From Thermoplasmatales archaeon SW_10_69_26 (GTDB lineage: Archaea > Thermoplasmatota > SW-10-69-26): a stretch of DNA of 64,000 bases. Below, one piece after another: positions 1 through 64,000 of this stretch (positions are counted from its first letter, which is position 1; every line of letters starts with the position of its first letter). The notes beneath the pieces were generated by a model. The model saw nothing but the letters and a program-made list of their open reading frames with translations. It ran no database searches and was not told the DNA's origin. The stretch spans positions 850-64,849 of the forward strand of contig PXUB01000037.1 in NCBI GenBank assembly GCA_003009755.1, given 5' to 3'. The position numbers and the translations under genes were made by a program.

Positions 1-1226
1 ACCACGGCGACGGCGAGAACGGTCACGACCACGGTGACGAGAGCAAGGCCAAGCCGGTCTCCAGTGGCTCGCTGGACCTGCCTCTCAACACGACGTTCGA
101 GACGACGCTCGACGAGCCGACCGAGATCGTGTTCACGATCGACGTGGCCGAGAGCCACGACGGCGACAGCCTGACCCCGGTGTTCGCCGGGGCCGAGGTC
201 GTGCGCGGCAACGAGACCGTGTCCACCGAGTCCGACCTCGAGACGCGGGCCAACCCCGACGCCGACGTGCCCCAAGACGACCCGGCCGCCCGCGTGGCCG
301 TGTTCGCGCCGAACGGGGACAAGGTCTACGAGCCCGCCTTCGACCCCGAGGACGACGAGTTCGTGAACAGCAAGTCCTCGGCCTTCACGCCGGGCGAGAC
401 GGTACGCTTCGGCGGCACCGAGAGCGAACCCGTCGCCGAGGGCGCCGCGATCGAGAGCTACGAGTGGTCCTTCGGGGACGGCGAGGCCGCGACCGGCACC
501 ACCACGAGCCACAGCTACGACAAGCAGGGCGTCTTCGAGGTCGAGCTGTCGGTGACCGACTCCTACGGCAACACCGCCAGCCACACCGTCCGCGTCATCG
601 TGCTCCAGACGGAGTGGACGACCGACCTCGTCGACACGAGCTTCGAGGACGGCGCCGGCGACTGGACGACGTCCACGAGCGGCGACGCGCCCGCCGACGA
701 AGCCCGGACGACGTGGGCCCTCGACAGCCAAGGCCACAACTCCAGCACCGCCTGGCACGTCGGCCACCACCTGGCTCACCCCGCGGATCGGGACGAGACG
801 CCCGGCGCGGTCATGACGATGTACCCCGGGTACACGTCGAACGCCGACGCGACGCTGACCTCGCCGACGTTCACGGTCCCTGCGAACTGGACGAACGCCG
901 GCTTCAGCTTCCACGTGGCCGGCGCCAGCGAGGACGATCACGACCCGCTCGAGGTCACCTACACGGTCGGCGGGTCGACCGAAACGGTCGCCACCGTCGA
1001 CCAGACCGACGGCTGGACGCAGTTCCAGGAGCTCGAGGCCCTCTCCGACGCCAGCGGTGAGGAGGTCCAGTTCACCTTCCACTTCACCTCCGACGACATA
1101 ACCGAGCAGGGCCCCGGCTTCTTCGTCGACGACTTCGTGATCGGCGGCGTCGACATCCCGATCGTCAACGCCGACCTGCTCGAGGAGAAAGGCGGCGGCC
1201 ACGACGGTCACGACCACGAGCACTGA
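1..1226 (+). CDS. PKD-domain secreted protein, 5'-truncated at window edge
   Basis: Frame is open from nt 3 with no upstream stop; the GTG at 129 is only the first in-window start. A PKD-like motif is visible (WSFGDGEAATGTTTSHSYDKQGVFEVELSVTDSYGNT). Protein is acidic, with His/Asp-rich stretches at the visible N-end (HGDGENGHDHGDE) and C-end (GGGHDGHDHEH). Stop at 1224-1226. Confidence 0.6.
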   Translation, partial: HGDGENGHDHGDESKAKPVSSGSLDLPLNTTFETTLDEPTEIVFTIDVAESHDGDSLTPVFAGAEVVRGNETVSTESDLETRANPDADVPQDDPAARVAVFAPNGDKVYEPAFDPEDDEFVNSKSSAFTPGETVRFGGTESEPVAEGAAIESYEWSFGDGEAATGTTTSHSYDKQGVFEVELSVTDSYGNTASHTVRVIVLQTEWTTDLVDTSFEDGAGDWTTSTSGDAPADEARTTWALDSQGHNSSTAWHVGHHLAHPADRDETPGAVMTMYPGYTSNADATLTSPTFTVPANWTNAGFSFHVAGASEDDHDPLEVTYTVGGSTETVATVDQTDGWTQFQELEALSDASGEEVQFTFHFTSDDITEQGPGFFVDDFVIGGVDIPIVNADLLEEKGGGHDGHDHEH

Positions 1227-1242
1227 ACTCGTCCCCTGGACG

Positions 1243-1280
1243 GGCCTGGCCCGCCCTCGTTTTCCTTCTCTTCTCGTCGC
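1243..1280 (+). terminator. pyrimidine/T-rich tract downstream of PKD gene (archaeal oligo-T type terminator candidate)
   Basis: cgttttccttctcttctcgtcgcc lies directly after the stop. A similar TCTCTTCTCG-containing tract follows livJ at 54650-54700. Confidence 0.3.
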
Positions 1281-1324
1281 CCCGCCAGCCGAGCGCTCGC
1301 CGACCGCGAACGCCGCCCGCTGGC

Positions 1325-2266
1325 TCAGGCGCCGGATCGTTCCAGGGCGGCGCCCAGCACGAGGGGCAAGATCGCCGTCGCCTCGCCGGTCACGGTCACG
1401 TGATCGGCCTCGGCTTTCAGTTTGTTCCAGCTGATCGCCTCCCGCATCCGGGCGCCCGAGAGCGAGCCGTCGTGTTCGCTGGCGGTCGTGATGTACACTG
1501 CCCGATCGAGGCCGTCGGCGAACTGGGCCCACCAGATCGTGTGGTGTTTGCTGATGCCGCCGCCGACCATCAGCGCGTCGAGCTCGTCGGCGTCCTCGAC
1601 GAGGTTCGAGATCTCGTGCTCGTCGCGGAGCAGATCCAGGGAGAACCCGCGGTCTTGCTCCCACCAGGACCACACCTGGGAGCCGACGGCGCCGTCGGTC
1701 AGCCCCGGCACAAAGACCGGGACGTCCTCGTTCGCGCACGCGGCCAGCAGAGATCCCTCAGCCCCGTCCTCGTCGCGCAACAGGCGGCCGATCTCCCCGC
1801 ACAACCGGCGGCCGGTGACCTCGCCCTCCCCGCTGATCTCGCCTAGCAATGGCCGGACGGTGTCCTCGACGAGCGGTCCGTAGGCTTCCTCGGGCACGAG
1901 CACGCTGCCGAGCCGATGGTAGCCGTGCTCGGCGACCTCGACGTCGTCGAGGGCGAACGACCCCTGCCGATAGGTGGCCTTCGTGCGGGCGATGTCGTGG
2001 TCGAGCGTGCCGCACGTCGTCACGATCGCATCGACGTGGCCCTCCCGGACGAGATCGACGAGCAGGCCGCGCATGCCCGTCGCAACGGGAGCGGCGGGGA
2101 AGGACAAAACGACCGTGCTCTCGGCGGTCAGCATCCGCTCGAGCGTGTTCGCGGCCGAGCTGACCTTGGCGGCGACGAAACCGCCAGCGTCGTCGAAAGC
2201 GTCCACGAGCGCGGCCGCCTCCCGGGCGTCGGTGAGGCGGACGTCCTCGACGGGGTCCGGGTTCAT
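1325..2266 (-). CDS. dys: deoxyhypusine synthase
   Basis: Translation from the internal Met (MNPDPVEDVRL...GGGISKHHTIWWAQ...SWNKLKAEA) reads as a DHS-like protein. The upstream Arg/Pro-rich part of the 455-aa ORF is a GC-frame artefact. The ATG overlaps the stop of the upstream aminotransferase (ATGA at 2263-2266). Confidence 0.85.
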   Translation of the reverse strand: MNPDPVEDVRLTDAREAAALVDAFDDAGGFVAAKVSSAANTLERMLTAESTVVLSFPAAPVATGMRGLLVDLVREGHVDAIVTTCGTLDHDIARTKATYRQGSFALDDVEVAEHGYHRLGSVLVPEEAYGPLVEDTVRPLLGEISGEGEVTGRRLCGEIGRLLRDEDGAEGSLLAACANEDVPVFVPGLTDGAVGSQVWSWWEQDRGFSLDLLRDEHEISNLVEDADELDALMVGGGISKHHTIWWAQFADGLDRAVYITTASEHDGSLSGARMREAISWNKLKAEADHVTVTGEATAILPLVLGAALERSGA

Positions 2267-3411
2267 GTCAGGACCTCTTCGATCCGGTCGAGGCCGCGCT
2301 CGAGCGTGTCCCGGTCGACGGCGTAGGAGAGCCGCACGTGGCCCTCGCCGCCGGGGCCGAAGGCCTCCCCGGGCACGACGGCGACGCCCGCCTCGTCCAG
2401 GAGGTCGTGGGCGAAGGCGCCCCCGTCCTCGACGCCTGGGAAGCGGGCGAACACGTAGAAGGCGCCGCCCGGGTGCGGGAACTGGGCGCCCATCGCCTCG
2501 AGGCGATCGACGACCAGGTCTCGCCGGTCGGCGAACCCCTCTCGCAGTCGATCGACGAAGCCTTGGTCGCCCTGGAGAGCCTCGACGGCCCCGTGCTGGG
2601 CGAACAGCGTCGGATGCGTCACGGAGTGCTGTTGGACCTTGAGCGCCTCCTGGACGAAGGAGGGGCTGGCCGTCAACCACCCGATGCGCCAACCCGTCAT
2701 GGCGTAGGCCTTCGAGACACCGTCGACGGTCACCACCTCCAGGTCCTCGGGGGCCACCTCGGCCGCGGACGTGAACGTGCCCTCGTAGACCAGTTTGCCG
2801 TACACCTCGTCGGAGACGAGCGTCAGGTCCTCCTCGGCCGCCATCTCGGCGACGGCTGCCATCGTCTCCCGGGTCTGGACGGCCCCCGTCGGGTTGGAGG
2901 GCGAGTTCACCAGCACGGCCTGGGTGTCCTCGTTGGCCCGTTCACGCATCTCGTCGACCGGCACCTGGCCCTCGTCGCCCACCGGCACCTGCACCGGCTG
3001 GGCCCCGCACAAGCGGACTTGGGGGGCATACGAGACCCAGGCGGGGCTCGGGATCAACACCTCGTCCCCGTCGTCGAGCAGCACCAGGAAGGCCTCCAAC
3101 AGGGCGTGCTTGGCAGGCGTGACGAGCACCTGGTCGGGGTCGATGGGCTGGCCTCGCAGCCGCTCGTGGTCCCCCGCGATCGCCTCGCGCAACGGACGGA
3201 TGCCTTGACTGGGGCCATAGGTCGTGGCCCCGTCCCGCAGGGCCTTCTCGCAAGCGGCGACGACGGCGTCGGGCGTGGCCGCATCCGGCTCGCCGACGGA
3301 CAGATCGATGACCTCGTCCCCGCGAGCTCGCCGCTGGCGGACGGCATCGGAGATCGAGACGGTCCCGGACACGGGCACCGAGGCGATGCGCTCGGAGAAC
3401 ACGCCGGCCAA
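2263..3411 (-). CDS. pyridoxal-phosphate-dependent aminotransferase, class I/II (aspartate aminotransferase-like)
   Basis: 382 aa. Carries ...DLSVGEPD..., NSPSNPTG and the SKAYAMTGWRIGW (Lys-PLP) motif of fold-type I aminotransferases. Start is TTG at 3411 (GTG at 3402 is an alternative). Translationally coupled to dys. Confidence 0.85.
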   Translation of the reverse strand: MAGVFSERIASVPVSGTVSISDAVRQRRARGDEVIDLSVGEPDAATPDAVVAACEKALRDGATTYGPSQGIRPLREAIAGDHERLRGQPIDPDQVLVTPAKHALLEAFLVLLDDGDEVLIPSPAWVSYAPQVRLCGAQPVQVPVGDEGQVPVDEMRERANEDTQAVLVNSPSNPTGAVQTRETMAAVAEMAAEEDLTLVSDEVYGKLVYEGTFTSAAEVAPEDLEVVTVDGVSKAYAMTGWRIGWLTASPSFVQEALKVQQHSVTHPTLFAQHGAVEALQGDQGFVDRLREGFADRRDLVVDRLEAMGAQFPHPGGAFYVFARFPGVEDGGAFAHDLLDEAGVAVVPGEAFGPGGEGHVRLSYAVDRDTLERGLDRIEEVLT

Positions 3412-3426
3412 GACGTCGGGCCCAAG

Positions 3427-4140
3427 ATGAAGCTTTCAGTCCCGTGCGGTCTGACGGGCCCGATCGGGTCCGGAACCTTCATCGGGCCCTCCCAGGGTGG
3501 CCCGCGCGTGTCGATCCGGCGGACGCTGGCGGTCGACGCCTCGCCGGCCAAAGCGTTGGCGGCGCTGGCGACAGCCGGCGAGAACCTCGATTACGACGTC
3601 CGCCGCGCCGATCCCTCGCTGGGCGTGCTCGTCATGACCAGCCCCTGGACGCGTGAAGCCGTCAGCTTCGGCTACATCGCTACAGCCCGTGCAAGCGCCG
3701 GCTCGCAAGCGGTCGAGGTCGAGATCGACGTCACCCCCCGGGCCGGGTTCTGGGCGATCGAGGGGTCGGCCAGACAGGCCGACGAGCTCCTCGACGAGCT
3801 ACGTTACGTTTTGAAGGCTCCCGAGGCCCGGATCCGACGCCCCGAGCAGCTGGGCCGACCCGACCGCCCCTTCGGCTACCGGCCCGAGATCGCCGGCGCC
3901 GTCTGGGCCATCGCCAGCCTCGTCGTCTTCGGCCTGCTCGTCGGTGGTCGCTGGTGGCTGGCTGCTGCTGCCGGTGTTCTCGGTGGCGGCCTCATGCTTC
4001 GTCCCACGCAGGGCAAAGGCTGGACCGTGCCGGTCGCCCTCGCCGGGTTCGCCTCGCTACCGTTCGGCCTCGTCGGCCTCACCCTCCGCCGCGAAGCCCT
4101 CGCGCAGGCGTACTGGCAGGCCCTCAAGCGCGATGGTTGA
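3427..4140 (+). CDS. hypothetical membrane protein (soluble N-domain plus 2 C-terminal TM helices)
   Basis: ATG at 3427 (MKLSVPCGL...). C-terminal hydrophobic segments AVWAIASLVVFGLLVGGRWWLAAAAGVLGGGLML and VPVALAGFASLPFGLVGL. The upstream 600-aa ORF is a composite artefact. The start is uncertain because it lies only 16 nt from the divergent aminotransferase start. Confidence 0.4.
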   Translation: MKLSVPCGLTGPIGSGTFIGPSQGGPRVSIRRTLAVDASPAKALAALATAGENLDYDVRRADPSLGVLVMTSPWTREAVSFGYIATARASAGSQAVEVEIDVTPRAGFWAIEGSARQADELLDELRYVLKAPEARIRRPEQLGRPDRPFGYRPEIAGAVWAIASLVVFGLLVGGRWWLAAAAGVLGGGLMLRPTQGKGWTVPVALAGFASLPFGLVGLTLRREALAQAYWQALKRDG

Positions 4141-4228
4141 CGCTATCAGGCTTTCGGGCTCACAGCCTTCACGGGCTCGGGGCTTTACCTTACACCGTCG
4201 GCGTTTTCCGCTCGAGCGTCGTTGGCGG

Positions 4229-5008
4229 CGCCGTATGGAACCGGACACGGTGACATTCGCAGCCTGCGGTTGGTCGCTAGCTCGCCCGAGAGCCCACGGC
4301 ACCTCGATCGCGCTCCACGGAGACGCCGGCACCGTGCTGGTGGACGCCGGCGGCGACGTGGCCAAACAGCTCGCCCGCCTCGACGCGACCTCCTCGCTCG
4401 AACGCGTCTATCTCACCCACGAGCACCCGGACCACCTCTGGGGCTTGCCGGGGTTGATCCACTCGCTTCGGTTCACCTCGCGTGAGCGCCCGCTCGCGCT
4501 CGTGGGACCCGCGCCCGCGCTCGCGCGGGTACGCGGCGCGCTCGACGCGCTCGACGTCACGTGCCCGTTCCCGCTCGAGTGGCGAGAGATCGAGGACGAG
4601 GCCGGCAGCGACGATATCGCCCAGTGGGCTCCGATGGATCACAGCGTCGCGACCCTGGGGTACCGGTTCGGGGACGTCACCGTTCTCGGGGACACCCGCC
4701 CCACCGAGCAGGTCACGGACTTGGCGGAGGGGTCCAGCCTCCTCGTCCACGAGGCCACCCACACTGACGCCGACCGTTGTCACGCCAGCGGCCACTCGAC
4801 GCCGGCCGACGCCGGGCGGGCAGCCAGCCGAGCGGGCGTGGCCACCCTCGGGTTGATCCACATCCACCCGAGCCTCTCCGCCAAGAGGGCCGTCGAGGAG
4901 GCTGGTTTCCCCGATACCATCGCCCCCGAGGATGGCGACCAGCTCCGGCACACCGCCGAAGGGTGGGAACAACGGTCCGGAGTTGAGGACGGAACGGACA
5001 CCCCTTGA
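4229..5008 (+). CDS. MBL-fold metallo-hydrolase (RNase Z / beta-lactamase-domain family)
   Basis: ATG at 4229 (MEPDTVTF...). Contains the HxHxDH motif (YLTHEHPDHLWG) and later His/Asp ligands (LVHEATH, HSTP, IHIHP). Confidence 0.7.
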   Translation, partial: RRMEPDTVTFAACGWSLARPRAHGTSIALHGDAGTVLVDAGGDVAKQLARLDATSSLERVYLTHEHPDHLWGLPGLIHSLRFTSRERPLALVGPAPALARVRGALDALDVTCPFPLEWREIEDEAGSDDIAQWAPMDHSVATLGYRFGDVTVLGDTRPTEQVTDLAEGSSLLVHEATHTDADRCHASGHSTPADAGRAASRAGVATLGLIHIHPSLSAKRAVEEAGFPDTIAPEDGDQLRHTAEGWEQRSGVEDGTDTP

Positions 5009-6222
5009 TGGCGGTTCTGTGCTGAAGGGTCGACCCTACCAGAACCCTGTGTGGCGCCCACCCTCTCGCTCCCCGGCCCGTTAGTGGTCACATATGTTCA
5101 CCAGACGGGTAGCCACGCGCTGTGGGCGCCCTGGCTGGATCGCGGTGGAAGGTGTACGGGCTCGCCCTAACACCACCTGCTCAGCGGATCTCTCGCATCT
5201 GTGAAGGCGGAACCAAGAGCACCTCCCAGGCGTAGGCTACACCCAACACACTATTGGGGTGGGCTCTTGACGGCTGCGGGATCCCGCTGAGATCGCCGGT
5301 CACGCCCACCCGCGGGTAGATGCGAACCACATCGCGAACTCGGCATCGTTGATAAAGGCAGCCACCTCCGTACGGGGACGCGTTAACACTCTGGCCCAGC
5401 GTCTAGCAGCTAGGCTGGGTCGAGTCGATAGTGGGCAAACGTGTGCATCGACGGCCTCGAAGGCAACCTGTTTTCGGCCGGCTAACCCCATCCCTGGCAC
5501 CCCGCTGACCGCCCAAGGCGGTGATCCGTCAGGAGAGGTCCTCTAAGTGTCAGACCCTTGCTTGTTGGTCGCCATGGTGGGCTGGGGTGCCTTCAAGCTC
5601 GTCAGCGCGGTGATCGGATCGCCGAAGCGCGAGAAGGAGGGGGGAGGGAGAGAGCAAGATGGTTCCCGTCGGCGTCGGTGCCCGTTGTTGGCGGATGTTA
5701 GGGTGGGGCCGCCCCAGGGGGAAGGGTGTCGCGTGAAGCCACAATTATACAAAGTCCCAGCCTTTACCGAGCTCGTTCGGGCGTCTGTGGGGCGGGAGAT
5801 GGCGGCGACGAGCTGCGGTCAACGGTTGTCTCTAATAGGTGACCGGGCTCGATCGTCGGCCTTCGTCGACTCCTCGGCTCCTGTGGGAGCCCTCGAAGGT
5901 CAGCGGATCTGCGTGAGGTGGCACAGGTGGTAGCCGGGCCTGGAGTCTGGCTCGCACCGGAGCCTTGCCTGCTGCCGATCGCATCCATCTCGTCGGGCAA
6001 TGCATCGACCGAAGGTTCCAGCTTTGGAAGATCAAGGGTGTTGCAGGGGGAGGCAAACGCCATCACGGGTCAGACTTGACGGCGAGGTGGAGCACCCTGG
6101 CTGGAGTCCAGTTTGCCAGCGGCTGGGCGTACCCATCTGAGCCCGTCAGCCCACGGTGTAATGCTGAGGCTGAACTGTGTTGCGGGTGTACCGTGGAAAG
6201 CCGACGGGCTTGGGGTCGATGG

Positions 6223-7542
6223 TTAACGGTAGGCTGCGAGGTCGGTTTTCATGAACTCGCGGAGGAGGCAGGTGGCGTAGTTCCCTTTGGGGAGGGTGAA
6301 CGAGACGGTGACGTGGTCGCCGCGGTCGTCGCAGCCGGCCTCGACCTCGCAGGTTTCCAGGGGACACCACATCGGTCGACGGGTTCCGTCGGCGGATAGT
6401 TTCGGCAGCTCGAGGAGGTGGAAGTCCTCGGTCGAGATGCCCTCGTCCTCGAGGATCCGCCGCTCGATGTCTCCCTGGAGGGCGTCGGCTGGGCCCTCGT
6501 CGTAGCCGGGCAACAGCCCGGTCGGCAGACCCCATCCCCGCCGGGTGGCGTCCCCGCATCGGTCGGCGTTGGCTTCCCGCACGGGGATGTTGCGGTCCTT
6601 GTCCGGGTTCCCCCGGGGGTCGACCGGCACGAGCACGTCTCCCTGTTCGGCCTGGCCCGGGTGGCCCGTCTGGGCGCGCTCCGTCAGCGCGCGGTTGAAA
6701 CAGTAGCTCTGGTAGGCGGAGACGAACAACCGCGCGAGGTTCAGAGGCAGCGTGTGGATCGCGCCGACAGCGTCGTCGGGATCCTCGGCCAGGTGCTCGA
6801 GCATCCGATGCTCGTGATCGAATCGCTCCGGCAACGACTCGCGGGCGCACTCGACGTCGCGGGAGGCGAAGATCTCCTCGCGTTCTTCGCGGATCCTTGG
6901 TGGATCGTGGCGGCTGGGGTAGGCGATGTAGGTCCACACCGCGTCCTCGAGGTTGCCATGCACCAGCTGCCGCCCGACGCGGTGCGTGACCGGACGGACG
7001 GAACCGAACCGCTGCGGGCCGAAGAAGTTTGGGAAGCCGCCCATCTCGAGCACCTCGTCGCGGATGGCCTCCGCGCGGCGGCGAGCCTCGTCGAGCCCGG
7101 GGTCGAGGTCGCGGACGGTGACGTGGAAGGTGTTGGCCTCGTGCTCGCCGAGCTTCGGGGCCCGGTCGACCCGCCACGTATCGACGACGGTGACGTCGCC
7201 GAGGCTGATCTCGCGGACGCGTTGTTCGGGTGCCTGGATGGCGATGTTCTGTTCGGTGACCGCTCGCTTGTCCTTCGTGCCGGTGAAGTAGACCTCGCGC
7301 TCGGCGATGCCGAGATGCTTGGCCAGCTTGCGTGCCAACCGATGGGTCTCCCAGTTGCGGGCCCGGATGCGGGCGAGCGTGTACTTGCCCTCGCCTCGAG
7401 CCTCGCGTACCGGGGCCGAGTCCTCGGCCACGCGGAAGTCCTCGGCGTGGGTTTTGATCTGGCCCCCGATCCCGGGGGTGTCGGTGGCGAAGAAGCCGAG
7501 GCCGATGTCGGCTTCGGCCCGCGGGACGTCCCCGTCGAACAC
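6223..7542 (-). CDS. truD: tRNA pseudouridine synthase TruD (Pus7 family), archaeal type
   Basis: 439 aa. TruD motifs FTGTKDKRAVTEQ and FGPQRFG are present. GTG start at 7542, 4 nt after the rpoL stop. Confidence 0.8.
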   Translation of the reverse strand: MFDGDVPRAEADIGLGFFATDTPGIGGQIKTHAEDFRVAEDSAPVREARGEGKYTLARIRARNWETHRLARKLAKHLGIAEREVYFTGTKDKRAVTEQNIAIQAPEQRVREISLGDVTVVDTWRVDRAPKLGEHEANTFHVTVRDLDPGLDEARRRAEAIRDEVLEMGGFPNFFGPQRFGSVRPVTHRVGRQLVHGNLEDAVWTYIAYPSRHDPPRIREEREEIFASRDVECARESLPERFDHEHRMLEHLAEDPDDAVGAIHTLPLNLARLFVSAYQSYCFNRALTERAQTGHPGQAEQGDVLVPVDPRGNPDKDRNIPVREANADRCGDATRRGWGLPTGLLPGYDEGPADALQGDIERRILEDEGISTEDFHLLELPKLSADGTRRPMWCPLETCEVEAGCDDRGDHVTVSFTLPKGNYATCLLREFMKTDLAAYR

Positions 7543-7546
7543 CGCG

Positions 7547-7825
7547 CTACTCCAGGTCGTCGAGCAGCTCGTCCTCGAAGTTGTCGAGGTCGCCGCGCAA
7601 CTGCTTGGCGGCGTTCTTGAGGGCGGTCTCCGGGCGACGGCCCTCGCCGGTGCGGATGACGAGTCGAGGCTCGTCCAGGACCGGGTGGTCCTGGATCACG
7701 GTCGACGTCTCCACCTTGTCGTCCTCGAGGATCCGCTCCTTCAGCAGCTGGAGCACGGTCCGGCTCTCGCCAGTGAACTCGAGATCGAGAAGGCGTTTCT
7801 CCTGCTTGTGAACGACGAACTCCAT
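7547..7825 (-). CDS. rpoL: DNA-directed RNA polymerase subunit L (Rpb11 homologue)
   Basis: 92 aa from ATG at 7825 (MEFVVHKQEKRLLDLEFTGESRTVLQLLKERILED...). The upstream part of the 127-aa ORF is spurious. Sits in the conserved archaeal csl4-rpoL neighbourhood. Confidence 0.8.
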   Translation of the reverse strand: MEFVVHKQEKRLLDLEFTGESRTVLQLLKERILEDDKVETSTVIQDHPVLDEPRLVIRTGEGRRPETALKNAAKQLRGDLDNFEDELLDDLE

Positions 7826-7838
7826 GTGGGTCACCTCG

Positions 7839-8513
7839 TCAGTCTCCGTTGCCGGGGCTGTACTGCGGGCGCGGCGGGAAATCGATCCCGTGGTCACGCT
7901 GGGCCTGCTCGCGTTGCTCCATGAGCTCATCGACGTTGTCAGGGGGGAGCAGGTTGCCGAGCCCGTAGTCGGCGGCCATCTTGGCGCGCTCCTTCCACTC
8001 GCAAGCCGGACAAACCAGGCCGTCTCCCTTCGTCTCCATCACGGTGCGGCACTTCGGGCACCGGGCCACGAGGACGCCGAGCCCGTCGTCCTTGGTGAGC
8101 AACTGGATCGACGGGTCGTCGTCGATCACGCGGGCTCGGATCAGGTCGCCGATCCGGAACGCGTCCTCGATCTGGTCGAGGTAATCCGGCGAGATCTTCG
8201 AGATGTGGAGCGTTCCGCTGCCGACCTCGGGCAGCTCACGGCCGGGTTCGGCGGCGTTGGCCTCCAGGTCGACGCTCACGAAGCTCTTCCTGATGGAGGT
8301 AACGCGGCCGATGACGATGTCGCCATCGTCGAGCGTGGCTGGGGTCTGCGTCCGCGGGCGGACGCGAGCCTCGAAGGACCCGGGATCCAGCTCGGCCTCG
8401 CCCACGCGAGCCGCGTAGACCATCCCGTCCTCCTCGTAGGCACCGTCGCCGGGCATGAACTGCTCGGCTACGCCCAGCTCGTCGCCTGGGAAGACGATCT
8501 CGGAGTCGGCCAT
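7839..8513 (-). CDS. csl4: exosome complex RNA-binding subunit Csl4
   Basis: 224 aa from ATG at 8513 (MADSEIVFPGDELGVAEQF...). C-terminal Zn-ribbon CPKCRTVMETKGDGLVCPACEW is typical of archaeal Csl4. The upstream part of the 341-aa ORF is a GC-frame artefact. Confidence 0.8.
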   Translation of the reverse strand: MADSEIVFPGDELGVAEQFMPGDGAYEEDGMVYAARVGEAELDPGSFEARVRPRTQTPATLDDGDIVIGRVTSIRKSFVSVDLEANAAEPGRELPEVGSGTLHISKISPDYLDQIEDAFRIGDLIRARVIDDDPSIQLLTKDDGLGVLVARCPKCRTVMETKGDGLVCPACEWKERAKMAADYGLGNLLPPDNVDELMEQREQAQRDHGIDFPPRPQYSPGNGD

Positions 8514-8533
8514 CGCCGCAAGCACCGGCCCAC

Positions 8534-8546
8534 GAGAGATAAAGGT
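8534..8546 (-). promoter_or_regulatory. TATA box (TTTATC) about 27 nt upstream of csl4 ATG; leaderless-type promoter
   Basis: Minus-strand reading is acctttatctctc, centred about 27 nt from the ATG at 8513. This is the spacing expected for haloarchaeal leaderless transcripts. Confidence 0.45.
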
Positions 8547-9190
8547 TTGGGCCTCGACGCTCCGGACCCTCGAAGCAAGCGGCGGGAGGGCGGACCTCGG
8601 ACCCAGGCCGAGAGGGTGATGACGACAGGATGAGAACCGATTCCCTTCCCTCAATAAGACGGCTGAAAACCGCAGATACCTATGCCTGATCTGGTTGGGT
8701 CTTGAATATCTCGACCGAGAGTCTGCAAGACGGGTAGTGATGACGGATCGACGTCGTGGGGGGTTCCTGGCAGGACGGTCGCCGATCGGAGCTGGGCACC
8801 GGGGGGTGGACGTTCCCCGAAGCTGTGCCCCGTCCCGACCGGCGGGGGGCGATCGATGAAACACCCTCGAGCCTATCGCCGGGTTGGATGGCAGACTCAG
8901 ATGAAGCGATGGATCCCTGCTTCGTCGACCGCCGGAGGGGGGGAGGGCTCACCGCGTCAGCGTGCTGGGGGACGAACTACGGCAGACGTCGTCGGCTGCT
9001 TCCCCCACGATCGGAACCGATGGTCGGCATCCGGGTACCGTCAGGATCCAAGCGATCATCGACGACGGGAACGAGTCTGGGGACCGGTAACCGAAGCGGA
9101 TGAACGATGGCCGAGAATAGAAGTGATGACGAAAGAAGAGTCAGAGACGGAGGGGGGGATGTTCGGAATCGACGATACTTCTGTGTAAGC

Positions 9191-9799
9191 CTAGGTTTCC
9201 CATCGAAGGACCGTGATCTCGACGTCGGATTCCGGCTTGTCGTGGAAGTGGAACTGGGCGGGGATCGGGAAGAGGAACGGGAGCTCGTGGGTGACCTCCC
9301 CCCCGTGGTCCTCGATGCGGTTGTGGACCCAGTCGGTGGTCTCGGCGAGGTGGAAGGTCCAGCAGACGTCGCCGACCTCGGCCGCGGCGTCGATGAAGGG
9401 CCGGTCAGCGTGTGGGGACTGGGAACCGAAGGGGGGGTTGGAGATGACGGTGTCAGCGTCGAAGTCCGCCATCTCCTCGACCGGCATCGCCTCCAAGGTC
9501 ACCTGGGAAGCCCCGGCCTCCCTCGCGGCTTGACGGGCAGCCTCGATCGCCTGCTCGTCGACGTCGAACCCGTAGACCGGCATGGCACCCATCAAGGCGG
9601 CTCCGATCGCCAACACGCCCGTCCCGGTGCCGAGGTCGAGCACGAACCTGCCGCCGATGTCGTCGAGGTGGAACGCTTCGAACAAGACGTCGGTAGCCAG
9701 GCCAGCCGGTGTCGAGTACTGCTCGAGCTCCGGGTCGGGGTCGGGGATCGAGGGCACCTTGCTGAGCGCCTGCTCGATCGCCGTCCGCCGCGTGTTCAT
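9191..9799 (-). CDS. class I SAM-dependent methyltransferase (METTL5/HemK-like rRNA adenine N6-methyltransferase family)
   Basis: 202 aa. SAM motif I VLDLGTGTGVLAIGAA, acidic motif II FDVDE, and an NPPF(G) catalytic tetrapeptide. Start overlaps the stop of the upstream ORF. Confidence 0.7.
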   Translation of the reverse strand: MNTRRTAIEQALSKVPSIPDPDPELEQYSTPAGLATDVLFEAFHLDDIGGRFVLDLGTGTGVLAIGAALMGAMPVYGFDVDEQAIEAARQAAREAGASQVTLEAMPVEEMADFDADTVISNPPFGSQSPHADRPFIDAAAEVGDVCWTFHLAETTDWVHNRIEDHGGEVTHELPFLFPIPAQFHFHDKPESDVEITVLRWET

Positions 9800-10234
9800 C
9801 TAGTGCACCTCGCGCCCGGTGCCCTCGTCGGCCTGGGCCTGGCCGTCCTCGAAGCTGATCTGCGGGATCGGGACCGGCGGCGGCAGCTCGAGGTCGCGAG
9901 CGAGCCCGACGGCGCGGGGCACGCAGGTTTGCATGACGGCGGTGTGGACCTCGCTGGCCACGTCCTGCGGCATCTCGTTGTCGGCCTGCCAGGTCCGCTC
10001 GATGGCGTCGGCTTCCCCTGTGAACCGGGTGGACCCCTCGAGCTTGATCACGCCGAGACCGCCGTAGGAGGCCGTGTACCGGAACCCGATCTCCGTGGCC
10101 TCGTCCCCGATCCGCTGGACGAGCGTGACGGTCGAGTTGTGGTCGATCCGCACCTGGTCGGGGTTGTCCTCCTCGGCTCCGGAGAACCGACGAGCCTCGA
10201 TGGAGGTCACGTGCACCGCCTGGACGGGCATCAA
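9800..10234 (-). CDS. hypothetical protein co-transcribed with the methyltransferase
   Basis: 144 aa and acidic, with no recognisable motif. ATG at 10234. Stop at 9800-9802 abuts the methyltransferase start at 9799. Confidence 0.4.
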   Translation of the reverse strand: MMPVQAVHVTSIEARRFSGAEEDNPDQVRIDHNSTVTLVQRIGDEATEIGFRYTASYGGLGVIKLEGSTRFTGEADAIERTWQADNEMPQDVASEVHTAVMQTCVPRAVGLARDLELPPPVPIPQISFEDGQAQADEGTGREVH

Positions 10235-10492
10235 CCCGTGGACCGTGCGGGGCCAGATAGCCCTTTCGCCCGGGAAGGGATGGGCCGAACGCGAGAGGGT
10301 CCAGAGCCCTCAAACACAGGAACACAGGCCCAGAGGGAACACTCAGGACCGGAGGGAACCGCGGGAAGCAACTCCCGGATGAGGCAGACGAGCTTCCGTG
10401 TCCCTGGGTTCCCTTCAACGTTCTGTGGTTCTCCGTGCCGCTGGAGCCTGGGTGAGGGCCCTGGAGTTGCCCCGACCCTCCGCCGCTCTGCG

Positions 10493-11620
<1,128 letters not shown>

Positions 11621-11666
11621 TTGCGTCTCAGTCCAGGTGGGCTTGCTTCAGCGATGGGCGGAGGGG

Positions 11667-13643
<1,977 letters not shown>

Positions 13644-13684
13644 GGGTCCTCCAGGGACTCAACCCGAATTGAAGATACAACTTC

Positions 13685-13692
13685 TATAAAAC
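13685..13692 (-). promoter_or_regulatory. TATA-like element (TTTTATAG) upstream of dnaK
   Basis: Minus-strand ggttttatagaag is centred about 45 nt upstream of the dnaK ATG, implying a short leader, as is common for hsp genes. Confidence 0.35.
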
Positions 13693-13775
13693 CTTACCGG
13701 TCGTGCGGGTGGGGTCCCGCGGCCTCGATTGGGCGGTCCCTCGCGCAGACCGGACGGCGGCCTACGCGGGGGCGC

Positions 13776-15326
13776 CTATCCCGTGAGCTCGTGCTTTTTG
13801 ACCTTCCCGGTCGTCGTGCGCGGCAGCTCGTCGACGACCTCGACCTCGCGCGGATGCTTGTAGGGGGCCAGGTTGGCCAGCGCGAACTCCTGCACCCCGT
13901 CAGGGTCGAGGTCGGCGTCCGGGGTGGGCACGACGAAGGCCTTCACGAGCTCGCCGTACTCCTCGTCGGGCTTGCCGACGACGGCCGCATCCGCGATCTC
14001 GGGGTGCTCGAAGAGCAGCTCCTCGACCTCTCTGGGGTACACGTTGTAGCCCTTGGAGAGGATCATGTGCTTCTTGCGGTCGACGACGTAGAAGAACCCA
14101 TCCTCGTCGTGGTACCCGAGATCGCCGGTGTGGAACCACCGCGTGCCGCCGGCCTCGGTGAAGGCGTCCTCGTTGGCCTCCCCCAGCCCCAGGTAGCCCT
14201 TCATCACGTTGGGGCCAGCGACGACGAGCTCGCCGGTGATCTCGTCGAGGTCGGCGGCCTCCTCGTCCACCGGGCCCTCCTCGACCGGGGGCACCTCGGT
14301 GAAGGAGCCGTCCACGATCTCGGCCTGGATGCCGGGCAGGGTCTTCCCGATCGATCCCACGCGGCGGCCCCAGTTGGGGCTGTTGAAGTGGGTGACCGGG
14401 CTCGTCTCGGTGAGACCATAGCCCTCGTAGAGCTTGATGTCGAAGGTCTCCTCGAAGGAGGTGGCGACCTCGCGGGGGATGCCGGCGCCGCCGACGCCGG
14501 CGAACCGGACGCTGGAGAGGTCGAAGGTGTCGGCTTCGGGGTGGTTGACGATCTCGTTGAACATCGCGGGCACGCCGTTGAGGAACGTCAGCTCGGCGTC
14601 CTCGATCAGGTCGACGGCCTCGTCGACGTCCCAGGCCGGCAGCGGGTAGAAGGTGCCGCCACCGAACAAGGCGACGTTCATGACGACGTTCATCCCGTAG
14701 ATGTGAAACAGGGGCAACACGCCGAGCACGCGGTCGCTGGGCCGGACGCCGTCCGGCAGGGCCTGGACCATCTGCTTGGCGTTGCCAGCGAGGTTGTCGT
14801 GCGAGAGCTGGACGCCCTTCGGTCGGCCGGTCGTTCCGCTGGTGTAGGGCAGCACGGCGAGCTCGTCCCCGTCGACGTCGGCCATCGCGTTGCCCGGGTC
14901 GCCGAGGAACGCGCGGAACCCGGTCGTGTCGTCGCTCGTCCCGTCGATCGTGACGATCTCCTCGACGTCGGTGGCGGATGCGACCTTGCGCACCACGGGC
15001 GCCAGATCGGTGAGCGTGACGACGACCTCGGCGCCGCTGTCCGCCAGCAGGTGCTCGATCTCGCGAGCCCGGTACTGCGGGTTCATCGGCACGACCTGGC
15101 CGCCGGCCTGCAGGGTGCCGTGGAAGCCGATGACGAACGGCGGCACGTTGGGCAGGTACAACGCGACGCGGGAACCCTCGAAGCCGCGCTCGGTCAGCCC
15201 GCCGGCGAAGGCATCGATCGCTCCCACGAGCTCCTCGTAGGTCCACGTCTCGCCTCGGAACACCATCGCGTCCCGGTCCGGGCTCTCACGCGCCTGCTCG
15301 ACGATGGTCTCGACCAAGTTCCCCAT
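13776..15326 (-). CDS. AMP-dependent synthetase/ligase (long-chain fatty-acid-CoA ligase family)
   Basis: Real start is ATG at 15326 (MGNLVETIVEQ...), 516 aa. AMP-binding motif YTSGTTGRPKGV. Motifs YGLTE, GWFHTGD and the C-terminal ...PRTTTGKVKKHEL are present. Confidence 0.85.
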   Translation of the reverse strand: MGNLVETIVEQARESPDRDAMVFRGETWTYEELVGAIDAFAGGLTERGFEGSRVALYLPNVPPFVIGFHGTLQAGGQVVPMNPQYRAREIEHLLADSGAEVVVTLTDLAPVVRKVASATDVEEIVTIDGTSDDTTGFRAFLGDPGNAMADVDGDELAVLPYTSGTTGRPKGVQLSHDNLAGNAKQMVQALPDGVRPSDRVLGVLPLFHIYGMNVVMNVALFGGGTFYPLPAWDVDEAVDLIEDAELTFLNGVPAMFNEIVNHPEADTFDLSSVRFAGVGGAGIPREVATSFEETFDIKLYEGYGLTETSPVTHFNSPNWGRRVGSIGKTLPGIQAEIVDGSFTEVPPVEEGPVDEEAADLDEITGELVVAGPNVMKGYLGLGEANEDAFTEAGGTRWFHTGDLGYHDEDGFFYVVDRKKHMILSKGYNVYPREVEELLFEHPEIADAAVVGKPDEEYGELVKAFVVPTPDADLDPDGVQEFALANLAPYKHPREVEVVDELPRTTTGKVKKHELTG

Positions 15327-15450
15327 AGCAACACACCGGCCGTGCAACGCCGGCACGACCCTTAGGCTTGTGCCTGGTTGGCAAGCCTCTGAGGCTCGTG
15401 AGAGGGAAACGTTTTCCCTGCACGGGTCGCTCCCCCCGGAAGGCATCCCC

Positions 15451-15897
15451 ATGGCTTGGCGGAACCGACTGGCTCTCGCGCTGGCGTTGGCCCTGGTGAC
15501 CGTGTCCCTGACCCCGGGCGCGCTGGCTCGCGAGGAGCGGGAGACGTACACGACCGGTGCGGATGTCGTCACCTCCTGCTCGGAGGACCTGATCGGGGGC
15601 CTACTGGCGAACAACTACGGCAGCGTCTGCTTCGACGTGCGATCGACGGAGAGCCAGCTCGACGTCACCATCGACGACTTCACCCTCAACGAGGTCGGCG
15701 GCGCCGTCCAGTTCCTCGACGCCGAGGGCGAACAGATCGGCGACCTCGTCAGCTTCTGCGGCACCGTGAGGGGCGTCGACATCCCGGAGGAAGCCGACGG
15801 GATCGAGGTCTACGTGAACGGACCGCTCCTGCAGACCCTCGAGTGCACGACGATCACGTCGGGCACGACGGGCGAGGTCCTCGCCACGTTCTCCTGA
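15451..15897 (+). CDS. small secreted hypothetical protein
   Basis: ATG at 15451. Signal peptide MAWRNRLALALALALVTVSLTPGALA. Acidic mature part. Divergent from the acyl-CoA ligase. Confidence 0.5.
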   Translation: MAWRNRLALALALALVTVSLTPGALAREERETYTTGADVVTSCSEDLIGGLLANNYGSVCFDVRSTESQLDVTIDDFTLNEVGGAVQFLDAEGEQIGDLVSFCGTVRGVDIPEEADGIEVYVNGPLLQTLECTTITSGTTGEVLATFS

Positions 15898-15907
15898 GCT
15901 CGGCGGC

Positions 15908-16420
15908 TCACTCGTCGTCGGGGTCGCCGATCGCGAACAGGACGTGGTCGCCCTCGACGGCGTCGCCCTCCGCGACGTCGACCATCAAGACGGTCCCGTC
16001 GCGGGGCGCCTCGATGTCGGACTGCATCTTCATCGCCTCCAGCGTGGCGAGCACGTCGCCGGTCTCGACCTCCTCGCCCTCACCGACGTTCACCGACAGG
16101 ATCTTGCCCGGCATCGGCGGCTCGACGCGGCCGCCGGCCTCGACACCGAGCGTCTCCTCGCCGGGGCCGCCCGAGGGATCGAAGTCCGTGATGGCGAACT
16201 CGACGCGGTGCCCGTCCACGCGAGCCCGCCCGTGCTCCTCGATCGTGACTTCGTGGTTCGAGCCTGGCAGGTCGACGCGCAACGAACCGTCGTCGACGGT
16301 GACCTCGGCGTCCAGCTCCTCGCCGTCGACGACGAGCTCGACGAAGCGCTCGACGCGTTCGGCCAGGATCTCGTGCTCGCGGGCCCGATCGTCGCCGCCG
16401 ACCCGCAGGTCGAACCTCAT
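15908..16420 (-). CDS. biotin carboxyl carrier protein (biotin/lipoyl attachment domain)
   Basis: 170 aa. Biotinylation motif EAMKM within ...GDVLATLEAMKMQSDIEAP.... ATG overlaps the accC stop (ATGA at 16417-16420). Confidence 0.75.
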   Translation of the reverse strand: MRFDLRVGGDDRAREHEILAERVERFVELVVDGEELDAEVTVDDGSLRVDLPGSNHEVTIEEHGRARVDGHRVEFAITDFDPSGGPGEETLGVEAGGRVEPPMPGKILSVNVGEGEEVETGDVLATLEAMKMQSDIEAPRDGTVLMVDVAEGDAVEGDHVLFAIGDPDDE

Positions 16421-17916
16421 CGCGATCCCTCCTCGTTCCCGTCGAGGCGACGGGGGCGGGACTGCCGGTGGTAGGTGACGCCGATGCCGCCTTTGGGACC
16501 CATGGCGAGCGCGGCGGCCAGCGCGGCGGCCCGACGCCGGGAGCGCTCCTCGACGCGGGCTCCCTCCTCGGCGAGAGCGTCCACGATGCCTCGTTCATCG
16601 AGGTACTTCGTCGACAACTCGCCCTCCTGGAAGGCCGAGTCCTCGAGGATGCGCCGGTGCAGGGGCAGGTTCGTCGTGGCGCCGATCTGCGTCGTGTTGA
16701 CGGCCTCCCGCAACCGCTCGATCGCCTGCTTGCGCGTGGAGCCCCATCCGACGAGCTTGGCCAGCAACGAGTCGTACTCGGCGGGCACCTCGTAGCCGGT
16801 CTGCAGGCCGTGGTCGACGCGGATGTGAGGCCCCTGGGCCGGCTCGAAGTGGTCGATCGTGCCGAACCGGGGCGTGAACTCGTCGTAGGGGTCCTCCGCG
16901 TTGACGCGCAGCTCGATGGCGTGGCCCTCGAAGGTCACCTCGTCCTGCGTGAACGAGGGCTGTCGACCCTGGGCGACGCGCAGCTGCTCGCGGACGAGGT
17001 CGATGCCGGTCACGAGCTCGGTGACGGGGTGCTCGACCTGCAGGCGGGCGTTGACCTCGTTGAAGTAGAAATTGCCGTCCTCGTAGAGGAACTCCAGCGT
17101 GCCGGCGTTCACGTAGTCGGCGGCCTCGGCCAGGCGGCGAGCCATCGCGCCCAGCTCCTCGCGCGTGTCGGCGTCGAGCGCCGGGCTGGGGGCTTCCTCG
17201 ACGAGCTTCTGGTGGCGGCGCTGGATCGAGCACTCGCGCTCGCCGAGGTGCAGGATCTCGCCGTCGGGGCCGCCCAGGATCTGCACCTCGATGTGGCGGG
17301 GACGCTCGACGAACTTCTCGAGGAACAGCGCGCCGTCGCCGAAGGCGGCCTCGGCCTGCGAGCTCGCCTCGGTGAAGGCCTCCGCGAGCTGGTCGCCGTC
17401 GCCAGCCACGCGCATGCCCATCCCGCCGCCGCCGGCGCGAGCCTTGAGCATGACGGGGTAGCCGACGTCGTCGGCGATCTTGCGAGCGCGGGAGACGTCC
17501 TCGACGACCCCCTCGCTGCCGGGGCTGACGGGCACGCCCGTTTCGATCGCCAGCTCGCGGGCCTCGACCTTGTCGGCCATCGTCGCCATCGTGTCCGGTG
17601 TCGGGCCGACCCAGGTGAGGCCCTCGTCGATGACGCGCTGGGCGAAGACGTGGTTCTCGGCCAGGAACCCGTAGCCGGGGTGGATGGCGTCGGCGCCGGT
17701 GCGCTCGGCTGCCTCGATGACCGCGTCCTGGTCGAGGTAGGACGCGGCCGAGCGGGGCGGCCCGATGCGGACGGCCGCGTCGGCCTCGTCCACGAACACC
17801 GCGTCCTCGTCGGCGTCGGAGTACACCGCGACCGTGTCCAGCCCCATCGATTCGCAGGCGCGGAACACGCGCCGGGCCACCTCGCCCCGGTTCGCGACCA
17901 GGACCGTCTCCATCAT
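16417..17916 (-). CDS. accC: acetyl/propionyl-CoA carboxylase biotin carboxylase subunit
   Basis: From ATG at 17916 (MMETVLVANRGEVARR...), about 499 aa. ATP-grasp motifs are present. The 662-aa ORF in the track also includes an upstream in-frame transposase remnant (see findings). Confidence 0.85.
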   Translation of the reverse strand: MMETVLVANRGEVARRVFRACESMGLDTVAVYSDADEDAVFVDEADAAVRIGPPRSAASYLDQDAVIEAAERTGADAIHPGYGFLAENHVFAQRVIDEGLTWVGPTPDTMATMADKVEARELAIETGVPVSPGSEGVVEDVSRARKIADDVGYPVMLKARAGGGGMGMRVAGDGDQLAEAFTEASSQAEAAFGDGALFLEKFVERPRHIEVQILGGPDGEILHLGERECSIQRRHQKLVEEAPSPALDADTREELGAMARRLAEAADYVNAGTLEFLYEDGNFYFNEVNARLQVEHPVTELVTGIDLVREQLRVAQGRQPSFTQDEVTFEGHAIELRVNAEDPYDEFTPRFGTIDHFEPAQGPHIRVDHGLQTGYEVPAEYDSLLAKLVGWGSTRKQAIERLREAVNTTQIGATTNLPLHRRILEDSAFQEGELSTKYLDERGIVDALAEEGARVEERSRRRAAALAAALAMGPKGGIGVTYHRQSRPRRLDGNEEGSR

Positions 17917-17974
17917 ATCGCAGGGCCAGCGTCGTGGAAGAGAAAAGGGTTCGGGGCCCGCTCTCGGCCGCTGT

Positions 17975-18405
17975 CGAGGCAAGCAGGCGGAGGGATCCCG
18001 ATCGAACAGCCGGGCGAACGCCTCCACCCACGCCTCGACCTCTTCTCTCAAGGCGTTCCTCGGCGAGCGTCTGCGGAACGGGCCGATCCGTGCTTTGAGC
18101 AGGCCAACCCAGGTCTCCACCCTGTTCCGAACGCCGCCCGACGTGACTTGCCAGTCCAGCTCGAGCAGGTCCAACGGCCAGGGATACCACACGCCGCGGT
18201 CGACGTGGATCGCCGGCCGGTTGTCGCACCGGGCTGGCACGTGCTTGAGGAAGCCCAGGGCGTCCACGCTGCTCCGGCCTTGGCTGACCGCGACGTGGAC
18301 AAGTTGTTGCGTGTCGGGGCCGACGGCGGCCCACAGGAACAGCTCGGTCAGGTGGTCGCCGGCGTCCTTGTCGCCGTCCTCGGGCCACGCACCCGCTTGT
18401 TGCAA
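17975..18405 (-). pseudogene. IS630/Tc1-family transposase remnant (C-terminal ~145 aa only)
   Basis: ...CDNRPAIHVD...NRVETWVGLLKARI... is consistent with the C-terminal part of an IS630/Tc1-like DDE transposase (carrying the second catalytic Asp in DNxxxH). No N-terminal half. About 180 bp is 93% identical to 31171-31355. Confidence 0.55.
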
Positions 18406-18443
18406 CGACGCACCACCCAGGGGGAGGACGGCGGGCCGCTGGC

Positions 18444-20621
18444 CTACGGGGACAAGCCCTCCCCCGGGCCACCGGAGTCGTCGTCAGCGACGGTCGAGGT
18501 GCCGCCGGGCTTGGCCTGCAGCCAGGGGTCGAACCGGACGTTGCTCACGCCCTCGTCGCTGTCGTCCTCGGTGACCGCGTCGCCGCTGCCGTCGGCCAAC
18601 GCCGCGGTGACCGGGTCCTCGAGCGGGTTCGAGGCGTCCAGGCTGGAGGGACCGTCGCTGGCGCCCCAGTAGTTGTCGCGGGCGTCCAGGGTCCCGAACA
18701 CGACCCGGCGGGCGTCGATGCCGTACCCGCCGTTGCCGGCGATCACGTTGTCGTGGACCTCGACCTCGTCGACCTCGGCGTCCTCGGTGAACAGCAGGCC
18801 GTGGTCGAGGTTGTCGCGCATCGTGTTGTTCGCGATCTCGATCGAATCGGAGCTCTCCCCGGTGGTCGCGTCGACGGCGGTACCGTTCCCGTTGCCGGTG
18901 AGGCGGTTGTCCTCGACGACCAGCCCGGGCGTGTCGCCATCGGCGACGAGGCCGAACCGGTTGCCGGTGACCGTGTTGTCCGCCACCCGGTCCCCCGAGC
19001 TTCCCAACGAGTTGAGGGCCCCGTGGGTGCCGGTGACGGTGTTGGCCTCGATCGTCGACCCCTCCGCGACCACGGAGACGATCCCGTCCCGGCCGTCGAC
19101 CACCGTATTGTCCCGGATGGCCACGTTGGCGGAGCGGAAGACGACGATGCCGTCGTGGTTGCCGCCGTCGTATCGCTCGGGGTGCGTCGTCACGTCGTTG
19201 CCCTCGACGGTGCCCTCGACGCTACTTACCCGGTCGCCGTCCAACCGGATGCCCTCGTCCCCGTGGTCCACCCGACTCTGGGTGACGGACACGGTGTCGA
19301 CCCAAGAGGTGAACACGCCCAGCCGATCGGCATCGATGGTGGTGTCGGTCACCGAGACGCGGTCGTTGGACGACCCGGACGGCCCGAACGCGATCACGCC
19401 GTGGGTGACCTCCACGAGACGCGCGTCCGTGACCTCCATCGATTGTCTCGTCGACGGGGTGGCGAAGATCCCTCTTCTGCCATCCGTGACGGTCACATCG
19501 CTCACCCTGACCTGCCCGACCTCGTCGATCTGGAGCCCGTCGCGCACGGTCTCGATCGTCACGTTCTCCACGCTGAGCGCCGTCCCGCCCTGGGCGTACA
19601 CGCCTTGGCCGTTGTGGGACAGGTCGAGGTTCTGCACGGTGACGCCGATGCTGTTCACCAGGCCGACGTACCCGGGCGAGGGGTCCATCTGGTTCCCGTC
19701 GAGGGTGATCCCGCTGGCGCCGACGAGGTAGTGGATGGGTCGGCCGTCGACGGTGTTCGAGGTGTCCACGTGGTGGATGCCTCTCGCCCAGAAGTTGTAG
19801 GTGTTCCCGGCCAGCGCGTTGTCCCGCATGGTGACCCGGTCGTCGAAGCGGAGGTCGACGCCGACGCGGTTGTCGAGGACCGTGTTGGCCTCGAGGAGGT
19901 CGGTTCCCGGGAACGGGTCCTCGGCGATGCCGAAGAAGCCGACGTCGTTGTCGGCGAGAGTGTTGTCCACGATGCGGGCCTCGACGCCGCCGGGGTGGCT
20001 GTGGGCGAGGATGCCCGCGTCCTGGTGGCCTTGGATCTCAAGGCCCTGGATCGCGACCGCGCGGGCCTCGAGGGTGAACCCGTTGTCCCCGTTCAGGTCC
20101 TCGACGCCGTCGCCCCGGACGACGACGGGGGCCTCACCCACGCTGGGCACCAGGAGGGGGAGGTCGAGGCTGTGGGCGCTGGCGATCGTCACGCCCGGCG
20201 TGGTGACGGTGACGGTCTCGGTGTAGGTGCCCGGGCAGACGGCGATCGTGGTCCCGGGGTCGGCAAGCGTCTCGGCGACCTGGATCCCGGTCCAGTCGGC
20301 GGTGGGGCACTCCTCGCGGTCGTCGTCGACGAGCACGGGCTCGTCCACGAGGGGGACCGGCGAGCTTTCGGGGTTCGTGGACGTCGTCTCGGCGCCGTCG
20401 GGCTCGAGCACGTCGGCCGGCGGCCCCCCAGCGACCGCAGGGCGAACCGAGACGATATCCTCGTACCCGTCCGTGGGGAGGTCCAGGCCCGGCGGGGCCG
20501 AGTCCGCCTCGGAGCCGGGGGCCGACCCGGCCGCGGCGGGGACGGTCACCAAGACGAGTGCTGCGGCGACCGCGAGCAGCATCCCTCCCGCAACGCGCGC
20601 CGCGACTGGGTTACGGGGCAT
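18444..20621 (-). CDS. secreted right-handed parallel beta-helix repeat protein (NosD/pectate-lyase-like fold)
   Basis: 725 aa. N-terminal signal/[35 protein letters not shown]. Many ~22-aa repeats with N/D-x-V/I-x-x-N turns (e.g. IANNTMRDN, VEDNRLTGN). Start overlaps the stop of the upstream giant gene by 11 nt. Confidence 0.7.
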   Translation of the reverse strand: MPRNPVAARVAGGMLLAVAAALVLVTVPAAAGSAPGSEADSAPPGLDLPTDGYEDIVSVRPAVAGGPPADVLEPDGAETTSTNPESSPVPLVDEPVLVDDDREECPTADWTGIQVAETLADPGTTIAVCPGTYTETVTVTTPGVTIASAHSLDLPLLVPSVGEAPVVVRGDGVEDLNGDNGFTLEARAVAIQGLEIQGHQDAGILAHSHPGGVEARIVDNTLADNDVGFFGIAEDPFPGTDLLEANTVLDNRVGVDLRFDDRVTMRDNALAGNTYNFWARGIHHVDTSNTVDGRPIHYLVGASGITLDGNQMDPSPGYVGLVNSIGVTVQNLDLSHNGQGVYAQGGTALSVENVTIETVRDGLQIDEVGQVRVSDVTVTDGRRGIFATPSTRQSMEVTDARLVEVTHGVIAFGPSGSSNDRVSVTDTTIDADRLGVFTSWVDTVSVTQSRVDHGDEGIRLDGDRVSSVEGTVEGNDVTTHPERYDGGNHDGIVVFRSANVAIRDNTVVDGRDGIVSVVAEGSTIEANTVTGTHGALNSLGSSGDRVADNTVTGNRFGLVADGDTPGLVVEDNRLTGNGNGTAVDATTGESSDSIEIANNTMRDNLDHGLLFTEDAEVDEVEVHDNVIAGNGGYGIDARRVVFGTLDARDNYWGASDGPSSLDASNPLEDPVTAALADGSGDAVTEDDSDEGVSNVRFDPWLQAKPGGTSTVADDDSGGPGEGLSP

Positions 20622-23600
20622 GGACGGTCACCTCGATTTGGCCCCGGTCCACGGCGCCGATCTCGTCCTCGACCGTGAGCGTCACGTTGTAGCTGCCGGC
20701 CTGCTCGAAGGCGTGGACGGGGGCGCCCGCGGTGCTGGTGGCCCTGTCGTCGAAGTCCCAGGCGATGGCGGTGATCGGTTCGGGGCTCGAGGAGGCGTCC
20801 ACGAACTCGACGGGCTCGCCGACGGTCACGTTCGTGGCGTTGGCGGTGGGCGCAGCGACGAGGGCGTGGGGGCGCGGCGCGAACTGGACGCCGACCTCCG
20901 AGAGGGGCGTGGGGGTGGTGCGGTAGGTGACGCCGCTGGTGGTGTTCGACGACTGGGTTCCGATCGTGAACGTGGGGAGGTCGTAGGCCATCCAGGCGTC
21001 GGCCTCCTCGATCATGCACCTTGCCTTCCCGTCCTCGGTCAGGTGGAGCTGGACGGTGATGGAGCCCCCGTCTCCGGTCGGTACCTGTTGCCACTCGACG
21101 ACGAAGGCCCGGTTGGGCTCCTCGCCGACCGTCGCATAGCGCACGTCCGCCGGATCCGGCATCGATTCCCTGGGAGCGTAGGTTTGCGCGCAGTTCACCT
21201 CGTGGTCGGGCCCCCCGTCGTTTTCGCGGATGAAGGCACCGCTGAGCATCTCCTGGTCCGTGCAGTTCCCGATGCACGTGAGCCCGAAGTCCAGCACCCG
21301 CACTTCGGAGTGGTCGTCCCCGTACCAGGTGAAGTTGAACGGGAGCTGGAGGGGGCCTGACGCGTCCGTGCTATAGACGAAGAAGTCCGTGGAGAGGTCC
21401 TCGAACGTGAGCGAGGTCCCGTCGCTGGTGTCGGCCCAGTCGAAGGGGATCTCGGTGCACGTGTACCCGCCCACGTCGGGCCCGGTGTCCTGGCATCGGG
21501 GGGCGCGCGCCGTGGCGTCGGCCGGTTCGCCCTCGCCGGCGTCGTTGACGGCGGTGACGTGGTACTCTCTCTGTTCAAGGTAGTCGAGGCCTCGTTCCAT
21601 GTGGTGGCGCTGATCCTCGTCGAACGCGGTGACGAGGGTCTGGGTCCCGTCCGGGTTCACTTCGTAGAGGCGGTACGCGGTGACGGGGCCGGTGCCGGGG
21701 TCGGTGGGGGCGCCCCACTGGATCGTGACCTCTCGCGGCTGACCCGGCGGGGGCTCATCGGCCGGTGAATCGAACCGGTTGGCTCCCACCTTATCTTCGG
21801 AATCGGTGACCTCCGTGAGGTTCCACACCGGGCCCGGAGCCGTGGATGCATCGGTACTGGGGACGTGGGGGAGGTCGATCTGGAAGCCGCCGGCTCCCTT
21901 CGGGATCCGGGAGGTGTCCGTTCCCCGGCTGCCGTCGTAGTCCGCGTACGTGTCGGTTCCGCCTTGGTCGAGCAGCAGGCCCGCCCCGGGTTTCTCGGTG
22001 CTGGCGACCGGGTGGGGACCGATGAACTCGCAACCGGCCACCGGGTACAGGCACACCCGGTCGAAGACGAGGGTCGTCTTCCGGGGTGACCAGCTGGCTC
22101 CGTTGGCGCCCTGCGTGGTGGCCTGGTAGGTGTCGTCGCCGGCGTCGTCGCGCAGGAACCCGGTGCCCGACTGGGCCGCGCCGCCGTTGGTGGCGACGTT
22201 CTTGGCCTCGTAGGTATCGTCGCCGGCCCGGTCGTAGAGGAACCCGTTGCCTCCCCTGTAGCCGCCGCCGTTGCCCGCCTTGTCGGCGGTGTAGCGGGTT
22301 GCTCGTCCGTTCTGAAGGGGACGAAGGTTAGCGGACTGGACCCGGCGCTTCCCCCGTTCACCGCTATGTCGTCCGGCCTCTCGAAGCTACTCGCGGCGTG
22401 GTAACCGTCGTCGCCGGCCCCGTCGACTAGGAAACCCAAGGCGCGTCCGTAGCCGCCCCCGTTGGACCACGAGCTCCCCTCGTACGTGTCGTTGCCGGCC
22501 ACGTCGACGAGGCTTCCGATGGCTCTCCCGAACGCTCCGGCGCCGTTGCTGAGTCCACCCCCGACGTAGCGGTCGTTGCCGCCTCCATCGAAGAGGAACC
22601 CGGAGTCGCCCTGGGAGCCTCCGTTGGTCGTTTGCCCGGTGGGGGCGAAGAGGCAGTTCCGCCCGGTGATGTACGCGTCGTCCCCGCCGGCGTCCGCGAG
22701 GTAGCCCTGCCCGTAGATCGCGGCACCGTTCACCCCGTACTTGCAGGTTGTGTAGGTCTCGTCGGCGTCACCGCCGTCGTAGAGGAACCCGAACCCTCCG
22801 AAAAAGGCCCCCCCGTTGGTGGCGTAGATCGGGGCGTGGTAGGTGTCCTGGCCCACCCGGTCAACCAGGAACCCCGCGGGTGTGGTATCGGTGGATTCGA
22901 GGACGCCGCCGTTGGCGCCCTCTCCCCGCTGGGCCTCGTAGCGGTCGTCGCCGCCGGTGTCCACCAGGAGGCCGCTTCCCTCGAGGACTACGGCCCCGTT
23001 CACGCCTTGGAGGGGGGCCGTGTAGGTGTCGTCGGCTTCGCCGTCGTCGACGAGAGCGCCTACGCCTAAGGCGCCGCCGCCGTTCACGCCATAGAGGCCA
23101 CCGGTGTAGCGATCCTCGCCCTCGGTGTCGACCAGCAGGCCGATCCCGTGGACCCAGCGGGGTTGGACGCCCAGCTGGCCCATCACGTTTGCGCCGCCGT
23201 TGACGCCGCGCGATCCTCCGTCGTAGGCGTCGCCGCCGTCGTGGTCGACGAGCGTGCCCAGGCCGCTGGCGCCGCCGCCGTTGACGCCCTTGCCCCGGAC
23301 CTGGTATGTGTCCGATCCGTCGCCGTCGACGAGCAGGCCCGCGCCTAGCGCGTGGCCGCCGCCGTTGGTGCCGAAGTCGCCGGCCTGGTAAGCGTCCTGG
23401 CCGTCGGCGTCGACGAGCAGGCCGGTGCCGCCCAGCGAGGCGCCGCCGTTGACGCCCAGCGAGTTCAACAGCTTGAAGCAGCCCTGGTAGCCCTGGTAGT
23501 CGGGACGGTCGCCGGCGAGGGTGGCCTCGAGCGTGGCGTGGGTGTCGACGATCCCGTAGCCGAGGTCGGCGTTGCAGCCGTCCTCGGGGGGCGCGGGTTG

Positions 23601-26222
23601 GGCGTTGTCCCGGAGCAGTTGGCGGAGTTGCTTGTTCGTGAGGTCGTCGGCCTGGCTCCAGGCCAGCGCGGCGGTGGCGCTGACGTGGGGGGCGGCCATG
23701 CTGGTACCGTTGAGGACCCTGTACCCCGAGTCATCGCAGTAGTAAGGACCCTCACCGCGGTAAGGGCCAAGGAAGGGAGGCTCGTCTTCGACGCAGGCAG
23801 GGAGGGTGCTGAGCACGGCATCGCCAGGCGCGGCCAACTCGGCGTTGGGTCCATAACTGGAGTACCCGCACCGGGTCGCGTTCTCGTTGGTGCACGTGAC
23901 CGCGATCACCTCGTCGTAGGCGGCCGGGTACCTCACGCAGTCGTAGCACCCACTGTTGCCGGCGGCCGCGACCAGCAGGGCCCCCTCCTCCCAGACGTCG
24001 TGGACGGCCTGACGGATGGCGCTGTGGTCCAGGGTGGTGGTGATGCTCATGCTGATGACGTCCCCGCCGTTTTCGACACACCAGTGGAGCCCTTGGACCA
24101 CGTCGCTGACGAAGCCGCGACCGTCCTCGTTGAGGACCTTGGCGGCCATCAGGCCGGTGTGGGCGGTGCCGGCGACGCCTGTCTCGTTGTCGATGGTGGC
24201 GGTGGCGATGCCGGTGACGTGCGTCCCGTGGCCGTAGTCGTCCATCGGGTCCTCGTCGTCGTTGTGGAAGTCGTGGCCGGCCAGCAGGCGGTCTTCGGCG
24301 ATGTCCTCGTGCGTGTAGTCGACGCCCGAGTCCAGGATGCACACGGATTCGGAGGTGTCGCCGTTGGTGGTCTCCCAGGCGTCGGGTGCGTTGACCTGCT
24401 GGGGAGCATATTGGTCGTCGTAGAGCGGGTCGTTGGGGGTGGAGGCGGCGTGGACTTTCGCGTCGGGTTCCACGTAGCGGACGTTGGCGTCCTGTCGAGC
24501 CTCGGCCGGGAAGGTGACCGGATCCTCGGCTTCGACGACGAGGATCTCCTGCTCGGGCAGGGTGTCGAGGACGGTGGCGTTCTCGTAGGTGTCGCCCACC
24601 GACAATCCGGGGTTGTCTTGGTAGCCGACGAGGTAGCGGTCGGTCATGGCCTCGTTGCTGGCGGCCATGCCGGTGGGGTTCTGCCGGGCGGTCTCCTCGA
24701 TGCTCTCCGGGACGTGGCCGGCCGCGGTGTCGGGTTGGTAGGTGTCGTCCCCGTGGGCGTCGATCAACAGGCCGCTGCCGGCGTAGCCGCCGCCGGTGGC
24801 GCCGCAACCGGCGGTGCTGACGTAGGTGTCGTCGCCGCTCACGTCCACGAGGGCGGCGGCGGTGCCGGTCTCGTTGAGGTCGCACTCAGGGGCCTCTTGG
24901 AGGTTGGAGCCGCCGGCGTTGTTCTCGTAGGTGTCGTCGCCGCCGGCGTCGACGACGAGCGCGTAGTCCTCGGTGTACGTGTCGTCACTCTCGCCTAGGT
25001 CGATCGCCAGCGCCGGCTGGATGTCCACGGGCGCGGTGGTCGTCACCGGCGTGGTTTCGGCGAGGGCCTGGTGGAGGTCGAGGGCGGTGTCGAGGACATC
25101 CTGGCGGGCGCCGAACACCTCGGCCAGGTCTAGGTTGGCGTCCGCGTGGGCGTCCGAGAGGGACTGGCGAGGGGTTTCCTCGAGCTTGGCGGGGTCGACG
25201 GGGAGCCTTGGGATCGCTTGGTCGGTCTCCCAAGGGTCCTCGTCCCCCATGGTGAGGTCCCCGAACTTGTCGTCGTACTGTGCGGGCGTCATGGGAGCCA
25301 TGCCCAGCCCGGCGGGGCCGTCGGTGTCGGCCGCGCGGGGGTGCAGTTGGGCCAGGTGGTCGGTGTCGGCGTCGGCGTAGGCGTCCTGTGTGGCGGTCTC
25401 GAAGGCGAGGAAGGCGTCGAGGTAGTCGGTGAGGGCCTCCCGCAGCGTCGGGGGGAGGTCGTCGAGGTGATCGAGGCTCTGGCGTTGGTCGAGGGTCGGC
25501 GTGGCGTCGTGGCGGTGGACGAGCTCGCGGGCGGCCTGGCTGGGCGAGGCGTGGTCCGGCGGGGTCACGTCGACCGGCTCGATGCCGAGCGTGTCGGCCT
25601 GGTGGCGTGTGGACTGTTGGGCGGATCGGATCGACCGCTCGACCTCGCTTGTGGTCTCGTCGTCGGCGGTGGCCAGCAGGTCCTCGGCGACGTCGAGGTG
25701 GGCCTGCTGTTGGGCGAGATGGGAGGTGTCGGTGTCGATGCGGTCCCGGCGGTCCTGCACCGCCGTGTGGGCGGTCGCGAGGGCTTGGTCGCGGTTGGTG
25801 AGGCTGGAGTCGTCCTCGATCGCCGTGAGGGCCCGGGTGAGGTCGACGTTGGCCAGCTGGGCATCGAGGACCTCGCCCAGGCCCGGGTCCAGGGGCCCGT
25901 TGTGAGCGAGGGCTTGGCGTTGCTCGAACGCGGTGGCTGCCGCTGTGAGGGTCTTCTCGGTCGGGGCCGCGGTGGGATCCTCGACGGTAGCGTCGAGGCG
26001 GTCGGCCAGATCCATGCTGGCCTGCTGGGCGTCGGGCAGGTCCACGGGAACCTCCGCCGCATCCGATCTGGCTGTGGGGTCGATGGTTTCCGTCTCCGTG
26101 GGGGCCTCGTCGGTTCCGGGGGTGAAGACCCCGGCGCCGAGCCCGCTGATGGCGGGGGAGAGGGTGACGACGAGGGCCAGGGCGAGGACGGTGAGCGTGG
26201 AGTGGGTTGGGTTCGTGGTCAT
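20611..26222 (-). CDS. giant secreted subtilisin-like (S8) serine peptidase with VNGG/DxY tandem repeats and C-terminal FN3/PKD domains; apparent frameshift near 22290-22385
   Basis: ATG at 26222 with signal peptide ([27 protein letters not shown]). S8 catalytic triad context: D in ILDSGVD, H in HGTHVTG, S in GTSMAAPH. More than 20 copies of a ~27-aa G-x-NGG-x3-G-x-G-x-L-x-D-x2-G-x-D-x-Y repeat. Reading continues in a second frame (ORF 20611..22056), which carries more repeats plus PKD/FN3-like sequence (...[35 protein letters not shown]...). Confidence 0.65.
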
Positions 26223-27649
26223 GGGGACGTGCCTCCTGGGGTGGGTCGGTCGTGGTCGAGTTGGGCGCCGACGAGGCCCTTGGGGACGACCGTTTTGTCG
26301 GTGCCGGTGCCGCCCTCGAAGTCCTCGTAGGTGTCGGTGCCGTTCCCGTCGTACAACAGGCCCACACCGACGGGGACGTATTGATCAGTGACGAGAGAGT
26401 CGTAGTTGCCGTCGGTGGCGTGGCCGTTGACGGCGGTGACGGTGGCCTCGTAGCGGTCGTTGCCGTCGAGGTCGACGAGCAGGCCGGCGCCGGCCAGCCC
26501 GCCGCCGTTGGTTCCGTCCGATCCTGCGGTGTAGGTGTCGTGGCCGTCGGCGTCGAGCAGGGCGCCCGACCCGCCAAAGGCCACGCCGCCATTGGTCCCG
26601 GCTCCGTCGGCGAGGTAGGTGTCGTCTCCGTCGGCGTCGAGGAGGAACCCGTGGCCGCCGAAGTTGGCTCCCCCGTTCACGCCGCTGGCGGTGCCGACGT
26701 AGGTGTCGTTGCCCCCTTCGTCGAGGAGGGCCCCGACCCCGGAGTGCACGGCGCCCCCGTTCACGCCGCCCCTCCGTTTACCCGTGGGATCGTCGAAGAT
26801 GGCGGGATCGCCGTACTCGTCGTCGCCGTCGCCGAGGTCGACGAGCGCGGCGGGGTTGAGCCGGTAGACTCCAGGAATGGCCACCAGGTTGCTGGTTCCA
26901 CCGGCGTTGTTGTGGTAGGTGTCCTCGCCCCCGACGTCGATGGAGAGTCGGACGTCTTCCGTGTACGTGGCATCGCAGCCCTCCACGTCGAGCGCCAGCA
27001 CGCCGACGGAACCGACGATCGGATTGTCGGGCGTCTCGATGACGAGGGGCTCGCACGCGCTGGCGGTATCCGCCGGCATCCCGGGAGTGGTTTGGACGGC
27101 TCTGTGGAGGTCCTGGACCTCGTCGAGCAGACCGTTTCGGGCGGCGAAGACGCTCCCTGGGTCGCTGTCGGTGGAGGCCGCGCCGAGGACGAGGAACGCG
27201 TCGATCACGTCGGTGAGCTCGGTGCGGAAGGGCTCATCAAGGGTGTCCAGCTCGCGGACCTGGTCCAGGTCGTCGTCTGCAAGCGTTGCGTCGTGCTGGT
27301 CCGCGAGCGCGAGCACGGCGGCGCTCGGCGAATCATGCTCGATCGTCGGAAGGTCCACCGCGAGCCCATCGCCGAGCGTGGAGGCCTGGTGCTCGCCGAC
27401 GAGCTTGCCCAGCTCGATCGCCTCGGCGAAGGAGACGTCCTCGCCGGCCTCGTCCTGGAAGTGCTGGATCGCGGTCGGGAGCCCGTCGTAGGCCTCGACG
27501 GACGCGTCGGCGGCCGGGGCGCCCGAGCCCGACGACGATGGGCTCGGGGAGACGGCGGCGGTGGCCGGGACGGTGACGAGGGCGATCGCGGCGGCGAGCA
27601 CGGCAAGGCGGCGGGGCGACTCGATGAGCAAGCCTGCGGCCTCCGTCAC
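26219..27649 (-). CDS. secreted VNGG/DxY-repeat protein, paralogue of the N-terminal module of the giant protease; Tat-type signal
   Basis: 476 aa, GTG at 27649. SPRRLAVLAAAIALV looks like a twin-arginine signal. The helical region is homologous to the giant protein (LADQHDATLADDDLDQVRELDTLDEPFRTELTDVIDAFLV vs [40 protein letters not shown]). About 8 VNGG repeats. Stop overlaps the giant gene ATG (ATGA). Confidence 0.7.
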   Translation of the reverse strand: MTEAAGLLIESPRRLAVLAAAIALVTVPATAAVSPSPSSSGSGAPAADASVEAYDGLPTAIQHFQDEAGEDVSFAEAIELGKLVGEHQASTLGDGLAVDLPTIEHDSPSAAVLALADQHDATLADDDLDQVRELDTLDEPFRTELTDVIDAFLVLGAASTDSDPGSVFAARNGLLDEVQDLHRAVQTTPGMPADTASACEPLVIETPDNPIVGSVGVLALDVEGCDATYTEDVRLSIDVGGEDTYHNNAGGTSNLVAIPGVYRLNPAALVDLGDGDDEYGDPAIFDDPTGKRRGGVNGGAVHSGVGALLDEGGNDTYVGTASGVNGGANFGGHGFLLDADGDDTYLADGAGTNGGVAFGGSGALLDADGHDTYTAGSDGTNGGGLAGAGLLVDLDGNDRYEATVTAVNGHATDGNYDSLVTDQYVPVGVGLLYDGNGTDTYEDFEGGTGTDKTVVPKGLVGAQLDHDRPTPGGTSP

Positions 27650-27727
27650 AGGGAGCGGGCCAGTGCACGGTTAAGCGTTGCTTGACAAAATCGCATATTC
27701 CTCGCCCGCGAGGGGTCTCGCGACGCC
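27556..27727. repeat. direct repeat copy A (promoter + first ~30 codons of the 476-aa gene)
   Basis: 134 bp near-identical to 28835-28968 (2 mismatches read). Similarity continues, more diverged, for about 40 further bp. Confidence 0.7.
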
Positions 27728-27855
27728 GCCACGACCCGAGGATCCGCGTAGCGAGGCCCGCCGGGCCCTCGCCGCTGGCCGCACGTCGGCGAGCACGGGA
27801 ACGTCCAGGTCTTCGACGACGTCCGGTAGCCAGCGAACCCTCCCGGGCCCGAGCG

Positions 27856-28380
27856 TTACCTGTCGAGGTGCCGGCGAGCCAGAACCTCCAGCACCCCACC
27901 CTCCCAACCGCGGGCTTCGATGATCTCGTCCACGAGACGACGAGCCTGCGTCGTCGACAGCTCGCCCCGCTTCCTCGACTCGACGATCACGGCCACCGAG
28001 ATGCGAAGCCGGATGCCGTGCGCCATCGCCTCGTCCCTCAGCCCGGCGATCGCCCGCGCGTCGTCCGTGACAAGGACCTCGGCCTTCGACTCCCGGCAGG
28101 CCTGCAAGCAGGCAGCCTCCGCTGGCTGAACCCGGTTGGAGACGAGCGCTTCCATCGTCTCCGTAGCCTGGATGGAGAACACCTCGATCCCGCCCCCATC
28201 GATCCGAGACAGAACGCGCTCGGCCGCGGCGGCCTCCTCGTCGTCGAACCCGGCGAGATCCTCGAGCTCGGAAACCACCCTTCCCACGGTTGCGAGGTCG
28301 ACGAACGCGATCCGGTCGAGCAGATCCACCAGCTCGAGCGTGAGGAGCGCACTGGTGTCAGCAACGACACCCCGACTCAT
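27856..28380 (-). CDS. PIN-domain protein (VapC-like toxin candidate)
   Basis: 174 aa. N-terminal VVADTSALL resembles the PIN beta1 Asp motif, with later conserved acidic residues. ATG overlaps the stop of the upstream RHH gene (ATGA). Family assignment is by motif only. Confidence 0.5.
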   Translation of the reverse strand: MSRGVVADTSALLTLELVDLLDRIAFVDLATVGRVVSELEDLAGFDDEEAAAAERVLSRIDGGGIEVFSIQATETMEALVSNRVQPAEAACLQACRESKAEVLVTDDARAIAGLRDEAMAHGIRLRISVAVIVESRKRGELSTTQARRLVDEIIEARGWEGGVLEVLARRHLDR

Positions 28381-28661
28381 AACCCATCGTCGAAGGAGCG
28401 TTCGGCGACGTCCGTGTAATAGGCCACCGTCTTCGCTTCCTCGAACCCCAGGATCTGGACCAGGTCGTCGAACCCGATCTTCCCCTCGGCGAAGCGCTCG
28501 GATGCAAGCCCGCGGATCTCCGAGAGGCTTTGCTCCTTGTCGAGGTAGTCCTGAAGCGCCTCCCGAACGAGATCGGACTTGTTCGCGTGCTTCTCGGCCG
28601 CCAGTTCCTGGAGCCGCCGCGAGAGCTCCTCTTCCAAGCGCACCGTGAGGACGCTACCCAT
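28377..28661 (-). CDS. ribbon-helix-helix (CopG/RHH) antitoxin-like DNA-binding protein
   Basis: 94 aa. N-terminal RHH pattern LTVRLEEELSRRLQELAAEKHANKSDLVREALQDYL. An unusually AT-rich putative promoter lies immediately upstream (28662-28700). Confidence 0.65.
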   Translation of the reverse strand: MGSVLTVRLEEELSRRLQELAAEKHANKSDLVREALQDYLDKEQSLSEIRGLASERFAEGKIGFDDLVQILGFEEAKTVAYYTDVAERSFDDGL

Positions 28662-28793
28662 GAAGGCGTATTACGTTGTCATACTTTCATAAGCGTTTCG
28701 GCGCGTTCGGCGATGTTGGAAAGCGAGGTCGGCCACCGACCCAGCCCGGCGGAGGTAGGGTGTGACCTGGCCCCCGGCCCTCGCCCGAGCGGG

Positions 28794-28928
28794 TCAGCTC
28801 CGGGGAGATCGCTCGTCCTCCGCGGGGAGGAGGTCGGCGGTGGCCGGGACGGTGACGAGGGCGATCGCGGCGGCGAGCACGGCAAGGCGGCGGGGCGACT
28901 CGATGAGCAAGCCTGCGGCCTCCGTCAC
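28794..28928 (-). pseudogene. duplicated 5' fragment (44 codons) of the 476-aa repeat-protein gene
   Basis: Encodes MTEAAGLLIESPRRLAVLAAAIALVTVPATA then diverges and stops. It lies inside direct-repeat copy B. Confidence 0.55.
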
Positions 28929-29018
28929 CGGGAGCGGGCCCGTGCACGGTTAAGCGTTGCTTGACAAAGTTGCTTGACAAAAGCACAACTATTCCACGCC
29001 CGTGAGGGGCCGACCCCC
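28835..29018. repeat. direct repeat copy B, with an internal 13-bp tandem duplication (gttgcttgacaaa x2 at 28956-28981)
   Basis: See copy A. The tandem 13-mer is absent from copy A. Confidence 0.7.
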
Positions 29019-29088
29019 GGAATATCCGATACTGTTCACCAGAAACGCCTAAGGCCGCCCCCGCCCATCCCCCGACCGCAACCTCCCC

Positions 29089-30762
29089 ATGAGAAGCGCC
29101 GAGATCGTCGTTGGAGCCCTCCTCCTCGTCTCCGGGACGGCCATCCCGGGCCTCCCCATCCTCGAGGACGAGACCGCGACCAACTCCTCCGTCCGGGCCG
29201 AGGCCGTCTTCGAGACCGCCCAGTACGCCGGCCCCGCCGAGATCGAGGCGGACGGCGGCGCATTATGGAGCGAGGGGAGCCTCGAGGCGACGATCGTCGC
29301 CGAGTCGGTGACGGTGACCCGCTACGTCTGGGAGGGCGCCCACGTCGACACCTGGACCGGCCAGGAGGACGGCCTCTGGGCCTCGACGCACCATGGCAAG
29401 GGGACCACCGAGCGCTCGGCGACGACGTACGAGAACGCCACCATCCGGATCGACACGACGTCCGAGGCCGTGATGTCCGCCTGGCCCAACGCCACCCGCG
29501 GGCCCACGACGTTCGCCGCCGACCTCGCCGCCGACGAGACCCCGCCCATCGTCGCCTCCCCCAGCGGGACCATCCTCTGGCTGCTGTACTCGGGGTTCGA
29601 CCACCACGTCGAGGGACCCCTCTTCGCCCTCGGCCACAACGGCGGCCGTATCCACGACGCCTGGGTCGAGGACGCGGAGATCGAGCAGCTTGGCATCCAA
29701 GGCGCCCTCGACCTGAACGTGCTGGGCGGTAAGGTTACCGTGGAGACCGACGACGGGACGGACACCTATCGGACCGGCGTCGAGCAGACCGAGACCGAGA
29801 CGGACGTCCACGAGAACACGGTCAGGACCAAGCGCGTCCACGCCCTCGTCCACGTCACCGACGCCACCTTCCGGACGTCGATGGGCGAGGCCGAGAGCGT
29901 GTTCCTCGCCCAGGAGCCCACCTGGACGATCAACGGGAGCCTGCGGATGGACGCCCGGGAGGGCGAGGTCCGGACCGGTGCCGAGGACGCGACGCTCGAC
30001 AACGACACGCTCGCCGTCCTAGGCAACACGACCCTGGACCTGGCGGCCCAGGGCGAGACGCCGGACCCCTCGGACCCCCAGCCGTACCCGCGGGAGGAGC
30101 GCCCGACCCGGCCCATCGAGGCCGAGATGACCAGCGACGCCGACCAGGTGAGCGTCGACGGCCAGACGCACGACCTGCCGGAGCCGTTTCTCGTCATTGC
30201 CACGCAGAATCCCGTCGAACAGGAGGGCACCTTCCGGCCGCATCCACGAGCACATCCTGGAGGCCGGCATGGCCCACGTCCGCCGCGTCGCCCGCGACCT
30301 CGAGATCCCGGTCTCGTCGGCCATGTACCACTTGCGCGTGCTCCGCGAGGCTGGCCTGCTCGTCCGGGTGAAGCGCGAGGGGTACACCGTCTACTTCTCG
30401 TGCGACCGCTTCGACGTCGACGAGAAGAAGCGTCTGGCCCTGCTTGCCGGCGGCCCCCGCCGCGATATCGCCTCCACGCTCGCCGAGCGGGGCGCCATGA
30501 CCCAGGCGGCCCTCGCCGAGCTGCTCGAGGTGAGCCAGTCGACGGTCTCCAGGCAGATCGCCAAGCTCGAGGAGGCCGGTCTCGTCGAGGGGAACGGGAA
30601 CCACGGCATCCGGTACCGGCCCGCCGGCCTGCTTCGGGAGTGGCTCGGGCTGGAGAGCGAGGGCGCAGGTGGGGCGGGATCGGGCGGCGAGTGAGGGCCT
30701 GGCCGGGCCCACCCCCGTTCATCGTCACCGGCTGGTTCTGCCGGCCACGTGAACGTTCTTGA
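29089..30762 (+). CDS. secreted hypothetical protein whose 3' region is chimeric (in-frame MoxR-like fragment, then out-of-frame run into the ArsR gene); probably disrupted
   Basis: ATG at 29089. Signal peptide [21 protein letters not shown]. About 340 coherent acidic residues. From about 30130 the frame encodes [31 protein letters not shown], homologous to this genome's MoxR ([31 protein letters not shown]). After that the translation becomes Arg/Pro-rich frame noise. Confidence 0.4.
30130..30234 (+). pseudogene. MoxR AAA+ ATPase gene fragment (~35 codons)
   Basis: Homology to the central region of the intact MoxR at 40509-41480. No ATPase N-terminus or C-terminus is present. Confidence 0.5.
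30197..30694 (+). CDS. ArsR/SmtB-family winged-helix transcriptional regulator, apparently 5'-truncated
   Basis: ...[54 protein letters not shown]... matches the ArsR HTH. A second wHTH-like segment ([41 protein letters not shown]) follows. There is no ATG; only a TTG at 30197, directly after the MoxR fragment. Confidence 0.5.
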
Positions 30763-30843
30763 GGGCCCGGGCGGGGCGGTCTCGGCCACGAGGCGGCGCG
30801 GCGGCGCCGCTTCTCCGCGCAACGCCTCTGAACCCAAGACGAG

Positions 30844-31150
30844 TTGGTCTGGCTCAAGGAACCCAAGTTCCACGACGAGCGGGACCGCCTGCTCCGCCAA
30901 CGCGTCCTCCACATCGACGCCCTCGAGGAACGCAAAGCCATCCTCGAGCCCCTCCTCGCGGGGTTGGCGTTAGAGGACGAGCCGGCGCACTGGTTGATGA
31001 GCATCCCCGGGTGCCGGTGGTACCTGGCGATGTACATCCTCAGCGAGGTCGGCACCATCAATCGGTTCGACAGCGTGGACGCGTTCAAGAAGTACAGCGC
31101 GTGCTGTCCCCGCAAGCAACCCACGGGCGGCCGGCAGGACCCGTACGGGG
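30844..31150 (+). pseudogene. IS110-family transposase C-terminal fragment
   Basis: LMSIPGCRWYLAMYILSEVGTINRFDSVDAFKKYSACCPRKQPTGGRQ matches the conserved IS110 C-terminal motif (L.SIPG.G...A......G...RF.S.....Y.G..P....SG). No DEDD N-terminal domain. Confidence 0.5.
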
Positions 31151-31170
31151 TGGTCCAGCATGGGCCGCTG

Positions 31171-31400
31171 TCAAGGCAAGCAGGCGGACGGATCCTGATT
31201 GAACAACCAGGCGAACGCCTGAGCCCACGCCTCGACCTCTTCTCTCAAGGCGTTCCTCGACGAGCGTCTGCGGAACGGGCCGATCCGTGCTTTGAGCAGG
31301 CCAACCCAGGTTTCCACCCTGTTCCGAACGCCGCCCGACGTGACTTGGCCGTTTCGCGGTCGAGGACGGGGCCGACCCGCCCCAGCGGGCCTTCTGCGAG
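31171..31400 (-). pseudogene. second IS630/Tc1-family transposase remnant (~60 C-terminal codons)
   Basis: ...VRNRVETWVGLLKARIGPFRRRSSRNALREEVEAWAQAFAWLFNQDPSACLP* is about 93% identical in DNA to 17973-18150. This copy keeps the TGA stop. Confidence 0.55.
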
Positions 31401-31745
31401 GAGGACGGCCACGCCGAGCACCAGGCCCCGACCCGAGCGGCGACCGCGTAGCCCTGATCGCTCCCGCGTCCCCCGCCTCCAGCGAGCGGCGTTTCACCGA
31501 CCGAGCCACACCGTTTCCCGATCGGCCCAATCGGCTCAAGTGTCCCCCAGCCGAGTCCCGGTCGAGGTGACCGAGGACATGAGGACACGACCGATCGAGG
31601 ACCACGCCGCTCTCGCCCGCCCTGGGTCAGTGGGGCGAGGCCCCGAGGAACCAGAGCAGGGCGGTCTTCGCGATGGAGACACCGTCTCGCATCCGGGTCC
31701 GCCGTCTGTTTTCGTCTTTCCCGACTTCCACGGTTGCGGTCATCC

Positions 31746-32657
31746 ATGATCACGTGCCAGGAGATCACGAAGAGCTACGGGGAACACGTCGTCCTCGCGT
31801 CCGTCAACCTCGATGTGCGGCGGGGCGAGACCTACGGTCTGCTCGGCCCCAACGGGGCGGGGAAGACCACGACGTTCAAGCTCGTCCTCGGCCTCGAGGA
31901 TCTCGACAGCGGTCGGGTCCTGGTGGGGAACAGGGACGTCGACAAGGACCGGGCGAGGTTCCTGGCCGACGTCGGCTACGTTCCCGAGGTCGTACCCGTC
32001 GAACCCCGCAAGACGGCCCGACAGAACCTGCGAGACGTCGGCCGATTGTACGATGTCGCCTCCCAGGAACTCGAGGACCGCATCCCGGAACTGCTGTCGT
32101 TCGTTGGCCTATCGGGGACAGGGGGCGATCGCGTCACCACGTTCTCGAAGGGGATGCGCCAGCGACTGGGGATCGCGCGGAGCCTGCTCCACCGTCCCGA
32201 CCTGTTGCTGTTGGACGAACCGTTCAGCGGGCTCGACCCCGAGGCCCAACGAGAGCTTAGACGTCTCGTCGAAACGCTGGCCTCGGAGGGACTGGCCTTG
32301 CTGATCGCGACCCATCGCCTGGCGGAGGCCTCCGAGATGTGTGACCGGGTCGGGATCCTCCACGAGGGACGCCTCCGTCAAGAGGTCCCGCTCGATGACC
32401 GGTCCCGGGAGAGCATCCACGCCAACTTCCTTGCCCCCGTCGGCGAGGAGGTCCTGGCGGCCGTGAACGATCTCGACGGCGTGGGCGCTGTCGAGCGGGG
32501 GAACGGGTGGGCTCGGATCCTCGCCGACGACGATTTGGGCGTCTCCCAGGTCCGAAGCATCCTCCAGGGGAAGGCCCGTCTCACCCGATACCGGAGCCCG
32601 AAACGGGAGCTCGAAGGTCTCTACGACCGCGTCACCAGCGAGGGGTCGAAGGCATGA
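31746..32657 (+). CDS. ABC transporter ATP-binding protein (ABC-2 type)
   Basis: ATG at 31746 (MITCQEITKSYGEHVV...). Walker A GPNGAGKTT. Signature LSGGQRK-like region FSKGMRQRLGIA. Walker B LLLLDEPFSGLD. Confidence 0.85.
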   Translation: MITCQEITKSYGEHVVLASVNLDVRRGETYGLLGPNGAGKTTTFKLVLGLEDLDSGRVLVGNRDVDKDRARFLADVGYVPEVVPVEPRKTARQNLRDVGRLYDVASQELEDRIPELLSFVGLSGTGGDRVTTFSKGMRQRLGIARSLLHRPDLLLLDEPFSGLDPEAQRELRRLVETLASEGLALLIATHRLAEASEMCDRVGILHEGRLRQEVPLDDRSRESIHANFLAPVGEEVLAAVNDLDGVGAVERGNGWARILADDDLGVSQVRSILQGKARLTRYRSPKRELEGLYDRVTSEGSKA

Positions 32658-33406
32658 TCGGCCCCCTCCGCCGGGAGATGACGACGATGTTGATGAGCTG
32701 GCGGCTCCCCGTGTTCCTCTTGGTCGCCGGCGGGTACCTCACCTACAAGCTGTCCACCCTCCTCGCCGATCCGACCGTCGCCGTCGCCTCGGCCTGGACG
32801 GTTCTGCCCGGCCTCGTCGAGGCCGGCCTCCTCCTCGTTCTCGGCCTGGCTTTCCTCTTCTCGCTCGACGCGCTCTCCCGCGAGCGGGATTCCGGCATGA
32901 TGGCGATCCTCCGCGTGACCCCGGTCACCTCCCACCGGATCGTCGCGGCGAAGCTCACCGTGCTCGCCGTCATCTACGTGGCTGTGGCGTTGCTGCTGGT
33001 GGCTGGGGCCGCCGTCGCCTCGTTCGCGGTCGGGGGACCACTGTTGTCCGCACTGCTCGGGTTCCTCGGCCCGCTCACGCTGGTCTTTTCGTTCCTCGCC
33101 GGGCTCGGGCTCTTCATCTCGGCGGCCACCGGCTCGGCTCGGACGTCGTTCGTCGTCGGTGCCCTGTCGTTCCTCCCGCTTTGGCTGACGATGGAACCGG
33201 ATGGCCCGGGACAGGTCCTCCTCTACCACCTCGGGGCCGGATCCGCGAGCGCCTGGATCCCTCTCGAGGCGGCCTACCTGGCCGGCCTCTCCCCGTTGAG
33301 CGCTTTCCAAACGCGGTGGCCAGCTCTCGTCGGCGCGGGCGTCCTCGGTCTCGTCCTCGCCGCGATCGCTGGGACCGTCATCGATCGCCGGGAGGTGAGC
33401 CTGTGA
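32654..33406 (+). CDS. ABC-2 family transporter permease
   Basis: ATG at 32654 overlaps the ATPase stop (ATGA). About 6 predicted TM helices. Confidence 0.65.
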   Translation: MIGPLRREMTTMLMSWRLPVFLLVAGGYLTYKLSTLLADPTVAVASAWTVLPGLVEAGLLLVLGLAFLFSLDALSRERDSGMMAILRVTPVTSHRIVAAKLTVLAVIYVAVALLLVAGAAVASFAVGGPLLSALLGFLGPLTLVFSFLAGLGLFISAATGSARTSFVVGALSFLPLWLTMEPDGPGQVLLYHLGAGSASAWIPLEAAYLAGLSPLSAFQTRWPALVGAGVLGLVLAAIAGTVIDRREVSL

Positions 33407-34989
33407 AACGGATCTTGCCCCTCCTGCTCCTCGCCGGCGCCGGCCTCCTGTTGATCCCACCGGCCCAGGGCGATTCGCCGAGCGTGATGGTCGACGTCGA
33501 AGGCGACTGGAGCTCGGACTCCAACGCGCTCGTCTTCCCCGTCGGGACCCCCCGCGCGATCGACACGACGGTCGCGAACACCGCCGAGGAGCCGGTCGAG
33601 GGCCAGCTCGTCGCCGAGGCGACCATCGGCGAAGAGGTCGCTCGCTGGGAGCAACCCGTCAGGGTCCCCGCCGGCTCGCAGATCCAGCGGCAGCTCGAGG
33701 TACGCTGGCCGGCCCTCCAGTCGGCGACGGTGACCGTCACCTTCGACGGGGAAGCCGAGTCCTCCGAGGCCTTCGCTCAGGGGTTCGGCGTGCCGGCGCT
33801 CGACGTCGAGTTCGATCGTCTGCACGAGAAGGGGCGCTACCTGCCCTACGACAAGCCCCTGACCCCCACCGCGAGCGTCGAGAACCTCGCCGGGGAGCCG
33901 TCGAACCGCACGGAGCTCGCGCTCACGATCGAGAGCTTGGAGGAAGCCGCGAGGACCGACCTCGCCCCGATCGAGGCGGGCGGAACCCGCGAGATCGAGC
34001 TACCCTCGCTGCATCCCTCCGACTCTGGCAGCCTGTCGGTGGGCGGCGCCGGGTCCACGGCGACGACGTCGTTATCGGGGAAGATGATCGCCACGCCGGA
34101 GGGTCCCTCCGCCTACGAGGGTCCGCTCTTCGATTTCGAGGTCCGTGAGGGCGTGGTCCGATCGGCGGGCACGGCCGGTTTCTTGGCCCACGTTCTCAAG
34201 GGCACCGCCCTGGAGCTGGCGGCGTCCTCCGTGACGCCCGGGGAGCCCTCGACCGCCACCGTCTGGGTCGCGAACTTCCGCGGCGAGGGAACCGCCGGCG
34301 CGCGTCTGGACGCCGAGATCTCCCCCCTGCTCATGTCGGGGCCGGACCCCAGCGAGTCGACGGTCGAAACGCGTTCGCTGTATCTCGACCCCTACGAGGA
34401 GAGGCTCGTCACCTTCACCTTCGAGCCGACCGTCGTGGGTCCCCACCGCCTGCAGGCGGACATCGACGGGTACGTCCTGGGGGCCTCGCTGGATGAGGTT
34501 CTGGCTCCCGATCTCGGTGCCCCCGTCCAGGATTGGCAGCTCGAGGATTCCACCCCATCGCTCGCGACCGGCGAGGAGACCGAGATCGAGCTCTCCTGGA
34601 CCCCCGCGGAGGGGTTCGAGGAGGGAACGGTCGGTCTGGCGATCACCCCTGTCCGGCAGGAGAACCAGCGGCTGGATCCCCGCTTCGGCGGCTCGGGGGA
34701 CCAAGCCGAGTTCGTGACCACCCGCACCCTCGACACGCAGATCGTGAACGCCTCGACCGGCGAACGGACGACCACCTTCCAGCTAACGGCGCATGCCACG
34801 GGCATCTTCGACGTCGCCCCCTACATGGAGACGGACGCGGGGATCTCGTCGTTCCCGGACCCCGCATCGGGCAAGCGACGCCTGGAGGTCGTGGACGAGA
34901 GCCCGGACCAGCTTGGTCCCTGGCTCCCGGCGATCGCCTCAGCCTTGCTGGCGGGCGTGGTCACCACGTGTCGCTTCCGCGCCGCCTGA
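33403..34989 (+). CDS. secreted/cell-surface hypothetical protein encoded with the ABC-2 transporter
   Basis: GTG at 33403 overlaps the permease stop (GTGA). Signal peptide KRILPLLLLAGAGLLLIPPAQG. 528 aa, acidic. C-terminal hydrophobic stretch LPAIASALLAGVVTT. Confidence 0.55.
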   Translation: MKRILPLLLLAGAGLLLIPPAQGDSPSVMVDVEGDWSSDSNALVFPVGTPRAIDTTVANTAEEPVEGQLVAEATIGEEVARWEQPVRVPAGSQIQRQLEVRWPALQSATVTVTFDGEAESSEAFAQGFGVPALDVEFDRLHEKGRYLPYDKPLTPTASVENLAGEPSNRTELALTIESLEEAARTDLAPIEAGGTREIELPSLHPSDSGSLSVGGAGSTATTSLSGKMIATPEGPSAYEGPLFDFEVREGVVRSAGTAGFLAHVLKGTALELAASSVTPGEPSTATVWVANFRGEGTAGARLDAEISPLLMSGPDPSESTVETRSLYLDPYEERLVTFTFEPTVVGPHRLQADIDGYVLGASLDEVLAPDLGAPVQDWQLEDSTPSLATGEETEIELSWTPAEGFEEGTVGLAITPVRQENQRLDPRFGGSGDQAEFVTTRTLDTQIVNASTGERTTTFQLTAHATGIFDVAPYMETDAGISSFPDPASGKRRLEVVDESPDQLGPWLPAIASALLAGVVTTCRFRAA

Positions 34990-35049
34990 GGGTCCCCGAT
35001 GCGCGGGAGCCCATCCCCGTCCGGCTTCGAGCTCCGGCTTCCCCGCCCT

Positions 35050-35799
35050 CTACCCGCCTTCGCTGCCCGTGATCTCGCGGCGGCGGAACCACAGCGTTCC
35101 CAGCAACCCGGCGACGACGGCGATCGCGACGAGCACGACGACGGCGGTCGTCGTCGTGGCGGGGTCGACGATCTCGCCGGCGAAGAGGCCGCCGCTGACG
35201 AAGCCCTGTTGGTCGACGATCGAGCGCACCCAGTAGGCGACGGTGGCCTTGCGGAACACGAGCCCGCTGCCGGCCACGATCGACTCCCAGCCGACCAGGT
35301 AGCCGAGGCCGAGCAGGATCGGACGCTCGACGAAGGCGCCGAGCAGGGCGAACAGGCTCGTGTACGCCAGGGAGGCCATCCCGGTGACGAGCCAGGTGAG
35401 GCCGACGAGCTCGGCGTCGAGGTGCCCGATGGCGGGGAACACGAGCGTGAGCCCGATGCCGGCGAGCAGCCAGGTGGCCAGCGCGGCGCCGGTCATGCGC
35501 GTGGCGAGCAGCTGGCCGCGCGAGACGGGCCGGGTGGCCAGGTGCACGATGGTGCCCTGCATCAGCTCCTCGCGCAAGGTCGCGACGCCGATGAACAACG
35601 CCATCAGCGGCACGACGAGGCCGACACCGACGACGAAGAGCACGAACGTCGTCTCGGCTTCGGCCGCGGCCTCGCTCCAGCGTCGCAGGCCCAGGCCCAG
35701 CAGAGCCGGGGCCAGCGCGAGCAGGGCGAGCCCGATCCGTCGGCGGCCGGTGAAGGCCTCGCGCAGGGCGTGGCGGGTGAGGGCGAGGTTGGCGTTCAC
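35050..35799 (-). CDS. ABC-2 family transporter permease (second pair)
   Basis: GTG at 35799 (VNANLALTRHALREAF...) overlaps the upstream ATPase stop (GTGA). Multiple TM helices. The long Arg-rich upstream part of the 549-aa ORF is a frame artefact. Confidence 0.6.
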   Translation of the reverse strand: MNANLALTRHALREAFTGRRRIGLALLALAPALLGLGLRRWSEAAAEAETTFVLFVVGVGLVVPLMALFIGVATLREELMQGTIVHLATRPVSRGQLLATRMTGAALATWLLAGIGLTLVFPAIGHLDAELVGLTWLVTGMASLAYTSLFALLGAFVERPILLGLGYLVGWESIVAGSGLVFRKATVAYWVRSIVDQQGFVSGGLFAGEIVDPATTTTAVVVLVAIAVVAGLLGTLWFRRREITGSEGG

Positions 35800-36731
35800 T
35801 CCGAGGCCCCCTTGGTGAGGTAGTTGAAGACGGCTTGGAGGTTGTCGTCGGGGCTGAGCAGCTCCTGGATGTCGTAACCCTCCTCGAGGATCGTGTCGCG
35901 CAACCGGTCGTAGAAGACGTCGGGGGCGCGGGTCTCGGCCAGCACCTCGCCCGGGTCGTCGTCGGTGGGCTCGCTCACGCGGACGCGGACGACGTCGTCG
36001 TGGGCGATCAGCGAGGTCGCCAGCTCGCGGGGTTGGCCCAGGCGGATGGTGATCTTGTGCGGGTGCTCGTCCATGATGTCGCGGATGCGGTGGATGTCGC
36101 CCTGGGCGACGATGCGGCCGCCGACGAGGACGACGATCTCGCGCGTGAGGGTCTCGATCTCGTGCAGCACGTGGCTGGAGAACAGGATCGAGCGGCCCGC
36201 CTCGTCGATGTCCGTTAAAAGCTCCATCATCTCGCGGCGGCCGACCGGGTCGAGGCCGCCGAAGGGTTCGTCGAGCACGAGCAGCTCGGGCTCGTGCACG
36301 AGCGCCATCGCCAGCTTCAGGCGCTGGCGCATCCCGCGGGAGTAGCCGCCGGCCGGGCGGTCGGCGGCCTCGGCCAGGCCCACGCGGGCCAGCCAGTCGT
36401 CGGCGGCCGAACGCGTGCCGGTCTCGGTCAGGTCGGCGGCCAGGTGGGCGTGGTCGCGCCCGGTGCGCTCCTCCCACAGGGACAGCGTCTCGGGCACGAA
36501 CCCGATGCGTTCGCGCAGCTGGGCGTTGCCCCAGGGATCCTCGCCGAGCACGCGCAGTCGGCCCGTGCTGGGCTCCAGTTGCCCGGTGAGGAGGCCCAGA
36601 AGCGTCGTCTTGCCGGCGCCGTTGGGGCCCACGAGCCCGGTCAGGCCAGCCTCGAGATCCAGGGAGACGTCGTTGAGCGCGACGACGTCGCCGTACCACT
36701 TGGAGACGTCCTCGAGCTCGAGCACGCTCAT
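35796..36731 (-). CDS. ABC transporter ATP-binding protein
   Basis: 311 aa from ATG at 36731 (MSVLELEDVSKWYG...). Walker A GPNGAGKTT. Signature YSRGMRQRLKLA. Walker B LLVLDEPFGGLD. Confidence 0.85.
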   Translation of the reverse strand: MSVLELEDVSKWYGDVVALNDVSLDLEAGLTGLVGPNGAGKTTLLGLLTGQLEPSTGRLRVLGEDPWGNAQLRERIGFVPETLSLWEERTGRDHAHLAADLTETGTRSAADDWLARVGLAEAADRPAGGYSRGMRQRLKLAMALVHEPELLVLDEPFGGLDPVGRREMMELLTDIDEAGRSILFSSHVLHEIETLTREIVVLVGGRIVAQGDIHRIRDIMDEHPHKITIRLGQPRELATSLIAHDDVVRVRVSEPTDDDPGEVLAETRAPDVFYDRLRDTILEEGYDIQELLSPDDNLQAVFNYLTKGASE

Positions 36732-37573
36732 CCGGCCACCTCCTCGCGGTGGAGGCCCCAGGTCAGCCCGGCGAGGCTCACCAGGACCCAGCCGGCGACG
36801 GTCAGCCAGGCGCCCAGTTCCGGGATGGGGCTGGTCTCGATGCCGAGCAGCGTGTGCGTGGTGCGTTCGAGGGCGTCGAAGAGGTCGATCAACAACAGGT
36901 CGGCGTTGTCGGCGACGCCGCGGGCCACGCGGGCGGCGGCCGCGAGCAGGAACACGAGGCCGACCCAGACGGCCGCGGTCCGACCGCGGGCGCCGACGAC
37001 GGCCGAGACCGCCGCGACGACGAGCGTCGTGACGAGGCCGACGAGGACGCTGGCGGCCAGGATGCCCAGCGGCAACAGCCACACGTTGTCGGGGTACAGG
37101 GCCTCGGGCGTGAACGCGACGGCCAGCAGCCAGAGGACGAGCACCGGGACCGCGGTGACGGCCAGCGTCGCCGCGAAGGGACCGGCGCCTTTGCCGGCCG
37201 CGTACCCGGGCTTGGTGAGCGGGTTGGTGAAGTAGAAGGTGAGGCCGCCGGTCTCCAGGTCCTCGGCGATGACGTCGGCCGCGACGGCGGCGAGCACGAA
37301 CGTGACGCCGAACCGGGCCTGGCTGAGGAGGGCGTCGGCCAGGAACGAGGCCGAGAACGGCGTGGCGCCGGGTTGGGCACCCTGGGCGCCGATCTGCAGC
37401 ACCGCGCCGCGCACGGCGATGTGGAGGAACGAGACGCCGAGGATGACCCAGAACCAGAGGGACGAGCCGACCTGGGCGAGCCCGCGCTGGGCGATCGCGC
37501 CGATGCGGGCCAACCGGGAGGTCCGCGAGCCCTCGTAGGCCTCGTAGGCGGGCTCGTAGACGGCGTCGGTCAC
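36728..37573 (-). CDS. ABC-2 family transporter permease (first pair)
   Basis: GTG at 37573 overlaps the upstream ATPase stop (GTGA). Hydrophobic helices throughout. Confidence 0.6.
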   Translation of the reverse strand: MTDAVYEPAYEAYEGSRTSRLARIGAIAQRGLAQVGSSLWFWVILGVSFLHIAVRGAVLQIGAQGAQPGATPFSASFLADALLSQARFGVTFVLAAVAADVIAEDLETGGLTFYFTNPLTKPGYAAGKGAGPFAATLAVTAVPVLVLWLLAVAFTPEALYPDNVWLLPLGILAASVLVGLVTTLVVAAVSAVVGARGRTAAVWVGLVFLLAAAARVARGVADNADLLLIDLFDALERTTHTLLGIETSPIPELGAWLTVAGWVLVSLAGLTWGLHREEVAG

Positions 37574-38484
37574 GCCGATCCCTCCTGCAGGGAGCGGACG
37601 AGCGCCTCCTCGAGATCCTGGCGGGCGGGCGTGAGCTCGCGCACCTGGACGCCGGCCTCGCGGGCCGCCGCCAGCACGAGCCGGGGCCCGGCGTCCTCGG
37701 GCAGGTGGACCAGGCGAACGCCCTCGGGCGAGGTCTCCAGCTCGGCTTCTCGGCCGGCCAGCTGCTCCGCGAAGGCATCGACGTCGCCTCGCACCCGGAC
37801 GCGTAGCGTGGATCGGCGCAGGGCGGTGAGGTCCTCCAGGCGAGCGTTGGTGACGGCTTGCCCGTTGGAGAGCACGAGCGCGCCCTCGCACACGGCCTCG
37901 ACCTCCGGCAGGATGTGGCTGGCCATGACGACGGAGACGTCGTGCGTGCTGGCGAGGTTGCCGACGAGCTCGAGCATCTCCTCGCGGCCCTCGGGGTCGA
38001 GCCCGTTCGTCGGCTCGTCGAGGAACAGCAGGTCGGGATCGTGGACGAGGGCCTGCGCGATCTTGACGCGTTGGCCCATGCCTTGGCTGTAGTCGACCGT
38101 CGGCCGGTAGCGGGCCTCGCCGAGGCCGACGAAGTCGAGCACGCTGTGGGCGCGCTGGGCGGCGACGTCGGCCGGTAGTCCGCCCAGGCGGCCGGCGTAG
38201 GTGACGTACTCGGTGCCGGTGGCGCCGCGCACGAACGCGTCACGCTCGGGGGCGAGGCCGGTCTGCTCGCGCACGCCGACGGGATCCCGGGCGGGATCGA
38301 CGCCGGCCACGCGGGCCGACCCGCTGGTGGGGTCGGTCAACCCCAACAACAGGCGAAGCAGCGTCGTCTTGCCGGCGCCGTTGGGGCCCAAAAGGCCCCA
38401 CGTGCCGGGCGGGATGTCGACGGTGAGATCCTCCAAGGCCTGCACGGGCCCGAACCGCTTGGTTAGGCCGTCGGTGGTGATGAC
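37570..38484 (-). CDS. ABC transporter ATP-binding protein
   Basis: GTG near 38484 or 38493 (...VITTDGLTKRFG...). Walker A GPNGAGKTT. Signature YSQGMGQRVKIA. Walker B LLFLDEPTNGLD. Confidence 0.85.
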   Translation of the reverse strand, partial: VITTDGLTKRFGPVQALEDLTVDIPPGTWGLLGPNGAGKTTLLRLLLGLTDPTSGSARVAGVDPARDPVGVREQTGLAPERDAFVRGATGTEYVTYAGRLGGLPADVAAQRAHSVLDFVGLGEARYRPTVDYSQGMGQRVKIAQALVHDPDLLFLDEPTNGLDPEGREEMLELVGNLASTHDVSVVMASHILPEVEAVCEGALVLSNGQAVTNARLEDLTALRRSTLRVRVRGDVDAFAEQLAGREAELETSPEGVRLVHLPEDAGPRLVLAAAREAGVQVRELTPARQDLEEALVRSLQEGSA

Positions 38485-38548
38485 GGGCGCGACCACGCAG
38501 GGCGAATGCGGGGGATGGGAAGAAGGGTTGGGGTTCGGTCTCGTGACG

Positions 38549-39226
38549 TCACTCGCGGGCGAGCAACCACAGCGCCACACCCGCCACGAGGCCGGCCAGC
38601 GCGGGCGCCCAGACGAGGTCCAGGTTCCCGGCGAAGCGCTCGGTCAGCGGGGCCAGCAGGGCGAAGGCGAGCACGAGCGTGGCGCCGGCGAGCCCAGAGA
38701 CGACGAGCCACCGGATCGCGGCCGCTCGGGTCGCGCGATCGGCGAGCGGGCCACCCAATCCACGGCGTTCCAGCTCGGCGAGCACGCGTTCGCGGGCGCA
38801 GATCCCCATCTCGACGGTCGCCAGCGCGACGAGGCCGGCCGAGACGAGCCACACCTGGGCTGGGGGATCCAGCGTGGCGCCGGCCTGGCCGCCACCGAGA
38901 CGGGCCCAGGGGACGCGTCCGTAGGGGAGGGTGAGCACGGCGACGGTGGCGACGGTCCACAGCCCGAACCCGGTCCCGGTGCGGCCGCTGACGAGGAAGG
39001 TGCCCAACCCGACGAGCGTGGCGAAGCCACCGGTGAACGCGATCGCGAACCCGAGCGTGGCCTCGTCGGGGCCCAACAGTGGTGGGGCGAGCTCGCTGGC
39101 GCCGAGCAGGGCTTGCTCGACCCAGGCCACGTCGCCGGCGACCAGCTGCATCAGGAGGGCGAGGCCGAGCCCGTAGGCGAGCCCGATGGCGCCGCGGCGA
39201 GCTGGGCGGGCCAGCGTCTCAGCCAC
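38549..39226 (-). CDS. integral membrane protein of unknown function (operon member)
   Basis: 225 aa, ~6 TM helices. Start overlaps the DUF58 stop by 8 nt. Confidence 0.5.
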   Translation of the reverse strand: MAETLARPARRGAIGLAYGLGLALLMQLVAGDVAWVEQALLGASELAPPLLGPDEATLGFAIAFTGGFATLVGLGTFLVSGRTGTGFGLWTVATVAVLTLPYGRVPWARLGGGQAGATLDPPAQVWLVSAGLVALATVEMGICARERVLAELERRGLGGPLADRATRAAAIRWLVVSGLAGATLVLAFALLAPLTERFAGNLDLVWAPALAGLVAGVALWLLARE

Positions 39227-40505
39227 GGGGCACCACGTCCTGGAACAGCAGGCGTTCGAGCGGATCCTCGCGCGGGTTCCAGCCGATCACGTGGGCCCCC
39301 AACCGGCGCAGTCGGTCGTGGCGGGGCTGGATCTCGTGGTCGAGGAGGCGAGCGGCTTGGTGGGTCGCCTCGTCGCCGTCGACCAGGTGGTGGGCCAACG
39401 GTTCGATCACGACGACGGGCTGGGGGTCCTCGCCGGCCATCGCGTTGATGCGGCGGATCGCTTCCTCGAGCTCGTCACTAGCAACGTCCGTGCGCGTCAG
39501 GAACACGACCATGGGCTTGTGCTGGACGAGCCAGGCTTGGGAGTCGACGACGGCTTGCAAGGGGCCCTCGTCGGTGTCGCCGGGGGCCAACCGGGACAGG
39601 CGGCGTTGCAGCTTGTGGAATTGCTTGTCGCCGACGTCGGGGTACACGGGATCGCCGGCGTCGGTGTTGTAGGCGTGCAGGCCGACGCGGTAGCCCCGGT
39701 CGAGGTAAGCCATCGCCAGCCCGCTGGCGGCGCCCACGGCGGCCTCGAACCCGTTCTCGACGCTCGTGCCGACGGCCATGTGCCGGCCGGCGTCCAGCAG
39801 GAACCACACGGCCTGGCGGCCCTCGACCTCGTACTCGTTGACGAGCGGGCGGTCGGCGGCCGGGCCCAGGCGGGCGGTGGCCTTCCAGTTCACGGCTTTG
39901 GGCGGGTCGCCGAACCGGTACTCGCGGATCTCGCGGAAGTCGGTCGTCTTCAGGCCGATCCGGGCGGCGTCCTCGTCGGCGCCGACCTCGGCGGCCGTGC
40001 CGCGCATGCGCTGCAGCCGGCGCAGCGGGATCAAGGCCGGGTGCACGTCGATCGTGGCCGCCTCGCCGACGGGCTGGGCCGGCTTTGAGCGCAGGCCCAC
40101 CTGCGGGACGGGTGCCACCTGGGCCGGGCCCAGCTCGTGGCGGCCGCGCTTGGCGGTGCGCACCTTGACCGAGACGGTGTGGGCGTCCTCGCTGGCCGCG
40201 AGCAGGGCGAGGTTGGGGTCCTCGGGCACCGAGAAGGGGTCGGGCAACGGGAGGCTGAGGGCCACCAGGCCGCGGCCGTCGGTCTCGAGGTGCACGCTCA
40301 CGTCGACGAGGTCGCCGGCGCGAGCCTCGGAGGGGGCCTCGATCTCGACGTCGCGGACGTGGGGCGGGGTCTCGGCGAGCCCGACGAGCGCCGTCACGAG
40401 CGGGAGCGCGCTGAGGCCGACGAGCACGAGGTTCGCCGTGCCCAGGCCGGCGACGAGCAGGGTCGTGCCGACGAGCAACAGCCCGTGGGCGGCGCGCGTG
40501 AACAC
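39219..40505 (-). CDS. DUF58-domain protein (MoxR-associated, VWA-like)
   Basis: 428 aa. N-terminal TM anchor. Central region ...REYRFGDPPKAVNWKATARL... matches the DUF58 core. Canonical neighbour of MoxR. Confidence 0.75.
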   Translation of the reverse strand: MFTRAAHGLLLVGTTLLVAGLGTANLVLVGLSALPLVTALVGLAETPPHVRDVEIEAPSEARAGDLVDVSVHLETDGRGLVALSLPLPDPFSVPEDPNLALLAASEDAHTVSVKVRTAKRGRHELGPAQVAPVPQVGLRSKPAQPVGEAATIDVHPALIPLRRLQRMRGTAAEVGADEDAARIGLKTTDFREIREYRFGDPPKAVNWKATARLGPAADRPLVNEYEVEGRQAVWFLLDAGRHMAVGTSVENGFEAAVGAASGLAMAYLDRGYRVGLHAYNTDAGDPVYPDVGDKQFHKLQRRLSRLAPGDTDEGPLQAVVDSQAWLVQHKPMVVFLTRTDVASDELEEAIRRINAMAGEDPQPVVVIEPLAHHLVDGDEATHQAARLLDHEIQPRHDRLRRLGAHVIGWNPREDPLERLLFQDVVPRG

Positions 40506-40508
40506 GGG

Positions 40509-41480
40509 TCAGGCCTCGCCTCGCGAGTACGCGGTGGGCGGCTCGACGTCGCCGATCGCGGCCTCGACGACGTCGGCGTCCTCGGTGCCCTCGATCACGT
40601 GTTCCATGTCGAGCACGATGCGGTGCGCCAGCGCGTCGACGGCCAGGTCCTTGACGTCGTCGGGCGTCACGTAATCGCGGCCGCGGGTCATCGCGAGCGC
40701 TCGACTCAACCGCAACAGGGCGAGGTCCCCGCGCGGGCTGGGGCCGACGTCGACCGCCTCGTGGGCGCGGGCGGTGCGCACGATGCGGGCGATATACTCG
40801 ATGATCGCTTCGTGGACGAAGATCTTGTCCTCGACGACGCGTTGCAGGCGTTGGAAGGTCTGCATCGAGATGACGGGCTCGACGTCGCCGCTGGGGTCGT
40901 TCTTGCTCCAGTCGATGCGGCGGCGCATGATCTCGGACTCGTCGTCGAGCGAGTCGGGGTAGCCCATCTGCAGGCGCACCAGAAAGCGGTCCATCTGGGC
41001 CTCCGGCAGGGGGTAGGTGCCCTCCTGTTCGATGGGGTTTTGCGTGGCGAGCACGAAGAAGGGCGAGGGGATCTCCATCGTGTCGCCCTCGATCGTGACC
41101 TGGCGCTCCTCCATCGACTCCAGCAGCGCGGATTGGGTCTTGGGCGGGGCGCGGTTGATCTCGTCGGCGAGGACGACGTTGGCGAAGATCGGGCCTTTCT
41201 CGAGCTGGAACTCGCCCGTCTTGGGGTTGTAGATGTTCGTGCCGACGATGTCGGCGGGTAGCAGGTCGGGCGTGAACTGGATGCGGTCGAACTCGCAGCC
41301 GACGGCTTGGGCGAACACCTTGACGAGCAGCGTCTTGCCGAGCCCGGGGTAGTCCTCGAACAGGACGTGCCCGTTCGCGAGCGCGGCGGCCAGCAGCTTC
41401 TCGACGGTGTCGGGGTGGCCGACGAACACGTCGTTCACGGTCTCGCGGATCTGGGTGCACTTGCGGGCGACGCGTTTCAC
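40509..41480 (-). CDS. MoxR-family AAA+ ATPase
   Basis: 323 aa from GTG at 41480. Walker A GHVLFEDYPGLGKT. Walker B VVLADEINRA. MoxR signature FFVLATQNPIEQEGTYPLPEAQMDRF. Confidence 0.9.
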   Translation of the reverse strand: MKRVARKCTQIRETVNDVFVGHPDTVEKLLAAALANGHVLFEDYPGLGKTLLVKVFAQAVGCEFDRIQFTPDLLPADIVGTNIYNPKTGEFQLEKGPIFANVVLADEINRAPPKTQSALLESMEERQVTIEGDTMEIPSPFFVLATQNPIEQEGTYPLPEAQMDRFLVRLQMGYPDSLDDESEIMRRRIDWSKNDPSGDVEPVISMQTFQRLQRVVEDKIFVHEAIIEYIARIVRTARAHEAVDVGPSPRGDLALLRLSRALAMTRGRDYVTPDDVKDLAVDALAHRIVLDMEHVIEGTEDADVVEAAIGDVEPPTAYSRGEA

Positions 41481-42571
41481 AGGGGGGCCTCCTGGGGGTC
41501 CTCGAGGTGGGCGAGCACGCGGTCGACGGCTTCCCGGCGGGCTTGGCGGTCGCCCTCGGCGCGGCGGCGGCCGACGACGAGCGTCAGCGCGGTGCCGGTG
41601 CCTTCGATGGCGAGGAAGGCCAGCACGGTGGCGATCGCGACGGTTGCGACCTCCAGCGTGACGTCGAGGGCGCCGGGGAGGCTGAGGAATCCGGCGAGCA
41701 GAGGGTCGAGCGTGAACACGACGGCGCCTGCACCGAGCGCGAGCAGAAAAGCCCGGCGGAGCTTGGCGAGCGTGCCCGACAGCTGGTGCTCGACGACGCC
41801 CCACGGCGGGTCGGTGGCCTCGTTGCGGATCGTGGTGTGGAGGGTGGCGACGAGGCCGGCGAGGGCGAGGACGGCCAGCAGGCCGCCGGTGAGGGGTGAG
41901 GCGGTGAAGAACCGCAAGGCGCCGAGCCCGAACAGGCCGACGCCGACGAGGCCGAGCGCGAGCCCGGTCTTGGGGGCGCTGGCCTGGTGGGCCCGCCATT
42001 GCAACATCGTGAGACTGGTCCCGGTGACGAGCAGGATCGGCGGGACGATCGCGATGCCGAGACCCTGGGCCAGCGAGGCGACGGCGAGGCCGAGGCCGAG
42101 CGTGACGACGATCCCGGCGAGCAACCGGACGCCGAGCAGGGCGCGGGTGGGGGCGCGGGCACCGGCGGCGGCTCGCAGCTGCTCGGCCAGGCGCTGGCTG
42201 GCGGCGTCCCCGAGGCCGCGGGCCTGGGCGGCCTGGTGGACGTGATCCAACAACAGGGGGGCCAGGCGGCCCTCCTCGACGTAGGCTTGCATCGCGGATC
42301 GCAGATCCTCGTAGTCCTCGTCGACCTGCGGTCGAGCGCGTTGCTGGTGGGGGGCCAGCGCGCCCCGGATGGGGCGTCCGGTGCCCGCGATGGACCGGCC
42401 CAGGTCCACGAGCAGCGCGAACAGAAGGATGCCGAGCCCGAACCGAGCGGCGGCGAGGGGAGCGGGATCGAGCACGGTGCGGGCGCCCAGGTAGACGACG
42501 ACGGCGACGAGCGCGATCGCGGCGCGGGGCACGATCGCCAGCGGTGCGTCGGCCGTGGAGGCCTCAGCCAC
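41477..42571 (-). CDS. polytopic membrane protein of unknown function (operon member)
   Basis: About 364 aa from GTG at 42571 (VAEASTADAPLAIVPRAAIALVAVVVYLG...), about 8 TM helices. Stop overlaps the MoxR GTG (GTGA). The upstream Arg/Pro-rich part of the 475-aa ORF is a frame artefact. Confidence 0.5.
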   Translation of the reverse strand: MAEASTADAPLAIVPRAAIALVAVVVYLGARTVLDPAPLAAARFGLGILLFALLVDLGRSIAGTGRPIRGALAPHQQRARPQVDEDYEDLRSAMQAYVEEGRLAPLLLDHVHQAAQARGLGDAASQRLAEQLRAAAGARAPTRALLGVRLLAGIVVTLGLGLAVASLAQGLGIAIVPPILLVTGTSLTMLQWRAHQASAPKTGLALGLVGVGLFGLGALRFFTASPLTGGLLAVLALAGLVATLHTTIRNEATDPPWGVVEHQLSGTLAKLRRAFLLALGAGAVVFTLDPLLAGFLSLPGALDVTLEVATVAIATVLAFLAIEGTGTALTLVVGRRRAEGDRQARREAVDRVLAHLEDPQEAPL

Positions 42572-45500
42572 GGGGGTCGGCCTCCCGGACCAGCTGCATG
42601 AAGCCCTCGTAGTCGTCGCGGTCGACCGGTTGGGGCGAGTAATCGTAGCGTTCGAACCGGCGCGCCAGCTCGTCGGCCGGTGGACCCAGAGCCCGGGCGA
42701 GCTCGCGCGGGGTGGCATCCGGGCCCACGAGGCCGTGCCGGGTCGCGGTGCGGCGAAGCTGGCGGTAGGCGCGGTCGATCTCCTCGCGGTAGTCGCCGAC
42801 GCGCACGTCGAGCACGGTCTCGCGGGCGGGATCGTCGGCGAGGCGAGCGCGGTAGGTGTAGGTACCGCCAGGGCGGGCCGGCACGGTGGCGCGCGCCGTC
42901 CCATCGCTGCCCAGCTCGAGCCGGCGGGTGCCCTCGGGGCCGTCGAGCTCGAGGGTCCCCGTGATGGTCTCGTCGTGCCGGGCTCGGGCGAGGATCTCGG
43001 TCGGCTCCCCGGGGTGCCAGACCGGCGGGTCGCCGGGGGTCTGGTGGGCCAACCGCAGCGAGATCGGGGAGGCCTCGTCGGGGTCGTCGGTGGGGGTTCT
43101 CGCTTGACGGCGACGGACGGCGACGAGCGCGGCGAGCCCGAGCGCGGCGGCGGCCGCCGACAGCCAGCCCCACGGCAGCGGAGCCGCGGTGACCTCGGCG
43201 CTGGCGGTGGTCAGGCTCTGGGCGGTCGTGGGGGTCGAACGGGCAAGCACCTCGATGTCGACGATGCCCTCGGCGTCGTCGGGTCGCGAGAGGGAGAGGT
43301 TGGCCGTGCCGTCCTCGCCGGTGATCGCGCGGTCGCTGGCCTCGAAGGCGCCCTCGGCCTGGGCGATGACTGGCACGCCGGCCAGCGGTCCCTGGCGGCC
43401 TTCGGCGGTCACCGCCAGCTGAACCGGGCGGCCGTCTCGTCCCTCGTCGGCGACGTCGACGGCCAACGTCGGCGTCTCGAGGATCCGGAGCGGGGCTCGG
43501 GTGGTGAACCGGGCGTCGGGGAGGGTGAGGTTGGCGGGTTGGAGGCCGGGCTGGGCGTCGTCGGGGGCACGCAGGTTCACCTGGGCGCGGCCGTCGGCGT
43601 CGGTGCGGTCCTGGGAGACGAAGCTGGGCCCGGCCAGGCGGACGGGCTGGTCGGTGAGCGGCGTGTCGTCGACGGTCAAGCGCAGGGAGCCGTTGGCCGA
43701 ACCCCCGGGGGCGATGTGGAGGTCGGCCTCGACCTCGAGCGGGGCCGCCGACAGGGTGAGGTTGCGGCCGGTGGGGCGGAAGCTGTTCGGCGGATGGACC
43801 TCCAGGCGGACGGGGTGGTCGCCGGTGTTCGGCATCGGGGCTCGCAGGCGAGCCTGGCCGGCCTGGTCGGTGAGGGTCTCGTCGGTGAGCCCGGTCTCGG
43901 TGTGGGCGTGGACCTCGATCGCGGGCATCGTCGTGCCGTTGTCGGCTTCGAGCCGGACGTCGATCGGGGCTTGGGCGCCGACCGGTTGGGGGCCCGGCGA
44001 TCCCGTCCGCAGCTGGAGGCCGGCGGTGGCGGTGAGGACGAGGCGACGGTTGGCGTCCACGGCGGGGGCCTCGAGCTCGACGGTGTGGTTGCCGGGCGCG
44101 AGGTCGGCGGGGACGGGCAACCCGAGCGTGAACGCGCCGCGGGGGTCGGTGTCGGTCGTGGCCGTGACGTCGCCGTAGCTGGCTTCCAGGCGGACGCGAC
44201 CGGGTTCGCCGTCCTCGGTGAGGACGCGGCCCTCGATCTCGGTGGGCTCGCCGCGGGGGGCCCGGTGCTCGGCGGGGGCTTGGATGCGGGCTTCGACGGC
44301 CTGGATCGTGCCCTCGGTGGCGTCGGCGGTGACGTTCTCGGTCCCCGGGAAGGTCGCCGTGATCGTGTAGTTCCCGGGGAAGGGTAGCCCGCCGGGCAGC
44401 ACGGCGTGGGCGCGGCCGTCGGCGCCGGTGCGGGCCGTGAGGCGGTCGTCGGTGTCCTCGACCGCGAACACGATCGTCCGGTTGGGGATCGGCGCCTCGT
44501 AGGCGTCCACGAGCCGGGCTTCGAGCGGTAGGGGCACGTCGACGCCGGCGCGGTCGGGCAGGTCCAGGCGGACATCGGCCTCGCCTTCGACGGCGACCAC
44601 GGGGTCGCTCCAGGCGCCGGCCAGGGGTGGATCGTGCATCCCTCGGGGGTGGGCGTGAGCCAGGACGTGGTAGGGGCGGGTCGGGGCGTCTGCAGGGAGC
44701 TTGGCGCTGGCGGTGAACGTGCCGGCGGCGTTCGTGCTCGCGGACCCGGTCTGGATCTCGATGCCGGGCGCGTTCTTCGTGGCGTTGGCGTACACCGTGA
44801 CCGGATGGTCCCGCAGCGGCTCGCCGGCGGGGCCGAGCACGCGTCCAACCACCTCGAAGGCCTCGCCCTTGCGGATCCGGTCGGGGGCATCGGTCACCGT
44901 GATCGTCGGCCGCTCTCGCCGGATATCCTCGGGCGGGGCCTCGGAGCCGCTGCGGGCGCGGTCCAGCAGGTCCGCGAGGCCTTCGGTGTCGGCCGGCCCG
45001 CCGGCCGAGCGGTGGACGACGGTGCCGGCGGGCAGCTCGACGGTCTCGGTGGCGAACACCGAGGACCAGGCGCTGGGGGGTCCCGAGGGGTGGGCGCGGG
45101 CGCCGGGCTCGAGGTCCAGCCGCGTGCCGGCCGGGAACCTCACGGGCGGCAGCTGGAGCTCGGCGTCGGCGGGCAGGGGGACCTTGGCGCCGGGTTCGAG
45201 CACGGTGGCCGCCCCGATCTCCTCCCCGCCCGGGGAGGTCACGGAAGCGTTGGGCGGGAGCGCGAGCTCTTGGTCGCCGGTCTGCAGCTGGCAGGGCGTG
45301 GTGCAGGTGAGCGCGTCGCCCTTATGCTCCCAACCGTCGGCCAGGACGAGCGTGCCGGTGAGGCTCGCAGGGGCGGGACGGATCGTCTCGCCGGGATCGA
45401 TCGTCACCCGTCCCGGTCCCGTGAGGCGAACCCCATCGTCGGTGCGTTCGCGGTCGGGAAGCTGGGCCCGCGTGGGGTCGAGCAGCGTCAGCTCGGGGAT

Positions 45501-45668
45501 CGGCAGCCCCGATCGCGGCTCTTGGACCTCCCGGGCGGGTGCATCGCGGGCCTGTTGGGACCGTTCGGTGACCTCCTGCCGGACCTCGGCGATGAGGGCG
45601 GTGGAGAGCCCCAGCAGGCCGACGAGCAGGAGGAGGCCGGCCGCGAGCTGGAGGGACCGCTGTGCCAC
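42564..45668 (-). CDS. giant membrane-anchored protein with repeated Ig-like/carboxypeptidase-regulatory-like domains and a C-terminal DUF4129 domain
   Basis: 1034 aa. N-terminal anchor MAQRSLQLAAGLLLLVGLLGL. Internal TM segment WGWLSAAAAALGLAALVAV. C-terminal ...TPRELARALGPPADELARRFERYDYSPQPVDRDDYEGFMQLVREA matches the DUF4129 consensus. Confidence 0.65.
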   Translation of the reverse strand: MAQRSLQLAAGLLLLVGLLGLSTALIAEVRQEVTERSQQARDAPAREVQEPRSGLPIPELTLLDPTRAQLPDRERTDDGVRLTGPGRVTIDPGETIRPAPASLTGTLVLADGWEHKGDALTCTTPCQLQTGDQELALPPNASVTSPGGEEIGAATVLEPGAKVPLPADAELQLPPVRFPAGTRLDLEPGARAHPSGPPSAWSSVFATETVELPAGTVVHRSAGGPADTEGLADLLDRARSGSEAPPEDIRRERPTITVTDAPDRIRKGEAFEVVGRVLGPAGEPLRDHPVTVYANATKNAPGIEIQTGSASTNAAGTFTASAKLPADAPTRPYHVLAHAHPRGMHDPPLAGAWSDPVVAVEGEADVRLDLPDRAGVDVPLPLEARLVDAYEAPIPNRTIVFAVEDTDDRLTARTGADGRAHAVLPGGLPFPGNYTITATFPGTENVTADATEGTIQAVEARIQAPAEHRAPRGEPTEIEGRVLTEDGEPGRVRLEASYGDVTATTDTDPRGAFTLGLPVPADLAPGNHTVELEAPAVDANRRLVLTATAGLQLRTGSPGPQPVGAQAPIDVRLEADNGTTMPAIEVHAHTETGLTDETLTDQAGQARLRAPMPNTGDHPVRLEVHPPNSFRPTGRNLTLSAAPLEVEADLHIAPGGSANGSLRLTVDDTPLTDQPVRLAGPSFVSQDRTDADGRAQVNLRAPDDAQPGLQPANLTLPDARFTTRAPLRILETPTLAVDVADEGRDGRPVQLAVTAEGRQGPLAGVPVIAQAEGAFEASDRAITGEDGTANLSLSRPDDAEGIVDIEVLARSTPTTAQSLTTASAEVTAAPLPWGWLSAAAAALGLAALVAVRRRQARTPTDDPDEASPISLRLAHQTPGDPPVWHPGEPTEILARARHDETITGTLELDGPEGTRRLELGSDGTARATVPARPGGTYTYRARLADDPARETVLDVRVGDYREEIDRAYRQLRRTATRHGLVGPDATPRELARALGPPADELARRFERYDYSPQPVDRDDYEGFMQLVREADPRG

Positions 45669-45688
45669 GATGGACCGTCATCGAGGGG

Positions 45689-46072
45689 ATGCTTAAAGGT
45701 TCACCTGCGCGCGCCGCAGGGGAGCCGTCCGGGCGGAAGGCTTTTCAACAGGCTCGGCGCCATGAGGTAGCTGTGTTCCGTTTCCGCCTGTATCGGTTCG
45801 AGAACGATCTGCTCCTCGCGGCCAGCGACGAGGAGCTGATCGGTCGCAGCTTGTCCCAGGGGGAGGTCGAGATCCACATCTCCGAGCAGTTCTACGGCAC
45901 CAAGGAGGCCGACCAGGGCGAGCTGCGGGATCTGCTCGACCGGTGCACGGTGGCGAACCTGATGGGGGAGCGCTGCGTGAAGCTGGCGGCCGAGCTCGGG
46001 TTCGTCGACCGGGGCAACGTGGTCGAGGTGGAGGACGTCCCGCACGCGCAGGTCGCCCAGATGCGGCGGTAG
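45689..46072 (+). CDS. small conserved archaeal protein (DUF424-like)
   Basis: 127 aa from ATG at 45689 (MLKGSPARAA...). ...FRFRLYRFENDLLLAASDEELIGRSL..EVEIHISEQFYG... resembles DUF424. Start is uncertain (alternative GTG at 45662). Confidence 0.4.
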   Translation: MLKGSPARAAGEPSGRKAFQQARRHEVAVFRFRLYRFENDLLLAASDEELIGRSLSQGEVEIHISEQFYGTKEADQGELRDLLDRCTVANLMGERCVKLAAELGFVDRGNVVEVEDVPHAQVAQMRR

Positions 46073-46079
46073 GTTGCCC

Positions 46080-47144
46080 ATGTCTGAGGACGAGACCGAG
46101 GAAGCGTTCTGCGTGGCTTGCGGCGCCCCCGACCCGCTCAGCGGCGGCCGCTGCGGGCGCTGCGTCCGGCAGCAGGTCGAGGCCGTCAAGGGCACCGACC
46201 AGCCCGTCGAGATCGAGCAGTGCGCCCACTGTGGCTCCTTCGAGGCCGGCCACGACATCGAGGACGCCGAGAGCGTCGTCGAGGCCGTCGAGCGGGCCGC
46301 CGTGGGGTCCGTGTTGATCCCGCGCGAGCTCGAGGACCTGGAGATCGGCGTCCGCACGCATCGCCGCGACCCGAGCGCGTTCGACGTGACCGTGGAGGCT
46401 CGCGGCCACTTCGACGGCGAGGTCCCGCTCGAGGGAGCCGCCGAGGTCCCCGTCCAAGTCGAGACGATCTCCTGTGATGCCTGCTCGCGCCGCCACGGGG
46501 GCTACTACGAGGCGATCGTGCAGGTCCGCTACGAGGGTGACGAGGAGGTCTCCGAGGAGCAGGCTGGCGACATCGCCGTGATGATCGAGGAGGAGGTCCG
46601 AGCCGCCGGGAGGCTCTCCGGGGGGTCCTCCTACCTCTTGAAGGCCACGCCCAAACACGGCGGATACGACTACTACTTCGGGGCCAAGCCCGTCGCCAAG
46701 TCCGTCGCGGGCCGCATCGCGGACATGTACGGCGGCGAGAAGACGCACTCGACGACGCTGGCGGGCCGCAAGGACGGCGAGGAGTTCCACCGGTTGACGA
46801 TCTCGGTCCGCATCCCGCGTGTCCGACCCGGCAGCGTGGTGGCCTTCGAGGACGAGATCCTCCGGATCCACGGCCGCCACGGCAACCGGCTCGTCGGCAA
46901 GACCGTCCCCGAGGGCGATGGCCGCACGATCGAGCAACGGAAGACCGACAAGGCCCAGGTCCTCGAGCCCCGGTTGGCCGAGGTCGTCTACGCCGAGGCC
47001 GGCGAGGGCCAGATCCTCGATCCCGACACCTTCGACAGCGTGCAGGTCAAGCTCCCGATCGGCGTCGAGGCGGGAGACGAGGTCGAGGTCGCCAAGTACC
47101 GCGGCCGGATCGTCGTGCTCGGCGAGCCCGGCTTCGAGGCGTAG
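46080..47144 (+). CDS. nmd3: NMD3-family ribosomal large-subunit export/biogenesis factor
   Basis: 354 aa. N-terminal treble-clef Cys clusters CVACG...CGRC...CAHCGS and later CDACSRRHGGYYEAIVQVR are typical of archaeal NMD3. Confidence 0.8.
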   Translation: MSEDETEEAFCVACGAPDPLSGGRCGRCVRQQVEAVKGTDQPVEIEQCAHCGSFEAGHDIEDAESVVEAVERAAVGSVLIPRELEDLEIGVRTHRRDPSAFDVTVEARGHFDGEVPLEGAAEVPVQVETISCDACSRRHGGYYEAIVQVRYEGDEEVSEEQAGDIAVMIEEEVRAAGRLSGGSSYLLKATPKHGGYDYYFGAKPVAKSVAGRIADMYGGEKTHSTTLAGRKDGEEFHRLTISVRIPRVRPGSVVAFEDEILRIHGRHGNRLVGKTVPEGDGRTIEQRKTDKAQVLEPRLAEVVYAEAGEGQILDPDTFDSVQVKLPIGVEAGDEVEVAKYRGRIVVLGEPGFEA

Positions 47145-47372
47145 AACTTCGTCTTTCCAGGGGCCCTTACCCCTGCCGGCCCCCGGAAAAGAAGACGTTC
47201 GCAACCAAGGAAACGGAGACCGGCAGCTCCGCAGGGCCCGGTCGCCGACCATGGCAGCTGTTGGATCTTCGTGCAGCGCTAGGGCCGCCGGACCCGCCCC
47301 GGGGCCCTCGCGGTCGACGCCTGACCTCTGCGTCTCAGCGTCTGCCTGCCTCTGTGAGCTACCTTACCGTCC

Positions 47373-48134
47373 TCACAGCCCGGGCTCGCCCTCGGGCGCT
47401 AGGTCGTCGAACAGCTCTTTCAGCGCCTCGACGGCGGCATCGTGGAGACCTTCGCCGAGCTCGGGCGTGGCGCGCGAGGGATCGCCCATGTAGCCCTTGG
47501 GCATACCCTCGTCGGGCTCGCTGGCCAGCTCGAAGCCCTCCTCTTGGGGGAAGTGCTCGCCCGGCGGGCTGTCGTCGACGAGCTCGGGCCGCAGGTGCCG
47601 GATGCGGGCCGTCTCCATCGTGCCGGCGTGGCCGTCGGCCTCGGGCACGGTCTCGCCGTTCAGCGTCTCGCCGCCCAGCGGGAACAACACGTCCCACTCC
47701 GAGAGCAGTGCGATCCGCATCTGCGGGTGGTCACCGAGCACGTCGCGGCCCGCCTGTTTGAGCGCGCGCATGTGACCGCCGCCGGCGTGGCCGCTGACGA
47801 TCGCGACCGAGGCGACGTCGTGGCGGGCCAGCTCACGCAGGATCTCCTCGGCGAGCGTCCTGACCGTGTCGAAGGGCAGCGAGATGCTGCCCGGGAAGGG
47901 TTGCGTGGAGTGGCAGTTGCCGTAGTTCATCGTGGGCAAGACGACGGCGTCGGTGGCCTCGGCGGCCTCGTTCACGACGGCCTCGACCTGGAAGGTGTCC
48001 GTGCCCAGCGGCAGGTGGGGTCCATGCTCCTCGAGGATGCCCACGGGCAGGACGAAGGTGCTCTCGGCAGCCAGGCGGGCGTACTCGTCCTTGGTGAGCT
48101 CGGTGGCGAGGATCGGGTCGGCCTCGGTCGGCAT
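47373..48134 (-). CDS. creatininase-family amidohydrolase
   Basis: 253 aa from ATG at 48134 (MPTEADPILATELTKDEY...). Motifs LPVGILEEHGPHLPLGTD and ...SGHAGGGH... match the creatinine amidohydrolase fold. Confidence 0.75.
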   Translation of the reverse strand: MPTEADPILATELTKDEYARLAAESTFVLPVGILEEHGPHLPLGTDTFQVEAVVNEAAEATDAVVLPTMNYGNCHSTQPFPGSISLPFDTVRTLAEEILRELARHDVASVAIVSGHAGGGHMRALKQAGRDVLGDHPQMRIALLSEWDVLFPLGGETLNGETVPEADGHAGTMETARIRHLRPELVDDSPPGEHFPQEEGFELASEPDEGMPKGYMGDPSRATPELGEGLHDAAVEALKELFDDLAPEGEPGL

Positions 48135-48258
48135 GGCCCGGCCAGCCCGCGTCCGGTTCATGACTCTGGCGGACCGCGATCGTGCCCGCTCGAGCGGCGT
48201 CAGGAGAGCCGGTCGCAACGCCCAGGCCTCTTATAGGACGAATCCCTACTTGGGGCCG

Positions 48259-48558
48259 ATGGCGAAGAAGCACCGGCACAACCAGGGTGGCGGGAACCAG
48301 CCCCGGCAGAAGATGTTCGACGAGAGCCGGGAGGAGCTGTTCCTCTACGACGCCCGGCAGGTGCTCGAGGACGCGCCCGTGGACGAGGACCACTACAAGA
48401 CGTTCCTGCAGCAGATCGTGACCCGCGGCAGCCGCGACGGCGTGGACGATGCCAAGGAGTACGTCAAGGAGAAGGAGCGCGAGGAGGAAGCCTTCCTCGA
48501 CCGCGAGGCCCGCAACGGGCTGCTCGACCTGCTCGACAAGTACTCGACCTACCGCTGA
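48259..48558 (+). CDS. small hypothetical protein (basic N-terminus, acidic body)
   Basis: 99 aa (MAKKHRHNQGGGNQPRQKMFDESREELFLYDARQVLED...). Overlaps the tatA stop by 10 nt, convergent. Confidence 0.4.
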   Translation: MAKKHRHNQGGGNQPRQKMFDESREELFLYDARQVLEDAPVDEDHYKTFLQQIVTRGSRDGVDDAKEYVKEKEREEEAFLDREARNGLLDLLDKYSTYR

Positions 48559-48797
48559 TCGTCGTCCTCGGTGCCCTCGTCGCTCGAGGGCAGCTCGTCC
48601 GTGTTCAACTGGATGCCCTGCGTGGCGTCCGTCTTCTCCTCCTCGACCGCCTCCTCCAGGTCACGCAAGGCCTGCTGGAACCGGGACTGCATGCGGCCGG
48701 CCGTTCGCAGCAGGCCCGGCGCGTGCTCGGGGCCGAACAACATCAGCAAGGCCAGCCCCACGAGCACGATCTCCCAGGACCCGAGGCCCAGCACCAT
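48549..48797 (-). CDS. tatA: twin-arginine translocase subunit TatA/E
   Basis: 82 aa from ATG at 48797. MVLGLGSWEIVLVGLALLMLFGPEHAPGLLRTAGRMQSRFQQAL is the TatA TM helix plus amphipathic helix. Acidic C-tail. Confidence 0.75.
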   Translation of the reverse strand: MVLGLGSWEIVLVGLALLMLFGPEHAPGLLRTAGRMQSRFQQALRDLEEAVEEEKTDATQGIQLNTDELPSSDEGTEDDDQR

Positions 48798-48873
48798 GCA
48801 TCCCCTCGCAGGTGCCGGCCGGTCTTCACGCTTGGGGTCGGCCCCACCGAGGTCTCCGCCAGCCCCCGACGCT

Positions 48874-48879
48874 TTAATG
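48874..48879 (+). promoter_or_regulatory. TATA box TTTAAT, 26 nt upstream of the start of the 48899 gene
   Basis: gctttaatgcaacc is at the canonical -27 position relative to the ATG at 48902, implying a leaderless mRNA. Confidence 0.5.
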
Positions 48880-48898
48880 CAACCTCGGCTGTGCCCCG

Positions 48899-49507
48899 GT
48901 GATGGCGCGGACCACGTGGCCCTCCTGTCCCTCGTGCGGTGAAGCCAACGTCGAGGTCCTGCACGAGGCCTCACCCGATGCGGACCGGACAGACGCCACC
49001 CTGCGCTGCAAGACCTGCGACCAGGTCTTCAAGGACGTGCTGGAGAAACAGCCCACCCAGGCCCAGGTCTCCGCCGTGATCAGCGAGGGCTCCCAGAGCC
49101 GATCGACCAGCCTCGACGTCCCCGCCGAGGACCCGATCGCCGTCGACGACGAGCTGTACGCCGACGGCCGGCGCCTGCTCGTGACCGCCGTCGAACGCGA
49201 CGACGGTCGCCGCGTCGACGAGGCTCACCCCGACGACCTGGGCACCGTCTGGTGCAAGACGTTCGACCGCGTGGAGCTGCCCGTCGCCGTCAACCAGGGC
49301 CGCAAGACGTGGTCCGACGAGATCCAAGCCCAACCCGAGGCGCGCTTCTTCGTCGGCGACGAGATGAAGCTCGAGGGCGTCGACGTCGAGATCCACTCGA
49401 TCAAAACCGACGACGGGATCATCCACGACGGCGAGGCTCGGGCCCGCGACATCGTGCGGCTGTACGGCTGGACGGAGTACCGCGAGACCGAGGAGGAGAA
49501 CTGGTGA
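48899..49507 (+). CDS. zinc-ribbon-containing hypothetical protein
   Basis: 202 aa. CPSCGE...CKTC forms a C4 zinc-ribbon at the N-terminus. Start GTG 48899 / ATG 48902. Stop overlaps the folD ATG. Confidence 0.5.
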   Translation: MMARTTWPSCPSCGEANVEVLHEASPDADRTDATLRCKTCDQVFKDVLEKQPTQAQVSAVISEGSQSRSTSLDVPAEDPIAVDDELYADGRRLLVTAVERDDGRRVDEAHPDDLGTVWCKTFDRVELPVAVNQGRKTWSDEIQAQPEARFFVGDEMKLEGVDVEIHSIKTDDGIIHDGEARARDIVRLYGWTEYRETEEENW

Positions 49508-50421
49508 TGGCCGAGATCCTCGACGGCAAGGCCCAAGCCAAGCACGTCCGCGATGCCGTCCGCGAGGCTGTGGACGAGCTCGACACCGAGCACGGGTTCG
49601 GCCCGCGCCTGGACGCGATCCTCGCCGGCGACCGGGAGGCCAGCGAGATCTACGTCACCAAGAAGCAGGAGGACTGCGAGGAGGTCGGCATCGCCAGCCA
49701 CCTGCACCGCTTCCCCGAGGACGTCACCACCGACGAGCTCGTCGACCACATCGAGCAGCTCAACGCCGACGACGTCGACGGGATGATCGTCCAGCTGCCG
49801 CTGCCGGACCCGGTCGACGAGAACCGCGTGCTCGAGACCGTGGACCCGGCCAAGGACGCCGACGGGTTCCACCCCGTCAACCTCGGGCGGTTGCTCATGG
49901 ATCGCTCCCCGTTGACGCCCGCGACCCCGACCGGCATCCTGCACCTGCTGGAGGCCCACGAGGCCGATCTCGAAGGCGCCGACGTCGCGATCGTGGGCCG
50001 CTCGACGATCGTGGGCAAACCGATGGCGCTGTTGTTCCTGCAGCGAGGTGTGGATGCGACGATCGCCGTCACGCACTCCCGCACCGAGGAGCTGGCCGAG
50101 CGAACGGGCAACGCCGACGTGATCGTGGCCGCCGCCGGCGTGCCCGAGCTCGTCACCGCCGACATGGTGAGCGAGGACGCGACGGTGATCGACGTGGGCA
50201 TCAACCGAACCGACGAGGGCGAGCTGGTCGGCGACGTCGCCTACGACGAGGTCGAAGCCAAGGTCGACCGGATCACGCCCGTCCCCGGCGGCGTCGGCCC
50301 GCTGACGCGAGCCTTCCTGCTCGTCAACGTCGTCCGCTGCGCCTGCAAGCGCCGCGGGGTGCCTGTCCCCGATGCGCTGCAGCCCGTGCTGCCGACCGGT
50401 CTCGGTGGCGAGGGCGCCTGA
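49507..50421 (+). CDS. folD: bifunctional methylenetetrahydrofolate dehydrogenase / methenyl-THF cyclohydrolase
   Basis: 304 aa. Matches FolD throughout (ILDGKAQAKHVRD..., YVTKKQEDCEEVGIAS, PTPATPTGIL, VAIVGRSTIVGKPMA, TPVPGGVGPLT). Confidence 0.9.
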   Translation: MAEILDGKAQAKHVRDAVREAVDELDTEHGFGPRLDAILAGDREASEIYVTKKQEDCEEVGIASHLHRFPEDVTTDELVDHIEQLNADDVDGMIVQLPLPDPVDENRVLETVDPAKDADGFHPVNLGRLLMDRSPLTPATPTGILHLLEAHEADLEGADVAIVGRSTIVGKPMALLFLQRGVDATIAVTHSRTEELAERTGNADVIVAAAGVPELVTADMVSEDATVIDVGINRTDEGELVGDVAYDEVEAKVDRITPVPGGVGPLTRAFLLVNVVRCACKRRGVPVPDALQPVLPTGLGGEGA

Positions 50422-50595
50422 CCCCGGCACGGCTCGTCGAACGGATCCAGCCGCGAGCACCACGCCCGCCGAGGGGCAACCGGGCCCTCAGCCGTCCCGA
50501 CCGTCAGCGGCTCAGCTCCTCGGACCTCGTGGAACCGTGCCGGTGGCGGCGGCCGGCTTGGAGCTTGGCGGCCGGACCGCTGTCGAGTTGGCGCC

Positions 50596-51756
50596 TCACT
50601 GGGCGCTGGGCAGCCCGATCTCGTCGGCGATGACGCGGCGCTGGATCTCGCTGGTGCCTTCGCCGATCTCGCACAGCTTGACGTCGCGGTAGTACCGCTG
50701 CACGGGGTAGTCGGTGCTGTACCCGTTGCCGCCGAGGACCTGGATGGCTTCCCGGCAGACGTCCATGGCGGCCTCGCTGGCGAACAGCTTGGCCTGGCTG
50801 GCGGCCTGCTTGTGGTCTTGGCCCCTCTCCTTCTTGTCGGCCGCACGCCACACGAGCATGCGGGCCGCGTCGAGGTTCATGGACATGTCGGCCAGCTTGT
50901 GCTGGATCGCTTGGAAGCCGCCGATGGCTTGGCCGAACTGCTCGCGCTCCTTGGCGTAGGACAGCGCCTCCTCGTAGGCTGCCTGTCCCAGGCCCAGGGC
51001 CATCGCGCCGATCGCGATCCGGCCGGCGTCGAGGGTCTTGAGCGCGCCGATGAAGCCCTCGCCGCGCTTGCCGAGCAGGTTCTCCTCGGGGACGCGGCAT
51101 CCGTCGAACAACAGCTCGCTCGTCTCCGAACCGTGGAGACCCAGCTTGTCCTCGAGCACGCCCGGCTGGAAGCCCTCGAAGTCGGGTTCGACGACGAACG
51201 CCGAGATGCCGCGAACCTTGTCGCCGGGGTCGGTGCGGGCCATGACCGTGATCGTGTCGGCCGAGTGCCCGTTCGTGGCGAACTGCTTGGTGCCGTCGAG
51301 CACCCACTCGTCGCCGTCCTTCTCGGCGGTGGTCTGCAAGCCGGCGGCGTCGGACCCGCTGGTGGGCTCGGTGAGGGCCCAGCAACCGATGTGGTCGCCG
51401 CGGGCCAGCGGCGGGATGTACTCCTCGCGCTGCTCTTGGCTGCCCTCGGAGTTGATATGCGAGGTGCCGAGCCCGTTGTGGGCGGCCAGGGTGAGGCCCA
51501 GCGATCCGCTCGCCTTCGAGACCTCCTCGATCGCGATCGCGTAGGAGACGAAGTCGGCGCCGGCGCCGCCCATCGAGGGGTCGACCGTCATGCCGGTGAG
51601 GCCGAGGTCTGCGCAGCGCTCCCACAGACCGATGTCCTCGTGGAAGACGCCCTTCTCCTCGATCTCCTCGGCTTCCGGTGCGACCTCGTCGTCCGCGAAC
51701 TCGCGGACCATCTTGCGGATCGCTTCCTGGTCGCCGTCCAGCTGGAAGTCCACCAT
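50596..51756 (-). CDS. acyl-CoA dehydrogenase
   Basis: 386 aa. ACAD motifs [16 protein letters not shown] and ...[20 protein letters not shown]..., with a catalytic Glu context near the C-terminus. Confidence 0.9.
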
Positions 51757-51817
51757 CGGTCGTGCAGCGGGTCGACCCTGGTAAAGGCTTCGCGCTGGCC
51801 TCGAGCAGAACCGGCCG

Positions 51818-51823
51818 ATTTAG
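51818..51823 (+). promoter_or_regulatory. TATA-like ATTTAG, 28 nt upstream of the 51848 start
   Basis: ccgatttaggcg sits in the divergent intergenic region between the acd gene and the membrane protein gene. Confidence 0.35.
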
Positions 51824-51847
51824 GCGTCGCTAGCGGGATGGGGTGGC

Positions 51848-52471
51848 GTGTCGGAACACGGCAGCGGTCTCGACGCGGAGCTGTTCACCGACCCGTCCGC
51901 GTTCGTGTCGGCCTTCGGTGGGGAGATCGTGGAGCTGCTCGTCCTGATGGGCGGCATCCTCGCGTACACGTTGATCGTCAACGAGTTCTACCACCGCCTC
52001 GACAAGCGGGTCATGTTCAGCAGGCGGGACGAGCAGGGCAACGTGGAGTCCGGGTTCGCGGGTTGGCTGAGCTACGTCTTGCTCTTCCCGCTCGTCTCGT
52101 TCGCCTTCTTCGTCCTGCTGAGCCTGGCCTTGTTGTTCCTCTCGGAGCAGGGCCAGGATCCCATGGAGATCTACACGCTCTCGATGGCAATCTTGGGCGC
52201 CGTCCGCGTGGCTGCCTACTTCAACGAGGAGGCAAGCCACGACCTCGCCAAGCTGCTCCCGTTGGGCCTGTTGGGCGTCTTCCTCGTCCGCTTCGAGTTC
52301 GTCGGGCTGGTCGCCGCCTTCCGCCAGCTGAGCCAGGCCCTCGAGAACCTCGACGTCCTGCTGGCCTTCTTCGTCGTCGTCCTCGTCCTCGAGTACTCGC
52401 TGCGCTTCCTTCGGGCCATCGTGGTCGCGATCCGCGGCGAGAAGACACCCGAGGACGCCGAGGGCGAGTGA
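51848..52471 (+). CDS. integral membrane protein of unknown function
   Basis: 207 aa, GTG start. About 5 TM helices. Acidic C-terminus. Confidence 0.5.
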   Translation: MSEHGSGLDAELFTDPSAFVSAFGGEIVELLVLMGGILAYTLIVNEFYHRLDKRVMFSRRDEQGNVESGFAGWLSYVLLFPLVSFAFFVLLSLALLFLSEQGQDPMEIYTLSMAILGAVRVAAYFNEEASHDLAKLLPLGLLGVFLVRFEFVGLVAAFRQLSQALENLDVLLAFFVVVLVLEYSLRFLRAIVVAIRGEKTPEDAEGE

Positions 52472-52645
52472 GCCCGCGAGGAGCCGGCGGGCTGGGGTGC
52501 CAGCAGCGAGGCCGTCGAACCCGGGGATCCCTGCATGCGAGGGTTGCGCCAAGCGAGGCTTGGCCGTACGCGGCCGACGTGCAACGGCATCCCATCGGAC
52601 AATCATTTATGGGGTGACTTTCATCGCGGGCTGCCTGGCGATCCG

Positions 52646-52813
52646 ATGCAGCACATTGACACCTGCTCGTCCTGCGGCGTCCGACTGCTCGACCGAGGTA
52701 GCGCGGAGTTCCCGTGCCCCAGTTGCGGTGAACAACACCTCGGCCGATGCCCCCAGTGCCGGGATCAGGGCGTCGGGTACGAGTGCTCAGCGTGCGGTTT
52801 CGCGGGCCCTTGA
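52646..52813 (+). CDS. small zinc-ribbon protein of the kind encoded upstream of aEF-1beta in archaea (COG2888-like)
   Basis: 55 aa from ATG at 52646 (MQHIDTCSSCGVRLLDRGSAEFPCPSCGEQHLGRCPQCRDQGVGYECSACGFAGP), four CxxC pairs. 12 nt upstream of ef1b. Confidence 0.6.
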   Translation: MQHIDTCSSCGVRLLDRGSAEFPCPSCGEQHLGRCPQCRDQGVGYECSACGFAGP

Positions 52814-52824
52814 GGTGAGCCACG

Positions 52825-53094
52825 ATGGGTGATCTCGTCGCCGTGTTCAAGGTCATGCCCGCGTCCCCCGAGACGGATCTGGACGCGATCGAAGACTCGG
52901 TCCGCTCGCTCGTCCCCGCCGACGTCGAGCTCGAACAGACGGAAACCGAAGCCGTCGCGTTCGGCCTCGAGGCGCTGATGACCACCGTCAGCATGCCGGA
53001 CAGCGACGAGATCAGCGCCGACGACATGGAACAGGACTTCGCCAAGATCGACGGCGTCGAGTCCGTCGAGTGCACCGACGTCGGCCGGCTTTGA
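52825..53094 (+). CDS. ef1b: translation elongation factor aEF-1 beta
   Basis: 89 aa. MGDLVAVFKVMPASPETDLDAIEDSVRSLVP...FGLEALMTTVSMPD...DGVESVECTDVGRL matches aEF-1beta end to end. Confidence 0.85.
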   Translation: MGDLVAVFKVMPASPETDLDAIEDSVRSLVPADVELEQTETEAVAFGLEALMTTVSMPDSDEISADDMEQDFAKIDGVESVECTDVGRL

Positions 53095-53227
53095 CGGGAT
53101 TCTCAGCAACGTTCGCGGCTCCCCCAGCGATGGCTACCGACACCAAGCACGTGCTACCCTCGGCGTCGTTCTCGGCTTCGACACGCTTTTAGGGTAGGGT
53201 TGTCGTCTCCCCGCCGGGTTGAAACGA

Positions 53228-54634
53228 ATGTTGCAGGGGAAGGGTTCGTTCGCGATCATCGCAGGTCTCTTGATGCTCACTGCCGGTCTCGCCGGCTGCG
53301 CTCAGCAGCCCGCCGACGGTGAGGCGTCGACGACAAGCGCCTGCCTCGAGGATGGAGAGGGTAGCATGGAAGACACGGGAGACGGGGAGGCAGACTCCAT
53401 CGAGACGGAGGCCTCCACCCCGATCGAACAACGGCTGAGCCCGATGCCCTCGGCTCAACAGGGCGAGAGCGAGCCGATCACGATCGGTACGTTGCTCCCG
53501 CTCACCGGCGAGCTCAAGCAGTTCGGTCCCGACATGCAGCGCGCCGTCGAGCTGGCCGCCGAGGACATCAACAACGCGGGCATCCTGTCGCAGGAGATCG
53601 AGATCGCGCAGGGTGACTCGCAGACGGACGACGCGCAGGCGCCCCAGGAGCTGAACCGGCTCATCAACCAGGAGGACATCGTCGGGTTCGTCGGCGCGGC
53701 GTCCAGCGGGGTCAGCGGCAGCGTGATCGAGCAGGCCGTCAGCAACGAGATCGCGATGGTCACGCCCGCCTCCACGTCGCCGGCCCTCACCGAGCGCCAG
53801 AACGACGGGTTCTTCTTCCGCGTCGTGCCCAACGACATGATGCAAGGCCAGGTCATGGCGCAGACCCTGGAGGAGGACGGCGTCGAGAGCGTCTCGACCC
53901 TGTACGTGAACAACGACTACGGCCAGGGCTTCAACGACGTGCTCGTCGACGAGTTCAACGGCTCGGTCGTGAACGAGGTCGGGTTCGACAACGACGAGAC
54001 GCAGTTCTCCAGCCAGGTAACCCAGGTCTCCAGTGACGATCCCGACGCGACCGTCGTCGTGGCCTATCCCGGCAACGCCGTCCCGATCATGGACGAGGCG
54101 TTCAGCCAAGGCGTCACCTCCGAGCAGAAGTTCTACTTCAGCGAGGGCGTCTTCTCCGAGGACTTCCTCGGCGAGGTCGGCGAGGACGAGGAAGGCAACC
54201 ACGTGATCGCCGGCTGCATGGGGACCACCCCGCAGATCCTGCTGGACCCCGGCCCCCAGTCCTTCCAGGAGCGGTTCAACGAGACCTACGACCACCGACC
54301 GGGCCTCTTCGCGGCGCAAAGCTACGACGCGACGGTCGCGATGGCGCTCGGCATCGCCTACTCCGACAGCGCCGATCCCAGCGAGTTCAAGCAAGGCATG
54401 CGCGAGGTCTGGAACGCACCCGGGCAGGAGACCTCGAACGTGACCGAGGCCCTCACGCTGGCCGAGACCGGACAGGACATCGACTGGGAGGGCCCCTCCG
54501 GTGCCTTCGATTGGAACGAGGACAACGAACCGATCCGCGGCCTGTACGGGGTCTGGAAAGTCACCGAGGACGGCGGCTTCGAGATCGTGCGCGACAACAT
54601 CGAAGCCTCGATGGACGGCGGCAGCGGCAACTGA
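53228..54634 (+). CDS. branched-chain amino-acid ABC transporter substrate-binding lipoprotein (LivJ-like)
   Basis: Lipobox LTAGLAGC. Acidic linker. Type-I periplasmic binding fold signatures (ITIGTLLPLTGELKQFG, GFVGAASSGVSGSV). Confidence 0.8.
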   Translation: MLQGKGSFAIIAGLLMLTAGLAGCAQQPADGEASTTSACLEDGEGSMEDTGDGEADSIETEASTPIEQRLSPMPSAQQGESEPITIGTLLPLTGELKQFGPDMQRAVELAAEDINNAGILSQEIEIAQGDSQTDDAQAPQELNRLINQEDIVGFVGAASSGVSGSVIEQAVSNEIAMVTPASTSPALTERQNDGFFFRVVPNDMMQGQVMAQTLEEDGVESVSTLYVNNDYGQGFNDVLVDEFNGSVVNEVGFDNDETQFSSQVTQVSSDDPDATVVVAYPGNAVPIMDEAFSQGVTSEQKFYFSEGVFSEDFLGEVGEDEEGNHVIAGCMGTTPQILLDPGPQSFQERFNETYDHRPGLFAAQSYDATVAMALGIAYSDSADPSEFKQGMREVWNAPGQETSNVTEALTLAETGQDIDWEGPSGAFDWNEDNEPIRGLYGVWKVTEDGGFEIVRDNIEASMDGGSGN

Positions 54635-54649
54635 CGAGACCGGCTCGTC

Positions 54650-54700
54650 CGCCGGCCCTCTCTTTTCTCTTCTCTTCTCGCTCGACGGCCAGCCGCGGGT
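54650..54700 (+). terminator. pyrimidine-rich tract between convergent livJ and livF (oligo-T type terminator candidate)
   Basis: ccctctcttttctcttctcttctcgctcg shares the TCTCTTCTCG motif with the tract at 1243-1280. Confidence 0.3.
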
Positions 54701-54703
54701 GCT

Positions 54704-55447
54704 TCATCCGCCCAGGTACAGGCGGCCGATCTCGGGGTCGTCGAGGATCTTGGGACCGGGGCCTTCGTAGCGCTCGGCTCCCTCGTCGAGCACGTAGGCC
54801 CAGTCGGCGATCTGCAGCGCCTGGCGGGCGTTTTGCTCGACCAGCATCACGCTCGTCCCCGCCTGGCGAACCCGGTCGACGTGGCCCAACACCTGGTCGA
54901 CGAGGCTCGGTTGCAGACCCGCCGAGGGCTCGTCGAGCAACAGGACGTCCGGGTCCGTCATGAGCGCGCGCCCGAAGGCCAGCATCTGGCGCTGCCCGCC
55001 GGACAGCGAGCTGGCCTTGGCCCCGCGTTTGCCCTCCAGCGCTGGGAAGATCTCCTCGACGTGATCACGGCGTTCCTCGAAGCGGTCGGGGTTGATGTAG
55101 GCCCCCATCTCGAGGTTCTCCCTCACGGTCAACCGTGGGAACACGTTCTCGGTCTGCGGGACGTAGGCCATCCCGGCCAGCACCCGGTCGCGGGGCGACA
55201 GGGCCGTGATGTCCTGCTGGTTGAGCTCGATCGTGCCCTCCCAGGCGTCGATGAGGCCGAAGATCGCCTTCAACAGCGTGCTCTTGCCGGCGCCGTTGGG
55301 GCCGATGACGACGACGAGCTCGCCCTCCCCCAGGTCCACCGAGGCGCCGGTGCAGATCTCGGCGTCGGTGTAGCCGGAGACGACGTCCACGGTCGACAAG
55401 ACCGGGCGCGGGCGCTCGTCGGGGTCCCCGGCGACGACCTCGCTCAC
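54704..55447 (-). CDS. branched-chain amino-acid ABC transporter ATP-binding protein (LivF-like)
   Basis: 247 aa. Walker A GPNGAGKST. Signature LSGGQRQMLA. Walker B LLLDEPSAGL. Confidence 0.85.
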   Translation of the reverse strand: MSEVVAGDPDERPRPVLSTVDVVSGYTDAEICTGASVDLGEGELVVVIGPNGAGKSTLLKAIFGLIDAWEGTIELNQQDITALSPRDRVLAGMAYVPQTENVFPRLTVRENLEMGAYINPDRFEERRDHVEEIFPALEGKRGAKASSLSGGQRQMLAFGRALMTDPDVLLLDEPSAGLQPSLVDQVLGHVDRVRQAGTSVMLVEQNARQALQIADWAYVLDEGAERYEGPGPKILDDPEIGRLYLGG

Positions 55448-56247
55448 GCCGAGGCGTCACCTCCTCGCTCGGTGGGAGCTTGGCCGCCGCCGAGGTAGGC
55501 CTCGAGCACGCGGGGATCCTCGAGCACCTCGGAGGGCGGGCCGTCGACGAGCACCTGGCCTTGCACCATGACGATGGCGCGCGGGCAGTGCGCTAACACG
55601 AAGTCCATGTCGTGCTCGACGACGCACAGCGTCATCCCGCGCTCGTGCAGTTCCTTGAGCCGGTCGATGATCTGCTCGCCCAGCGTCGGGTTGACGCCGG
55701 CCATCGGCTCGTCGAGCAGCAGGACCTCGGGGTCCAGCATGAGCGCGCGCCCGATCTCCAACAGCTTGCGCTGCCCGCCGGAGAGGTGCCCGGCCAGGGT
55801 GTCGTGTTTGTCGTCGAGACCGACGAAATCGAGGATCTCGTGGGCCTTCTCCTGCAGCTCGATCTCCCGGTTGCGGCTGCGAGGGGTGATGAAGAGGCCG
55901 TGGACGAACCCTTCGCCGGGGTGGTCGGGGCCGGCGACCATCGTGTTCTCGCGCACGGTCAGGCGGCGGAACGGGCGCGGGATCTGGAAGGTGCGGACCA
56001 GGCCGGCGCGGGCACGCTTGTTGGCCGACCAGGCCGTGACGTCGTCCTCGCGGTACATCACCGTGCCGCTGGTGGGGTCCAGCGATCCGGCCAGCAGGTT
56101 GAACATCGTCGTCTTGCCGGCCCCGTTGGGGCCGATCAGGCCGACGAACTCGCCCGCATCGAGCTCGAAGCTGGCGCCGTCGACGGCGTTGACGCCGCCG
56201 AAGTCCTTGTGCAGATCGCGGGCCTCGAGGACGGTGTCAGTCGACAA
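55444..56247 (-). CDS. branched-chain amino-acid ABC transporter ATP-binding protein (LivG-like)
   Basis: 267 aa. Walker A GPNGAGKTT. Signature LSGGQRKLLEI. Walker B LLLDEPMAGV. Start overlaps the livM stop. Confidence 0.85.
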   Translation of the reverse strand: MSTDTVLEARDLHKDFGGVNAVDGASFELDAGEFVGLIGPNGAGKTTMFNLLAGSLDPTSGTVMYREDDVTAWSANKRARAGLVRTFQIPRPFRRLTVRENTMVAGPDHPGEGFVHGLFITPRSRNREIELQEKAHEILDFVGLDDKHDTLAGHLSGGQRKLLEIGRALMLDPEVLLLDEPMAGVNPTLGEQIIDRLKELHERGMTLCVVEHDMDFVLAHCPRAIVMVQGQVLVDGPPSEVLEDPRVLEAYLGGGQAPTERGGDASA

Positions 56248-57646
56248 GCTCGAGCTCCTCCTTGTCGCCGAACAGCCCCTCCGGTTTGACCAGCATGAAC
56301 GCCACGAACATCAAGCCCAACACCATCGGCGAGATCGCGGCGATCTGGCTGCCGTCGAGGCCGTAGGTCGTCAGGAACCCCAGGCCTCGGGTCAGCGACC
56401 AGATCGTCCAGAAGAGGAACGCGCCCGCGATGGCGCCCTTGTTGTTGGCGACGCCGCCGATGACGATCATCATCCACGCCCAGAACGTTCGCAACGGTTC
56501 GAAGTGGCCGGGGACGACGAACGTCAGCTGCCAGGCCCACAACGCGCCGGCGGCAGCCGCCACGGCCGACCCGAGCGCGAACACCTGCAGCTTGTAGACC
56601 GTCGGGTTGACGCCGAGCGCGCGCACCGCGTCCTCGTCCTCCCGGATCGCCTCGACGACGCGGCCCCACGGGCTCTCGACCAGGCGCTCGACCAACACCA
56701 ACAGGACAGCCGTGATGGCGAGCGCGATGAAGAACAGCACCATCAGGTACGGTGAGCCGGTGAAATCGAGGAACGCGGCGAAGCTCTCGAGCCCGCTCAC
56801 GAGCTGACCGCCGAGGAGTGGGATCGTCTCCACCGCCTCGAGCACAGCCGGGCGCCGGCTGCTGTTCAGCGTGACGCCGTGGGCGCCGTGCGTGAGCTCT
56901 CCCTCGTTGAGCAGGACCCGGCGCAGGATCTCGGCGGCGGCGATCGTGACGATGGCCAGGTAGTCCTCGCGCAGACGGATCGCCGGCAACGCCAACAACA
57001 GGCCAGCGACGGCGGCCACGGCCATCGCGGCGAAGAAAGCCACGAACACGCCGAGCTGGGTGGCCCAGAAGCCGCCGAGCTCGGCCAGGAGCACGATCGT
57101 GTAGGCCCCCAGCGCCATGAACGCGACGTGGCCGAAGTTGATCAGGCCGCCGAACCCGTACTCGAGGTTCAGGCCGACGGCGAACACGGCGAACGTGAAC
57201 ACGGTGATGAGCGTGAACGCCAGCGACTGCCAGGGGATCTCGCCGGCCCAGTTGTTCCCGCCCAACAGCACGAGCGTGCCCAGCACGAGCGCGCCCAGCC
57301 GGATCCAGTTGTTCGCCTCGTAGTGATCCTCCAACCGCCAGCCGCCGACGAAGATCCCGACGGCGAGCGCGAAGATGACGGCGCCGGCCAGCCCGGTCTC
57401 GGCGATCCAGGCGTACAGGAACCCGGCGTCGAGGGCGAGCACGGCCAGCCACACCCACCGCACGCGGCCCGGGTCCTCGCGGGCCTCGAGCTGGGAGACC
57501 ACGAGCGTCACGATCGCCAGCCCGGCCAACGCGAGCGTGCCGGTGGAGACGCCCACCCAGGTGAGCAGCGCCAGCAGAGCGAAGGCCAGCAGGACGCCGG
57601 AGACGAGCAAGCGGTCCTGATCCTCGACGGCCTCGTGCCAGGTCAC
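56237..57646 (-). CDS. branched-chain amino-acid ABC transporter permease (LivM-like)
   Basis: About 470 aa from GTG at 57646 (VTWHEAVEDQ...), which overlaps the livH stop (GTGA). Many TM helices. Conserved ...GLINFGHVAFMALGAY.... Confidence 0.75.
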   Translation of the reverse strand: MTWHEAVEDQDRLLVSGVLLAFALLALLTWVGVSTGTLALAGLAIVTLVVSQLEAREDPGRVRWVWLAVLALDAGFLYAWIAETGLAGAVIFALAVGIFVGGWRLEDHYEANNWIRLGALVLGTLVLLGGNNWAGEIPWQSLAFTLITVFTFAVFAVGLNLEYGFGGLINFGHVAFMALGAYTIVLLAELGGFWATQLGVFVAFFAAMAVAAVAGLLLALPAIRLREDYLAIVTIAAAEILRRVLLNEGELTHGAHGVTLNSSRRPAVLEAVETIPLLGGQLVSGLESFAAFLDFTGSPYLMVLFFIALAITAVLLVLVERLVESPWGRVVEAIREDEDAVRALGVNPTVYKLQVFALGSAVAAAAGALWAWQLTFVVPGHFEPLRTFWAWMMIVIGGVANNKGAIAGAFLFWTIWSLTRGLGFLTTYGLDGSQIAAISPMVLGLMFVAFMLVKPEGLFGDKEELELVD

Positions 57647-59079
57647 GTCCGCTCGACCCCCATGATGCCCTGCGGACGGATGATCAAGGTGACGATCAAG
57701 ATCAAGAACCCGGTCGCGACGCTGTAGCTGGTGTCGAGGCCGGCGACGCTCAACCAGTGCACGGAGAGGGCCTCGGCCATGCCGATCACGATGCCGCCCA
57801 GCAAGGCGCCGGGTACCGACCCGACGCCGCCCAAGATCACGACGGCGAACAGCGGCAACAGGGCTCGCCATCCCAGGTTGTTGTGCAAGGAGGTCTCCAT
57901 CGCCAACAGCGCGCCCGCCAGGCCGGCCAGGGCGCCGCCCAGCAGCCAGACGTACACGATGACGCGGTCGGTGTCGATGCCGGCCACGCGGGCCAGGTCG
58001 ACGTCGTCGGCGAGCGCGCGCATCGCCTTGCCGACGCGGGTGCCCTGCAGGACCCACGTCGTGGCGGCGATCGCGGCCGTGGACGTGCCCGCGATCCAGA
58101 CGTCCATGTCGGTGACCCGGATATCCCCGAGCCCGAGGATCGACAGCCAGTAGCGCACCGTCCAGTTCTGGCTGGAGGCGCCGCGGAAGAACACGTGCAC
58201 CTTCTCGCCGAAGAGCAGCTGCAACGTGCTGCGGAGGGCGAAGGCGACGCCGATGCTGACGATCATCAACGTCAGCAGGTTGGCATCGCGGTCGCGCATC
58301 TTCGTCCACAGCACCCGGTCGAGCAGCACCGACAACAGGGCCACGGTGGCGGCGGCGATCACGAGCGAGGCGACGATCTCGGCCCACAGCGCCTCCACGG
58401 CGTAGTTGGCGCCCACGGCCGCCGCGACGACCAGGCTCATGGCGGCCACCGCCCACCGGTCGGCGTCCTGCATCGGGTCGCTTCGCAGACGGTCCCAGGC
58501 GGCCAAGCCGAACGCGAGCACGCCGACAGCCACCCATCGACCGGCCGGCACGAGGAACCAGCTGGCGAACGCCACCGCCGCCGCGCCGACGAGCAGAGCT
58601 CGAGACCGCGAGCCTGCGAGGTGGGAGGACATCCAGTCCCAGGCCAGGAAGCTGACGAGGGGCAACAGGAGGATCAGACCCATGTCCCAGGCCGCGATCC
58701 CGAACGCCGGCGTCGCGACGAGCCAGGCGAAGTACCCGCCCGTCGTCAGGAAGTCCCCGTGCGCGAAGTTCACCAGGTTCAGGATCCCGTACACCAGGGA
58801 CAACCCGACGGCGCCGATCGCGAAGATGCCCGAGCGCACCACGCCGTTGAGGAACATCTGCTCGGGCGGGGTCTCGAACACGAGCAGGACCGCGAAGCCG
58901 GCCACGAGCGGGCCGAGGATGGAGATCTCGCCGCCAGCCTCCCAGTGCCGGTCGGCCCACCAACAGGCGCCCACGATCGCGAGGGTGAGGCCCCAAGCGA
59001 TCCAGGAGAACGACGTGGTGAACGCCAGCACCGTGGCTAGGCTGGCCAAGACGAGCCCCCACACGTCCCGCTCGCGCAT
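57643..59079 (-). CDS. branched-chain amino-acid ABC transporter permease (LivH-like) with N-terminal extension
   Basis: 478 aa. Conserved LivH motifs ...GLSLVYGILNLVNFAHGDF... and a C-terminal ...IIRPQG.... The extra ~150 N-terminal residues are also membrane-embedded. Confidence 0.7.
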   Translation of the reverse strand: MRERDVWGLVLASLATVLAFTTSFSWIAWGLTLAIVGACWWADRHWEAGGEISILGPLVAGFAVLLVFETPPEQMFLNGVVRSGIFAIGAVGLSLVYGILNLVNFAHGDFLTTGGYFAWLVATPAFGIAAWDMGLILLLPLVSFLAWDWMSSHLAGSRSRALLVGAAAVAFASWFLVPAGRWVAVGVLAFGLAAWDRLRSDPMQDADRWAVAAMSLVVAAAVGANYAVEALWAEIVASLVIAAATVALLSVLLDRVLWTKMRDRDANLLTLMIVSIGVAFALRSTLQLLFGEKVHVFFRGASSQNWTVRYWLSILGLGDIRVTDMDVWIAGTSTAAIAATTWVLQGTRVGKAMRALADDVDLARVAGIDTDRVIVYVWLLGGALAGLAGALLAMETSLHNNLGWRALLPLFAVVILGGVGSVPGALLGGIVIGMAEALSVHWLSVAGLDTSYSVATGFLILIVTLIIRPQGIMGVERT

Positions 59080-59131
59080 CGGCCACGCCAGCGGGGGCCA
59101 GCCTATTTAGTCCACGGTCCGTGGTCGGCGC

Positions 59132-60187
59132 GTGGACGCAGCCCGCCTCGCCGAGCGGTTGACGGCCGAGCAGGACGCCCAGCACGCGTTGACGGCCGCC
59201 GCGGACGCGCTGAGGGAGGCCGGCCTCGCGGTCGACCGGGACGAGGAGCACCAAGCGATCGCTGCGGTTCGCGGCTCGCCCGGCGCCGTGCTCAGCGGCC
59301 ACGTCGACGTGGTGCCGGTCAGCGACGAGTGGAGCCGCCCCGCCTTCGGCAACGCGTTCGACGACGACCGGTTGTACGCCCGCGGGGCCAGCGACATGCG
59401 CGGCCCGGTGGCGGCGATGATCGCGGCCCTGGATCGCACCGAGGCACCCGTCGGCGTCGTGCTCACGACCGACGAGGAGACCACGATGGACACCGCGCGG
59501 GCCTACGCCGAGCACGACCGGTTCGCCGACGCCGACGTCGTGCTCGTCGGGGAACCGACCGGGATGGACGTCGCCGTCGCCGGCAACGGCCTGGTGTGGG
59601 TGCGCGTCGACGCCGACGGGGCTCGCGGGCACGCTTCCACGCCTCGACCCCAGGCCCGGGGGCCCTCGGCGCCCGAGCGCTTGATCGAGGCGCTGGCCGG
59701 CCTCGACCCGCGGCCCTTCCGCGTGGAGCATCCCCGCTTGGGGAAGGCGACCTTGGCGGTGTCCGGCATCGAGAGCGAGGCGACCCCGTTCAACGTGCTC
59801 GCCGGCGAGGCCGAGGCCCGCATCGATATCCGGTTCCCGCCGCCCAAGACGCCCGACGAGGTGGAGGCCTCGCTGCGCAGCCGGCTGGACCTCCCTCGGG
59901 AGGGGCTAAAGCTGTCCGTCGAGAAGCGGGAGCCGGCGTTCCTCGGCGACGAGGGCCAGGGCAAGCGAGCCGCGGATGCGTTGAGCCTGGCGGGCGTGGA
60001 TGCGTCCGTGACGGGCGTGGGCTACGTCACCGAAGCCGGCCACTGGCAACGCGTCACCGACACGCTCGTCGTCGGGCCGGGCTCGATCGATCGAGCCCAC
60101 GCGCCCGACGAGTACATCACGCGGGACGAGCTGACGACGGCCGTCGACGGGTACGCCGCCCTGATCGAGGCCTTCGCTCCCGTTTAG
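59132..60187 (+). CDS. M20-family metallopeptidase (ArgE/DapE-type deacylase)
   Basis: 351 aa, GTG start. Metal-ligand contexts LSGHVDVVP, ...RGASDMRGPVA..., TTDEET and a C-terminal HAPDEY. Confidence 0.8.
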   Translation: MDAARLAERLTAEQDAQHALTAAADALREAGLAVDRDEEHQAIAAVRGSPGAVLSGHVDVVPVSDEWSRPAFGNAFDDDRLYARGASDMRGPVAAMIAALDRTEAPVGVVLTTDEETTMDTARAYAEHDRFADADVVLVGEPTGMDVAVAGNGLVWVRVDADGARGHASTPRPQARGPSAPERLIEALAGLDPRPFRVEHPRLGKATLAVSGIESEATPFNVLAGEAEARIDIRFPPPKTPDEVEASLRSRLDLPREGLKLSVEKREPAFLGDEGQGKRAADALSLAGVDASVTGVGYVTEAGHWQRVTDTLVVGPGSIDRAHAPDEYITRDELTTAVDGYAALIEAFAPV

Positions 60188-60756
60188 ACTGCCGGTCTTG
60201 TTTTGCTTAGGCTCTCGCGCCGGTCTGGGGAGACCGGGGACGGTCTCCCGAGCCTGCGAGCCCGGAGGGCTCGTGCGAGGGAGCGTGGCACGGTCGCGGA
60301 GCCCGAGGAAACCAACCCTCGCGGGTTGTCGACGGACACTGCCCGGATCAGAGATCCGGGCGCGGCTAAGATCGCCCGGACGAGCGAGATCTCACGGGGG
60401 CCGACAACGGCCGAGCACCGGTCGGCGTGGCCGACCGGTCTCGGCTGCGCATCTTCGATTCGTAGAGCAAGGGGCCCGCCGCAGACCGGCGCACCAGAGC
60501 ATTTCCGGTCCCACGGTCTCCCCCTACGAGCGGTTGGCCAGGAAATGTTCACCAAATCGAGGGGGAGCGGTCTCCGTAACCCCCCTCACGGCGGGGCCGC
60601 CCGCAGGCGGCGACGACGCAAGGTCCCCACGTCCGCTTGCTGCAAGCGTTGTCGCCGTCGACCTCGACGTAGCCTCTGGCTACTCCTTCGTCTCGGCTCC
60701 GCGCTTTCACCGCCTGAGGCCGAGCGAGAGCCGAACCCAAGCATCGCCGGCAGTCT
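60185..60756. repeat. 572-bp non-coding element flanked by an 11-bp perfect inverted repeat (TAGACTGCCGG / CCGGCAGTCTA); MITE-like or structured-RNA candidate
   Basis: IR-L overlaps the peptidase TAG stop. Internal CGGTCTCC motif occurs 3x within the element and again at 60779. Two mutually exclusive perfect hairpins lie at 60222-60250 (ccggtct-gggg-agaccgg vs gggagaccg-ggga-cggtctccc). The ORFs across it are basic and low-complexity, i.e. not coding. Confidence 0.3.
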
Positions 60757-61111
60757 AGGCGCTCAACTGGGGACGTCGACGGTCTCCGCGAGCCGTCCGT
60801 CGGGTTCGTGCACCTTGATCGTGGTCGCCGACCCTCGCCGCGCCAGGTCCCGCGCTTCATCTAGGGCGGCGAACTTCGAGTCGTGGCGGCTCTCGGCCGT
60901 GGGAGCACCTTCACGGAGCACCTTCCATCGCCCCCCGTCGTCCTCGGCCACGTGCAGCGTGTCCGGGTCCACCCGCCATGCCATCTTCGGCTCCATGTCA
61001 ACCCTTGACAGTGCTTCGAAGGTGGATAAACCTACCGCCGCCGGGGGCTCGCGCGACGTGGAAAGGTTCGTGCGGACACCTTTCCCCGCCGGCGTCCTCC
61101 CCATCTCCCCG

Positions 61112-62032
61112 ATGGCGGGTCCCCGATTCCCCAACCTCTTCATCGCCGGCGTCCCGAAGGCAGCCACGACGACCTGGTACCAGGCCCTCGACCACCACCC
61201 CGACGTCTTCATGTCCCCACGCAAGGAGATGCGCTACCTCGACCGAGACCTCACCTTCGACAACCGTGTCGAGACCGAGGACGCCTACCTGGCCCACTTC
61301 GCGGACGCAGAGGGCCAGGCACGGATCGGCGAAGCTTCCCCGTGGTACTTCTACAGCGACGAGGCCCCCCGTTCGATCCGCGACAACGCCGAGGACCCCC
61401 GCGTCCTCGTGTTCCTGCGGGACCCGGTCGAGCGCCTGTACTCCCTGCACGGCCAGATGGTCAACTCTGGGGCCGAGACGATCGGGAGCTTCCGCGAGGC
61501 CCTGGCCGCCCAACCCGATCGCGAACGCGGCCGCCGGTTGCCGGACCTGCTCGAACCGCGCGAAGGCCTTCGCTACTGGGACATCGCCCACTATGGTCCT
61601 CACGTCCGCCGCTACCTCGACACCTTCGACGACGAGGAACTGATGTTCGTCCGGTTCGACGACTTCACGACGGACCCCGAGGGCGTCTTCCGCGAGGTCT
61701 GCACGTTCCTGGGCGTCGACCCGAACGTCCGCCCGGCCATCCCCGCCTCCAACACCCACCGCGTGCTCCGGAGCCACCGCGTGCGCGATTTCCTCGCCGA
61801 TCCGCCCGAACCCGTGCGAGAGATCGCCCACCGCGTCCCCGGAGACTGGCCGACCCAAGCCCGCGACATCCTGTGGCAGCTCAACCTCAAACCCGCCGAA
61901 CGCGACCCGATGCCGGAGGACCTTTGCCGGACGCTGACCGAACATTGCCGCCCCGACATCGAAGACGTCGAGGACCTGCTCGGCTGGGACCTGTCCGATT
62001 GGAGGCGCCGGGACCCCCTCGAGGAGGCCTGA
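61112..62032 (+). CDS. sulfotransferase-family protein
   Basis: 306 aa. PAPS 5'-phosphosulfate-binding loop FIAGVPKAATTTW. 3'-phosphate-binding region ...VLVFLRDPVERLYSLHGQ.... Acidic. Confidence 0.75.
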   Translation: MAGPRFPNLFIAGVPKAATTTWYQALDHHPDVFMSPRKEMRYLDRDLTFDNRVETEDAYLAHFADAEGQARIGEASPWYFYSDEAPRSIRDNAEDPRVLVFLRDPVERLYSLHGQMVNSGAETIGSFREALAAQPDRERGRRLPDLLEPREGLRYWDIAHYGPHVRRYLDTFDDEELMFVRFDDFTTDPEGVFREVCTFLGVDPNVRPAIPASNTHRVLRSHRVRDFLADPPEPVREIAHRVPGDWPTQARDILWQLNLKPAERDPMPEDLCRTLTEHCRPDIEDVEDLLGWDLSDWRRRDPLEEA

Positions 62033-62102
62033 AACCGGCAGGCTTACCAGACCGCGCACGCTCTTAGCCGCAAGCCCCCGCCGCGGGCCGCCTCACGCCG
62101 CC

Positions 62103-63056
62103 ATGCCCTCCCAGCCCCCGCCCGACCCCGACGACCGCTGGCCGAGTTTCTACCTCCTCGGCGCCGAGAAAGCCGGGACCACGTCCCTGTACCACTACCT
62201 CCGCCAACACCCCGACGTGTTCCTGCCCGAGGAGAAAGAGCCCGGGTTCTTCTCGCTGTACTGGGACATCGCCGTCGAACCCGCCAAGACGGTCGAACGC
62301 ACCTGGGGGTCCTTGGTCGACTTCGACCGCTTCGACGGGTTCGAGGACGCCCTCGCCGTCTACCGGTCCCTGTACCAGGGCGCCCCCGCCGACGCCGAAC
62401 GCGGCGACTGCACGGCCAGCTACCTCTGGCACCCCCGCACGCCCGAACGCATCGAGACGCTGACGCCCGAGGCTCGGTTCCTCGTCCTCGTGCGCGACCC
62501 CGTCGAGCGAGCCTTCAGCCACTACCTCATGGTCCGACGCGCCGGCGCCGAAGAGCGCGCGTTCCTCGACGCCCTCGAACGCGACCTCGAACGCGAGGGC
62601 ACCGAGGAAGCCCCGCACCGCTACCTCCTCAGCGGCCGCTACACGGAGCAGATCGAACGCTACACCGACCGCTTCGGGTCCGAGAACGTGCACGTCGTCT
62701 TCACCGAACGCATGGCCAAGTCCACCGACGCCGTGCTGCACGACGTGGCTCGGTTCCTCGGTCTCCCCACCCGACCGATCGATCGGATGGACACCGGGGA
62801 ACGTCACAACCCCTACCGCGAACCCGCCAACGCCCTCGCCGACTGGCTGCGCACCAACGACACGATCAAGAGCCTCGCCCAGGCGCTGCTCCCTAAGAGC
62901 GTGCGCGATGTGCTCGGCAACGAGGTCCTCATGCGAGCCGAGGACAGGCCGACGATGAGCGACGAGGCTCGCGCCTTCCTCGAGGACCACTACGCCGAGG
63001 AACCCGAGAGCCTCGAAGACCTGATCGGCAAGCGCCCACCCTGGTCGTGGGCCTGA
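62103..63056 (+). CDS. sulfotransferase-family protein (second, tandem paralogue)
   Basis: 317 aa. 5'-PSB loop YLLGAEKAGTTSLYHYL. 3'-PB region FLVLVRDPVERAFSHYL. Confidence 0.75.
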   Translation: MPSQPPPDPDDRWPSFYLLGAEKAGTTSLYHYLRQHPDVFLPEEKEPGFFSLYWDIAVEPAKTVERTWGSLVDFDRFDGFEDALAVYRSLYQGAPADAERGDCTASYLWHPRTPERIETLTPEARFLVLVRDPVERAFSHYLMVRRAGAEERAFLDALERDLEREGTEEAPHRYLLSGRYTEQIERYTDRFGSENVHVVFTERMAKSTDAVLHDVARFLGLPTRPIDRMDTGERHNPYREPANALADWLRTNDTIKSLAQALLPKSVRDVLGNEVLMRAEDRPTMSDEARAFLEDHYAEEPESLEDLIGKRPPWSWA

Positions 63057-63111
63057 GGTCCGCCGACGGGGAACGAAGGAACCATATGCGTCACGCCGGC
63101 ATGCTGGCCGC

Positions 63112-64000
63112 GTGCGCGTCGGCACGTTCCTGCGGACCTGGTTCCGAGGCGGCGGCGTCTCCCGGCACACGCTGGAGCTCGTCGAACGCCTCACCGACGT
63201 AGAATGGGTCTGCTTCGGTCACGGCTTCGAGACCGAGGTCCCCACCCCCATCGAGGTCGCCGGCGTGCCTGGTCCCCCCGCCGTCAAGGACGTCGCCAAC
63301 CTCGCCCGCTCGCCGTGGCTGATCGACCAGCTGCGCGAGGATCACGATCTCGACCTCTTCCACGCGCAGGACACGAACACGCTGGGCCACGACATCGTGA
63401 CCGTGCACAGCTGCTTCCCCGCCTACGCCCACGCCGAGCTCTCGCAGCTGTACACGCTCGTCCACCCGATGTACCACAAGAACTTGGTCAGCCAGAAGCT
63501 CGTGCTCGAGAACACCGACGGCCTGATCGTCGCCGTCAGCGAGGACCTCCGCGAGGACCTGCTGGACTTCTACGACCTCGACCCCACCCAGGTTCGCGTC
63601 GTCTACAACGGCGTCGACTTGGAGGCCTTCCACCCCGACGTCGACGGCTCCCCCATCCGGCGAGAGCACGGGATCGACCCCGAGACCCCGCTGTTGTCGT
63701 TCGTCGGCCACGAGTACGAGCGCAAGGGCTTCGACGACATCCTGCAAGCCCTTACCCGGCTCCCCGACGAGGTCGAGCTGCTCACCGTCGGCGGTGGCGA
63801 CCACGAGCCCTGGAAAGCCCGGGCGCGCGAGCTCGGCGTGGCCGACCGCGTCACCTGGGCCGGGTACGTGCCCGACGAGCAACTGCCCGCCCACTACGCG
63901 GCCTCGGACGTGTTCGTCTTCCCCACCCGCTACGAGTCCTTCGGCCTCGTCGTGCTCGAAGCCATGGCCACCGGCACCCCGACCGTCGCCGGCGACTTGG
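63112..64000 (+). CDS. GT4-family glycosyltransferase, 3'-truncated at window edge
   Basis: GTG at 63112 (VRVGTFLRTWFRGGGVSRHTLEL...). C-terminal part shows the GT4 EX7E context ...FVFPTRYESFGLVVLEAMATGTPTVAG.... The frame is open to the window end, so it is absent from the ORF track. Confidence 0.75.
   Translation, partial: MRVGTFLRTWFRGGGVSRHTLELVERLTDVEWVCFGHGFETEVPTPIEVAGVPGPPAVKDVANLARSPWLIDQLREDHDLDLFHAQDTNTLGHDIVTVHSCFPAYAHAELSQLYTLVHPMYHKNLVSQKLVLENTDGLIVAVSEDLREDLLDFYDLDPTQVRVVYNGVDLEAFHPDVDGSPIRREHGIDPETPLLSFVGHEYERKGFDDILQALTRLPDEVELLTVGGGDHEPWKARARELGVADRVTWAGYVPDEQLPAHYAASDVFVFPTRYESFGLVVLEAMATGTPTVAGDL

Follow-up and report, generated by a model that had tools for sequence, protein, structure and literature searches.

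Toxin-antitoxin modules are scattered across prokaryotic chromosomes in a patchy distribution, and the relocation of a bare two-gene module with no mobile-element vehicle has, to our knowledge, rarely been documented. How such a module could have reached its present place is the question raised by a locus of the MAG Thermoplasmatales archaeon SW_10_69_26, a salt-crust archaeon that is not a haloarchaeon. In the window, by which we mean the whole stretch of 64,000 nucleotides that was analysed, a cassette of 1,098 nt (27737-28834) consisting of a two-gene toxin-antitoxin module occupies the slot between the gene of a membrane HTH regulator and that of a secreted repeat protein, and it lies between two direct copies of the 5′ end of the latter gene (Table 1). 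We think it fairly likely that this is a non-autonomous cassette that homologous recombination carries from one paralogous secreted-protein gene to another, a mechanism that we infer from the arrangements described below. Our literature search found no account of the locus or of such a mechanism.

Table 1. Features of the repeat-flanked cassette and its surroundings (positions in the window)
Feature	Position	Strand	Remarks
Repeat-protein gene, 476 aa, secreted (target/neighbour)	26219..27649	-	Orthologue of the S2 460-aa gene
Repeat copy A	27556..27736	-	Functional promoter and codons 1-31 (signal peptide) of the 476-aa gene
Cassette 3′ flank, non-coding	27737..27855	-	Always terminates ...GGATCCTCGGGTCGTGGCGGC
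Predicted toxin gene, 174 aa, PIN-like COG2405/DUF3368 group	27856..28380	-	Precomputed PF11848, AF2 model, Foldseek
Antitoxin gene, 94 aa, N-terminal ribbon-helix-helix (RHH)	28377..28661	-	Pfam RHH_1 E=2.6e-9, residues 5-42
AT-rich promoter of the toxin-antitoxin module	28662..28700	-	GC 41% against 69.7% in the window
Cassette-specific upstream spacer	28701..28834	-	Left junction CCACCGCCG/ACCTCCTCCCC
Truncated 44-aa ORF from copy B	28794..28928	-	Signal peptide and 13 unrelated residues
Repeat copy B	28835..29018	-	Same promoter and codons 1-31, then cassette DNA
13-bp tandem duplication	28956..28981	-	GTTGCTTGACAAA twice on the + strand; duplicates the promoter-upstream motif TTTGTCAAGCAAC
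Divergent membrane-anchored HTH regulator, N-terminal part	29089..30165	+	Left border of the insertion slot

An earlier note on this DNA, made from the sequence, had placed direct repeats around the cassette, and in-register alignment confirms them. The repeat search paired 27546-27694 with 28825-28973 (149 nt, 95% gapless identity, spacing 1279), and the core of 134 nt (27556-27689 against 28835-28968) contains 2 mismatches, in agreement with the 98% identity given earlier. Both mismatches (27650 and 27662) lie past the TATA-like box and ahead of the start codon, and the 94 nt at 27556-27649, which are identical in copies A and B, form the longest exact repeat. Beyond the core, similarity persists at a lower level, reaching 27736 in copy A and about 29011-29018 in copy B, which gives the whole duplication a length of about 181 nt. 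In copy A, the promoter reads TTTGTCAAGCAAC followed by GCTTAAC, a TATA-like box about 25 nt ahead of the GTG; the TTTGTCAAGCAAC motif upstream of the promoter is conserved in related loci, and the outer part of this copy (27690-27736) terminates in GGTCGTGGCGGC. Copy B had been described as encoding the first 30 codons of the gene before diverging to a stop; it does begin as the gene does and then diverges, but the shared residues number 31 (MTEAAGLLIESPRRLAVLAAAIALVTVPATA). The 13-bp tandem duplication reported for copy B is indeed present, and in comparison with the empty site described below, the outer part of this copy has also gained further substitutions and lost about 55 nt. The 17-mer TTGTCAAGCAACGCTTA has only two sites in the 64 kb, both within the repeats, where shuffles expect 0; an exact scan of metagenome contigs for it returned 47 loci, none of them window-like, and these were set aside as chance matches.

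The earlier note had suggested comparing the orthologous locus in related genomes, and the related contigs, of which only about six exist, every one of them metagenomic, provide an empty site as well as further occurrences of the cassette. In a closely related strain, S2 (JGI 3300046057 Ga0496809_00371), the regulator and a 460-aa gene are adjacent, with a single repeat copy where the window has two and with no toxin-antitoxin genes between them. This single copy (L077, 9699-9890), to which copy A is orthologous, matches both copies of the window, A over 27545-27736 and B from 28823 onward. The left flank of copy B runs unbroken into the sequence to the left of the S2 copy, and the 12-nt GGTCGTGGCGGC, which stands where the cassette flank ends, belongs natively to the empty site of S2 as well. 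The genes on the two sides correspond closely, the 476-aa gene being 92-100% identical to the S2 460-aa gene at the nucleotide level from -87 to the stop and the regulator, 566 aa in S2, being 95% identical at the amino acid level. The 476-aa protein is a member of a paralogous family with no Pfam model, and against a set of genome contigs that does not include the source MAG it found only distant (28-41%) repeat-domain matches in unrelated phyla.

S2 also carries the cassette about 9 kb away from its empty site (95.4% nucleotide identity of the toxin-antitoxin genes over 625 nt). There it lies upstream of a 488-aa paralogue, with a NosD-like gene on its other side, and a direct repeat of the same signal-peptide tract, 60-69 nt long, brackets it (L079, 8731-8799 and 9988-10056). 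Relative to the 460/476 cluster, the module is on the upstream side in the window but on the downstream side in S2, the remaining cluster being collinear at 87%. A comparison of the 460 and 488 genes of S2 gives 100% identity over +12..+102 and 93% to +190, against about 50% elsewhere. The empty site and the cassette beside a paralogue elsewhere in the same strain support the earlier interpretation of a mobile toxin-antitoxin cassette. A third context is seen in L027, in which the toxin and 3′ flank are 95-100% identical to those of the window in every 60-nt interval down to 27741; past this point, identity falls to 52-58%, the downstream gene, a paralogue of about 55% identity, ranging about 40-80%. 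On its left side, this contig stops at the start of the toxin. Another contig, L080, has the L027-type downstream gene and promoter without the module. Two other metagenomes contain the window-type arrangement at 97% (L082 and L083), and both of these contigs break off within copy A on one side and, on the other, about 40 nt before reaching copy B. The left junction is constant, being identical in the window and S2 although the cassette loci differ, whereas the apparent right border varies: it lies at -100 in the window, at about -50 in L027 when compared with the L080 empty site, and just past the TATA when L027 is compared with the S2 488 locus. More distant relatives of the cassette (L028 and L029, 59-61% toxin identity) are not beside repeat-protein genes. 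The small gene pairs that L080 and L078 have in this slot were considered as possible toxin-antitoxin modules and rejected, as they resemble small HTH proteins and give weak matches only.

The gene content of the cassette is by itself ordinary, with an RHH antitoxin, a PIN-like toxin and no other gene in the 1,098 nt. Judged from the sequence, the pair is predicted to be a type II toxin-antitoxin operon: the two genes are adjacent and co-oriented, the pair recurs in all relatives, the ATGA coupling noticed earlier corresponds to a 4-nt overlap of the toxin start with the antitoxin stop, and the proposed RHH nature of the 94-aa protein passed the profile check, which provides the DNA-binding antitoxin of such systems. 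The antitoxin also matches the NCBIfam RelB-like model, at 4.4e-7, under the model cut-off. The module resembles VapBC-type modules (an RHH or AbrB antitoxin and a PIN RNase) in the order of its genes, with the antitoxin first, and in their orientation and 4-nt overlap, as well as in its RHH DNA-binding antitoxin, the conserved D, E and D(D) of a PIN-fold toxin and a palindrome in its own promoter. Unlike VapBC toxins, the 174-aa protein, whose activity is putative, stays under the Pfam PIN threshold, and it continues at its C-terminus into an additional helical segment (residues about 129-173, the DUF3368 region) in which R157 and W159 are invariant.

The earlier note had regarded the 174-aa protein as a PIN protein; the fold and the invariant acidic residues agree with this, but Pfam PIN (PF01850) was not reached (E=0.33, 12 bits, gathering cut-off 23.6), and the protein is probably of the COG2405/DUF3368 type rather than a canonical Pfam PIN. 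Precomputed PF11848 matches exist for the exact window protein and all 7 homologues, although a direct 2025 Pfam scan at E<=10 did not return that family. Since direct searches of Pfam and NCBIfam with the toxin gave nothing significant and phmmer against the PDB found no match, the fold is established by model and profile. The AF2 model (pLDDT 91.6, pTM 0.87) has, as a prediction, a PIN fold: its best 25 Foldseek matches in the PDB are all PIN domains or PIN-containing proteins at probability 1.00, with a TM of 0.55-0.72 on target for stand-alone PIN domains, and the toxin-family profile matches the PIN domain 3i8o (E=0.002). Among 50 toxin homologues, D8, E38 and D106 never vary and D107 is kept in at least 90%, and no distal fourth Asp of the PIN metal site was identified at its usual position. 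Matelska et al. (2017, PMC5499597) reported 2-5 conserved acidic residues in the COG2405/DUF3368 group, whose members they predicted to be toxins and for which they listed SSO1118 (PDB 2mdt) as a structure. In common with this group (PF11848), the protein has the precomputed matches mentioned above, and 2mdt is among its fold matches. In contrast to the published group, for which UPF0175 was reported as an antitoxin exclusively associated with COG2405 (Matelska et al. 2017, PMC5499597), the partner here and in every close relative is an RHH protein, and UPF0175 (PF03683) gave no match at E<=10. The subfamily is small, with 69 cluster representatives at E<=1e-3 among 1.84 billion, and neither a viral contig scan nor a plasmid tblastn with the toxin gave any matches.

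The promoter had been called conspicuously AT-rich, and this holds, given that such AT-richness as that of 28662-28700 is found in just 0.04% of the 39-mers. Within it, at about -31 to -24 relative to the antitoxin ATG, lies TTATGAAA, whose position suits an archaeal TATA box and an mRNA that is probably leaderless. The promoter also contains GTATGAC-N3-GTAATAC (28668-28684), an imperfect palindrome that is a candidate RHH operator and whose core is conserved in S2, L082 and L083. On the other side of the genes, the 3′ flank measures 95-98% identity between the window and L027 and is visibly near-identical in the S2 cassette. A structured RNA in this conserved flank was considered and rejected, as its folding is no better than that of shuffles (z=-1.41), and Rfam gave no match in the window at the gathering score or in 27400-29200 at E<=1. 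The surroundings of the locus also hold an IS110-family transposase remnant at 30844-31749, 2 kb away and absent from S2, a 70-nt foreign patch at 30166-30236 that is missing from an otherwise identical ENA contig, and other damage, namely a frameshifted S8 gene and a disrupted regulator.

In the mechanism that we favour, the substrate of recombination would be the tract common to the paralogues, that is, the promoter-proximal region and the signal-peptide codons. A circular copy of the cassette bearing one such tract could enter by a Campbell-type single crossover, and gene conversion with overlapping homology arms would be an equally possible route. Either would duplicate the tract, leaving a downstream copy that keeps the target gene intact and expressed and an upstream copy in the form of a promoter and 31-codon stump that would be free to decay. 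The observation of two repeat copies in the window and one at the orthologous site of S2 is the one expected of homology-driven insertion, a route also supported by the size of the cassette, since 1.1 kb leaves no room for a recombinase gene. Likewise, the variable right border combined with the constant left junction fits crossovers at different points within the homology tract. Thus, the earlier proposal of an insertion with a long target duplication stands as regards the insertion, as seen in the filled and empty sites, but the duplication is better explained by homology-driven recombination than by the staggered cut of a transposition-type event. A circular intermediate would be part of the first route, and excision via the repeats may also occur; the difference between the window and S2 could be either a gain in the window or a loss in S2, both of which are compatible with the data.

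Several observations do not sit easily with this model. No circular or excised form was seen, and the more distant relatives of the cassette have other neighbours, as noted above. Both window copies carry the 460-type promoter, whereas a circle derived from S2 or L027 would leave a 444/488-type promoter downstream, which implies that the immediate donor is not among the sequences found. Furthermore, the upstream repeat of the S2 cassette is without the promoter and codons 1-11, so that a later deletion is required. Finally, the core of copy B differs from copy A at 2 of 134 positions, yet its outer 45 nt are clearly decayed, contrary to a simple version of the model; gene conversion of the core could explain this combination.

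The module might instead have been a passenger while tandem paralogous clusters (repeat protein, S8 protease and beta-helix protein) underwent unequal crossing-over, deletion and gene conversion, in which case copy B would be the stump of a deleted upstream paralogue. The paralogues are in fact mosaic, with converted 5′ tracts in common, the 3′ end of the NosD-like gene in the window resembles that of a 1274-aa gene of S2 (76%), suggesting past rearrangement of the cluster, and the S8 gene and the regulator are damaged. However, with the module on opposite sides of the cluster, no single deletion can derive the window from S2 or S2 from the window, while the continuity of the left flank of copy B with the left of the S2 copy is what an insertion predicts, and in L027 a cassette that is 95-100% identical has a neighbour gene of about 55% identity; we consider this history unlikely. 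We are slightly more sceptical of site-specific integration by a recombinase acting in trans, at a fixed point after codon 31, with an element that brings a replacement promoter and 5′ end. It would account for the constant left junction at two different loci and for the intact target gene, whose full 5′ end follows the cassette, and the IS110-family remnant lies nearby, although S2 does not have this remnant. Against it, none of the contigs has a recombinase gene, tyrosine or serine, within the cassette or next to it, the right limit varies by context where a site-specific event would give fixed ends, and the promoter downstream of the L027 cassette is native to its empty-site relative L080 rather than borne by an element. 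The window contains no tRNA genes, which excludes a tRNA-type att site. Nor does the cassette look like a transposon or insertion sequence, as it has no transposase, no terminal inverted repeats and no inverted repeat linking its two ends, and the duplication of about 181 nt is not short. Lastly, it is very improbable that reads were wrongly joined through the repeated promoter and signal-peptide segment. The window does come from a MAG and includes the odd 70-nt patch, but an independent ENA assembly (L001, k119) spans both repeats and the module at 100%, and the longest exact repeat, at 94 nt, is shorter than this k of 119, so that the arrangement is not an assembly ambiguity. In addition, L082 and L083, from two other samples, have the same junction of the module with the 460-type promoter, and S2 independently shows a repeat-flanked cassette.

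The arrangement can be compared with several known systems. Campbell-type integration is a single crossover of circular DNA, and the "minimal mobile elements" of naturally transformable bacteria are exchanged by flanking homology. The cassette shares with these the direct repeats of a host segment around the insert, the single copy at the empty site, the absence of a recombinase gene, inverted repeats or a short target-site duplication, and the possible loss via the repeats. It differs in that the tract is short (60-190 nt) and common to paralogues, so that several loci can be entered, in its archaeal host and in that a circle or transfer would be conjectural. The element e14 and phage 21 insert in icd of E. 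coli and carry a substitute gene end, and here, too, a long (>100 nt), near-identical duplicate of a gene end lies beside the insert and the interrupted gene is functional. However, e14 and phage 21 have an integrase gene of their own, recombine at a short core site and leave the 3′ end duplicated, whereas this cassette is without an integrase, duplicates the 5′ end and promoter and has variable crossover limits. The toxin-antitoxin cassettes of chromosomal integrons, small mobile modules in variable arrays that are thought to counter deletions, are similar as small modules acting as mobile cassettes within variable gene arrays; in contrast to them, there is no attC-like site, integron integrase or cassette array here, and the module has its own promoter.

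The locus thus offers a natural case, in an uncultivated archaeal lineage, in which an occupied site can be compared with an empty one and with a second insertion that has the same junction, and it points to short stretches of homology between paralogous genes as a vehicle of toxin-antitoxin movement. The position of the module at the edge of a paralogue cluster prone to recombination and deletion suggests a reason for its retention: it may stabilise this deletion-prone cluster, or it may serve in defence. A bolder possibility, which we offer tentatively and hold to be doubtful, is that the cassette is a recombinase-free selfish element with a portable promoter and signal-peptide homing arm, able to enter any member of the gene family, within or across species, while leaving the target intact; movement across species would be supported by the 95-100% identity of a cassette beside genes that are only 40-80% identical. 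If this were true, the spare upstream promoter in copy B might also drive the toxin-antitoxin operon, and the locus would represent a general, hitherto undescribed route for the spread of toxin-antitoxin modules in archaeal chromosomes.

The cassette of toxin-antitoxin (TA) genes bracketed by direct repeats, described earlier, is confirmed as a whole. All relevant genes lie on the minus strand. A repeat search of the window found a direct repeat of 149 nt (95% identity, spacing 1279), and in-register comparison over the 134-nt core (27556-27689 versus 28835-28968) left 2 positions mismatched, each in the stretch that separates the TATA-like box from the GTG start; the 94 coding bases are identical in copies A and B. 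Upstream of the promoter the similarity goes on, weaker, and copy B has several substitutions there and the previously noted 13-bp tandem duplication. A promoter 17-mer occurs at only two sites in the 64 kb, in the two repeat copies, with none expected by chance. The TA promoter is indeed conspicuously AT-rich (41% GC against 69.7% for the window), among the 0.04% most AT-rich 39-mers.

Features of the cassette locus in the direction of transcription
Order	Feature	Coordinates	Strand	Remark
1	Repeat copy B	29018 to 28835	-	
2	Spacer, 134 nt	28834 to 28701	-	
3	AT-rich promoter	28700 to 28662	-	
4	94-aa gene	28661 to 28377	-	
5	174-aa gene	28380 to 27856	-	ATGA overlap with 94-aa gene
6	Flank, 119 nt	27855 to 27737	-	
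7	Repeat copy A	27736 to 27556	-	
8	Remainder of 476-aa gene	to 26219	-	

Divergence between the copies is uneven, with 2 differences in the 134-nt core and far more outside it (28969-29018 versus 27690-27736), where copy B shows several substitutions, has the 13-bp duplication and lacks about 55 nt. The near-identical core beside a decayed outer copy B might reflect ongoing conversion of the core. Repeat copies of the same genome also have variants in common that are absent from the orthologous copy of the other strain, a pattern suggestive of concerted evolution.

The 94-aa protein is a ribbon-helix-helix (RHH) protein, as had been proposed (Pfam RHH_1, E=2.6e-9). The 174-aa protein gave no significant match in Pfam or NCBIfam scans (PIN only at E=0.33), and precomputed database matches assign PF11848 (DUF3368) to it and to all seven homologues. 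Its AlphaFold model, from 8 sequences, was confident (pLDDT 91.6, pTM 0.87), with best PDB matches that were all PIN domains (AF0591, PAE2754, SMG6, VapC4 and SSO1118). A 50-homologue profile matches the PIN domain of MJ1533 (3i8o; E=0.002) in an alignment that runs through the D, E and D positions; D8, E38 and D106 are invariant in the homologues and D107 nearly so, and R157 and W159, in extra C-terminal helices, are also invariant. The family is small (69 cluster representatives among 1.84 billion). Given the RHH_1 match and the PIN-like fold, profile and residues, the module is, as judged from sequence and model, an RHH/PIN-like type II TA pair of predicted activity. COG2405/DUF3368 proteins are predicted toxins in a VapC-like branch of the PIN superfamily, usually partnered by UPF0175 (Matelska et al. 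2017). Our predicted toxin probably belongs to this group, but its partner is, unusually, an RHH protein instead of UPF0175, and with the pair a known group gains a further member. The earlier reading of an RHH-PIN cassette thus stands for the antitoxin and the PIN fold and is amended for the toxin family, which is probably of the COG2405/DUF3368 type.

In a related strain, S2, a 22.6-kb contig (JGI Ga0496809_00371) carries the regulator gene (95% aa identity to that of the window) and, directly adjacent at a distance of 245 nt, the counterpart orthologous to the 476-aa gene (92-100% nt identity from -87 to stop), without TA genes. Its segment L077 9699-9890 aligns with both window copies; leftward its sequence corresponds to the left flank of copy B and rightward to the gene after copy A. 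With the repeat present once only, this locus is an empty site, the state for which the earlier note had proposed to look in related genomes. The same contig carries the cassette (95.4% nt identity) about 9 kb away, preceded by a NosD-like gene and followed at once by a 488-aa paralogue of the repeat-protein gene; on its two sides, 60-69 nt of the signal-peptide tract form a direct repeat. The tract-to-cassette junction, CCACCGCCG/ACCTCCTCCCC, is the same in S2 and the window.

Compared with the window in segments of 60 nt, the metagenome contig L027 keeps 95-100% identity throughout its toxin gene and 3′ flank as far as 27741, past which identity drops abruptly to 52-58%; the gene downstream is a third paralogue type. 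The promoter and 5′ end of the L027-type gene occur without TA genes, beside a regulator, in L080. Contigs from two further samples, L082 and L083, have the window-type junction (TA flank, then the promoter of the 460-aa S2 orthologue type) at 97%; one end of each contig lies within copy A, and the opposite end stops about 40 nt before copy B is reached. Distant cassettes, with 59-61% toxin identity, lie in unrelated contexts.

Small candidate TA pairs were also seen near the S2 cassette (L079 15643-16349; a 90-aa gene and a 114-aa weak PIN match, E=0.0018) and beside a 61%-identical cassette (L028 1391-1989; an 87-aa gene and a 109-aa weak ParE match, E=0.0023). At its 3′ end and just past it (18420-18569), the NosD-like gene of the window matches the 3′ end of a different S2 gene, for a 1274-aa beta-helix protein (76%; L079 14971-15381), and not that of its 705-aa orthologue in S2. 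Such a pattern hints that beta-helix paralogues once recombined or underwent a deletion exactly where S2 carries the cassette.

From 25522 to 30165 the window is matched at 100% identity by L001, an independent ENA contig whose assembly k-mer of 119 exceeds the longest exact repeat (94 nt). The arrangement is therefore real, without assembly ambiguity, and an artefact of assembly is highly improbable as its origin. Regarding the origin of the repeats, the earlier note had considered insertion with a long target duplication or repeat recombination; the latter is favoured, and at 181 nt the duplication greatly exceeds what a transposition-type staggered cut would leave. We found neither a recombinase gene nor terminal inverted repeats in the 1,098 nt between the repeats. 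The S2 460 and 488 genes are 100% identical over +12 to +102 and about 50% elsewhere, a shared tract that would make the paralogues a ready substrate for homologous recombination. The left junction of the cassette is constant, and the right changeover from cassette-linked to target sequence varies: in the window it coincides with GGTCGTGGCGGC (about -100), in L027, set against the L080 empty site, it lies at about -50, and between L027 and the S2 488 locus it comes just past the TATA box. The cassette flank terminates in the 12-nt GGTCGTGGCGGC, a sequence that the empty site has natively as well. Such junctions would be predicted if a circle with one tract entered by a single crossover or, alternatively, by conversion with overlapping arms, the homology ends being fixed and the crossover point free.

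Together, the lack of a recombinase or inverted repeats, the overlong duplication, the shared tract and the junction pattern favour homology-driven relocation of the cassette, in which we have moderate confidence. It is unlikely that a site-specific recombinase acted in trans, with a replacement 5′ end borne by the element, and passive carriage of the cassette in rearrangements of paralogous clusters is similarly doubtful. The direct donor of the window cassette is not among the related sequences found, since both window copies have the 460-type promoter, whereas another type follows the cassette in S2 and L027. An excised form of the cassette was not seen either. With homology-driven relocation, a recombinase-free, self-spreading “homing” TA cassette can be suggested only tentatively.

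Two proteins tie the window to an 80.9-kb contig of the Thermoplasmatales archaeon SW_10_69_26 MAG: DnaJ, identical to PSG96593.1, and the 174-aa protein, which is PSG96600.1. The host is therefore a high-GC Thermoplasmatales archaeon and not a haloarchaeon. With host and toxin family so corrected, the earlier interpretation is supported. In both promoters, a TATA-like element lies about 21-31 nt before the start codon, a spacing that would fit archaeal leaderless transcripts.

Immediately 5′ of the TATA-like box stands the motif TTGTCAAGCAA (27676-27688 and 28955-28981), kept in the repeat-protein gene promoters of five related loci (set compared: L077, L079, L027, L080, L078 and L081); the two most distant loci have the variants TTGCGAAGCAA and TTGCCAAGCAA, and the sequence around the motif diverges. 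The 13-bp duplication of copy B is an exact doubling of TTGTCAAGCAA, which is probably a BRE or regulator site. A palindrome in the TA promoter includes TTGTCA on the opposite strand. The public gene call for the repeat protein uses a TTG start at 27631 (470 aa); the alternative GTG at 27649, about 25 nt downstream of the TATA-like box, yields 476 aa and an N-terminus with SPRRLAV, resembling a twin-arginine signal. In the S2 488-aa paralogue, a 1-nt insertion puts the upstream ATG out of frame.

At 30166-30236, a patch of some 70 nt for a MoxR/AAA_3-like peptide of 23 residues stands in place of about 160 nt (the transmembrane segment) of the gene for the 566-aa HTH regulator and breaks its frame; the gene is intact in S2 and in L001, which is otherwise identical to the window. 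The patch was not copied from the MoxR gene that the window has at 41013-41081 (65% aa identity), and it reflects either genuine pseudogenisation or chimeric joining of sequences in the MAG. Just past the regulator gene, 30844-31749 holds an IS110-family transposase remnant (Pfam Transposase_20, residues 49-99 only), in whose place S2 has succinyl-CoA ligase genes. A frameshift at 22293-22296, where the tblastn match passes out of frame -3 into frame -2, divides the S8 protease/PKD gene (20611-26222) into overlapping ORFs of 1521 and 481 aa, as against one ORF of 1870 aa in S2; the split gene is either a pseudogene or a sequencing error.

The embedding of the module would be a variation on known homology-driven insertion, using promoter-plus-signal-peptide repeats common to paralogous targets, and for this embedding both an empty site and a second site are documented. 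A defence role is possible, as the toxin resembles PDC-S70, a PADLOC candidate defence family (E=1.8e-7). The module is likely to act in addiction. The cluster of secreted-protein paralogues at whose 5′ edge it lies (repeat protein, S8 protease and beta-helix protein) shows mosaicism and damage, and from this position it could counter-select deletions, as has been proposed for TA cassettes of other variable arrays.

Follow-up and report, generated by a model that had tools for sequence, protein, structure and literature searches.

A conserved regulator gene broken by a 71-base MoxR patch and followed by two old transposon remnants

Positions 29089-31745 of the stretch of DNA analysed here (64,000 nt; hereafter, the window) hold one conserved regulator gene broken by a 71-base MoxR patch, followed by two old transposon remnants, the outcome of ordinary genome decay. 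A sequence-only reading had described this locus as a graveyard of five gene fragments; the fragments exist, but two of them, the secreted-protein gene and the ArsR gene, are parts of a single gene, which, on either side of the patch, matches an intact allele at 100% identity (Table 1).

The source genome was assembled from 2x100-nt reads with IDBA_UD scaffolding, from a community dominated by Halobacteriales (PMC5532433). The host is an uncultured, halophilic archaeon (Thermoplasmatota) of salt crust. We compared the locus with eight full-length regulator homologues (P0001-P0008), with a related contig (L001) used for gene-order and blastn comparison, and with two ENA contigs (L002 and L003) from an independent metagenome assembly, which are labelled k119 and hence derive from reads exceeding the 100 nt of the source study. 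For moxR, the comparison included a gene from a Halobacteriales genome (P0010) and the window's own moxR (40509-41450, minus strand). Profile searches were run with Pfam and NCBIfam, the coding frame was followed in a GC3 plot, and structure was analyzed with AlphaFold and Foldseek.

Table 1. Features of the locus and related segments (window coordinates)
Feature	Coordinates	Strand	Remarks
Second, longer IS6-family remnant	17966..18440	-	C-terminal ~113 aa of transposase and element end; same orientation as the copy at 31163
Repeat X	27546..27736		5' end and upstream region of the 476-aa secreted-protein gene (26219-27649, -)
Toxin-antitoxin cassette	27856..28661	-	PIN-like DUF3368 toxin, 27856-28380; RHH antitoxin, 28377-28661
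Repeat X'	28823..29010		orphan 5' remnant of a 476-aa-type gene and upstream region; leads into the regulator gene
Regulator, 5' part (359 codons)	29089..30165	+	N-terminal hydrophobic segment and acidic all-beta extracytoplasmic domain
Left junction, native QVSVDGQ codons	30145..30165	+	chance likeness to the MoxR QVSVDG(T/Q) motif
moxR-derived patch (71 nt), ACGCACGACCTGCCGGAGCCGTTTCTCGTCATTGCCACGCAGAATCCCGTCGAACAGGAGGGCACCTTCCG	30166..30236	+	encodes a 24-residue stretch; replaces 157 nt coding for a transmembrane helix
Regulator, 3' part	30237..30694	+	cytoplasmic tandem winged-helix domain; out of frame with the 5' part
Spacer	30695..30861		a stop codon interrupts the IS110 frame
IS110-family transposase, internal fragment	30862..31162	+	lacks the DEDD N-terminal domain and the C-terminal end
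IS6-family terminal 190 nt	31163..31352	-	element end and last ~60 transposase codons; 93% identical to 17966-18155 (repeat D11)
Non-coding stretch	31353..31745		between the IS6 remnant and the next intact gene on the right (ABC ATPase, 31746-32657)

Two halves of one regulator gene

Judging from the alignments, the supposed secreted gene (29089-30165) and the supposed 5'-truncated ArsR gene (30237-30694) are the two halves of a single conserved gene. The 5' part, with a GC3 of 0.9-1.0 in its frame and a hydrophobic segment at residues 4-26, shows 94% amino acid identity to the intact 566-aa homologue P0001, is also homologous to P0002-P0008, and is 100% identical to L002. The 3' part, with a GC3 of 0.93-0.97 in the shifted frame, is collinear with the C-terminus of P0001 and 100% identical to L003. 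The GC3 plot places the switch between the two frames at ~30235, within the open reading frame (ORF) that extends over 29089-30762 (557 aa).

The 3' part matches positions 6-70 of 70 in the Pfam family HTH_HVO_0163_N, along with HTH_20 (E=5.2e-19) and HTH_5 (E=1.3e-15), and its Foldseek matches include ArsR, CzrA, CadC and SrnR, in keeping with an ArsR-type winged-helix DNA-binding domain. It is not, as had been proposed, a separate gene that lacks its 5' end and any ATG; it is the complete cytoplasmic domain of the regulator and contains an in-frame ATG at 30269, from which the GenBank annotation derives a 141-aa protein.

All eight homologues, which are 540-566 aa long and 30-94% identical, include both halves and a transmembrane segment, in the order of N-terminal hydrophobic segment, all-beta outer domain, transmembrane helix and tandem winged-helix DNA-binding domain. 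The transmembrane helix that separates the sensor domain from the DNA-binding domain is likewise present in the intact allele, as a hydrophobic segment at residues 372-402, and is missing from the ORF in the window. In the AlphaFold model, the outer domain is rich in beta structure and is accompanied by a helix (373-390) and two winged helices; Foldseek recovered tandem winged-helix and ArsR folds, and neither Pfam nor Foldseek yielded a match, or a confident structural match, respectively, for the outer domain. The sequence-only reading had regarded intact homologues with the MoxR-like tail as the observation that would speak against debris. Intact full-length homologues were indeed found, none of them with such a tail, and thus, the MoxR join is debris whereas the rest is a real gene.

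Taken together, these comparisons suggest that, until very recently, the locus was one intact gene for a 563-aa membrane-anchored transcription regulator. The intact protein would consist of an N-terminal hydrophobic segment, an acidic outer domain of ~350 aa, one transmembrane helix and a cytoplasmic ArsR/HVO_0163-like tandem winged helix. The regulator gene is transcribed divergently from a cluster of secreted-protein genes encoding the 476-aa protein, an S8 peptidase and a beta-helix protein.

The MoxR patch and its possible origins

The homology to the middle part of MoxR into which the ORF had been seen to run is clear: residues 351-383 correspond to positions 88-120 of 131 in the Pfam family AAA_3 (MoxR; E=1.1e-9). 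This is far from a complete MoxR, which includes the full AAA_3 domain, with Walker A and B, and a lid, as does the window's real MoxR, with AAA_3 positions 1-131 followed by the lid domain. The patch region is identical to the moxR gene of P0010 in 80 of 93 nt (86%), in an alignment that runs from 30144 onward and stops exactly at 30236, and the 24-residue peptide matches a stretch of P0010 exactly; the identity of the patch to the window's own moxR is only 72%.

The limits of the patch are set by the two contigs of the independent assembly. L002 is 100% identical to the window over 25522-30165 and continues with the intact sequence; L003 starts with the intact sequence and then follows the window over 30237-42654 at 99.86% identity, with zero differences up to 33931. 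The ends of the two contigs overlap by 14 nt and, when joined, yield an open frame of 563 aa that is collinear with P0001. The comparison thus defines a 157-nt segment that is replaced by the 71-nt patch; in L001, the corresponding segment is present and is 163 nt long. The left junction lies inside a chance similarity of 18-21 nt, with QVSVDG in both proteins: the regulator homologues keep the motif SV.VDGQ, MoxR proteins have QVSVDGTTH, and the sequence at this junction is the same in L002 and L001. At the right junction, there are 2 nt of microhomology. The lesion combines three features expected of a templated-insertion repair scar, namely, loss of native sequence (157 nt), gain of ectopic sequence (71 nt) and microhomology at the junctions. 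The net loss of 86 nt shifts the reading frame, with the result that the outer domain now continues into a nonsense tail rich in Arg and Pro, and the DNA-binding domain is left without a start of its own.

Searches for the donor of the patch returned similar sequences, none of them exact. There were 0 matches to an exact 67-mer of the patch in the GTDB genomes, 0 to an exact 40-mer in the JGI metagenomes, and 0 to the degenerate codon pattern of the patch in the GTDB genomes. A shorter degenerate pattern gave 1 match in the JGI metagenomes, only 90% identical over 59 nt, on a contig with 65% GC; overall, the best matches among GTDB genomes, JGI metagenomes and P0010 are 86-90% identical. Exact look-ups of the products of the 557-aa, 165-aa and 141-aa ORFs retrieved no record apart from the 141-aa GenBank annotation of the same genome.

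We consider the lesion to be, probably, a very recent break-repair scar formed by templated synthesis, in which 157 nt, coding for the transmembrane helix and adjoining residues, would have been lost, and 71 nt from a Halobacteria-type moxR gene substituted. As read from the anatomy of the junctions, a double-strand break would have occurred within the 157-nt segment, and the resected left end, ending CAGGTGAGCGTCGACGGCCAG, would have annealed to the nearly identical QVSVDG-coding stretch of a moxR gene. This end could then have primed the synthesis of ~70 nt on the moxR template, dissociated, and been joined to the right end through the 2-nt microhomology, that is, by microhomology-primed templated repair. 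More tentatively, and with somewhat less than even confidence, we propose that the patch is a genuine in vivo scar, primed on the chance similarity of 18-21 nt in a Halobacteria-type moxR that possibly came from foreign DNA of the community.

The patch allele comes from one assembly only, and it is possible, albeit on balance unlikely, that the gene is intact in the organism and the lesion arose during assembly or scaffolding. Under this scenario, a coverage gap among the 2x100-nt reads would have been misbridged in the local assembly or gap filling by IDBA_UD, with bridging reads from an abundant Halobacteriales moxR recruited through the same 18-21 nt QVSVDG similarity. The short-read scaffold assembly from a Halobacteriales-dominated community (PMC5532433), the resemblance of the patch to Halobacteria moxR rather than to the window's own gene, and the lack of any other record of the chimeric product are all compatible with such an error. 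Furthermore, the independent assembly of an essentially identical population is intact, yet both its contigs end inside the same 157-nt segment, a coincidence expected by chance at a few percent, which raises the suspicion of a problem with coverage or heterogeneity at this position. The S8 peptidase gene nearby on the same contig is frame-broken as well, at ~22296 within a repeat array, compared with its intact relative, so that the local assembly quality is not beyond doubt. However, a chimera in a de Bruijn graph requires k-1 shared bases at both joins, and the right join has 2 nt; misjoins normally switch to another genome for good, whereas here the sequence returns after 71 nt to the collinear position in the same gene; and the name of the genome implies ~26x coverage, which should suffice to outvote rare chimeric reads. 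The ENA assembly, for its part, is a different dataset and no direct test of the reads behind the source genome.

It also appears very unlikely that the broken gene is still functional, with loss of the anchor releasing a soluble, constitutive DNA-binding protein (starting from ATG 30269 or TTG 30197) and the outer domain being secreted separately. Such a function would be consistent with the undamaged winged-helix region, 100% identical to the intact allele, and with the 141-aa protein annotated in GenBank. Against it, the upstream frame continues to 30762, with no close stop codon that would allow re-initiation, and a start at ATG 30269 drops the first helix of the N-terminal winged helix (the profile match, 6-70, starts at residue 15 in the longer ORF). 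Moreover, the lesion bears no sign of selection, being a single event that is conserved in no other record.

Transposon remnants, repeats and gene order

Downstream of the regulator, the plus-strand fragment matches positions 176-279 of 343 in the NCBIfam IS110 model NF033542 (E=1.1e-11) and positions 2-52 of 87 in Pfam Transposase_20 (E=4.6e-6). The assignment to IS110 had been correct, but the piece is internal rather than C-terminal. IS110 transposases contain a DEDD N-terminal domain and a C-terminal Transposase_20 domain, and this combination is absent from 30862-31162, which is homologous IS110 debris and not an element. The relatives retrieved for it from haloarchaeal plasmids are only ~33% identical, too distant to show whether the element continues beyond the IS6 remnant.

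For the adjacent minus-strand fragment, the earlier description of a transposase C-terminus in opposite orientation holds, but the family is IS6, not IS630. The IS630 label was rejected, as no IS630 model was matched, either in NCBIfam (E<=1) or in Pfam. The direct match of 31163-31352 to an NCBIfam model is weak (NF033588, E=0.064), and the fragment is placed in IS6 through its 93% identity to the longer copy, where 17900-18405 (minus strand) matches positions 84-196 of 202 in the IS6 model NF033587 (E=8.8e-11), under the full-length cut-off because it is a fragment, and where the encoded protein is 40-47% identical to haloarchaeal DDE transposases. IS6-family elements have short terminal inverted repeats at both ends and generate an 8-bp target duplication. 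The two copies in the window have the terminus GGCCGCTGTCRAGGCAAGCAGG in common, which occurs only at 17966 and 31163; no inverted copy of it was found within the window at up to 3 mismatches, the other IS6 ends being deleted. The IS110 fragment is cut by the IS6 end, suggesting either that an IS6 element inserted into an IS110 element or that it made a deletion next to one. The IS110 and IS6 debris is identical in L003, and given its presence in both assemblies, these remnants are older than the lesion. The stretch that follows (31353-31745) shows no frame-specific GC3 signal, and its six-frame translation matches nothing in Pfam or NCBIfam.

On the other side of the regulator lies a toxin-antitoxin cassette, as had been recognized. 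The antitoxin matches RHH_1 (E=2.6e-9); the toxin is assigned to DUF3368 from the precomputed annotation of identical or near-identical proteins, and the Pfam scan gave no match for it at E<=0.01. The cassette is flanked by X and X', a direct repeat (D14) that is 95% identical over 149 nt. X' is collinear with L001 from 9699, and L001 shares its junction with the cassette (window position 28823); the position of the cassette relative to the neighbouring gene cluster differs between the window and this relative. For this reordering of cassette and cluster, a one-step model, in which the X repeats underwent either one deletion or one unequal crossover, was rejected because it does not fit both genomes. 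The blastn alignment to L001 ends at 30645, just upstream of the transposon debris; beyond the breakpoint, L001 continues with sucD and sucC, and the window with the transposon remnants and an ABC transporter. The suggestion of a recombination or insertion hotspot is thus borne out to the extent that gene order shared with the relative ends here and the cassette lies at a different position relative to the cluster, and "rearrangement-prone spot" is a fair description.

The further proposal that a genomic island, formerly with a second MoxR operon, has its decayed edge here, and that the secreted, MoxR and ArsR pieces are independent remnants, appears extremely improbable. The adjoining transposon remnants and toxin-antitoxin cassette, and the break in the gene order common with the relative, would be expected of such an edge. 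However, one gene accounts for both large "remnants" as its collinear halves, 100% identical to the intact allele, and the MoxR piece, of 71 nt, exactly fills the 157-nt deletion, the signature of a patch, with no flanking MoxR-operon sequence (DUF58 or vWA-type genes). Neither is the GC content locally low, as had been stated (62-65%): it is 69.9% over 29089-31745, against a window mean of 69.7%, and lower values are confined to 63.4% in the patch, 65.5% and 64.2% in the IS110 and IS6 pieces, respectively, and 65.8% in the toxin-antitoxin genes. The window is devoid of tRNA genes, no integrase is present, the sole Rfam match is to a microRNA model at chance level (E=0.094), and the regulator and the neighbouring cluster are also present in L001.

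Implications and comparison with known systems

A pseudogene of a conserved regulator, or a flag for possible misassembly, would be the appropriate annotation of the locus, in place of the two "hypothetical proteins" that it now carries. If real, the lesion provides a clean natural example, in an archaeon, of a deletion coupled to a templated insertion, for which the ancestral allele is available. Should it have formed in vivo, it would represent natural, datable, microhomology-primed templated repair in archaea, with intact and scarred alleles coexisting in otherwise identical populations. The intact regulator family, currently known from hypersaline metagenomes only, may prove more interesting in the long run than the debris: it is an uncharacterised family of membrane-anchored tandem winged-helix regulators with a novel beta-rich outer domain, encoded beside a secreted protease cluster.

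Several components of the region resemble known elements and cassettes in part. Like VapBC-like cassettes, the toxin-antitoxin cassette consists of two overlapping small genes, with an RHH_1 antitoxin upstream of a PIN-like toxin, and is variable in position among related genomes, but it lies outside 29089-31745 and its flanks are a 149-nt duplication of the 5' end of a neighbouring gene instead of any known mobile-element boundary. The IS110 fragment matches the central part of the family's transposases (NF033542, Transposase_20); in contrast to IS110-family elements, it lacks the DEDD domain, the C-terminal end and the element ends, and is cut on the right side by the IS6 terminus. The IS6 copies share transposase C-terminal homology with IS26-like elements and their haloarchaeal relatives and, with the same terminus and orientation, flank a 13-kb segment; unlike in IS6-family elements, both are truncated, having lost the transposase N-terminus as well as the second inverted repeat, and they are only 93% identical.

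Most documented cases of templated-insertion repair come from eukaryotes and from laboratory archaea and bacteria; our literature search for templated insertions in archaea returned eukaryotic genome-editing papers only. In contrast to the documented cases, the scar described here is known from a single metagenome-assembled sequence, and its donor locus was not found. Nevertheless, it resembles the templated "filler" insertions at repaired double-strand breaks, attributed to MMEJ or to synthesis-dependent strand annealing with template switching, both in the loss of native sequence (157 nt) together with the gain of a shorter ectopic tract (71 nt) and in its junctions, with an extended but imperfect homology (18-21 nt) where synthesis would have been primed and a 2-nt microhomology where it would have been resolved.

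ArsR/SmtB-type regulators are small soluble homodimers with a metal or metalloid sensing site; the intact regulator is 563 aa long, with a pair of hydrophobic segments and a pair of winged-helix domains. The bacterial membrane-anchored one-component regulators ToxR and CadC share with the intact homologues an extracytoplasmic domain and a cytoplasmic DNA-binding domain connected by one transmembrane helix, although in the opposite order, the DNA-binding domain of these putative regulators being C-terminal. Compared with these membrane-anchored regulators, the copy in the window is frame-shifted and devoid of the transmembrane helix. In its C-terminal domain, which matches PF24266 and HTH_20/HTH_5, the regulator resembles the archaeal HVO_0163-type tandem winged-helix regulators (PF24266 and HTH_20).

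The regulator gene and its homologues

The window, part of the metagenome-assembled genome SW_10_69_26, shows ~70% GC and an acidic proteome; in the source study, that genome is the single one from Thermoplasmatales and comes from one sample only (PMC5532433). The open frame at the left of the interval proved real, with a strong coding signal in a GC3 plot in its own frame only to ~30230; from there to ~30690, the signal moves to the next frame. The MoxR homology noticed in the sequence-only reading falls at residues 351-383, which align with positions 88-120 of 131 in the MoxR domain AAA_3 (E=1.1e-9). In the shifted frame, HTH_HVO_0163_N (positions 6-70 of 70) precedes HTH_20/HTH_5, and this frame includes a 141-aa ORF from the ATG at 30269 that is 100% identical to BRD56_09630. 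Searching with ORF residues 1-382 retrieved eight proteins of 540-566 aa (30-94% identity, 86-100% query coverage), all with C-terminal HVO_0163-type and ArsR-type winged-helix domains and none, when the sequences were compared, with MoxR-like sequence. Their common layout is an N-terminal hydrophobic segment, an acidic domain of ~350 aa, the conserved linker "SV.VDGQ...P.IPEEVT", a hydrophobic helix (LWGKILGLLLVAFSVLKKLP...), "ARDPL.N.RR.R" and two winged-helix domains. Judging from these intact homologues, the supposedly separate secreted and ArsR genes are a single conserved regulator gene.

In the AlphaFold model of the 566-aa homologue P0001 (mean pLDDT 69), the outer domain is all-beta and is accompanied by a helix at residues 373-390 and two winged helices. 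Foldseek matched the model only to tandem winged-helix and ArsR folds; the outer domain had no confident Foldseek match and no Pfam or PDB match. Among the matches, the intact family, with its ~350-aa all-beta extracytoplasmic domain, one transmembrane helix and tandem winged-helix domain, occurs only on metagenome contigs and in no isolate genome.

Coordinates of the features in and around the interval
Feature	Window position	Strand	Assignment
IS6 remnant, longer copy	17966-18440		NF033587 positions 84-196/202, E=8.8e-11
S8 peptidase/repeat protein gene	20614-26222	minus	
S8 frame break	~22293-22310		
Gly/Asp-rich repeat arrays	22095-26770	minus	
Direct repeat, left copy	27546-27736		
PIN-like toxin	27856-28380	minus	100% identical to PSG96600.1
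Direct repeat, right copy	28823-29010		
Open frame	29089-30762		
Patch	30166-30236		moxR-like
IS110-family piece	~30862-31162	plus	NF033542 positions 176-279/343, E=1.1e-11
IS6 remnant, shorter copy	31163-31352	minus	transposase C-terminal remnant
Remainder of interval	31353-31745		no match to any family (Pfam, NCBIfam)
Difference clusters, window vs L003	33932-33957, 39462-39483, 42128-42146		
DUF58 gene	39219-40505		
moxR	40509-41450	minus	complete AAA_3 and lid domain
Ig-like/DUF4129 protein gene	42564-45668		

The moxR-like patch: repair scar or artefact

A related JGI contig, L001, on which P0001 is encoded, aligns with the window in two blocks (9699-11077 with 28823-30165, 91.7% identity; 11241-11643 with 30243-30645, 85.4%), between which 163 nt of L001 have no window counterpart. 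Decisive for the anatomy of the lesion are two contigs of the ENA metagenome assembly ERZ27230162. L002 equals window 25522-30165 with zero mismatches over 4,644 nt and goes on into a further 87 nt of the intact gene; L003 opens with 84 nt of intact sequence and then follows window 30237-42654 at 99.86%, the first difference lying at 33932. Their ends overlap by 14 nt, and joining them restores an uninterrupted frame of 563 aa that is collinear with P0001. Thus, in the window, 71 nt stand in place of 157 nt (net -86 nt); gone with them is the hydrophobic segment (residues 372-402), and the frame is shifted, so that ORF residues 384-557 form an Arg/Pro-rich nonsense tail. Because both halves are otherwise undamaged, the event is either very recent or not biological.

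At the break, the native regulator reads DQVSVDGQ, a motif conserved in the homologues, and the residues encoded by the patch resemble MoxR proteins of the Halobacteria type, in which one position is L or V; the left junction therefore lies within a chance similarity of 18-21 nt. The moxR gene encoding P0010, from a Halobacteriales genome, aligns at 80 of 93 nt over 30144-30236, ending exactly at 30236; on the right, the patch and the native sequence have just "GC" in common where they join. No exact donor was found in exact and degenerate sequence scans of GTDB genomes and JGI metagenomes. The window's own moxR, only 72% identical to the patch, was rejected as donor; it forms an intact operon with the DUF58 gene 10 kb rightward, beside the large Ig-like/DUF4129 protein gene and ABC transporter genes (within 35000-45700).

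Microhomology-primed, templated break repair is probably the best explanation of this pattern: native DNA would have been deleted and the gap filled by a short tract copied from elsewhere, with long priming homology at one side and minimal microhomology at the other. An assembly or scaffolding artefact is less likely, although several observations speak for it. The source, Atacama salt crusts, was sequenced as HiSeq2000 2x100-nt reads and assembled into IDBA_UD scaffolds (PMC5532433), so that the SW_10 data are short reads. Halobacteriales dominate the communities (PMC5532433), and the patch is of the type found in these dominant members. L002 and L003 both stop within the 157-nt segment, overlapping by only 14 nt, a coincidence that is unlikely by chance, with allele heterogeneity or a coverage gap as possible causes. 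A second frame break occurs in the nearby S8 peptidase gene, within an array of 81-84-nt repeats. Against an artefact, a join through 2 nt is beyond a k-mer graph, and misjoins do not normally come back, 71 nt later, to the gene that they left. The ENA contigs are labelled k119, and the reads there must therefore be longer than the 100 nt of the source study; that assembly is an independent dataset, which cannot decide the allele supported by the SW_10 reads. The patch is either real or artefactual; if confirmed, it would offer DNA-repair biology one small curiosity.

The window and L003 are otherwise identical outside three tight difference clusters, of which the first exchanges a 25-nt for a 28-nt tract in a CARDB-like surface protein gene (ESLEEAART vs GGSKQPAARA). 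These clusters suggest that short-tract replacements are common in this population.

Compared with the intact 1870-aa ORF of L001, the S8 gene has residues 1-1290 in one frame and 1301-1870 in another, being either a second pseudogene of the cluster or a repeat-collapse assembly error. Gly/Asp-rich arrays of 27-28-aa units (consensus roughly G.NGG..G.G.L.D..G.D.Y) occur in both this and the 476-aa gene, whose product has no assigned Pfam family.

Transposon debris and the break in gene order

In L001, sucD and sucC come after the regulator gene; in the window, similarity ends at 30645, followed by transposon debris and genes of an ABC transporter. The toxin-antitoxin cassette lies between the two copies of a 149-nt direct repeat (95% identity), which corresponds to the start of the 476-aa gene (its 5' end) together with the region upstream. 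The window order is beta-helix, S8, 476-aa gene, toxin-antitoxin, regulator; the relative has a second beta-helix gene, 488-aa paralogue, toxin-antitoxin, remnant, beta-helix, S8, 460-aa gene, regulator, with the cassette on the opposite side of the beta-helix/S8/460-aa cluster and a 71-nt repeat remnant adjoining (L001/L006). The right cassette-repeat junction is the same in both, the gene order is not, and the reordering is likely to stem from recombination among paralogous 5' ends, although no one-step history fitting both orders could be derived. Proteins identical or nearly identical to the toxin carry the label DUF3368 (PIN-like) in their precomputed annotation; a Pfam scan of the toxin at E<=0.01 gave no family, which may reflect a difference in Pfam version or threshold.

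The IS110 fragment is genuine, albeit internal and not C-terminal as first described. The minus-strand piece is indeed a transposase C-terminal remnant, of the IS6 and not the IS630 family (no IS630 model matched in the profile search): over 190 nt it shares 93% identity with 17966-18155, within the longer copy, which is 40-47% identical to haloarchaeal DDE transposases. The terminus GGCCGCTGTCRAGGCAAGCAGG begins both IS6 copies and occurs nowhere else in the window. The IS110 fragment is cut by this terminus at 31163, which points either to an IS6 element having inserted into an IS110 element or to a deletion next to IS6; a later truncation, at 31352, shortened the IS6 copy in turn. This debris is identical in L003 and hence predates the lesion.

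Overall, the sequence-only reading was confirmed in part as an observation and only partly supported as an interpretation. A hotspot is partly borne out by the end of shared order and the reordered, repeat-flanked cassette. The lower GC is confined to small foreign pieces (63-66%), the whole interval averaging 69.9% (window mean 69.7%). With average GC, no tRNA gene and no integrase, a genomic island finds no support, and neither does a former MoxR operon at the site. The locus consists of a single conserved regulator gene in which one moxR-derived patch of 71 nt stands for 157 nt; the IS110 and IS6 debris beside it is older and lies where the shared gene order breaks. All this amounts to ordinary genome decay.

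The two truncated IS6 remnants, in the same orientation, bracket ~13 kb, in which lie the beta-helix, S8, 476-aa and regulator genes as well as the toxin-antitoxin cassette and the IS110 piece. This layout recalls a decayed pseudo-compound transposon of the IS26 type, but identity between the two remnants is only 93%, and the other end is missing from each.

Follow-up and report, generated by a model that had tools for sequence, protein, structure and literature searches.

The nine genes analyzed here probably represent two independent cassettes lying end to end through a lineage-specific juxtaposition, a reading to which we assign a probability of about 0.7, and probably not a single new machine. 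They form a minus-strand run (35050–45668) within the window, i.e., the whole stretch of 64,000 nucleotides that was analyzed, which stems from a 70%-GC Thermoplasmatota archaeon. As judged from gene order and homology, G1–G5 are one unit, a five-gene membrane module, and G6–G9 are a separate unit, an ABC-2 (type V) exporter cassette. In the genomes compared, both cassettes are individually widespread, and they adjoin each other in just one small clade of uncultured Thermoplasmatota.

Results

Gene organization

GC3-based gene calling and translation delineated the nine genes (Table 1), and gene calls, Pfam matches and junctions agreed with the order, domain content and tight packing given in a preliminary description of this DNA. 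Neighboring genes overlap by 8 nt at G1/G2 and G4/G5 and by 4 nt at G2/G3, G6/G7 and G8/G9 (GTGA) and at G7/G8 (ATGA), G3 and G4 are 3 nt apart, and only G5/G6 has a longer spacer (52 nt). Seven of the eight junctions are thus overlaps or gaps of at most 3 nt, which is an operon-like packing; the chance expectation for eight same-strand transitions in a row is about 0.4%. GC3 is uniform across the nine genes (0.91–0.97). A divergent DUF424/NMD3 pair flanks the cluster upstream and a convergent gene downstream. The closest relatives of the host are Thermoplasmatales/Thermoplasmatota MAGs, and since the nearest homologs come from Thermoplasmatota MAGs, the halobacterial origin assumed earlier was rejected.

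Strand and packing would suit one operon encoding one machine, in which two ABC-2 pumps export or energize an envelope component whose assembly or gating is the task of the MoxR/DUF58 chaperone module. The proteins, their distribution and the G5/G6 spacer all bear on this reading.

Table 1. Coordinates of genes and sequence elements in the window
Feature	Position	Strand	Description
TATA-like box TTTAAG	45692..45697	-	24–29 nt upstream of G1 GTG; sequence read
G1	42564..45668	-	1034-aa bitopic surface protein, start GTG; Pfam and hydropathy
G2	41477..42571	-	364-aa polytopic membrane protein; 8 hydrophobic segments (hydropathy scan)
G3	40509..41480	-	MoxR-proper AAA+ ATPase, 323 aa; Pfam
G4	39219..40505	-	DUF58 protein, 428 aa; Pfam and AlphaFold2 model
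G5	38549..39226	-	225-aa polytopic membrane protein; 5–6 hydrophobic segments (hydropathy scan)
G5/G6 spacer	38497..38548	-	52 nt; sequence read
Spacer motif CGAACC-N2-AACCCTTCTT	38520-38537	-	AACCCTTC part starts at -33 from G6 GTG
G6	37570..38496	-	First ABC ATPase, 308 aa; ABC_tran 1.5e-25
G7	36728..37573	-	First ABC-2 permease, 281 aa, 6 hydrophobic segments; ABC2_membrane_2 30.0 bits (cut-off 27.2)
G8	35796..36731	-	Second ABC ATPase, 311 aa, intact motifs; ABC_tran 2.8e-29
G9	35050..35799	-	Second ABC-2 permease, 249 aa, 5–6 hydrophobic segments; ABC2_membrane_2 32.1 bits
MoxR-like fragment	30145-30252	+	36 aa; 58% identity to G3 residues 127–161, E 5e-9

Proteins of the MoxR/DUF58 module

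G1 combines Big_1, CarboxypepD_reg and MG4 repeats with a C-terminal DUF4129 (PF13559, residues 967–1028, 29.7 bits at a cut-off of 24.8). Behind its N-terminal hydrophobic anchor (residues 8–26), Ig-like/macroglobulin-like repeats make up about 800 aa, and a second TM segment (833–851) leads to a basic stretch and finally to the tail with DUF4129. Transglut_core was found neither in G1 nor in its clade homologs, even at E ≤ 10 or with a purpose-built HMM. At the same threshold the G1 N terminus matched no DUF4350 domain, and a hidden transglutaminase in this part was likewise rejected.

G3 matches AAA_3 (1.5e-66, 222.7 bits) and AAA_lid_2 (2.2e-22, 79 bits), its motifs are intact (Walker A GLGKT, Walker B LADEINRA, sensor 1 ATQNP, sensor 2 GPSPRG), and among solved structures 2r44 is its closest relative (E 1e-74). 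For G4, AlphaFold2 modeled (mean pLDDT 84) an N-terminal TM hairpin, an Ig-like β-sandwich, a disordered linker and a vWA-like α/β domain (residues 193–421) resembling NorD and the Rpn10 VWA; Foldseek retrieved with this model NorD of the NorQD complex (9qhd_G, E 8.5e-5) and the Rpn10 VWA (2x5n, 8jtk_B). The canonical MIDAS motif of vWA domains is DxSxS. In the alignment, G4 lacks the MIDAS serines, with D238-A-G-R-H-M after strand β1 and a family consensus of FLDAxxxM.

The two remaining module proteins, G2 and G5, matched no family in Pfam or NCBIfam, also when 47 and 39 positional homologs were included, and their profiles gave only chance-level matches to PDB sequences, with no solved relative of G2. 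Hence, the HMM annotation proposed in the preliminary description recovered DUF58, DUF4129 and ABC2_membrane_2 and left these two polytopic proteins without any family. A soluble helical insert of G2 carries a PHxQRA...VDExY motif, and residues 20–143 match, in a non-colinear manner, the C-terminal part of polytopic proteins preceding MoxR in distant loci (hhalign probability 95%, E 2.8e-8). The close and distant families of G5 match colinearly (hhalign probability 80%, E 1.5e-5). A SpoIIM-like identity of G5, considered owing to the work of Makarova et al. (2015), found no support.

Spread of the module

About 80 loci keep the order of large protein, polytopic protein, MoxR and DUF58, and their hosts are many archaea (Thermoplasmatota, Bathyarchaeia, Archaeoglobi) and Dehalococcoidia. 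The sole recurrent gene downstream of DUF58 encodes a G5-like polytopic protein (61 loci, mostly overlapping DUF58 by 4 nt), and no recurrent gene follows the G5-like position in the module loci compared. The conserved module thus ends with G5, which is also present in the close relative L081, a locus with exactly G1–G5 at the module site and no ABC genes there.

In most relatives the large protein contains one to three transglutaminase-like (papain-fold) cores, predicted to be extracellular; Transglut_core is present in 42 more distant loci and absent in the window clade. The same clade that has no member with a transglutaminase core has four with an adjacent exporter cassette, and loss and gain might hence be linked, the exporter taking over from, or adding to, the extracellular enzyme activity that was lost, e.g., through supply of a lipid-linked or peptide substrate to the Ig-repeat protein. 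We regard such a link as very unlikely. Outside the clade, large proteins without the core also occur in L026, a 'Halobacteriales' MAG that has the module, and in L041/L043 (Methanomassiliicoccales), all with no ABC-2 neighbor, and L081 lacks the core yet has no cassette at this site.

The double ABC-2 cassette

G6–G9 follow the order ATPase, permease, ATPase, permease, and each gene has a same-order ortholog in L087, L088 and L089. L087 carries a close copy of the cassette (61/45/65/54% identity) alone behind a divergent gene; L088 and L089, both Acidobacteriota, contain all four genes in unchanged order, again alone. The archaeal cassettes are monophyletic in our tree. G8 homologs about 50% identical occur in Acidobacteriota, and a search for G7 homologs gave only 10 close matches, on contigs too short to inform on gene context.

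Both permeases belong to PF12679, the family of NosY and GldF. G6 has intact ATPase motifs (Walker A, signature YSQGMGQR, Walker B LLFLDEP, H-loop), and the closest solved ATPases of G8 are NBD2 of ABCA7, ABCA4 and ABCA1 and NosF (NosF E 2.7e-43). The best NCBIfam models for G6 are the DrrA and GldA subfamilies, and G8 also matches the PmtA model, each below its cut-off; on G6/G8 all equivalog cut-offs (PmtA, GldA, DrrA, NodI, NosF) were missed widely, with scores of 198/182.6 against 312 for DrrA, 160.5/147.9 against 402.6 for GldA and 114.6 against 350 for PmtA. No peptide or NosD-like partner genes were found near G6–G9.

The module–exporter junction in other genomes

Nine-gene adjacency occurs in the window and in L001, L084 and L086, four genomes of one family-level clade, always on the same strand and with a spacer of 52–104 nt, at a DUF58 identity to the window of only 54–60%. 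Because every comparison locus is a MAG or metagenome contig, one could suspect an artefact of assembly or binning. This is extremely improbable, since four independent assemblies from different samples share the order at 40–79% protein identity and GC3 stays uniform over all nine genes.

In L086 the nine genes are followed by biotin carboxylase, and in L081 the same biotin carboxylase follows directly after the five module genes, which by sequence comparison is a clean four-gene indel with identical flanks. L081 is as diverged from the window as the other relatives, and in the MoxR+DUF58 tree it falls inside the ABC-bearing group (88% bootstrap). From this tree and that of the cassettes, we infer that the adjacency was ancestral for the clade. 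The close-relative sample comprises six informative contigs, all of them MAGs; in L082/L083, no ABC start follows G5 within 176 nt. Of the more distant module loci, 57 extend 3 kb or more past the module, and none of these has an adjacent ABC-2 system. The neighborhood search suggested in the preliminary description hence found the co-occurrence in L001, L084 and L086 and not in L081, L082/L083 (over 176 nt), L087 or the distant loci, and its view of module and exporter as hard-wired is not supported, given L081, the stand-alone cassettes of L087 and Acidobacteriota, and the distant loci.

Two further candidates were discarded. The single ABC ATPase near the module among the 57 distant loci, 3 kb downstream in L041, is no second association; it belongs to an NMT1/BPD-type importer past a metallo-β-lactamase gene. 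The end of L082/L083 and the start of L087 match over 56 nt, but these contigs do not overlap; the match is a brief coding segment common to both, in opposite orientation.

Downstream of the cassette, a PKD gene is inserted in L084 and a 16.6-kb island in the window, at the same spot. The entire neighborhood is syntenic within the clade, and the retained adjacency by itself therefore says little on selection or function.

The G5/G6 spacer

GGAGG, a Shine-Dalgarno-like sequence, precedes G2, G3, G7 and G8 but not G6, and the G5/G6 spacer contains neither GGAGG nor a run of five or more T. The stand-alone cassette of L087 has CGAACC-N1-AACCCTTCATTT at the same spacing as the window motif, the common element spanning −42 to −22, and the L087 cassette must have its own promoter because it follows a divergent gene. 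Missing GGAGG and common motif thus point to an independent G6 promoter, located in the very gap (38549 to 38493) in which, according to the preliminary description, mapped independent promoters would speak against one system. A T-rich box lies at about −26 to −32 in L001, L084 and L086. Together, these elements suggest that the spacer probably holds a weak BRE/TATA-like leaderless promoter of the cassette itself. Upstream of G1, the TTTAAG box probably serves as promoter for a leaderless transcript that begins with this gene, and about nine other window genes with intergenic regions have a TTTA-type box roughly 27–33 nt upstream of their starts.

The TATA-like element of the spacer, TTCTTCC, is a poor match, and there is no strong TTTA box. 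Oligo-T runs (five or more T) are so rare in the window, with one per strand, that their absence from the spacer says nothing on termination. With neither an oligo-T terminator nor a good TATA-like element, read-through from G1–G5 into G6–G9 is possible, and both units may be co-transcribed and to some extent functionally coupled. These spacer features, the packing on one strand and the nine-gene order in L001, L084 and L086, presumably ancestral for the clade, would all agree with one operon and one machine. Against it stand the clean absence of four genes between identical flanks in L081, the cassette alone in L087 and Acidobacteriota, 57 distant loci with no adjoining ABC-2 genes, a region-wide synteny that makes conservation uninformative, and a G6 gene with no Shine-Dalgarno-like sequence and a promoter-like motif common with a stand-alone cassette. 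We hence consider one machine unlikely and favor two cassettes in juxtaposition.

A MoxR-like fragment at 30 kb

The preliminary description had taken a second, decayed MoxR copy as proof that the module was duplicated or moved. The fragment exists, but it does not show a module duplication, because it is a piece of the most conserved AAA_3 motif, covering only profile positions 88–120, and no DUF58 or DUF4129 remnant was found near it. It sits in the 16.6-kb inserted island beside an IS110-type transposase remnant. A weak second MoxR-like piece (30203–30352, E 1.8) is spurious and lies inside a real HTH regulator gene.

Discussion

In the module, the cytoplasmic MoxR AAA+ ring of G3 is probably coupled via the vWA-like domain of membrane-anchored G4 to a complex of G1, G2 and G5, with the DUF4129 tail of G1 predicted to face the cytoplasm. 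In analogy to NorQ/NorD, its most likely activity would be the ATP-driven assembly or conformational remodeling of an envelope complex from inside. The transglutaminase-like cores in most relatives suggest that the ancestral system probably processes or cross-links envelope proteins; as the catalytic core is absent in the window clade, the role of G1 is probably confined to structure or binding. The exporter cassette belongs to the NosFY/ABCA/Pmt-like kind, whose members clear the membrane of hydrophobic or amphipathic molecules. The cassette seems to have been acquired once, by the clade ancestor, with the nearest outside relatives being Acidobacteriota-type cassettes, to have landed in a rearrangement-prone spot downstream of G5 and to have been lost or moved from there later in at least one lineage.

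One may also speculate that the captured, bacterial-type double ABC-2 exporter is now a working part of the module without transglutaminase, with the AAA+ ring controlling its pumps as they supply or extract a substrate, embedded in the membrane, for the Ig-repeat surface protein. We deem this quite unlikely; if true, it would be the first concrete client pathway for the MoxR-DUF58-DUF4129 family.

In agreement with the preliminary description, which saw here no described system, we found no literature description of a MoxR/DUF58/DUF4129 module beside a double ABC-2 cassette. The closest known arrangement of the module is the three-gene operon of MoxR, vWA and transglutaminase-like proteins (YebA/TgpA-type), for which Zhang & Aravind (2012, PMC3495828) predicted a role in protein processing near the membrane; Pseudomonas aeruginosa TgpA is a studied transglutaminase/DUF4129 member (PMC3507681). 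Shared features are a MoxR-proper gene directly before DUF58/vWA, a membrane protein ending in DUF4129 and, at 42 related loci, Transglut_core in the large protein. The window differs, however, in having no transglutaminase core, a vWA domain without MIDAS serines, a bitopic G1 with about 800 aa of Ig-like repeats in place of the 8-TM YebA-type protein, and the extra polytopic proteins G2 and G5 as fixed members.

Makarova, Galperin and Koonin predicted an archaeal secretion or membrane-remodeling complex around arCOG01314 (DUF4350/GldG-like; PMC5898192). It likewise has a MoxR/GvpN-family ATPase, an Ig-like and vWA protein, membrane proteins with extracellular Ig domains and small 5-TM proteins, a likeness of gene composition as judged from Table 2 of that work. 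In contrast, no DUF4350/GldG-like flavodoxin-fold protein (PF14258 or related) is found among the nine window genes. Related archaeal MoxR/vWA neighborhoods do hold a homolog of GldG, an accessory subunit of the ABC-2 gliding-motility transporter (PMC5898192), which is independent, indirect support for a connection of MoxR modules with ABC-2 systems and, to that extent, also speaks for one machine.

The bifidobacterial PFNA cluster (pkb2-fn3-MoxR-duf58-tgm; PMC8430577) similarly places a big secreted protein with Ig-fold repeats, FN3 in this case, beside MoxR and DUF58 and also has a membrane transglutaminase-type protein. It differs in being bacterial, with a Ser/Thr kinase, a separate transglutaminase gene, no described G2 or G5 equivalents and no ABC-2 genes. 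NorQ/NorD (PDB 9qhd/9qhe) shares a MoxR-family ATPase as partner of the NorD domain that the vWA-like domain of G4 matches, but it is soluble and matures nitric-oxide reductase, whereas G4 is membrane-anchored with an added Ig-like domain. The exporter cassette shares its gene order and ABC-2 permeases with staphylococcal pmtABCD (PMC7527219, PMC9974410) and NosFY-type systems; unlike these, it misses the equivalog cut-offs and has no peptide or NosD-like partner genes, and its orthologs are uncharacterized acidobacterial cassettes.

Few prokaryotic gene clusters without a known client are as widespread as MoxR-DUF58-(transglutaminase/DUF4129) operons. A fixed exporter link would have given a handle on the function of the module, and the data argue against it. 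The real conserved unit is now sharper, a five-gene membrane module that includes two unannotated polytopic families, and a natural variant without transglutaminase core is documented in the window clade. This variant, together with L086 and L081 as a pair with and without ABC genes, provides comparators for assigning the function of the family.

Anatomy and host of the nine-gene array

The nine-gene array is real and is best read as two cassettes juxtaposed in one uncultured Thermoplasmatota clade, namely a module of five genes (G1-G5) and a four-gene ABC cassette (G6-G9) of the order ATPase-permease-ATPase-permease (A-P-A-P). The G+C content of the window is 66-75%, and spurious frames therefore crowd raw ORF lists. 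Genes were called with a GC3/GC2-based caller and by direct translation; together with the junction lengths, which from G1/G2 to G8/G9 are -8, -4, +3, -8, +52, -4, -4 and -4 nt, this bore out the nine consecutive, tightly packed minus-strand genes of the preliminary description. Pfam likewise agreed with the domain content reported there, i.e., a giant DUF4129 protein, MoxR, DUF58 and two ABC ATPase/permease pairs. G2 and G5 had zero matches in Pfam or NCBIfam. Divergent DUF424 and NMD3 genes lie upstream of G1, and a convergent gene lies downstream of G9. DUF58 homologues and related loci come from Thermoplasmatales/Thermoplasmatota MAGs and not from haloarchaea. The presence of NMD3 and DUF424, and of TTTA-type boxes some 30 nt before starts, fits an archaeon with mostly leaderless transcripts.

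Both 8-nt overlaps (G4/G5 and G1/G2) are made by an identical 13-mer, CCCCGTGGCTGAG, at 39218-39230 and 42563-42575 (-), with two matches seen versus 0.02 expected. G4 and G1 therefore both end in PRG, and G5 and G2 both start with VAE. The close relative L086 has the G4/G5 version of this junction (CCCGTGGCTGA); the relatives lack the G1/G2 version.

Features of the array and of the adjoining insertion (window positions)
Feature	Position	Strand	Assignment
G1	42564-45668	-	Ig-like/macroglobulin-like repeats, C-terminal DUF4129 (Pfam)
G2	41477-42571	-	8 hydrophobic segments
G3	40509-41480	-	MoxR-proper AAA+ ATPase, AAA_3 and AAA_lid_2 (Pfam)
G4	39219-40505	-	DUF58 (Pfam)
G5	38549-39226	-	5-6 hydrophobic segments
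G6	37570-38496	-	ABC ATPase (Pfam)
G7	36728-37573	-	ABC2_membrane_2 permease (Pfam)
G8	35796-36731	-	ABC ATPase (Pfam)
G9	35050-35799	-	ABC2_membrane_2 permease (Pfam)
Insertion	18444-34989		16.6 kb, lineage-specific
Third ABC-2 ATPase	31746-32657	+	
Third ABC-2 permease	32654-33406	+	
Protein of third ABC-2 system	33403-34989	+	528 aa, weak CARDB match
Transposase remnant	30844-31749	+	IS110 family (Transposase_20)
HTH gene	30197-30694	+	ArsR/MarR type, real and intact
MoxR fragment	30145-30252	+	36 residues
Small gene pair	27856-28661		RHH/CopG type
Subtilase	21657-26222		1521 aa
Biotin carboxylase	16417-18405		ancestral neighbour of G9

A five-gene module lacking the transglutaminase core

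An alignment of DUF58 was used to scan 185,579 species genomes; we kept 80 loci with 10-kb flanks and searched them with the nine window proteins by tblastn. The order large protein, gap, MoxR, DUF58 was kept almost everywhere, and all nine genes occurred only in L001, the closest relative. The module was found in Thermoplasmatota, Bathyarchaeia, Archaeoglobi, Methanomassiliicoccales, Methanocellaceae, Syntrophoarchaeum and one Halobacteriales MAG, as well as in Dehalococcoidia and a few other bacteria. ORF extraction and clustering showed polytopic genes on either side of the MoxR-DUF58 pair: ahead of MoxR, one of about 350-400 aa (or a longer fusion), and behind DUF58, in 61 loci, one of about 230 aa that mostly overlaps it by 4 nt. 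No recurrent gene lies beyond the latter. In profile-profile comparisons, the G5 of the window's clade matched the distant G5-like family colinearly (80% probability, E 1.5e-5), and part of G2 matched the distant pre-MoxR family at a different protein position (95%, E 2.8e-8). From gene order, the 61-locus polytopic gene and these matches it follows that the conserved unit comprises five genes, G1-G5. Both polytopic families lack a Pfam model, and no relative with a solved structure was found for either. Three loci (L037, L049, L071) have two MoxR-DUF58 pairs within about 10 kb of one another; some Thermoplasmatota and Bathyarchaeia MAGs thus carry tandem or nearby duplicates of the module.

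By Pfam, a Transglut_core domain precedes the Ig-like repeats in the G1 equivalents of 8 of the 10 distant loci tested, and an HMM made from these segments detected this domain in 42 loci; some giant Dehalococcoidia proteins have two or three copies. The same HMM had no hit in the window or in its close relatives, and Pfam at E<=10 likewise showed no such core in the first 260 residues of G1 or of its clade homologues. G1-G5 are thus a form, without transglutaminase, of the very common MoxR-vWA-transglutaminase-like operon, for which Zhang and Aravind proposed a role in membrane-proximal protein processing (PMC3495828), and likewise a transglutaminase-less member of the widespread MoxR/DUF58/DUF4129 membrane module. 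They also resemble the archaeal secretion/membrane-remodelling complex predicted by Makarova et al., whose members are MoxR/GvpN, an Ig+vWA protein, Ig-like membrane proteins and 5-TM proteins (PMC5898192), and likewise the bifidobacterial PFNA cluster (PMC8430577). In five Dehalococcoidia loci (L016, L020, L040, L077, L078; positions ~1-6800), the G1 equivalents are giant ORFs (>2000 aa), each with two or three transglutaminase cores; the pre-MoxR membrane proteins that come next are 700-1000 aa long and have 8-16 TM.

A strongly basic stretch, RRRQAR, past the second TM of G1 would place its DUF4129 in the cytoplasm. The AlphaFold2 model of G4 (24-sequence alignment, mean pLDDT 84) features an N-terminal helical hairpin (4-44), an Ig-like sandwich (49-155), a disordered linker and an alpha/beta domain (193-421) that matches NorD of the NorQD complex and Rpn10 VWA domains, without the MIDAS serines (D238-A-G-R-H). 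Should the hairpin cross the membrane twice, the vWA domain would be cytoplasmic and able to meet MoxR.

The ABC cassette as a self-contained unit

G8 homologues comprised a small set from the window's clade at 59-77% identity and hundreds at about 50%, of which all named ones are from Acidobacteriota. In L086 (63%), biotin carboxylase, a biotin-lipoyl protein and a PAS kinase come after the nine genes. The four ABC genes stand by themselves in L087 (65%), where an intergenic region of 198 nt separates them from a divergent gene upstream; two acidobacterial loci have the A-P-A-P cassette alone, with one-to-one orthology to the window's genes at 45/28/50/29% identity. From these stand-alone copies we conclude that the cassette is a self-contained unit. 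G6-G9 is a bacterial-type double ABC-2 exporter; its archaeal copies were monophyletic against the acidobacterial ones, and this tree would fit a single acquisition. Catalytic motifs are complete in both ATPases. Among solved ATPases, ABCA-family NBDs and NosF come closest, and every curated NCBIfam cut-off for DrrA, GldA, PmtA and NodI was missed. The best-known A-P-A-P precedent is pmtABCD (PMC7527219, PMC9974410).

The G8 orthologue of L087 is split by a frameshift (5338-5454/5429-6250), either an assembly error or a pseudogene. In the acidobacterial loci L088 and L089, an HD-domain gene precedes the cassette, and an unannotated gene of 341-391 aa (9878-10903 and 9812-10987, respectively) and a GGACT-domain gene follow; this arrangement may be a conserved bacterial context for the cassette.

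Transcription signals

TTTA-type boxes occur about 24-33 nt before many starts (e.g., at 45692-45697, upstream of 48899 and 50596, and in the 57643/59132 intergenic region). First genes have them without a Shine-Dalgarno, and internal operon genes have GGAGG; the fixed distance of the boxes and the lack of a Shine-Dalgarno indicate that first genes are mostly leaderless. G1, typical for first genes in the window, has a TTTAAG box at -29..-24 without a Shine-Dalgarno-like sequence. GGAGG-type sequences are clear at G2, G3, G7 and G8, weaker purine-rich ones occur at G4 and G9, and neither type was found at G6. The 52-nt G5/G6 spacer holds CGAACC-N2-AACCCTTCTT; in the L087 cassette, which cannot do without its own promoter, the counterpart is CGAACC-N1-AACCCTTCATTT, and AACCCTTC starts at -33 in both. 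T-rich boxes lie at about -26 to -32 in L001, L084 and L086. The common motif and these boxes suggest that the cassette has retained a leaderless promoter of its own in the spacer, possibly a weak one. Since oligo-T runs are almost absent from the genome, read-through from G5 may still occur.

Juxtaposition of module and cassette

The preliminary description took the nine genes as one system. Our neighbourhood survey found the adjacency confined to one Thermoplasmatota clade. Outside it, 1 of 57 loci with at least 3 kb downstream of DUF58 had an ABC ATPase within 3 kb; this one is part of an NMT1/BPD-type importer and lies behind an unrelated gene. Within the clade, L084 (59% DUF58 identity) has nine genes, and in L081 (57%) G1-G5 are directly followed by the biotin carboxylase found after G9 in L086. 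L085 is cut right after G5, and the 176 nt from G5 to the contig end in L082/L083 contain no ABC N-terminus in any forward frame. The MoxR+DUF58 tree was ((window, L082), ((L086, (L081, L085)), (L084, L001))), for which the simplest reading would be that the clade's ancestor had the adjacency, with at least one later loss or move.

When all window proteins were mapped, the whole neighbourhood proved syntenic across the clade loci: FolD, CPxCG, TatA, creatininase, NMD3, DUF424, module, optional cassette, biotin carboxylase, lipoyl protein, DnaK, DnaJ. That four genomes keep the adjacency therefore counts for little as a functional argument, and we consider functional coupling of module and cassette improbable. 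The site past the cluster is prone to rearrangement, with a PKD gene in L084 and the 16.6-kb insertion in the window.

A 56-nt coding segment (TL.GPRDVTHIES.SLA) recurs at 94% identity in opposite orientation: it forms the last 56 nt of L082/L083, at the contig end just past the G5-like gene, and lies at 43-98 of L087, at the start of the stand-alone-cassette contig. L083 and L087 come from one JGI sample. The common break point of both module contigs suggests that a repeated surface-protein gene lies at this site.

The insertion separates G9 from biotin carboxylase, which directly follows the cluster in L001, L081 and L086. It holds a 712-aa gene, the subtilase, the RHH/CopG-type pair, the MoxR fragment, the HTH regulator, the transposase remnant and the third ABC-2 system, and few confident genes lie at 28.7-31.7 kb. 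The third ABC-2 system (31746-34989, +), joined by 4-nt overlaps, converges on the cluster. The MoxR fragment had been taken to show that the module was duplicated or moved; it is no evidence of a duplication. Its 36 residues are 58% identical to the G3 Walker B-sensor 1 region (tblastn, E 5e-9) and match only AAA_3 positions 88-120 in Pfam; it overlaps the HTH gene, the transposase remnant follows, and tblastn found no DUF58 or DUF4129 remnant beside it. The fragment is a remnant of some MoxR-family gene, within an insertion scarred by mobile elements.

The wider distribution of neither cassette requires functional coupling. These findings are of value mainly because they define the five-gene module and its natural variants more sharply.

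What the first reader, a model, noticed from the sequence alone, without database searches (positions are those of the whole stretch)
60185..60756. Inverted-repeat-flanked 572-bp element with a repeated CGGTCTCC motif and competing hairpins, upstream of the sulfotransferase genes
An 11-bp perfect inverted repeat (TAGACTGCCGG ... CCGGCAGTCTA) bounds the segment. The left repeat coincides with the peptidase stop codon. Inside, CGGTCTCC recurs three times (60238, 60514, 60572) and once more just outside (60780). Two overlapping perfect stem-loops (7-bp and 9-bp stems) at 60222-60250 cannot form simultaneously, a riboswitch/attenuator-like arrangement. The element has no acidic ORF. It could be a MITE, or a cis-regulatory/structured RNA that controls the downstream surface-glycan genes.
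Basis: seen in the sequence. Interest (0 to 1): 0.55.

Follow-up and report, generated by a model that had tools for sequence, protein, structure and literature searches.

The report
Hairpin-rich MITE-like mobile repeat, archaeal
The 573-bp segment is one copy of a previously unnamed family of small, non-coding, inverted-repeat-ended mobile DNA repeats in salt-loving Thermoplasmata-type archaea; it is not a riboswitch for the glycan genes, and this copy marks a spot where closely related strains have different gene neighbours.

Summary
The inverted repeat, the CGGTCTCC motif cluster and the two mutually exclusive hairpins are real, with 1-4 nt coordinate slips. An 11-bp perfect IR is not rare on its own: 24% of 700-bp windows of this sequence have one.

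Comparative data decide the question. Two metagenome contigs 99% identical to the flanks lose homology exactly at the two IR termini, at 60186 and 60755. Related copies with the same termini (TA-GACTGCCGG...CCGGCAGTC-TA) lie at five other metagenome loci with unrelated flanks and are implied at three more by protein hits, two of them in one NCBI MAG ("Thermoplasmatales archaeon SW_10_69_26"). Four short-read contigs stop inside copies.

Copies measure 358-573 bp and have no coding signal. They share left and right modules but carry different sets of internal palindromes. Hairpins are kept by compensatory changes with no strand bias, so the constraint looks like DNA palindromes rather than one RNA.

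Both half-empty alleles carry TA (TTAA, CTAG) at the junction. This fits TA-target duplication of the IS630/Tc1-mariner type and explains why the IR supplies the peptidase's TAG stop. No cognate transposase was found.

The element lies at the 3' ends of two convergent genes, not upstream of the sulfotransferases.

Verdict: a new MITE-like family, a known kind of element, of modest interest.

The parts
59132..60187 (+). M20-family peptidase gene (context). Its TAG stop (60185-60187) is formed by the target TA plus the first base of the element.
   Evidence: Pfam Peptidase_M20 1.5e-25 and M20_dimer. GC3 0.93. The allele in L003 ends in TAA at the same place.
60185..60186 (.). Left flanking TA, inferred to be the duplicated target dinucleotide.
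   Evidence: The L003 allele without the element reads ...CGCTTA|ATCC, and its homology to the window ends at 60186.
60187..60195 (+). Left terminal inverted repeat core, GACTGCCGG.
   Evidence: The same sequence occurs in L056. L057 has GACGGCCGG with the matching change in its right TIR.
60185..60337 (.). Conserved left module: extended left arm, the CGGTCTCC/GGAGACCG triple with two exclusive hairpins (60220-60249), hairpin TGCGAGCCC-GGA-GGGCTCGTGCGA (60255-60278), and hairpin AACCC-TCGC-GGGTT.
   Evidence: 79% identical to L056 and 87% to L057. Alignment and consensus fold.
60327..60409 (.). Central module A, including the perfect hairpin GCCCGGATC-AGA-GATCCGGGC (60341-60361).
   Evidence: Collinear with L069, with compensatory changes in the hairpin. 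Absent from L056, L057 and L067.
60410..60593 (.). Central module B: long hairpin 60410-60445, hairpin 60497-60550, and hairpin 60557-60590, with CGGTCTCC at 60514 and 60568.
   Evidence: 89% identical to L067 4355-4544. The hairpin stem change GGC/GCC to TGC/GCA is compensatory. Absent from L057.
60595..60757 (.). Right module: hairpin 60606-60660, hairpin GTAGCC-TCT-GGCTAC (60668-60685), conserved block CTCGGCTCCGCGCTTTCACCGCCTGAGG, and the extended right arm.
   Evidence: Shared with L057 (77%), L068 (85%), L069 and L056 (last 73 nt, 90%). The block 60595-60723 is missing in L067.
60747..60755 (-). Right terminal inverted repeat core, CCGGCAGTC.
   Evidence: Conserved in L056, L067, L068 and L069.
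60756..60757 (.). Right flanking TA, inferred to be the duplicated target dinucleotide.
   Evidence: L002 without the element reads TGAGCGCCTAG|CAGG. Its homology to the window ends at 60755.
60763..60996 (-). DUF2188 gene (context), convergent with the peptidase. Its stop lies 6 nt from the right TIR.
   Evidence: Pfam DUF2188 6.4e-12.

Best explanation
Window 60185-60757 is one copy of a family of non-autonomous, non-coding mobile DNA repeats, a MITE-like element, found in a lineage of GC-rich, acid-proteome halophilic archaea. The only named relatives are labelled 'Thermoplasmatales archaeon'.

Shown:
- The element is bounded by the conserved termini GACTGCCGG...CCGGCAGTC, each abutted by TA.
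- It occurs in several unrelated genomic contexts and at least twice in one MAG.
- It is present or absent among 99%-identical strains, with breakpoints exactly at its ends.
- It has no coding signal.
- Its interior is a mosaic of palindromic hairpin modules that differ between copies. The hairpins are maintained by compensatory changes on both strands equally.

Inferred:
- It is moved in trans by a cut-and-paste DDE transposase that targets TA, preferentially within CTAG, and duplicates it, as IS630/Tc1-mariner elements do.
- In a 70% GC, gene-dense genome, tolerated TA sites are largely stop codons. An insertion into TAA or TAG recreates a TAG stop from TA plus the element's first G. That explains why the IR 'coincides' with the peptidase stop.
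- The copy in this window joins two regions that are not adjacent in related strains: the peptidase, normally followed by a convergent 274-aa gene and TatC, and the DUF2188-sulfotransferase block, elsewhere preceded by an FKBP gene. The copy most likely results from recombination between two copies, or from an element-mediated deletion or rearrangement.
- Any effect on neighbouring genes would be at their 3' ends (hairpins as transcript ends or stabilisers). It would not be riboswitch-like control of the sulfotransferases.
For: Breakpoints:
- L003 (99.1% identical) matches the window only up to 60186. It then carries a convergent 274-aa gene and TatC, an arrangement also present in the 76% relative L004.
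- L002 (98.8% identical) matches 61592 down to 60755 and then carries an FKBP gene.

Other copies:
- L056: full copy, 533 bp, TIR TAGACTGCCGGAC at both ends, unrelated flanks.
- L057: full copy, 358 bp, with TIR change T>G on the left matched by A>C on the right.
- L067: from the same ENA assembly as L001, which is 99.98% identical to the window. Its flanks are unrelated: polysaccharide genes and DUF4383.
- L068 and L069.
- Protein-level traces P0037 and P0040 on two contigs of the NCBI MAG SW_10_69_26, and P0043.

Repeat signature: contigs L001, L067, L068 and L069 all terminate inside copies.

Module map.

Non-coding.

Structure:
- z = -7.5 on the + strand and -5.7 on the - strand.
- 24 pairs changed on both sides, against 12.9 +/- 2.6 in shuffles (0 of 500 reach it) and 5-15 in slid controls.
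- GU-only versus AC-only substitutions are 26 versus 32, and the MFE is equal on both strands.

Target:
- TA is present at the junction in both element-free alleles (TTAA in L003, CTAG in L002; CTAG at the orthologous site in L004).
- C precedes TA at 6 of 9 ends.

Background: IS630-family elements, including archaeal ones, insert at TA with a 2-bp duplication, and IS630 prefers CTAG (PMC2170065 and the Tenzen & Ohtsubo 1991 paper cited there).
Against: - No autonomous element or transposase with these TIRs was found. Nothing turned up in the window.
- TIR and module pattern scans of the metagenome, GTDB-representative and viral collections returned only chance hits.
- Because TA and CTAG are palindromic, TA cannot be formally separated from the TIR within occupied sites.
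- No true empty site, with both flanks contiguous, was recovered for any copy.
- Only one copy lies in the 64-kb window.
- Copy number per genome is known only as at least 2.
- The compensatory maintenance of internal hairpins is more than a plain MITE needs and may point to an added function or a different mobilisation chemistry.
Confidence: 0.8

Rival explanations
1. It is a mobile or dispersed mosaic of palindromic units that spreads by some route other than a TIR-recognising DDE transposase. Comparable elements are bacterial REP/BIME, ERIC and BOX repeats, and the 'small mobile repeats' (SMRs) of Haloquadratum, which have ITRs but no cognate transposon. Spread might involve an unknown enzyme, a hairpin-binding HUH/tyrosine transposase, or recombination or gene conversion.
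For: - The interior is modular and differs between copies.
- Perfect palindromes are kept by compensatory changes on both strands.
- No cognate transposase was found.
- SMRs with ITRs and enigmatic mobilisation are documented in haloarchaea (PMC3119063).
- The location at 3' ends between convergent genes resembles BIMEs (my own background knowledge).
Against: - The termini are the best conserved part.
- The termini are abutted by TA in every copy.
- TA is present in both half-empty alleles, as expected for TA-duplicating transposition.
- REP/BIME-type repeats lack such TIRs.
Confidence: 0.12
2. It is a gene for a large structured non-coding RNA, or a structured 3'-UTR or terminator cassette. 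Its closing helix would be the inverted repeat, and it would be conserved for RNA function rather than mobility.
For: - The predicted fold is very stable (z = -7.5).
- Long-range pairing of the left and right modules, and the local hairpins, show compensatory changes.
Against: - No Rfam family matches, even at E <= 10.
- The signal is equal on both strands, with no G-U bias.
- No conserved promoter-like AT box is shared by the copies.
- Large parts of the 'RNA' are swapped or absent between copies (358-573 bp).
- Presence or absence between 99%-identical strains, unrelated flanks and assembly breaks all point to a repeat.
Confidence: 0.06
3. It is an ordinary single-copy intergenic spacer whose 11-bp IR and hairpins are chance features of GC-rich DNA.
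For: - IRs of 11 bp or more are common by chance: 24% of 700-bp windows here.
- There is no second copy in the window.
Against: - Homologous copies with the same termini lie in unrelated contexts.
- Breakpoints in related strains fall exactly at both termini.
- The fold z-score is -7.5.
Confidence: 0.02

Closest known systems
IS630/Tc1-mariner-derived MITEs (Stowaway-like, TA target duplication)
   Same: - Short, non-coding and bounded by TIRs.
- TA abuts both ends, and TA is present at the junction in element-free alleles.
- There is a CTAG context preference, like IS630 itself.
- It is multi-copy and polymorphic between strains.
   Different: - No cognate IS630-family transposase with matching TIRs was identified.
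- The element is long for a MITE (up to 573 bp).
- Its interior is a variable mosaic of perfect palindromes rather than a deletion derivative of an IS.
Correia repeat-enclosed elements of Neisseria
   Same: - TIR-bounded, with a TA duplication and no known cognate transposase.
- Sits next to genes and folds into hairpins when co-transcribed (my own background knowledge, not tested here).
   Different: - Correia elements are 100-155 bp, bacterial, and have 26-bp TIRs.
- There is no sequence relation.
Haloarchaeal transposase-free repeats (MITEs, PATEs, SMRs of Haloquadratum walsbyi; PMC3119063)
   Same: - Archaeal halophile setting.
- Transposase-free repeats that account for much strain-to-strain difference.
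- SMRs have ITRs without a matching transposon.
   Different: - The host lineage is different (Thermoplasmata-type, not Halobacteria).
- There is no sequence similarity, although these elements were not compared directly.
- TA at the junctions argues for target duplication, which SMRs lack.
- PATEs lack TIRs.
Bacterial mosaic palindromic repeats (BIME/REP, ERIC, pneumococcal BOX)
   Same: - Modular combinations of palindromic units.
- Located at 3' ends or between convergent genes.
- Highly stable hairpins.
   Different: - Those families lack conserved TIRs with TA flanks.
- They are bacterial.
- REPs are moved by RAYT tyrosine/HUH transposases.

Membership tests
MITE (miniature inverted-repeat transposable element) | Terminal inverted repeats conserved among copies | tested here: met
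   (TA)GACTGCCGG / CCGGCAGTC(TA) occurs in the window, L056, L067, L068 and L069. L057 carries a matched change in both TIRs.
MITE (miniature inverted-repeat transposable element) | Too short to encode a transposase, and non-coding | tested here: met
   Copies are 358-573 bp. There is no GC3 periodicity. ORF translations are Arg-rich and have no Pfam hit.
MITE (miniature inverted-repeat transposable element) | Multiple dispersed copies in unrelated contexts and insertion polymorphism | tested here: met
   - At least 8 loci were found.
- Two loci are in the MAG SW_10_69_26.
- L067 comes from the same assembly as the window strain's contig L001.
- Breakpoints at both ends appear in 99%-identical contigs.
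- Per-genome copy number was not measured.
MITE (miniature inverted-repeat transposable element) | Target-site duplication | tested here: inconclusive
   TA abuts every intact end and is present in both half-empty alleles (L002 CTAG, L003 TTAA). However, TA is palindromic, and no empty site with both flanks contiguous was recovered.
MITE (miniature inverted-repeat transposable element) | TIRs match those of an autonomous transposon that supplies the transposase | not testable with these tools
   - No transposase was found in the window (partial scan).
- Collection scans with TIR patterns gave only chance hits.
- ISfinder was not available.
IS630/Tc1-mariner-mobilised element | Insertion at TA with a 2-bp duplication, and a CTAG preference for IS630 | tested here: inconclusive
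   The data are consistent with this: CTAG at the L002 site and at the orthologous L004 site, and C before TA at 6 of 9 ends. Background from PMC2170065. Not proven.
Riboswitch / transcription attenuator | Located in the 5' leader of the regulated gene, on its strand | tested here: not met
   The element lies between the 3' ends of convergent genes. The sulfotransferase start (~61113) is separated from it by the minus-strand DUF2188 gene.
Riboswitch / transcription attenuator | Match to a known RNA family, or strand-specific covariation | tested here: not met
   Rfam gave 0 hits at the gathering threshold. The best hit at E <= 10 was 17 bits (HgcF, gathering score 70). Substitutions are strand-symmetric.
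REP/BIME-like palindromic repeats | Short palindromic units without TIRs, associated with a RAYT transposase | tested here: not met
   Conserved TIRs are present at both ends of every full copy. RAYT association could not be tested.

The most novel reading that the evidence does not exclude
The family is more than a passive MITE. It would be an archaeal counterpart of bacterial BIME, ERIC and Correia elements. In this reading, a transposable cassette carries interchangeable palindromic modules that are kept under selection, as the compensatory changes suggest. Because it inserts at stop codons, it would supply bidirectional transcript-end, insulator or stability hairpins to convergent genes, and it would also act as a recombination substrate that reshuffles cell-surface glycosylation islands.
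Probability: 0.18. Interest if true: 0.55.

Novelty: new member of a known kind. Interest (0 to 1): 0.33.

Why it matters
This names and delimits a repeat family in an uncultured halophilic archaeal lineage, which has three practical consequences.
- It explains spurious 'hypothetical proteins' and gene-fusion calls in public MAGs. Examples are PSG96387.1 and PSG98101.1, whose C-termini are translated repeat.
- It explains why short-read assemblies of these genomes break at these sites.
- It marks a junction where the surface-glycan (sulfotransferase) block is attached to different neighbours in different strains, which is relevant to how cell-surface islands are reshuffled.

It also removes a false lead: there is no riboswitch controlling the glycan genes here. 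This is useful but not surprising, because MITE-like repeats are well known in archaea.

Tried and rejected
- **Rfam and ARAGORN.** Rfam at gathering and at E <= 10, and ARAGORN, found no known RNA. The 17-bit HgcF hit is chance.
- **Second copy in the window.** BLASTN of the element against the window and nhmmer profiles of the left and right modules against the window and all loci found none.
- **Plasmids and phages.** Distant-mode blastn gave no match.
- **Metagenome contigs.** The TIR-arm pattern gave 51 hits, all chance. The collection does not even hold the source locus, so this is a weak negative.
- **Viral contigs.** Four pattern scans found no real copies.
- **What worked.** Searching protein databases with translations of the spurious ORFs on both strands found other copies.
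- **Coding hypothesis rejected.** There is no GC3 periodicity, the translation is basic in an acidic proteome, and there is no Pfam hit.
- **'The TIR's TAG is always the neighbour's natural stop codon' rejected as a general rule.**
  - It holds for the window (peptidase) and for L056, where the in-frame upstream ORF has 100% GC3.
  - It does not hold for L057, L068, L069 or the window's right end.
  - In L067 the TAG closes a frameshifted, truncated DUF4383 gene.
- **Strand assignment failed.** G-U versus A-C counts showed no asymmetry.
- **Literature.** Searches for the TIR sequence and for the MAG name found nothing relevant.
- **Transposase in the window.** Pfam on 10 further window ORFs found none. 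This scan was not exhaustive.
Full report
**1. What is in the sequence**

- The perfect inverted repeat TAGACTGCCGG / CCGGCAGTCTA lies at 60185-60195 and 60747-60757. It extends to 34-nt arms that are 79% complementary.
- The first three bases of the left repeat are the TAG stop of an M20-family peptidase gene, 59132-60187 on the + strand.
- Six bases beyond the right repeat a minus-strand DUF2188 gene ends (60763-60996).
- The 573-bp segment therefore fills the whole spacer between two convergent genes.
- The first sulfotransferase starts only at about 61113, beyond the DUF2188 gene. The segment is not in a 5' leader of the glycan genes.
- CGGTCTCC occurs at 60241, 60514, 60568 and 60780, and inverted at 60229. 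Four inside 573 bp gives P of about 1.6e-5.
- The two mutually exclusive hairpins are present. One pairs 60220-60226 with 60231-60237 (7 bp). The other pairs 60228-60236 with 60241-60249 (9 bp).
- Codon-position GC shows no periodicity inside the segment, against GC3 above 0.9 in the peptidase. The long ORFs are Arg-rich and have no Pfam hit.
- Rfam and ARAGORN find nothing.
- The segment folds far better than shuffles on both strands: z = -7.5 and -5.7.
- An 11-bp perfect IR is not evidence by itself. 43 of 181 real 700-bp windows of this sequence, and 31 of 300 shuffles, have one.

**2. Comparative evidence**

Exact-protein look-ups of the flanking genes returned metagenome contigs from nearly identical strains.

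- L003 is 99.1% identical. It matches the window only up to 60186 and then continues with a convergent 274-aa gene whose stop overlaps the peptidase stop (TTAA), followed by TatC. A 76%-identical relative, L004, has the same adjacency with CTAG at the junction. That adjacency is therefore ancestral.
- L002 is 98.8% identical. It matches 61592 down to 60755 and then continues with an FKBP-type isomerase gene, reading TGAGCGCCTAG|CAGG at the junction.
- Both IR termini are thus homology breakpoints.
- L001 is 99.98% identical. It confirms the left junction, but the contig stops 66 nt into the segment.

**3. Other copies**

DNA pattern scans of the large collections gave only chance hits. Searching protein databases with the translations of the spurious ORFs found relatives instead.

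| Locus | What it holds |
|---|---|
| L056 | Complete 533-bp copy with TAGACTGCCGGAC at both ends and unrelated flanks |
| L057 | Complete 358-bp copy with termini GACGGCCGG / CCGGCCGTC, a matched change at both ends |
| L067 | Same ENA assembly as L001; a copy abuts a DUF4383 gene next to polysaccharide-synthesis genes absent from the window; the contig ends inside the copy |
| L068, L069 | Both contigs begin inside copies |
| P0037, P0040 | 'Hypothetical proteins' on two different contigs of the NCBI MAG 'Thermoplasmatales archaeon SW_10_69_26', with C-termini that are translated repeat |
| P0043 | Another variant |

The module map is:

- Left module 60185-60336: shared with L056 (79%) and L057 (87%).
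- Module 60410-60593: shared with L067 (89%).
- Right module 60595-60757: shared with L057 (77%), L068 (85%), L069, and L056 for its last 73 nt (90%).
- L067 lacks 60594-60723.
- L057 lacks 60337-60594.

The family therefore has constant ends and an interchangeable set of internal palindromes.

**4. Structure**

- On the six-copy alignment, the window's MFE structure is kept in 82% of cells, against 39-45% when partners are slid.
- 24 pairs show a change on both sides, against 12.9 +/- 2.6 in shuffles (0 of 500 reach it) and 5-15 in slid controls.
- Examples of compensatory change:
  - GCCCGGATC/GATCCGGGC becomes GCCCGAA/TTCGGGC in L069.
  - ACCGGTCGGC/GCCGACCGGT becomes ACCGGTCTGC/GCAGACCGGT in L067.
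  - GTAGCC/GGCTAC becomes a GCCC/GGGC hairpin in L057.
- The left and right modules also pair with each other, for example CGCGGAGCCCGAG with CTCGGCTCCGCG.
- The signal has no strand. Substitutions compatible only with + strand RNA (G-U) number 26. Those compatible only with the - strand number 32. The MFE is -318.1 against -318.3 kcal/mol.
- This points to DNA-level palindromes rather than one functional RNA. Possible causes are protein binding, hairpin extrusion, or mutational homogenisation of quasi-palindromes.
- The structure was derived from one of the aligned sequences, which inflates the paired-cell percentage. The both-sides-changed counts are the more reliable measure.

**5. Target and mechanism (inference)**

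- Every intact end is abutted by TA.
- Both element-free alleles carry TA exactly at the junction: TTA|A in L003 and CTA|G in L002.
- C precedes TA at 6 of 9 ends, which suggests a CTAG context.
- IS630-family elements occur in bacteria and archaea. They insert at TA with a 2-bp duplication, and IS630 prefers CTAG (PMC2170065 and the Tenzen & Ohtsubo 1991 reference cited in it).
The L003 allele has TAA where the window has TAG.
- The stop-codon rule is not general.
  - It holds for the window's left end and for L056, where the upstream in-frame ORF has 100% GC3.
  - It does not hold for L057, L068, L069 or the window's right end.
  - In L067 the TAG closes a frameshifted DUF4383 gene truncated at profile position 93 of 125.
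- No cognate transposase was found, so the IS630-type assignment remains a hypothesis. I put it at roughly even odds. The broader claim of a non-autonomous mobile repeat I put at about 0.8.

**6. This copy**

- Its two flanks are not neighbours in related strains. A simple insertion does not explain the locus.
- The most economical account has two steps. Copies were inserted at the peptidase stop and at the CTAG downstream of DUF2188. Recombination between the copies, or an element-mediated deletion or inversion, then left one copy at the new junction.
- This puts the sulfotransferase block next to a core ABC-transporter/peptidase region. This account is inferred, not shown.

**7. Comparison with known kinds, and verdict**

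- The element meets the MITE criteria that could be tested: TIRs, non-coding, dispersed and polymorphic.
- The target duplication is consistent but not proven. The cognate transposon is untested.
- It resembles Stowaway/IS630-type MITEs and Neisseria Correia elements in its TA flanks.
- It resembles BIME, ERIC and BOX repeats in its modular palindromes and its 3'-end location.
- It resembles the MITE and SMR classes described in Haloquadratum (PMC3119063) in its halophile setting.
- It fails the tests for a riboswitch or attenuator: wrong position, no Rfam family, and no strand bias.
- Verdict: a new family of a known kind of element. It is of modest interest. It is useful for annotating and assembling these genomes and for understanding how the glycan island is reshuffled.

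Noticed in passing
window 60185-64000 versus L002, L003, L004: There is a strain-specific synteny break.
- In a 99% strain and in a 76% relative, the peptidase is followed by a convergent 274-aa secreted or anchored protein gene, with overlapping stops, and then TatC.
- In a 98.8% strain, the DUF2188-sulfotransferase block is preceded by an FKBP-type isomerase gene.
- The window joins the peptidase to DUF2188 through the repeat.
   Followed up: partly
L001 (ends at window 60253), L067 4324-4544, L068 1-273, L069 1-433: Four short-read metagenome contigs terminate inside copies of the repeat. This is the usual signature of a multi-copy sequence breaking de Bruijn assemblies.
   Followed up: yes
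L067 4001-4326; NCBI PSG98101.1 (P0040): The DUF4383 gene next to a repeat copy is frameshifted and truncated at profile position 93 of 125.
- The frame-corrected tail ...LGFGAVYGLVTALGFLGVS ends on the repeat's TAG.
- The public annotations instead fuse the gene to translated repeat sequence.
- The same structure appears in an independent NCBI MAG.
   Followed up: partly
NCBI PSG96387.1 (P0037), ENA/JGI P0038, P0039, P0043-P0045: Several database 'hypothetical proteins' are wholly or partly translations of this repeat. They are Arg-rich and end in ...VSAPRFHRLRPSES.TQA.PAV. These are annotation artefacts.
   Followed up: yes
window 60902-60925: An exact 11-nt direct repeat, GGAGCACCTTC, occurs twice, 13 nt apart, inside the DUF2188 coding region.
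   Followed up: no
window 60196-60208: A T-rich run (TCTTGTTTTGCTT) lies immediately after the peptidase stop, inside the left arm, in a 70% GC genome. It could act as an archaeal oligo-T termination signal. It is not conserved in L056 and only partly in L057.
   Followed up: partly
L056 634-650: A TTTATA box lies just outside the right end of the L056 copy. That copy appears to sit between a gene's stop and the next gene's promoter.
   Followed up: no
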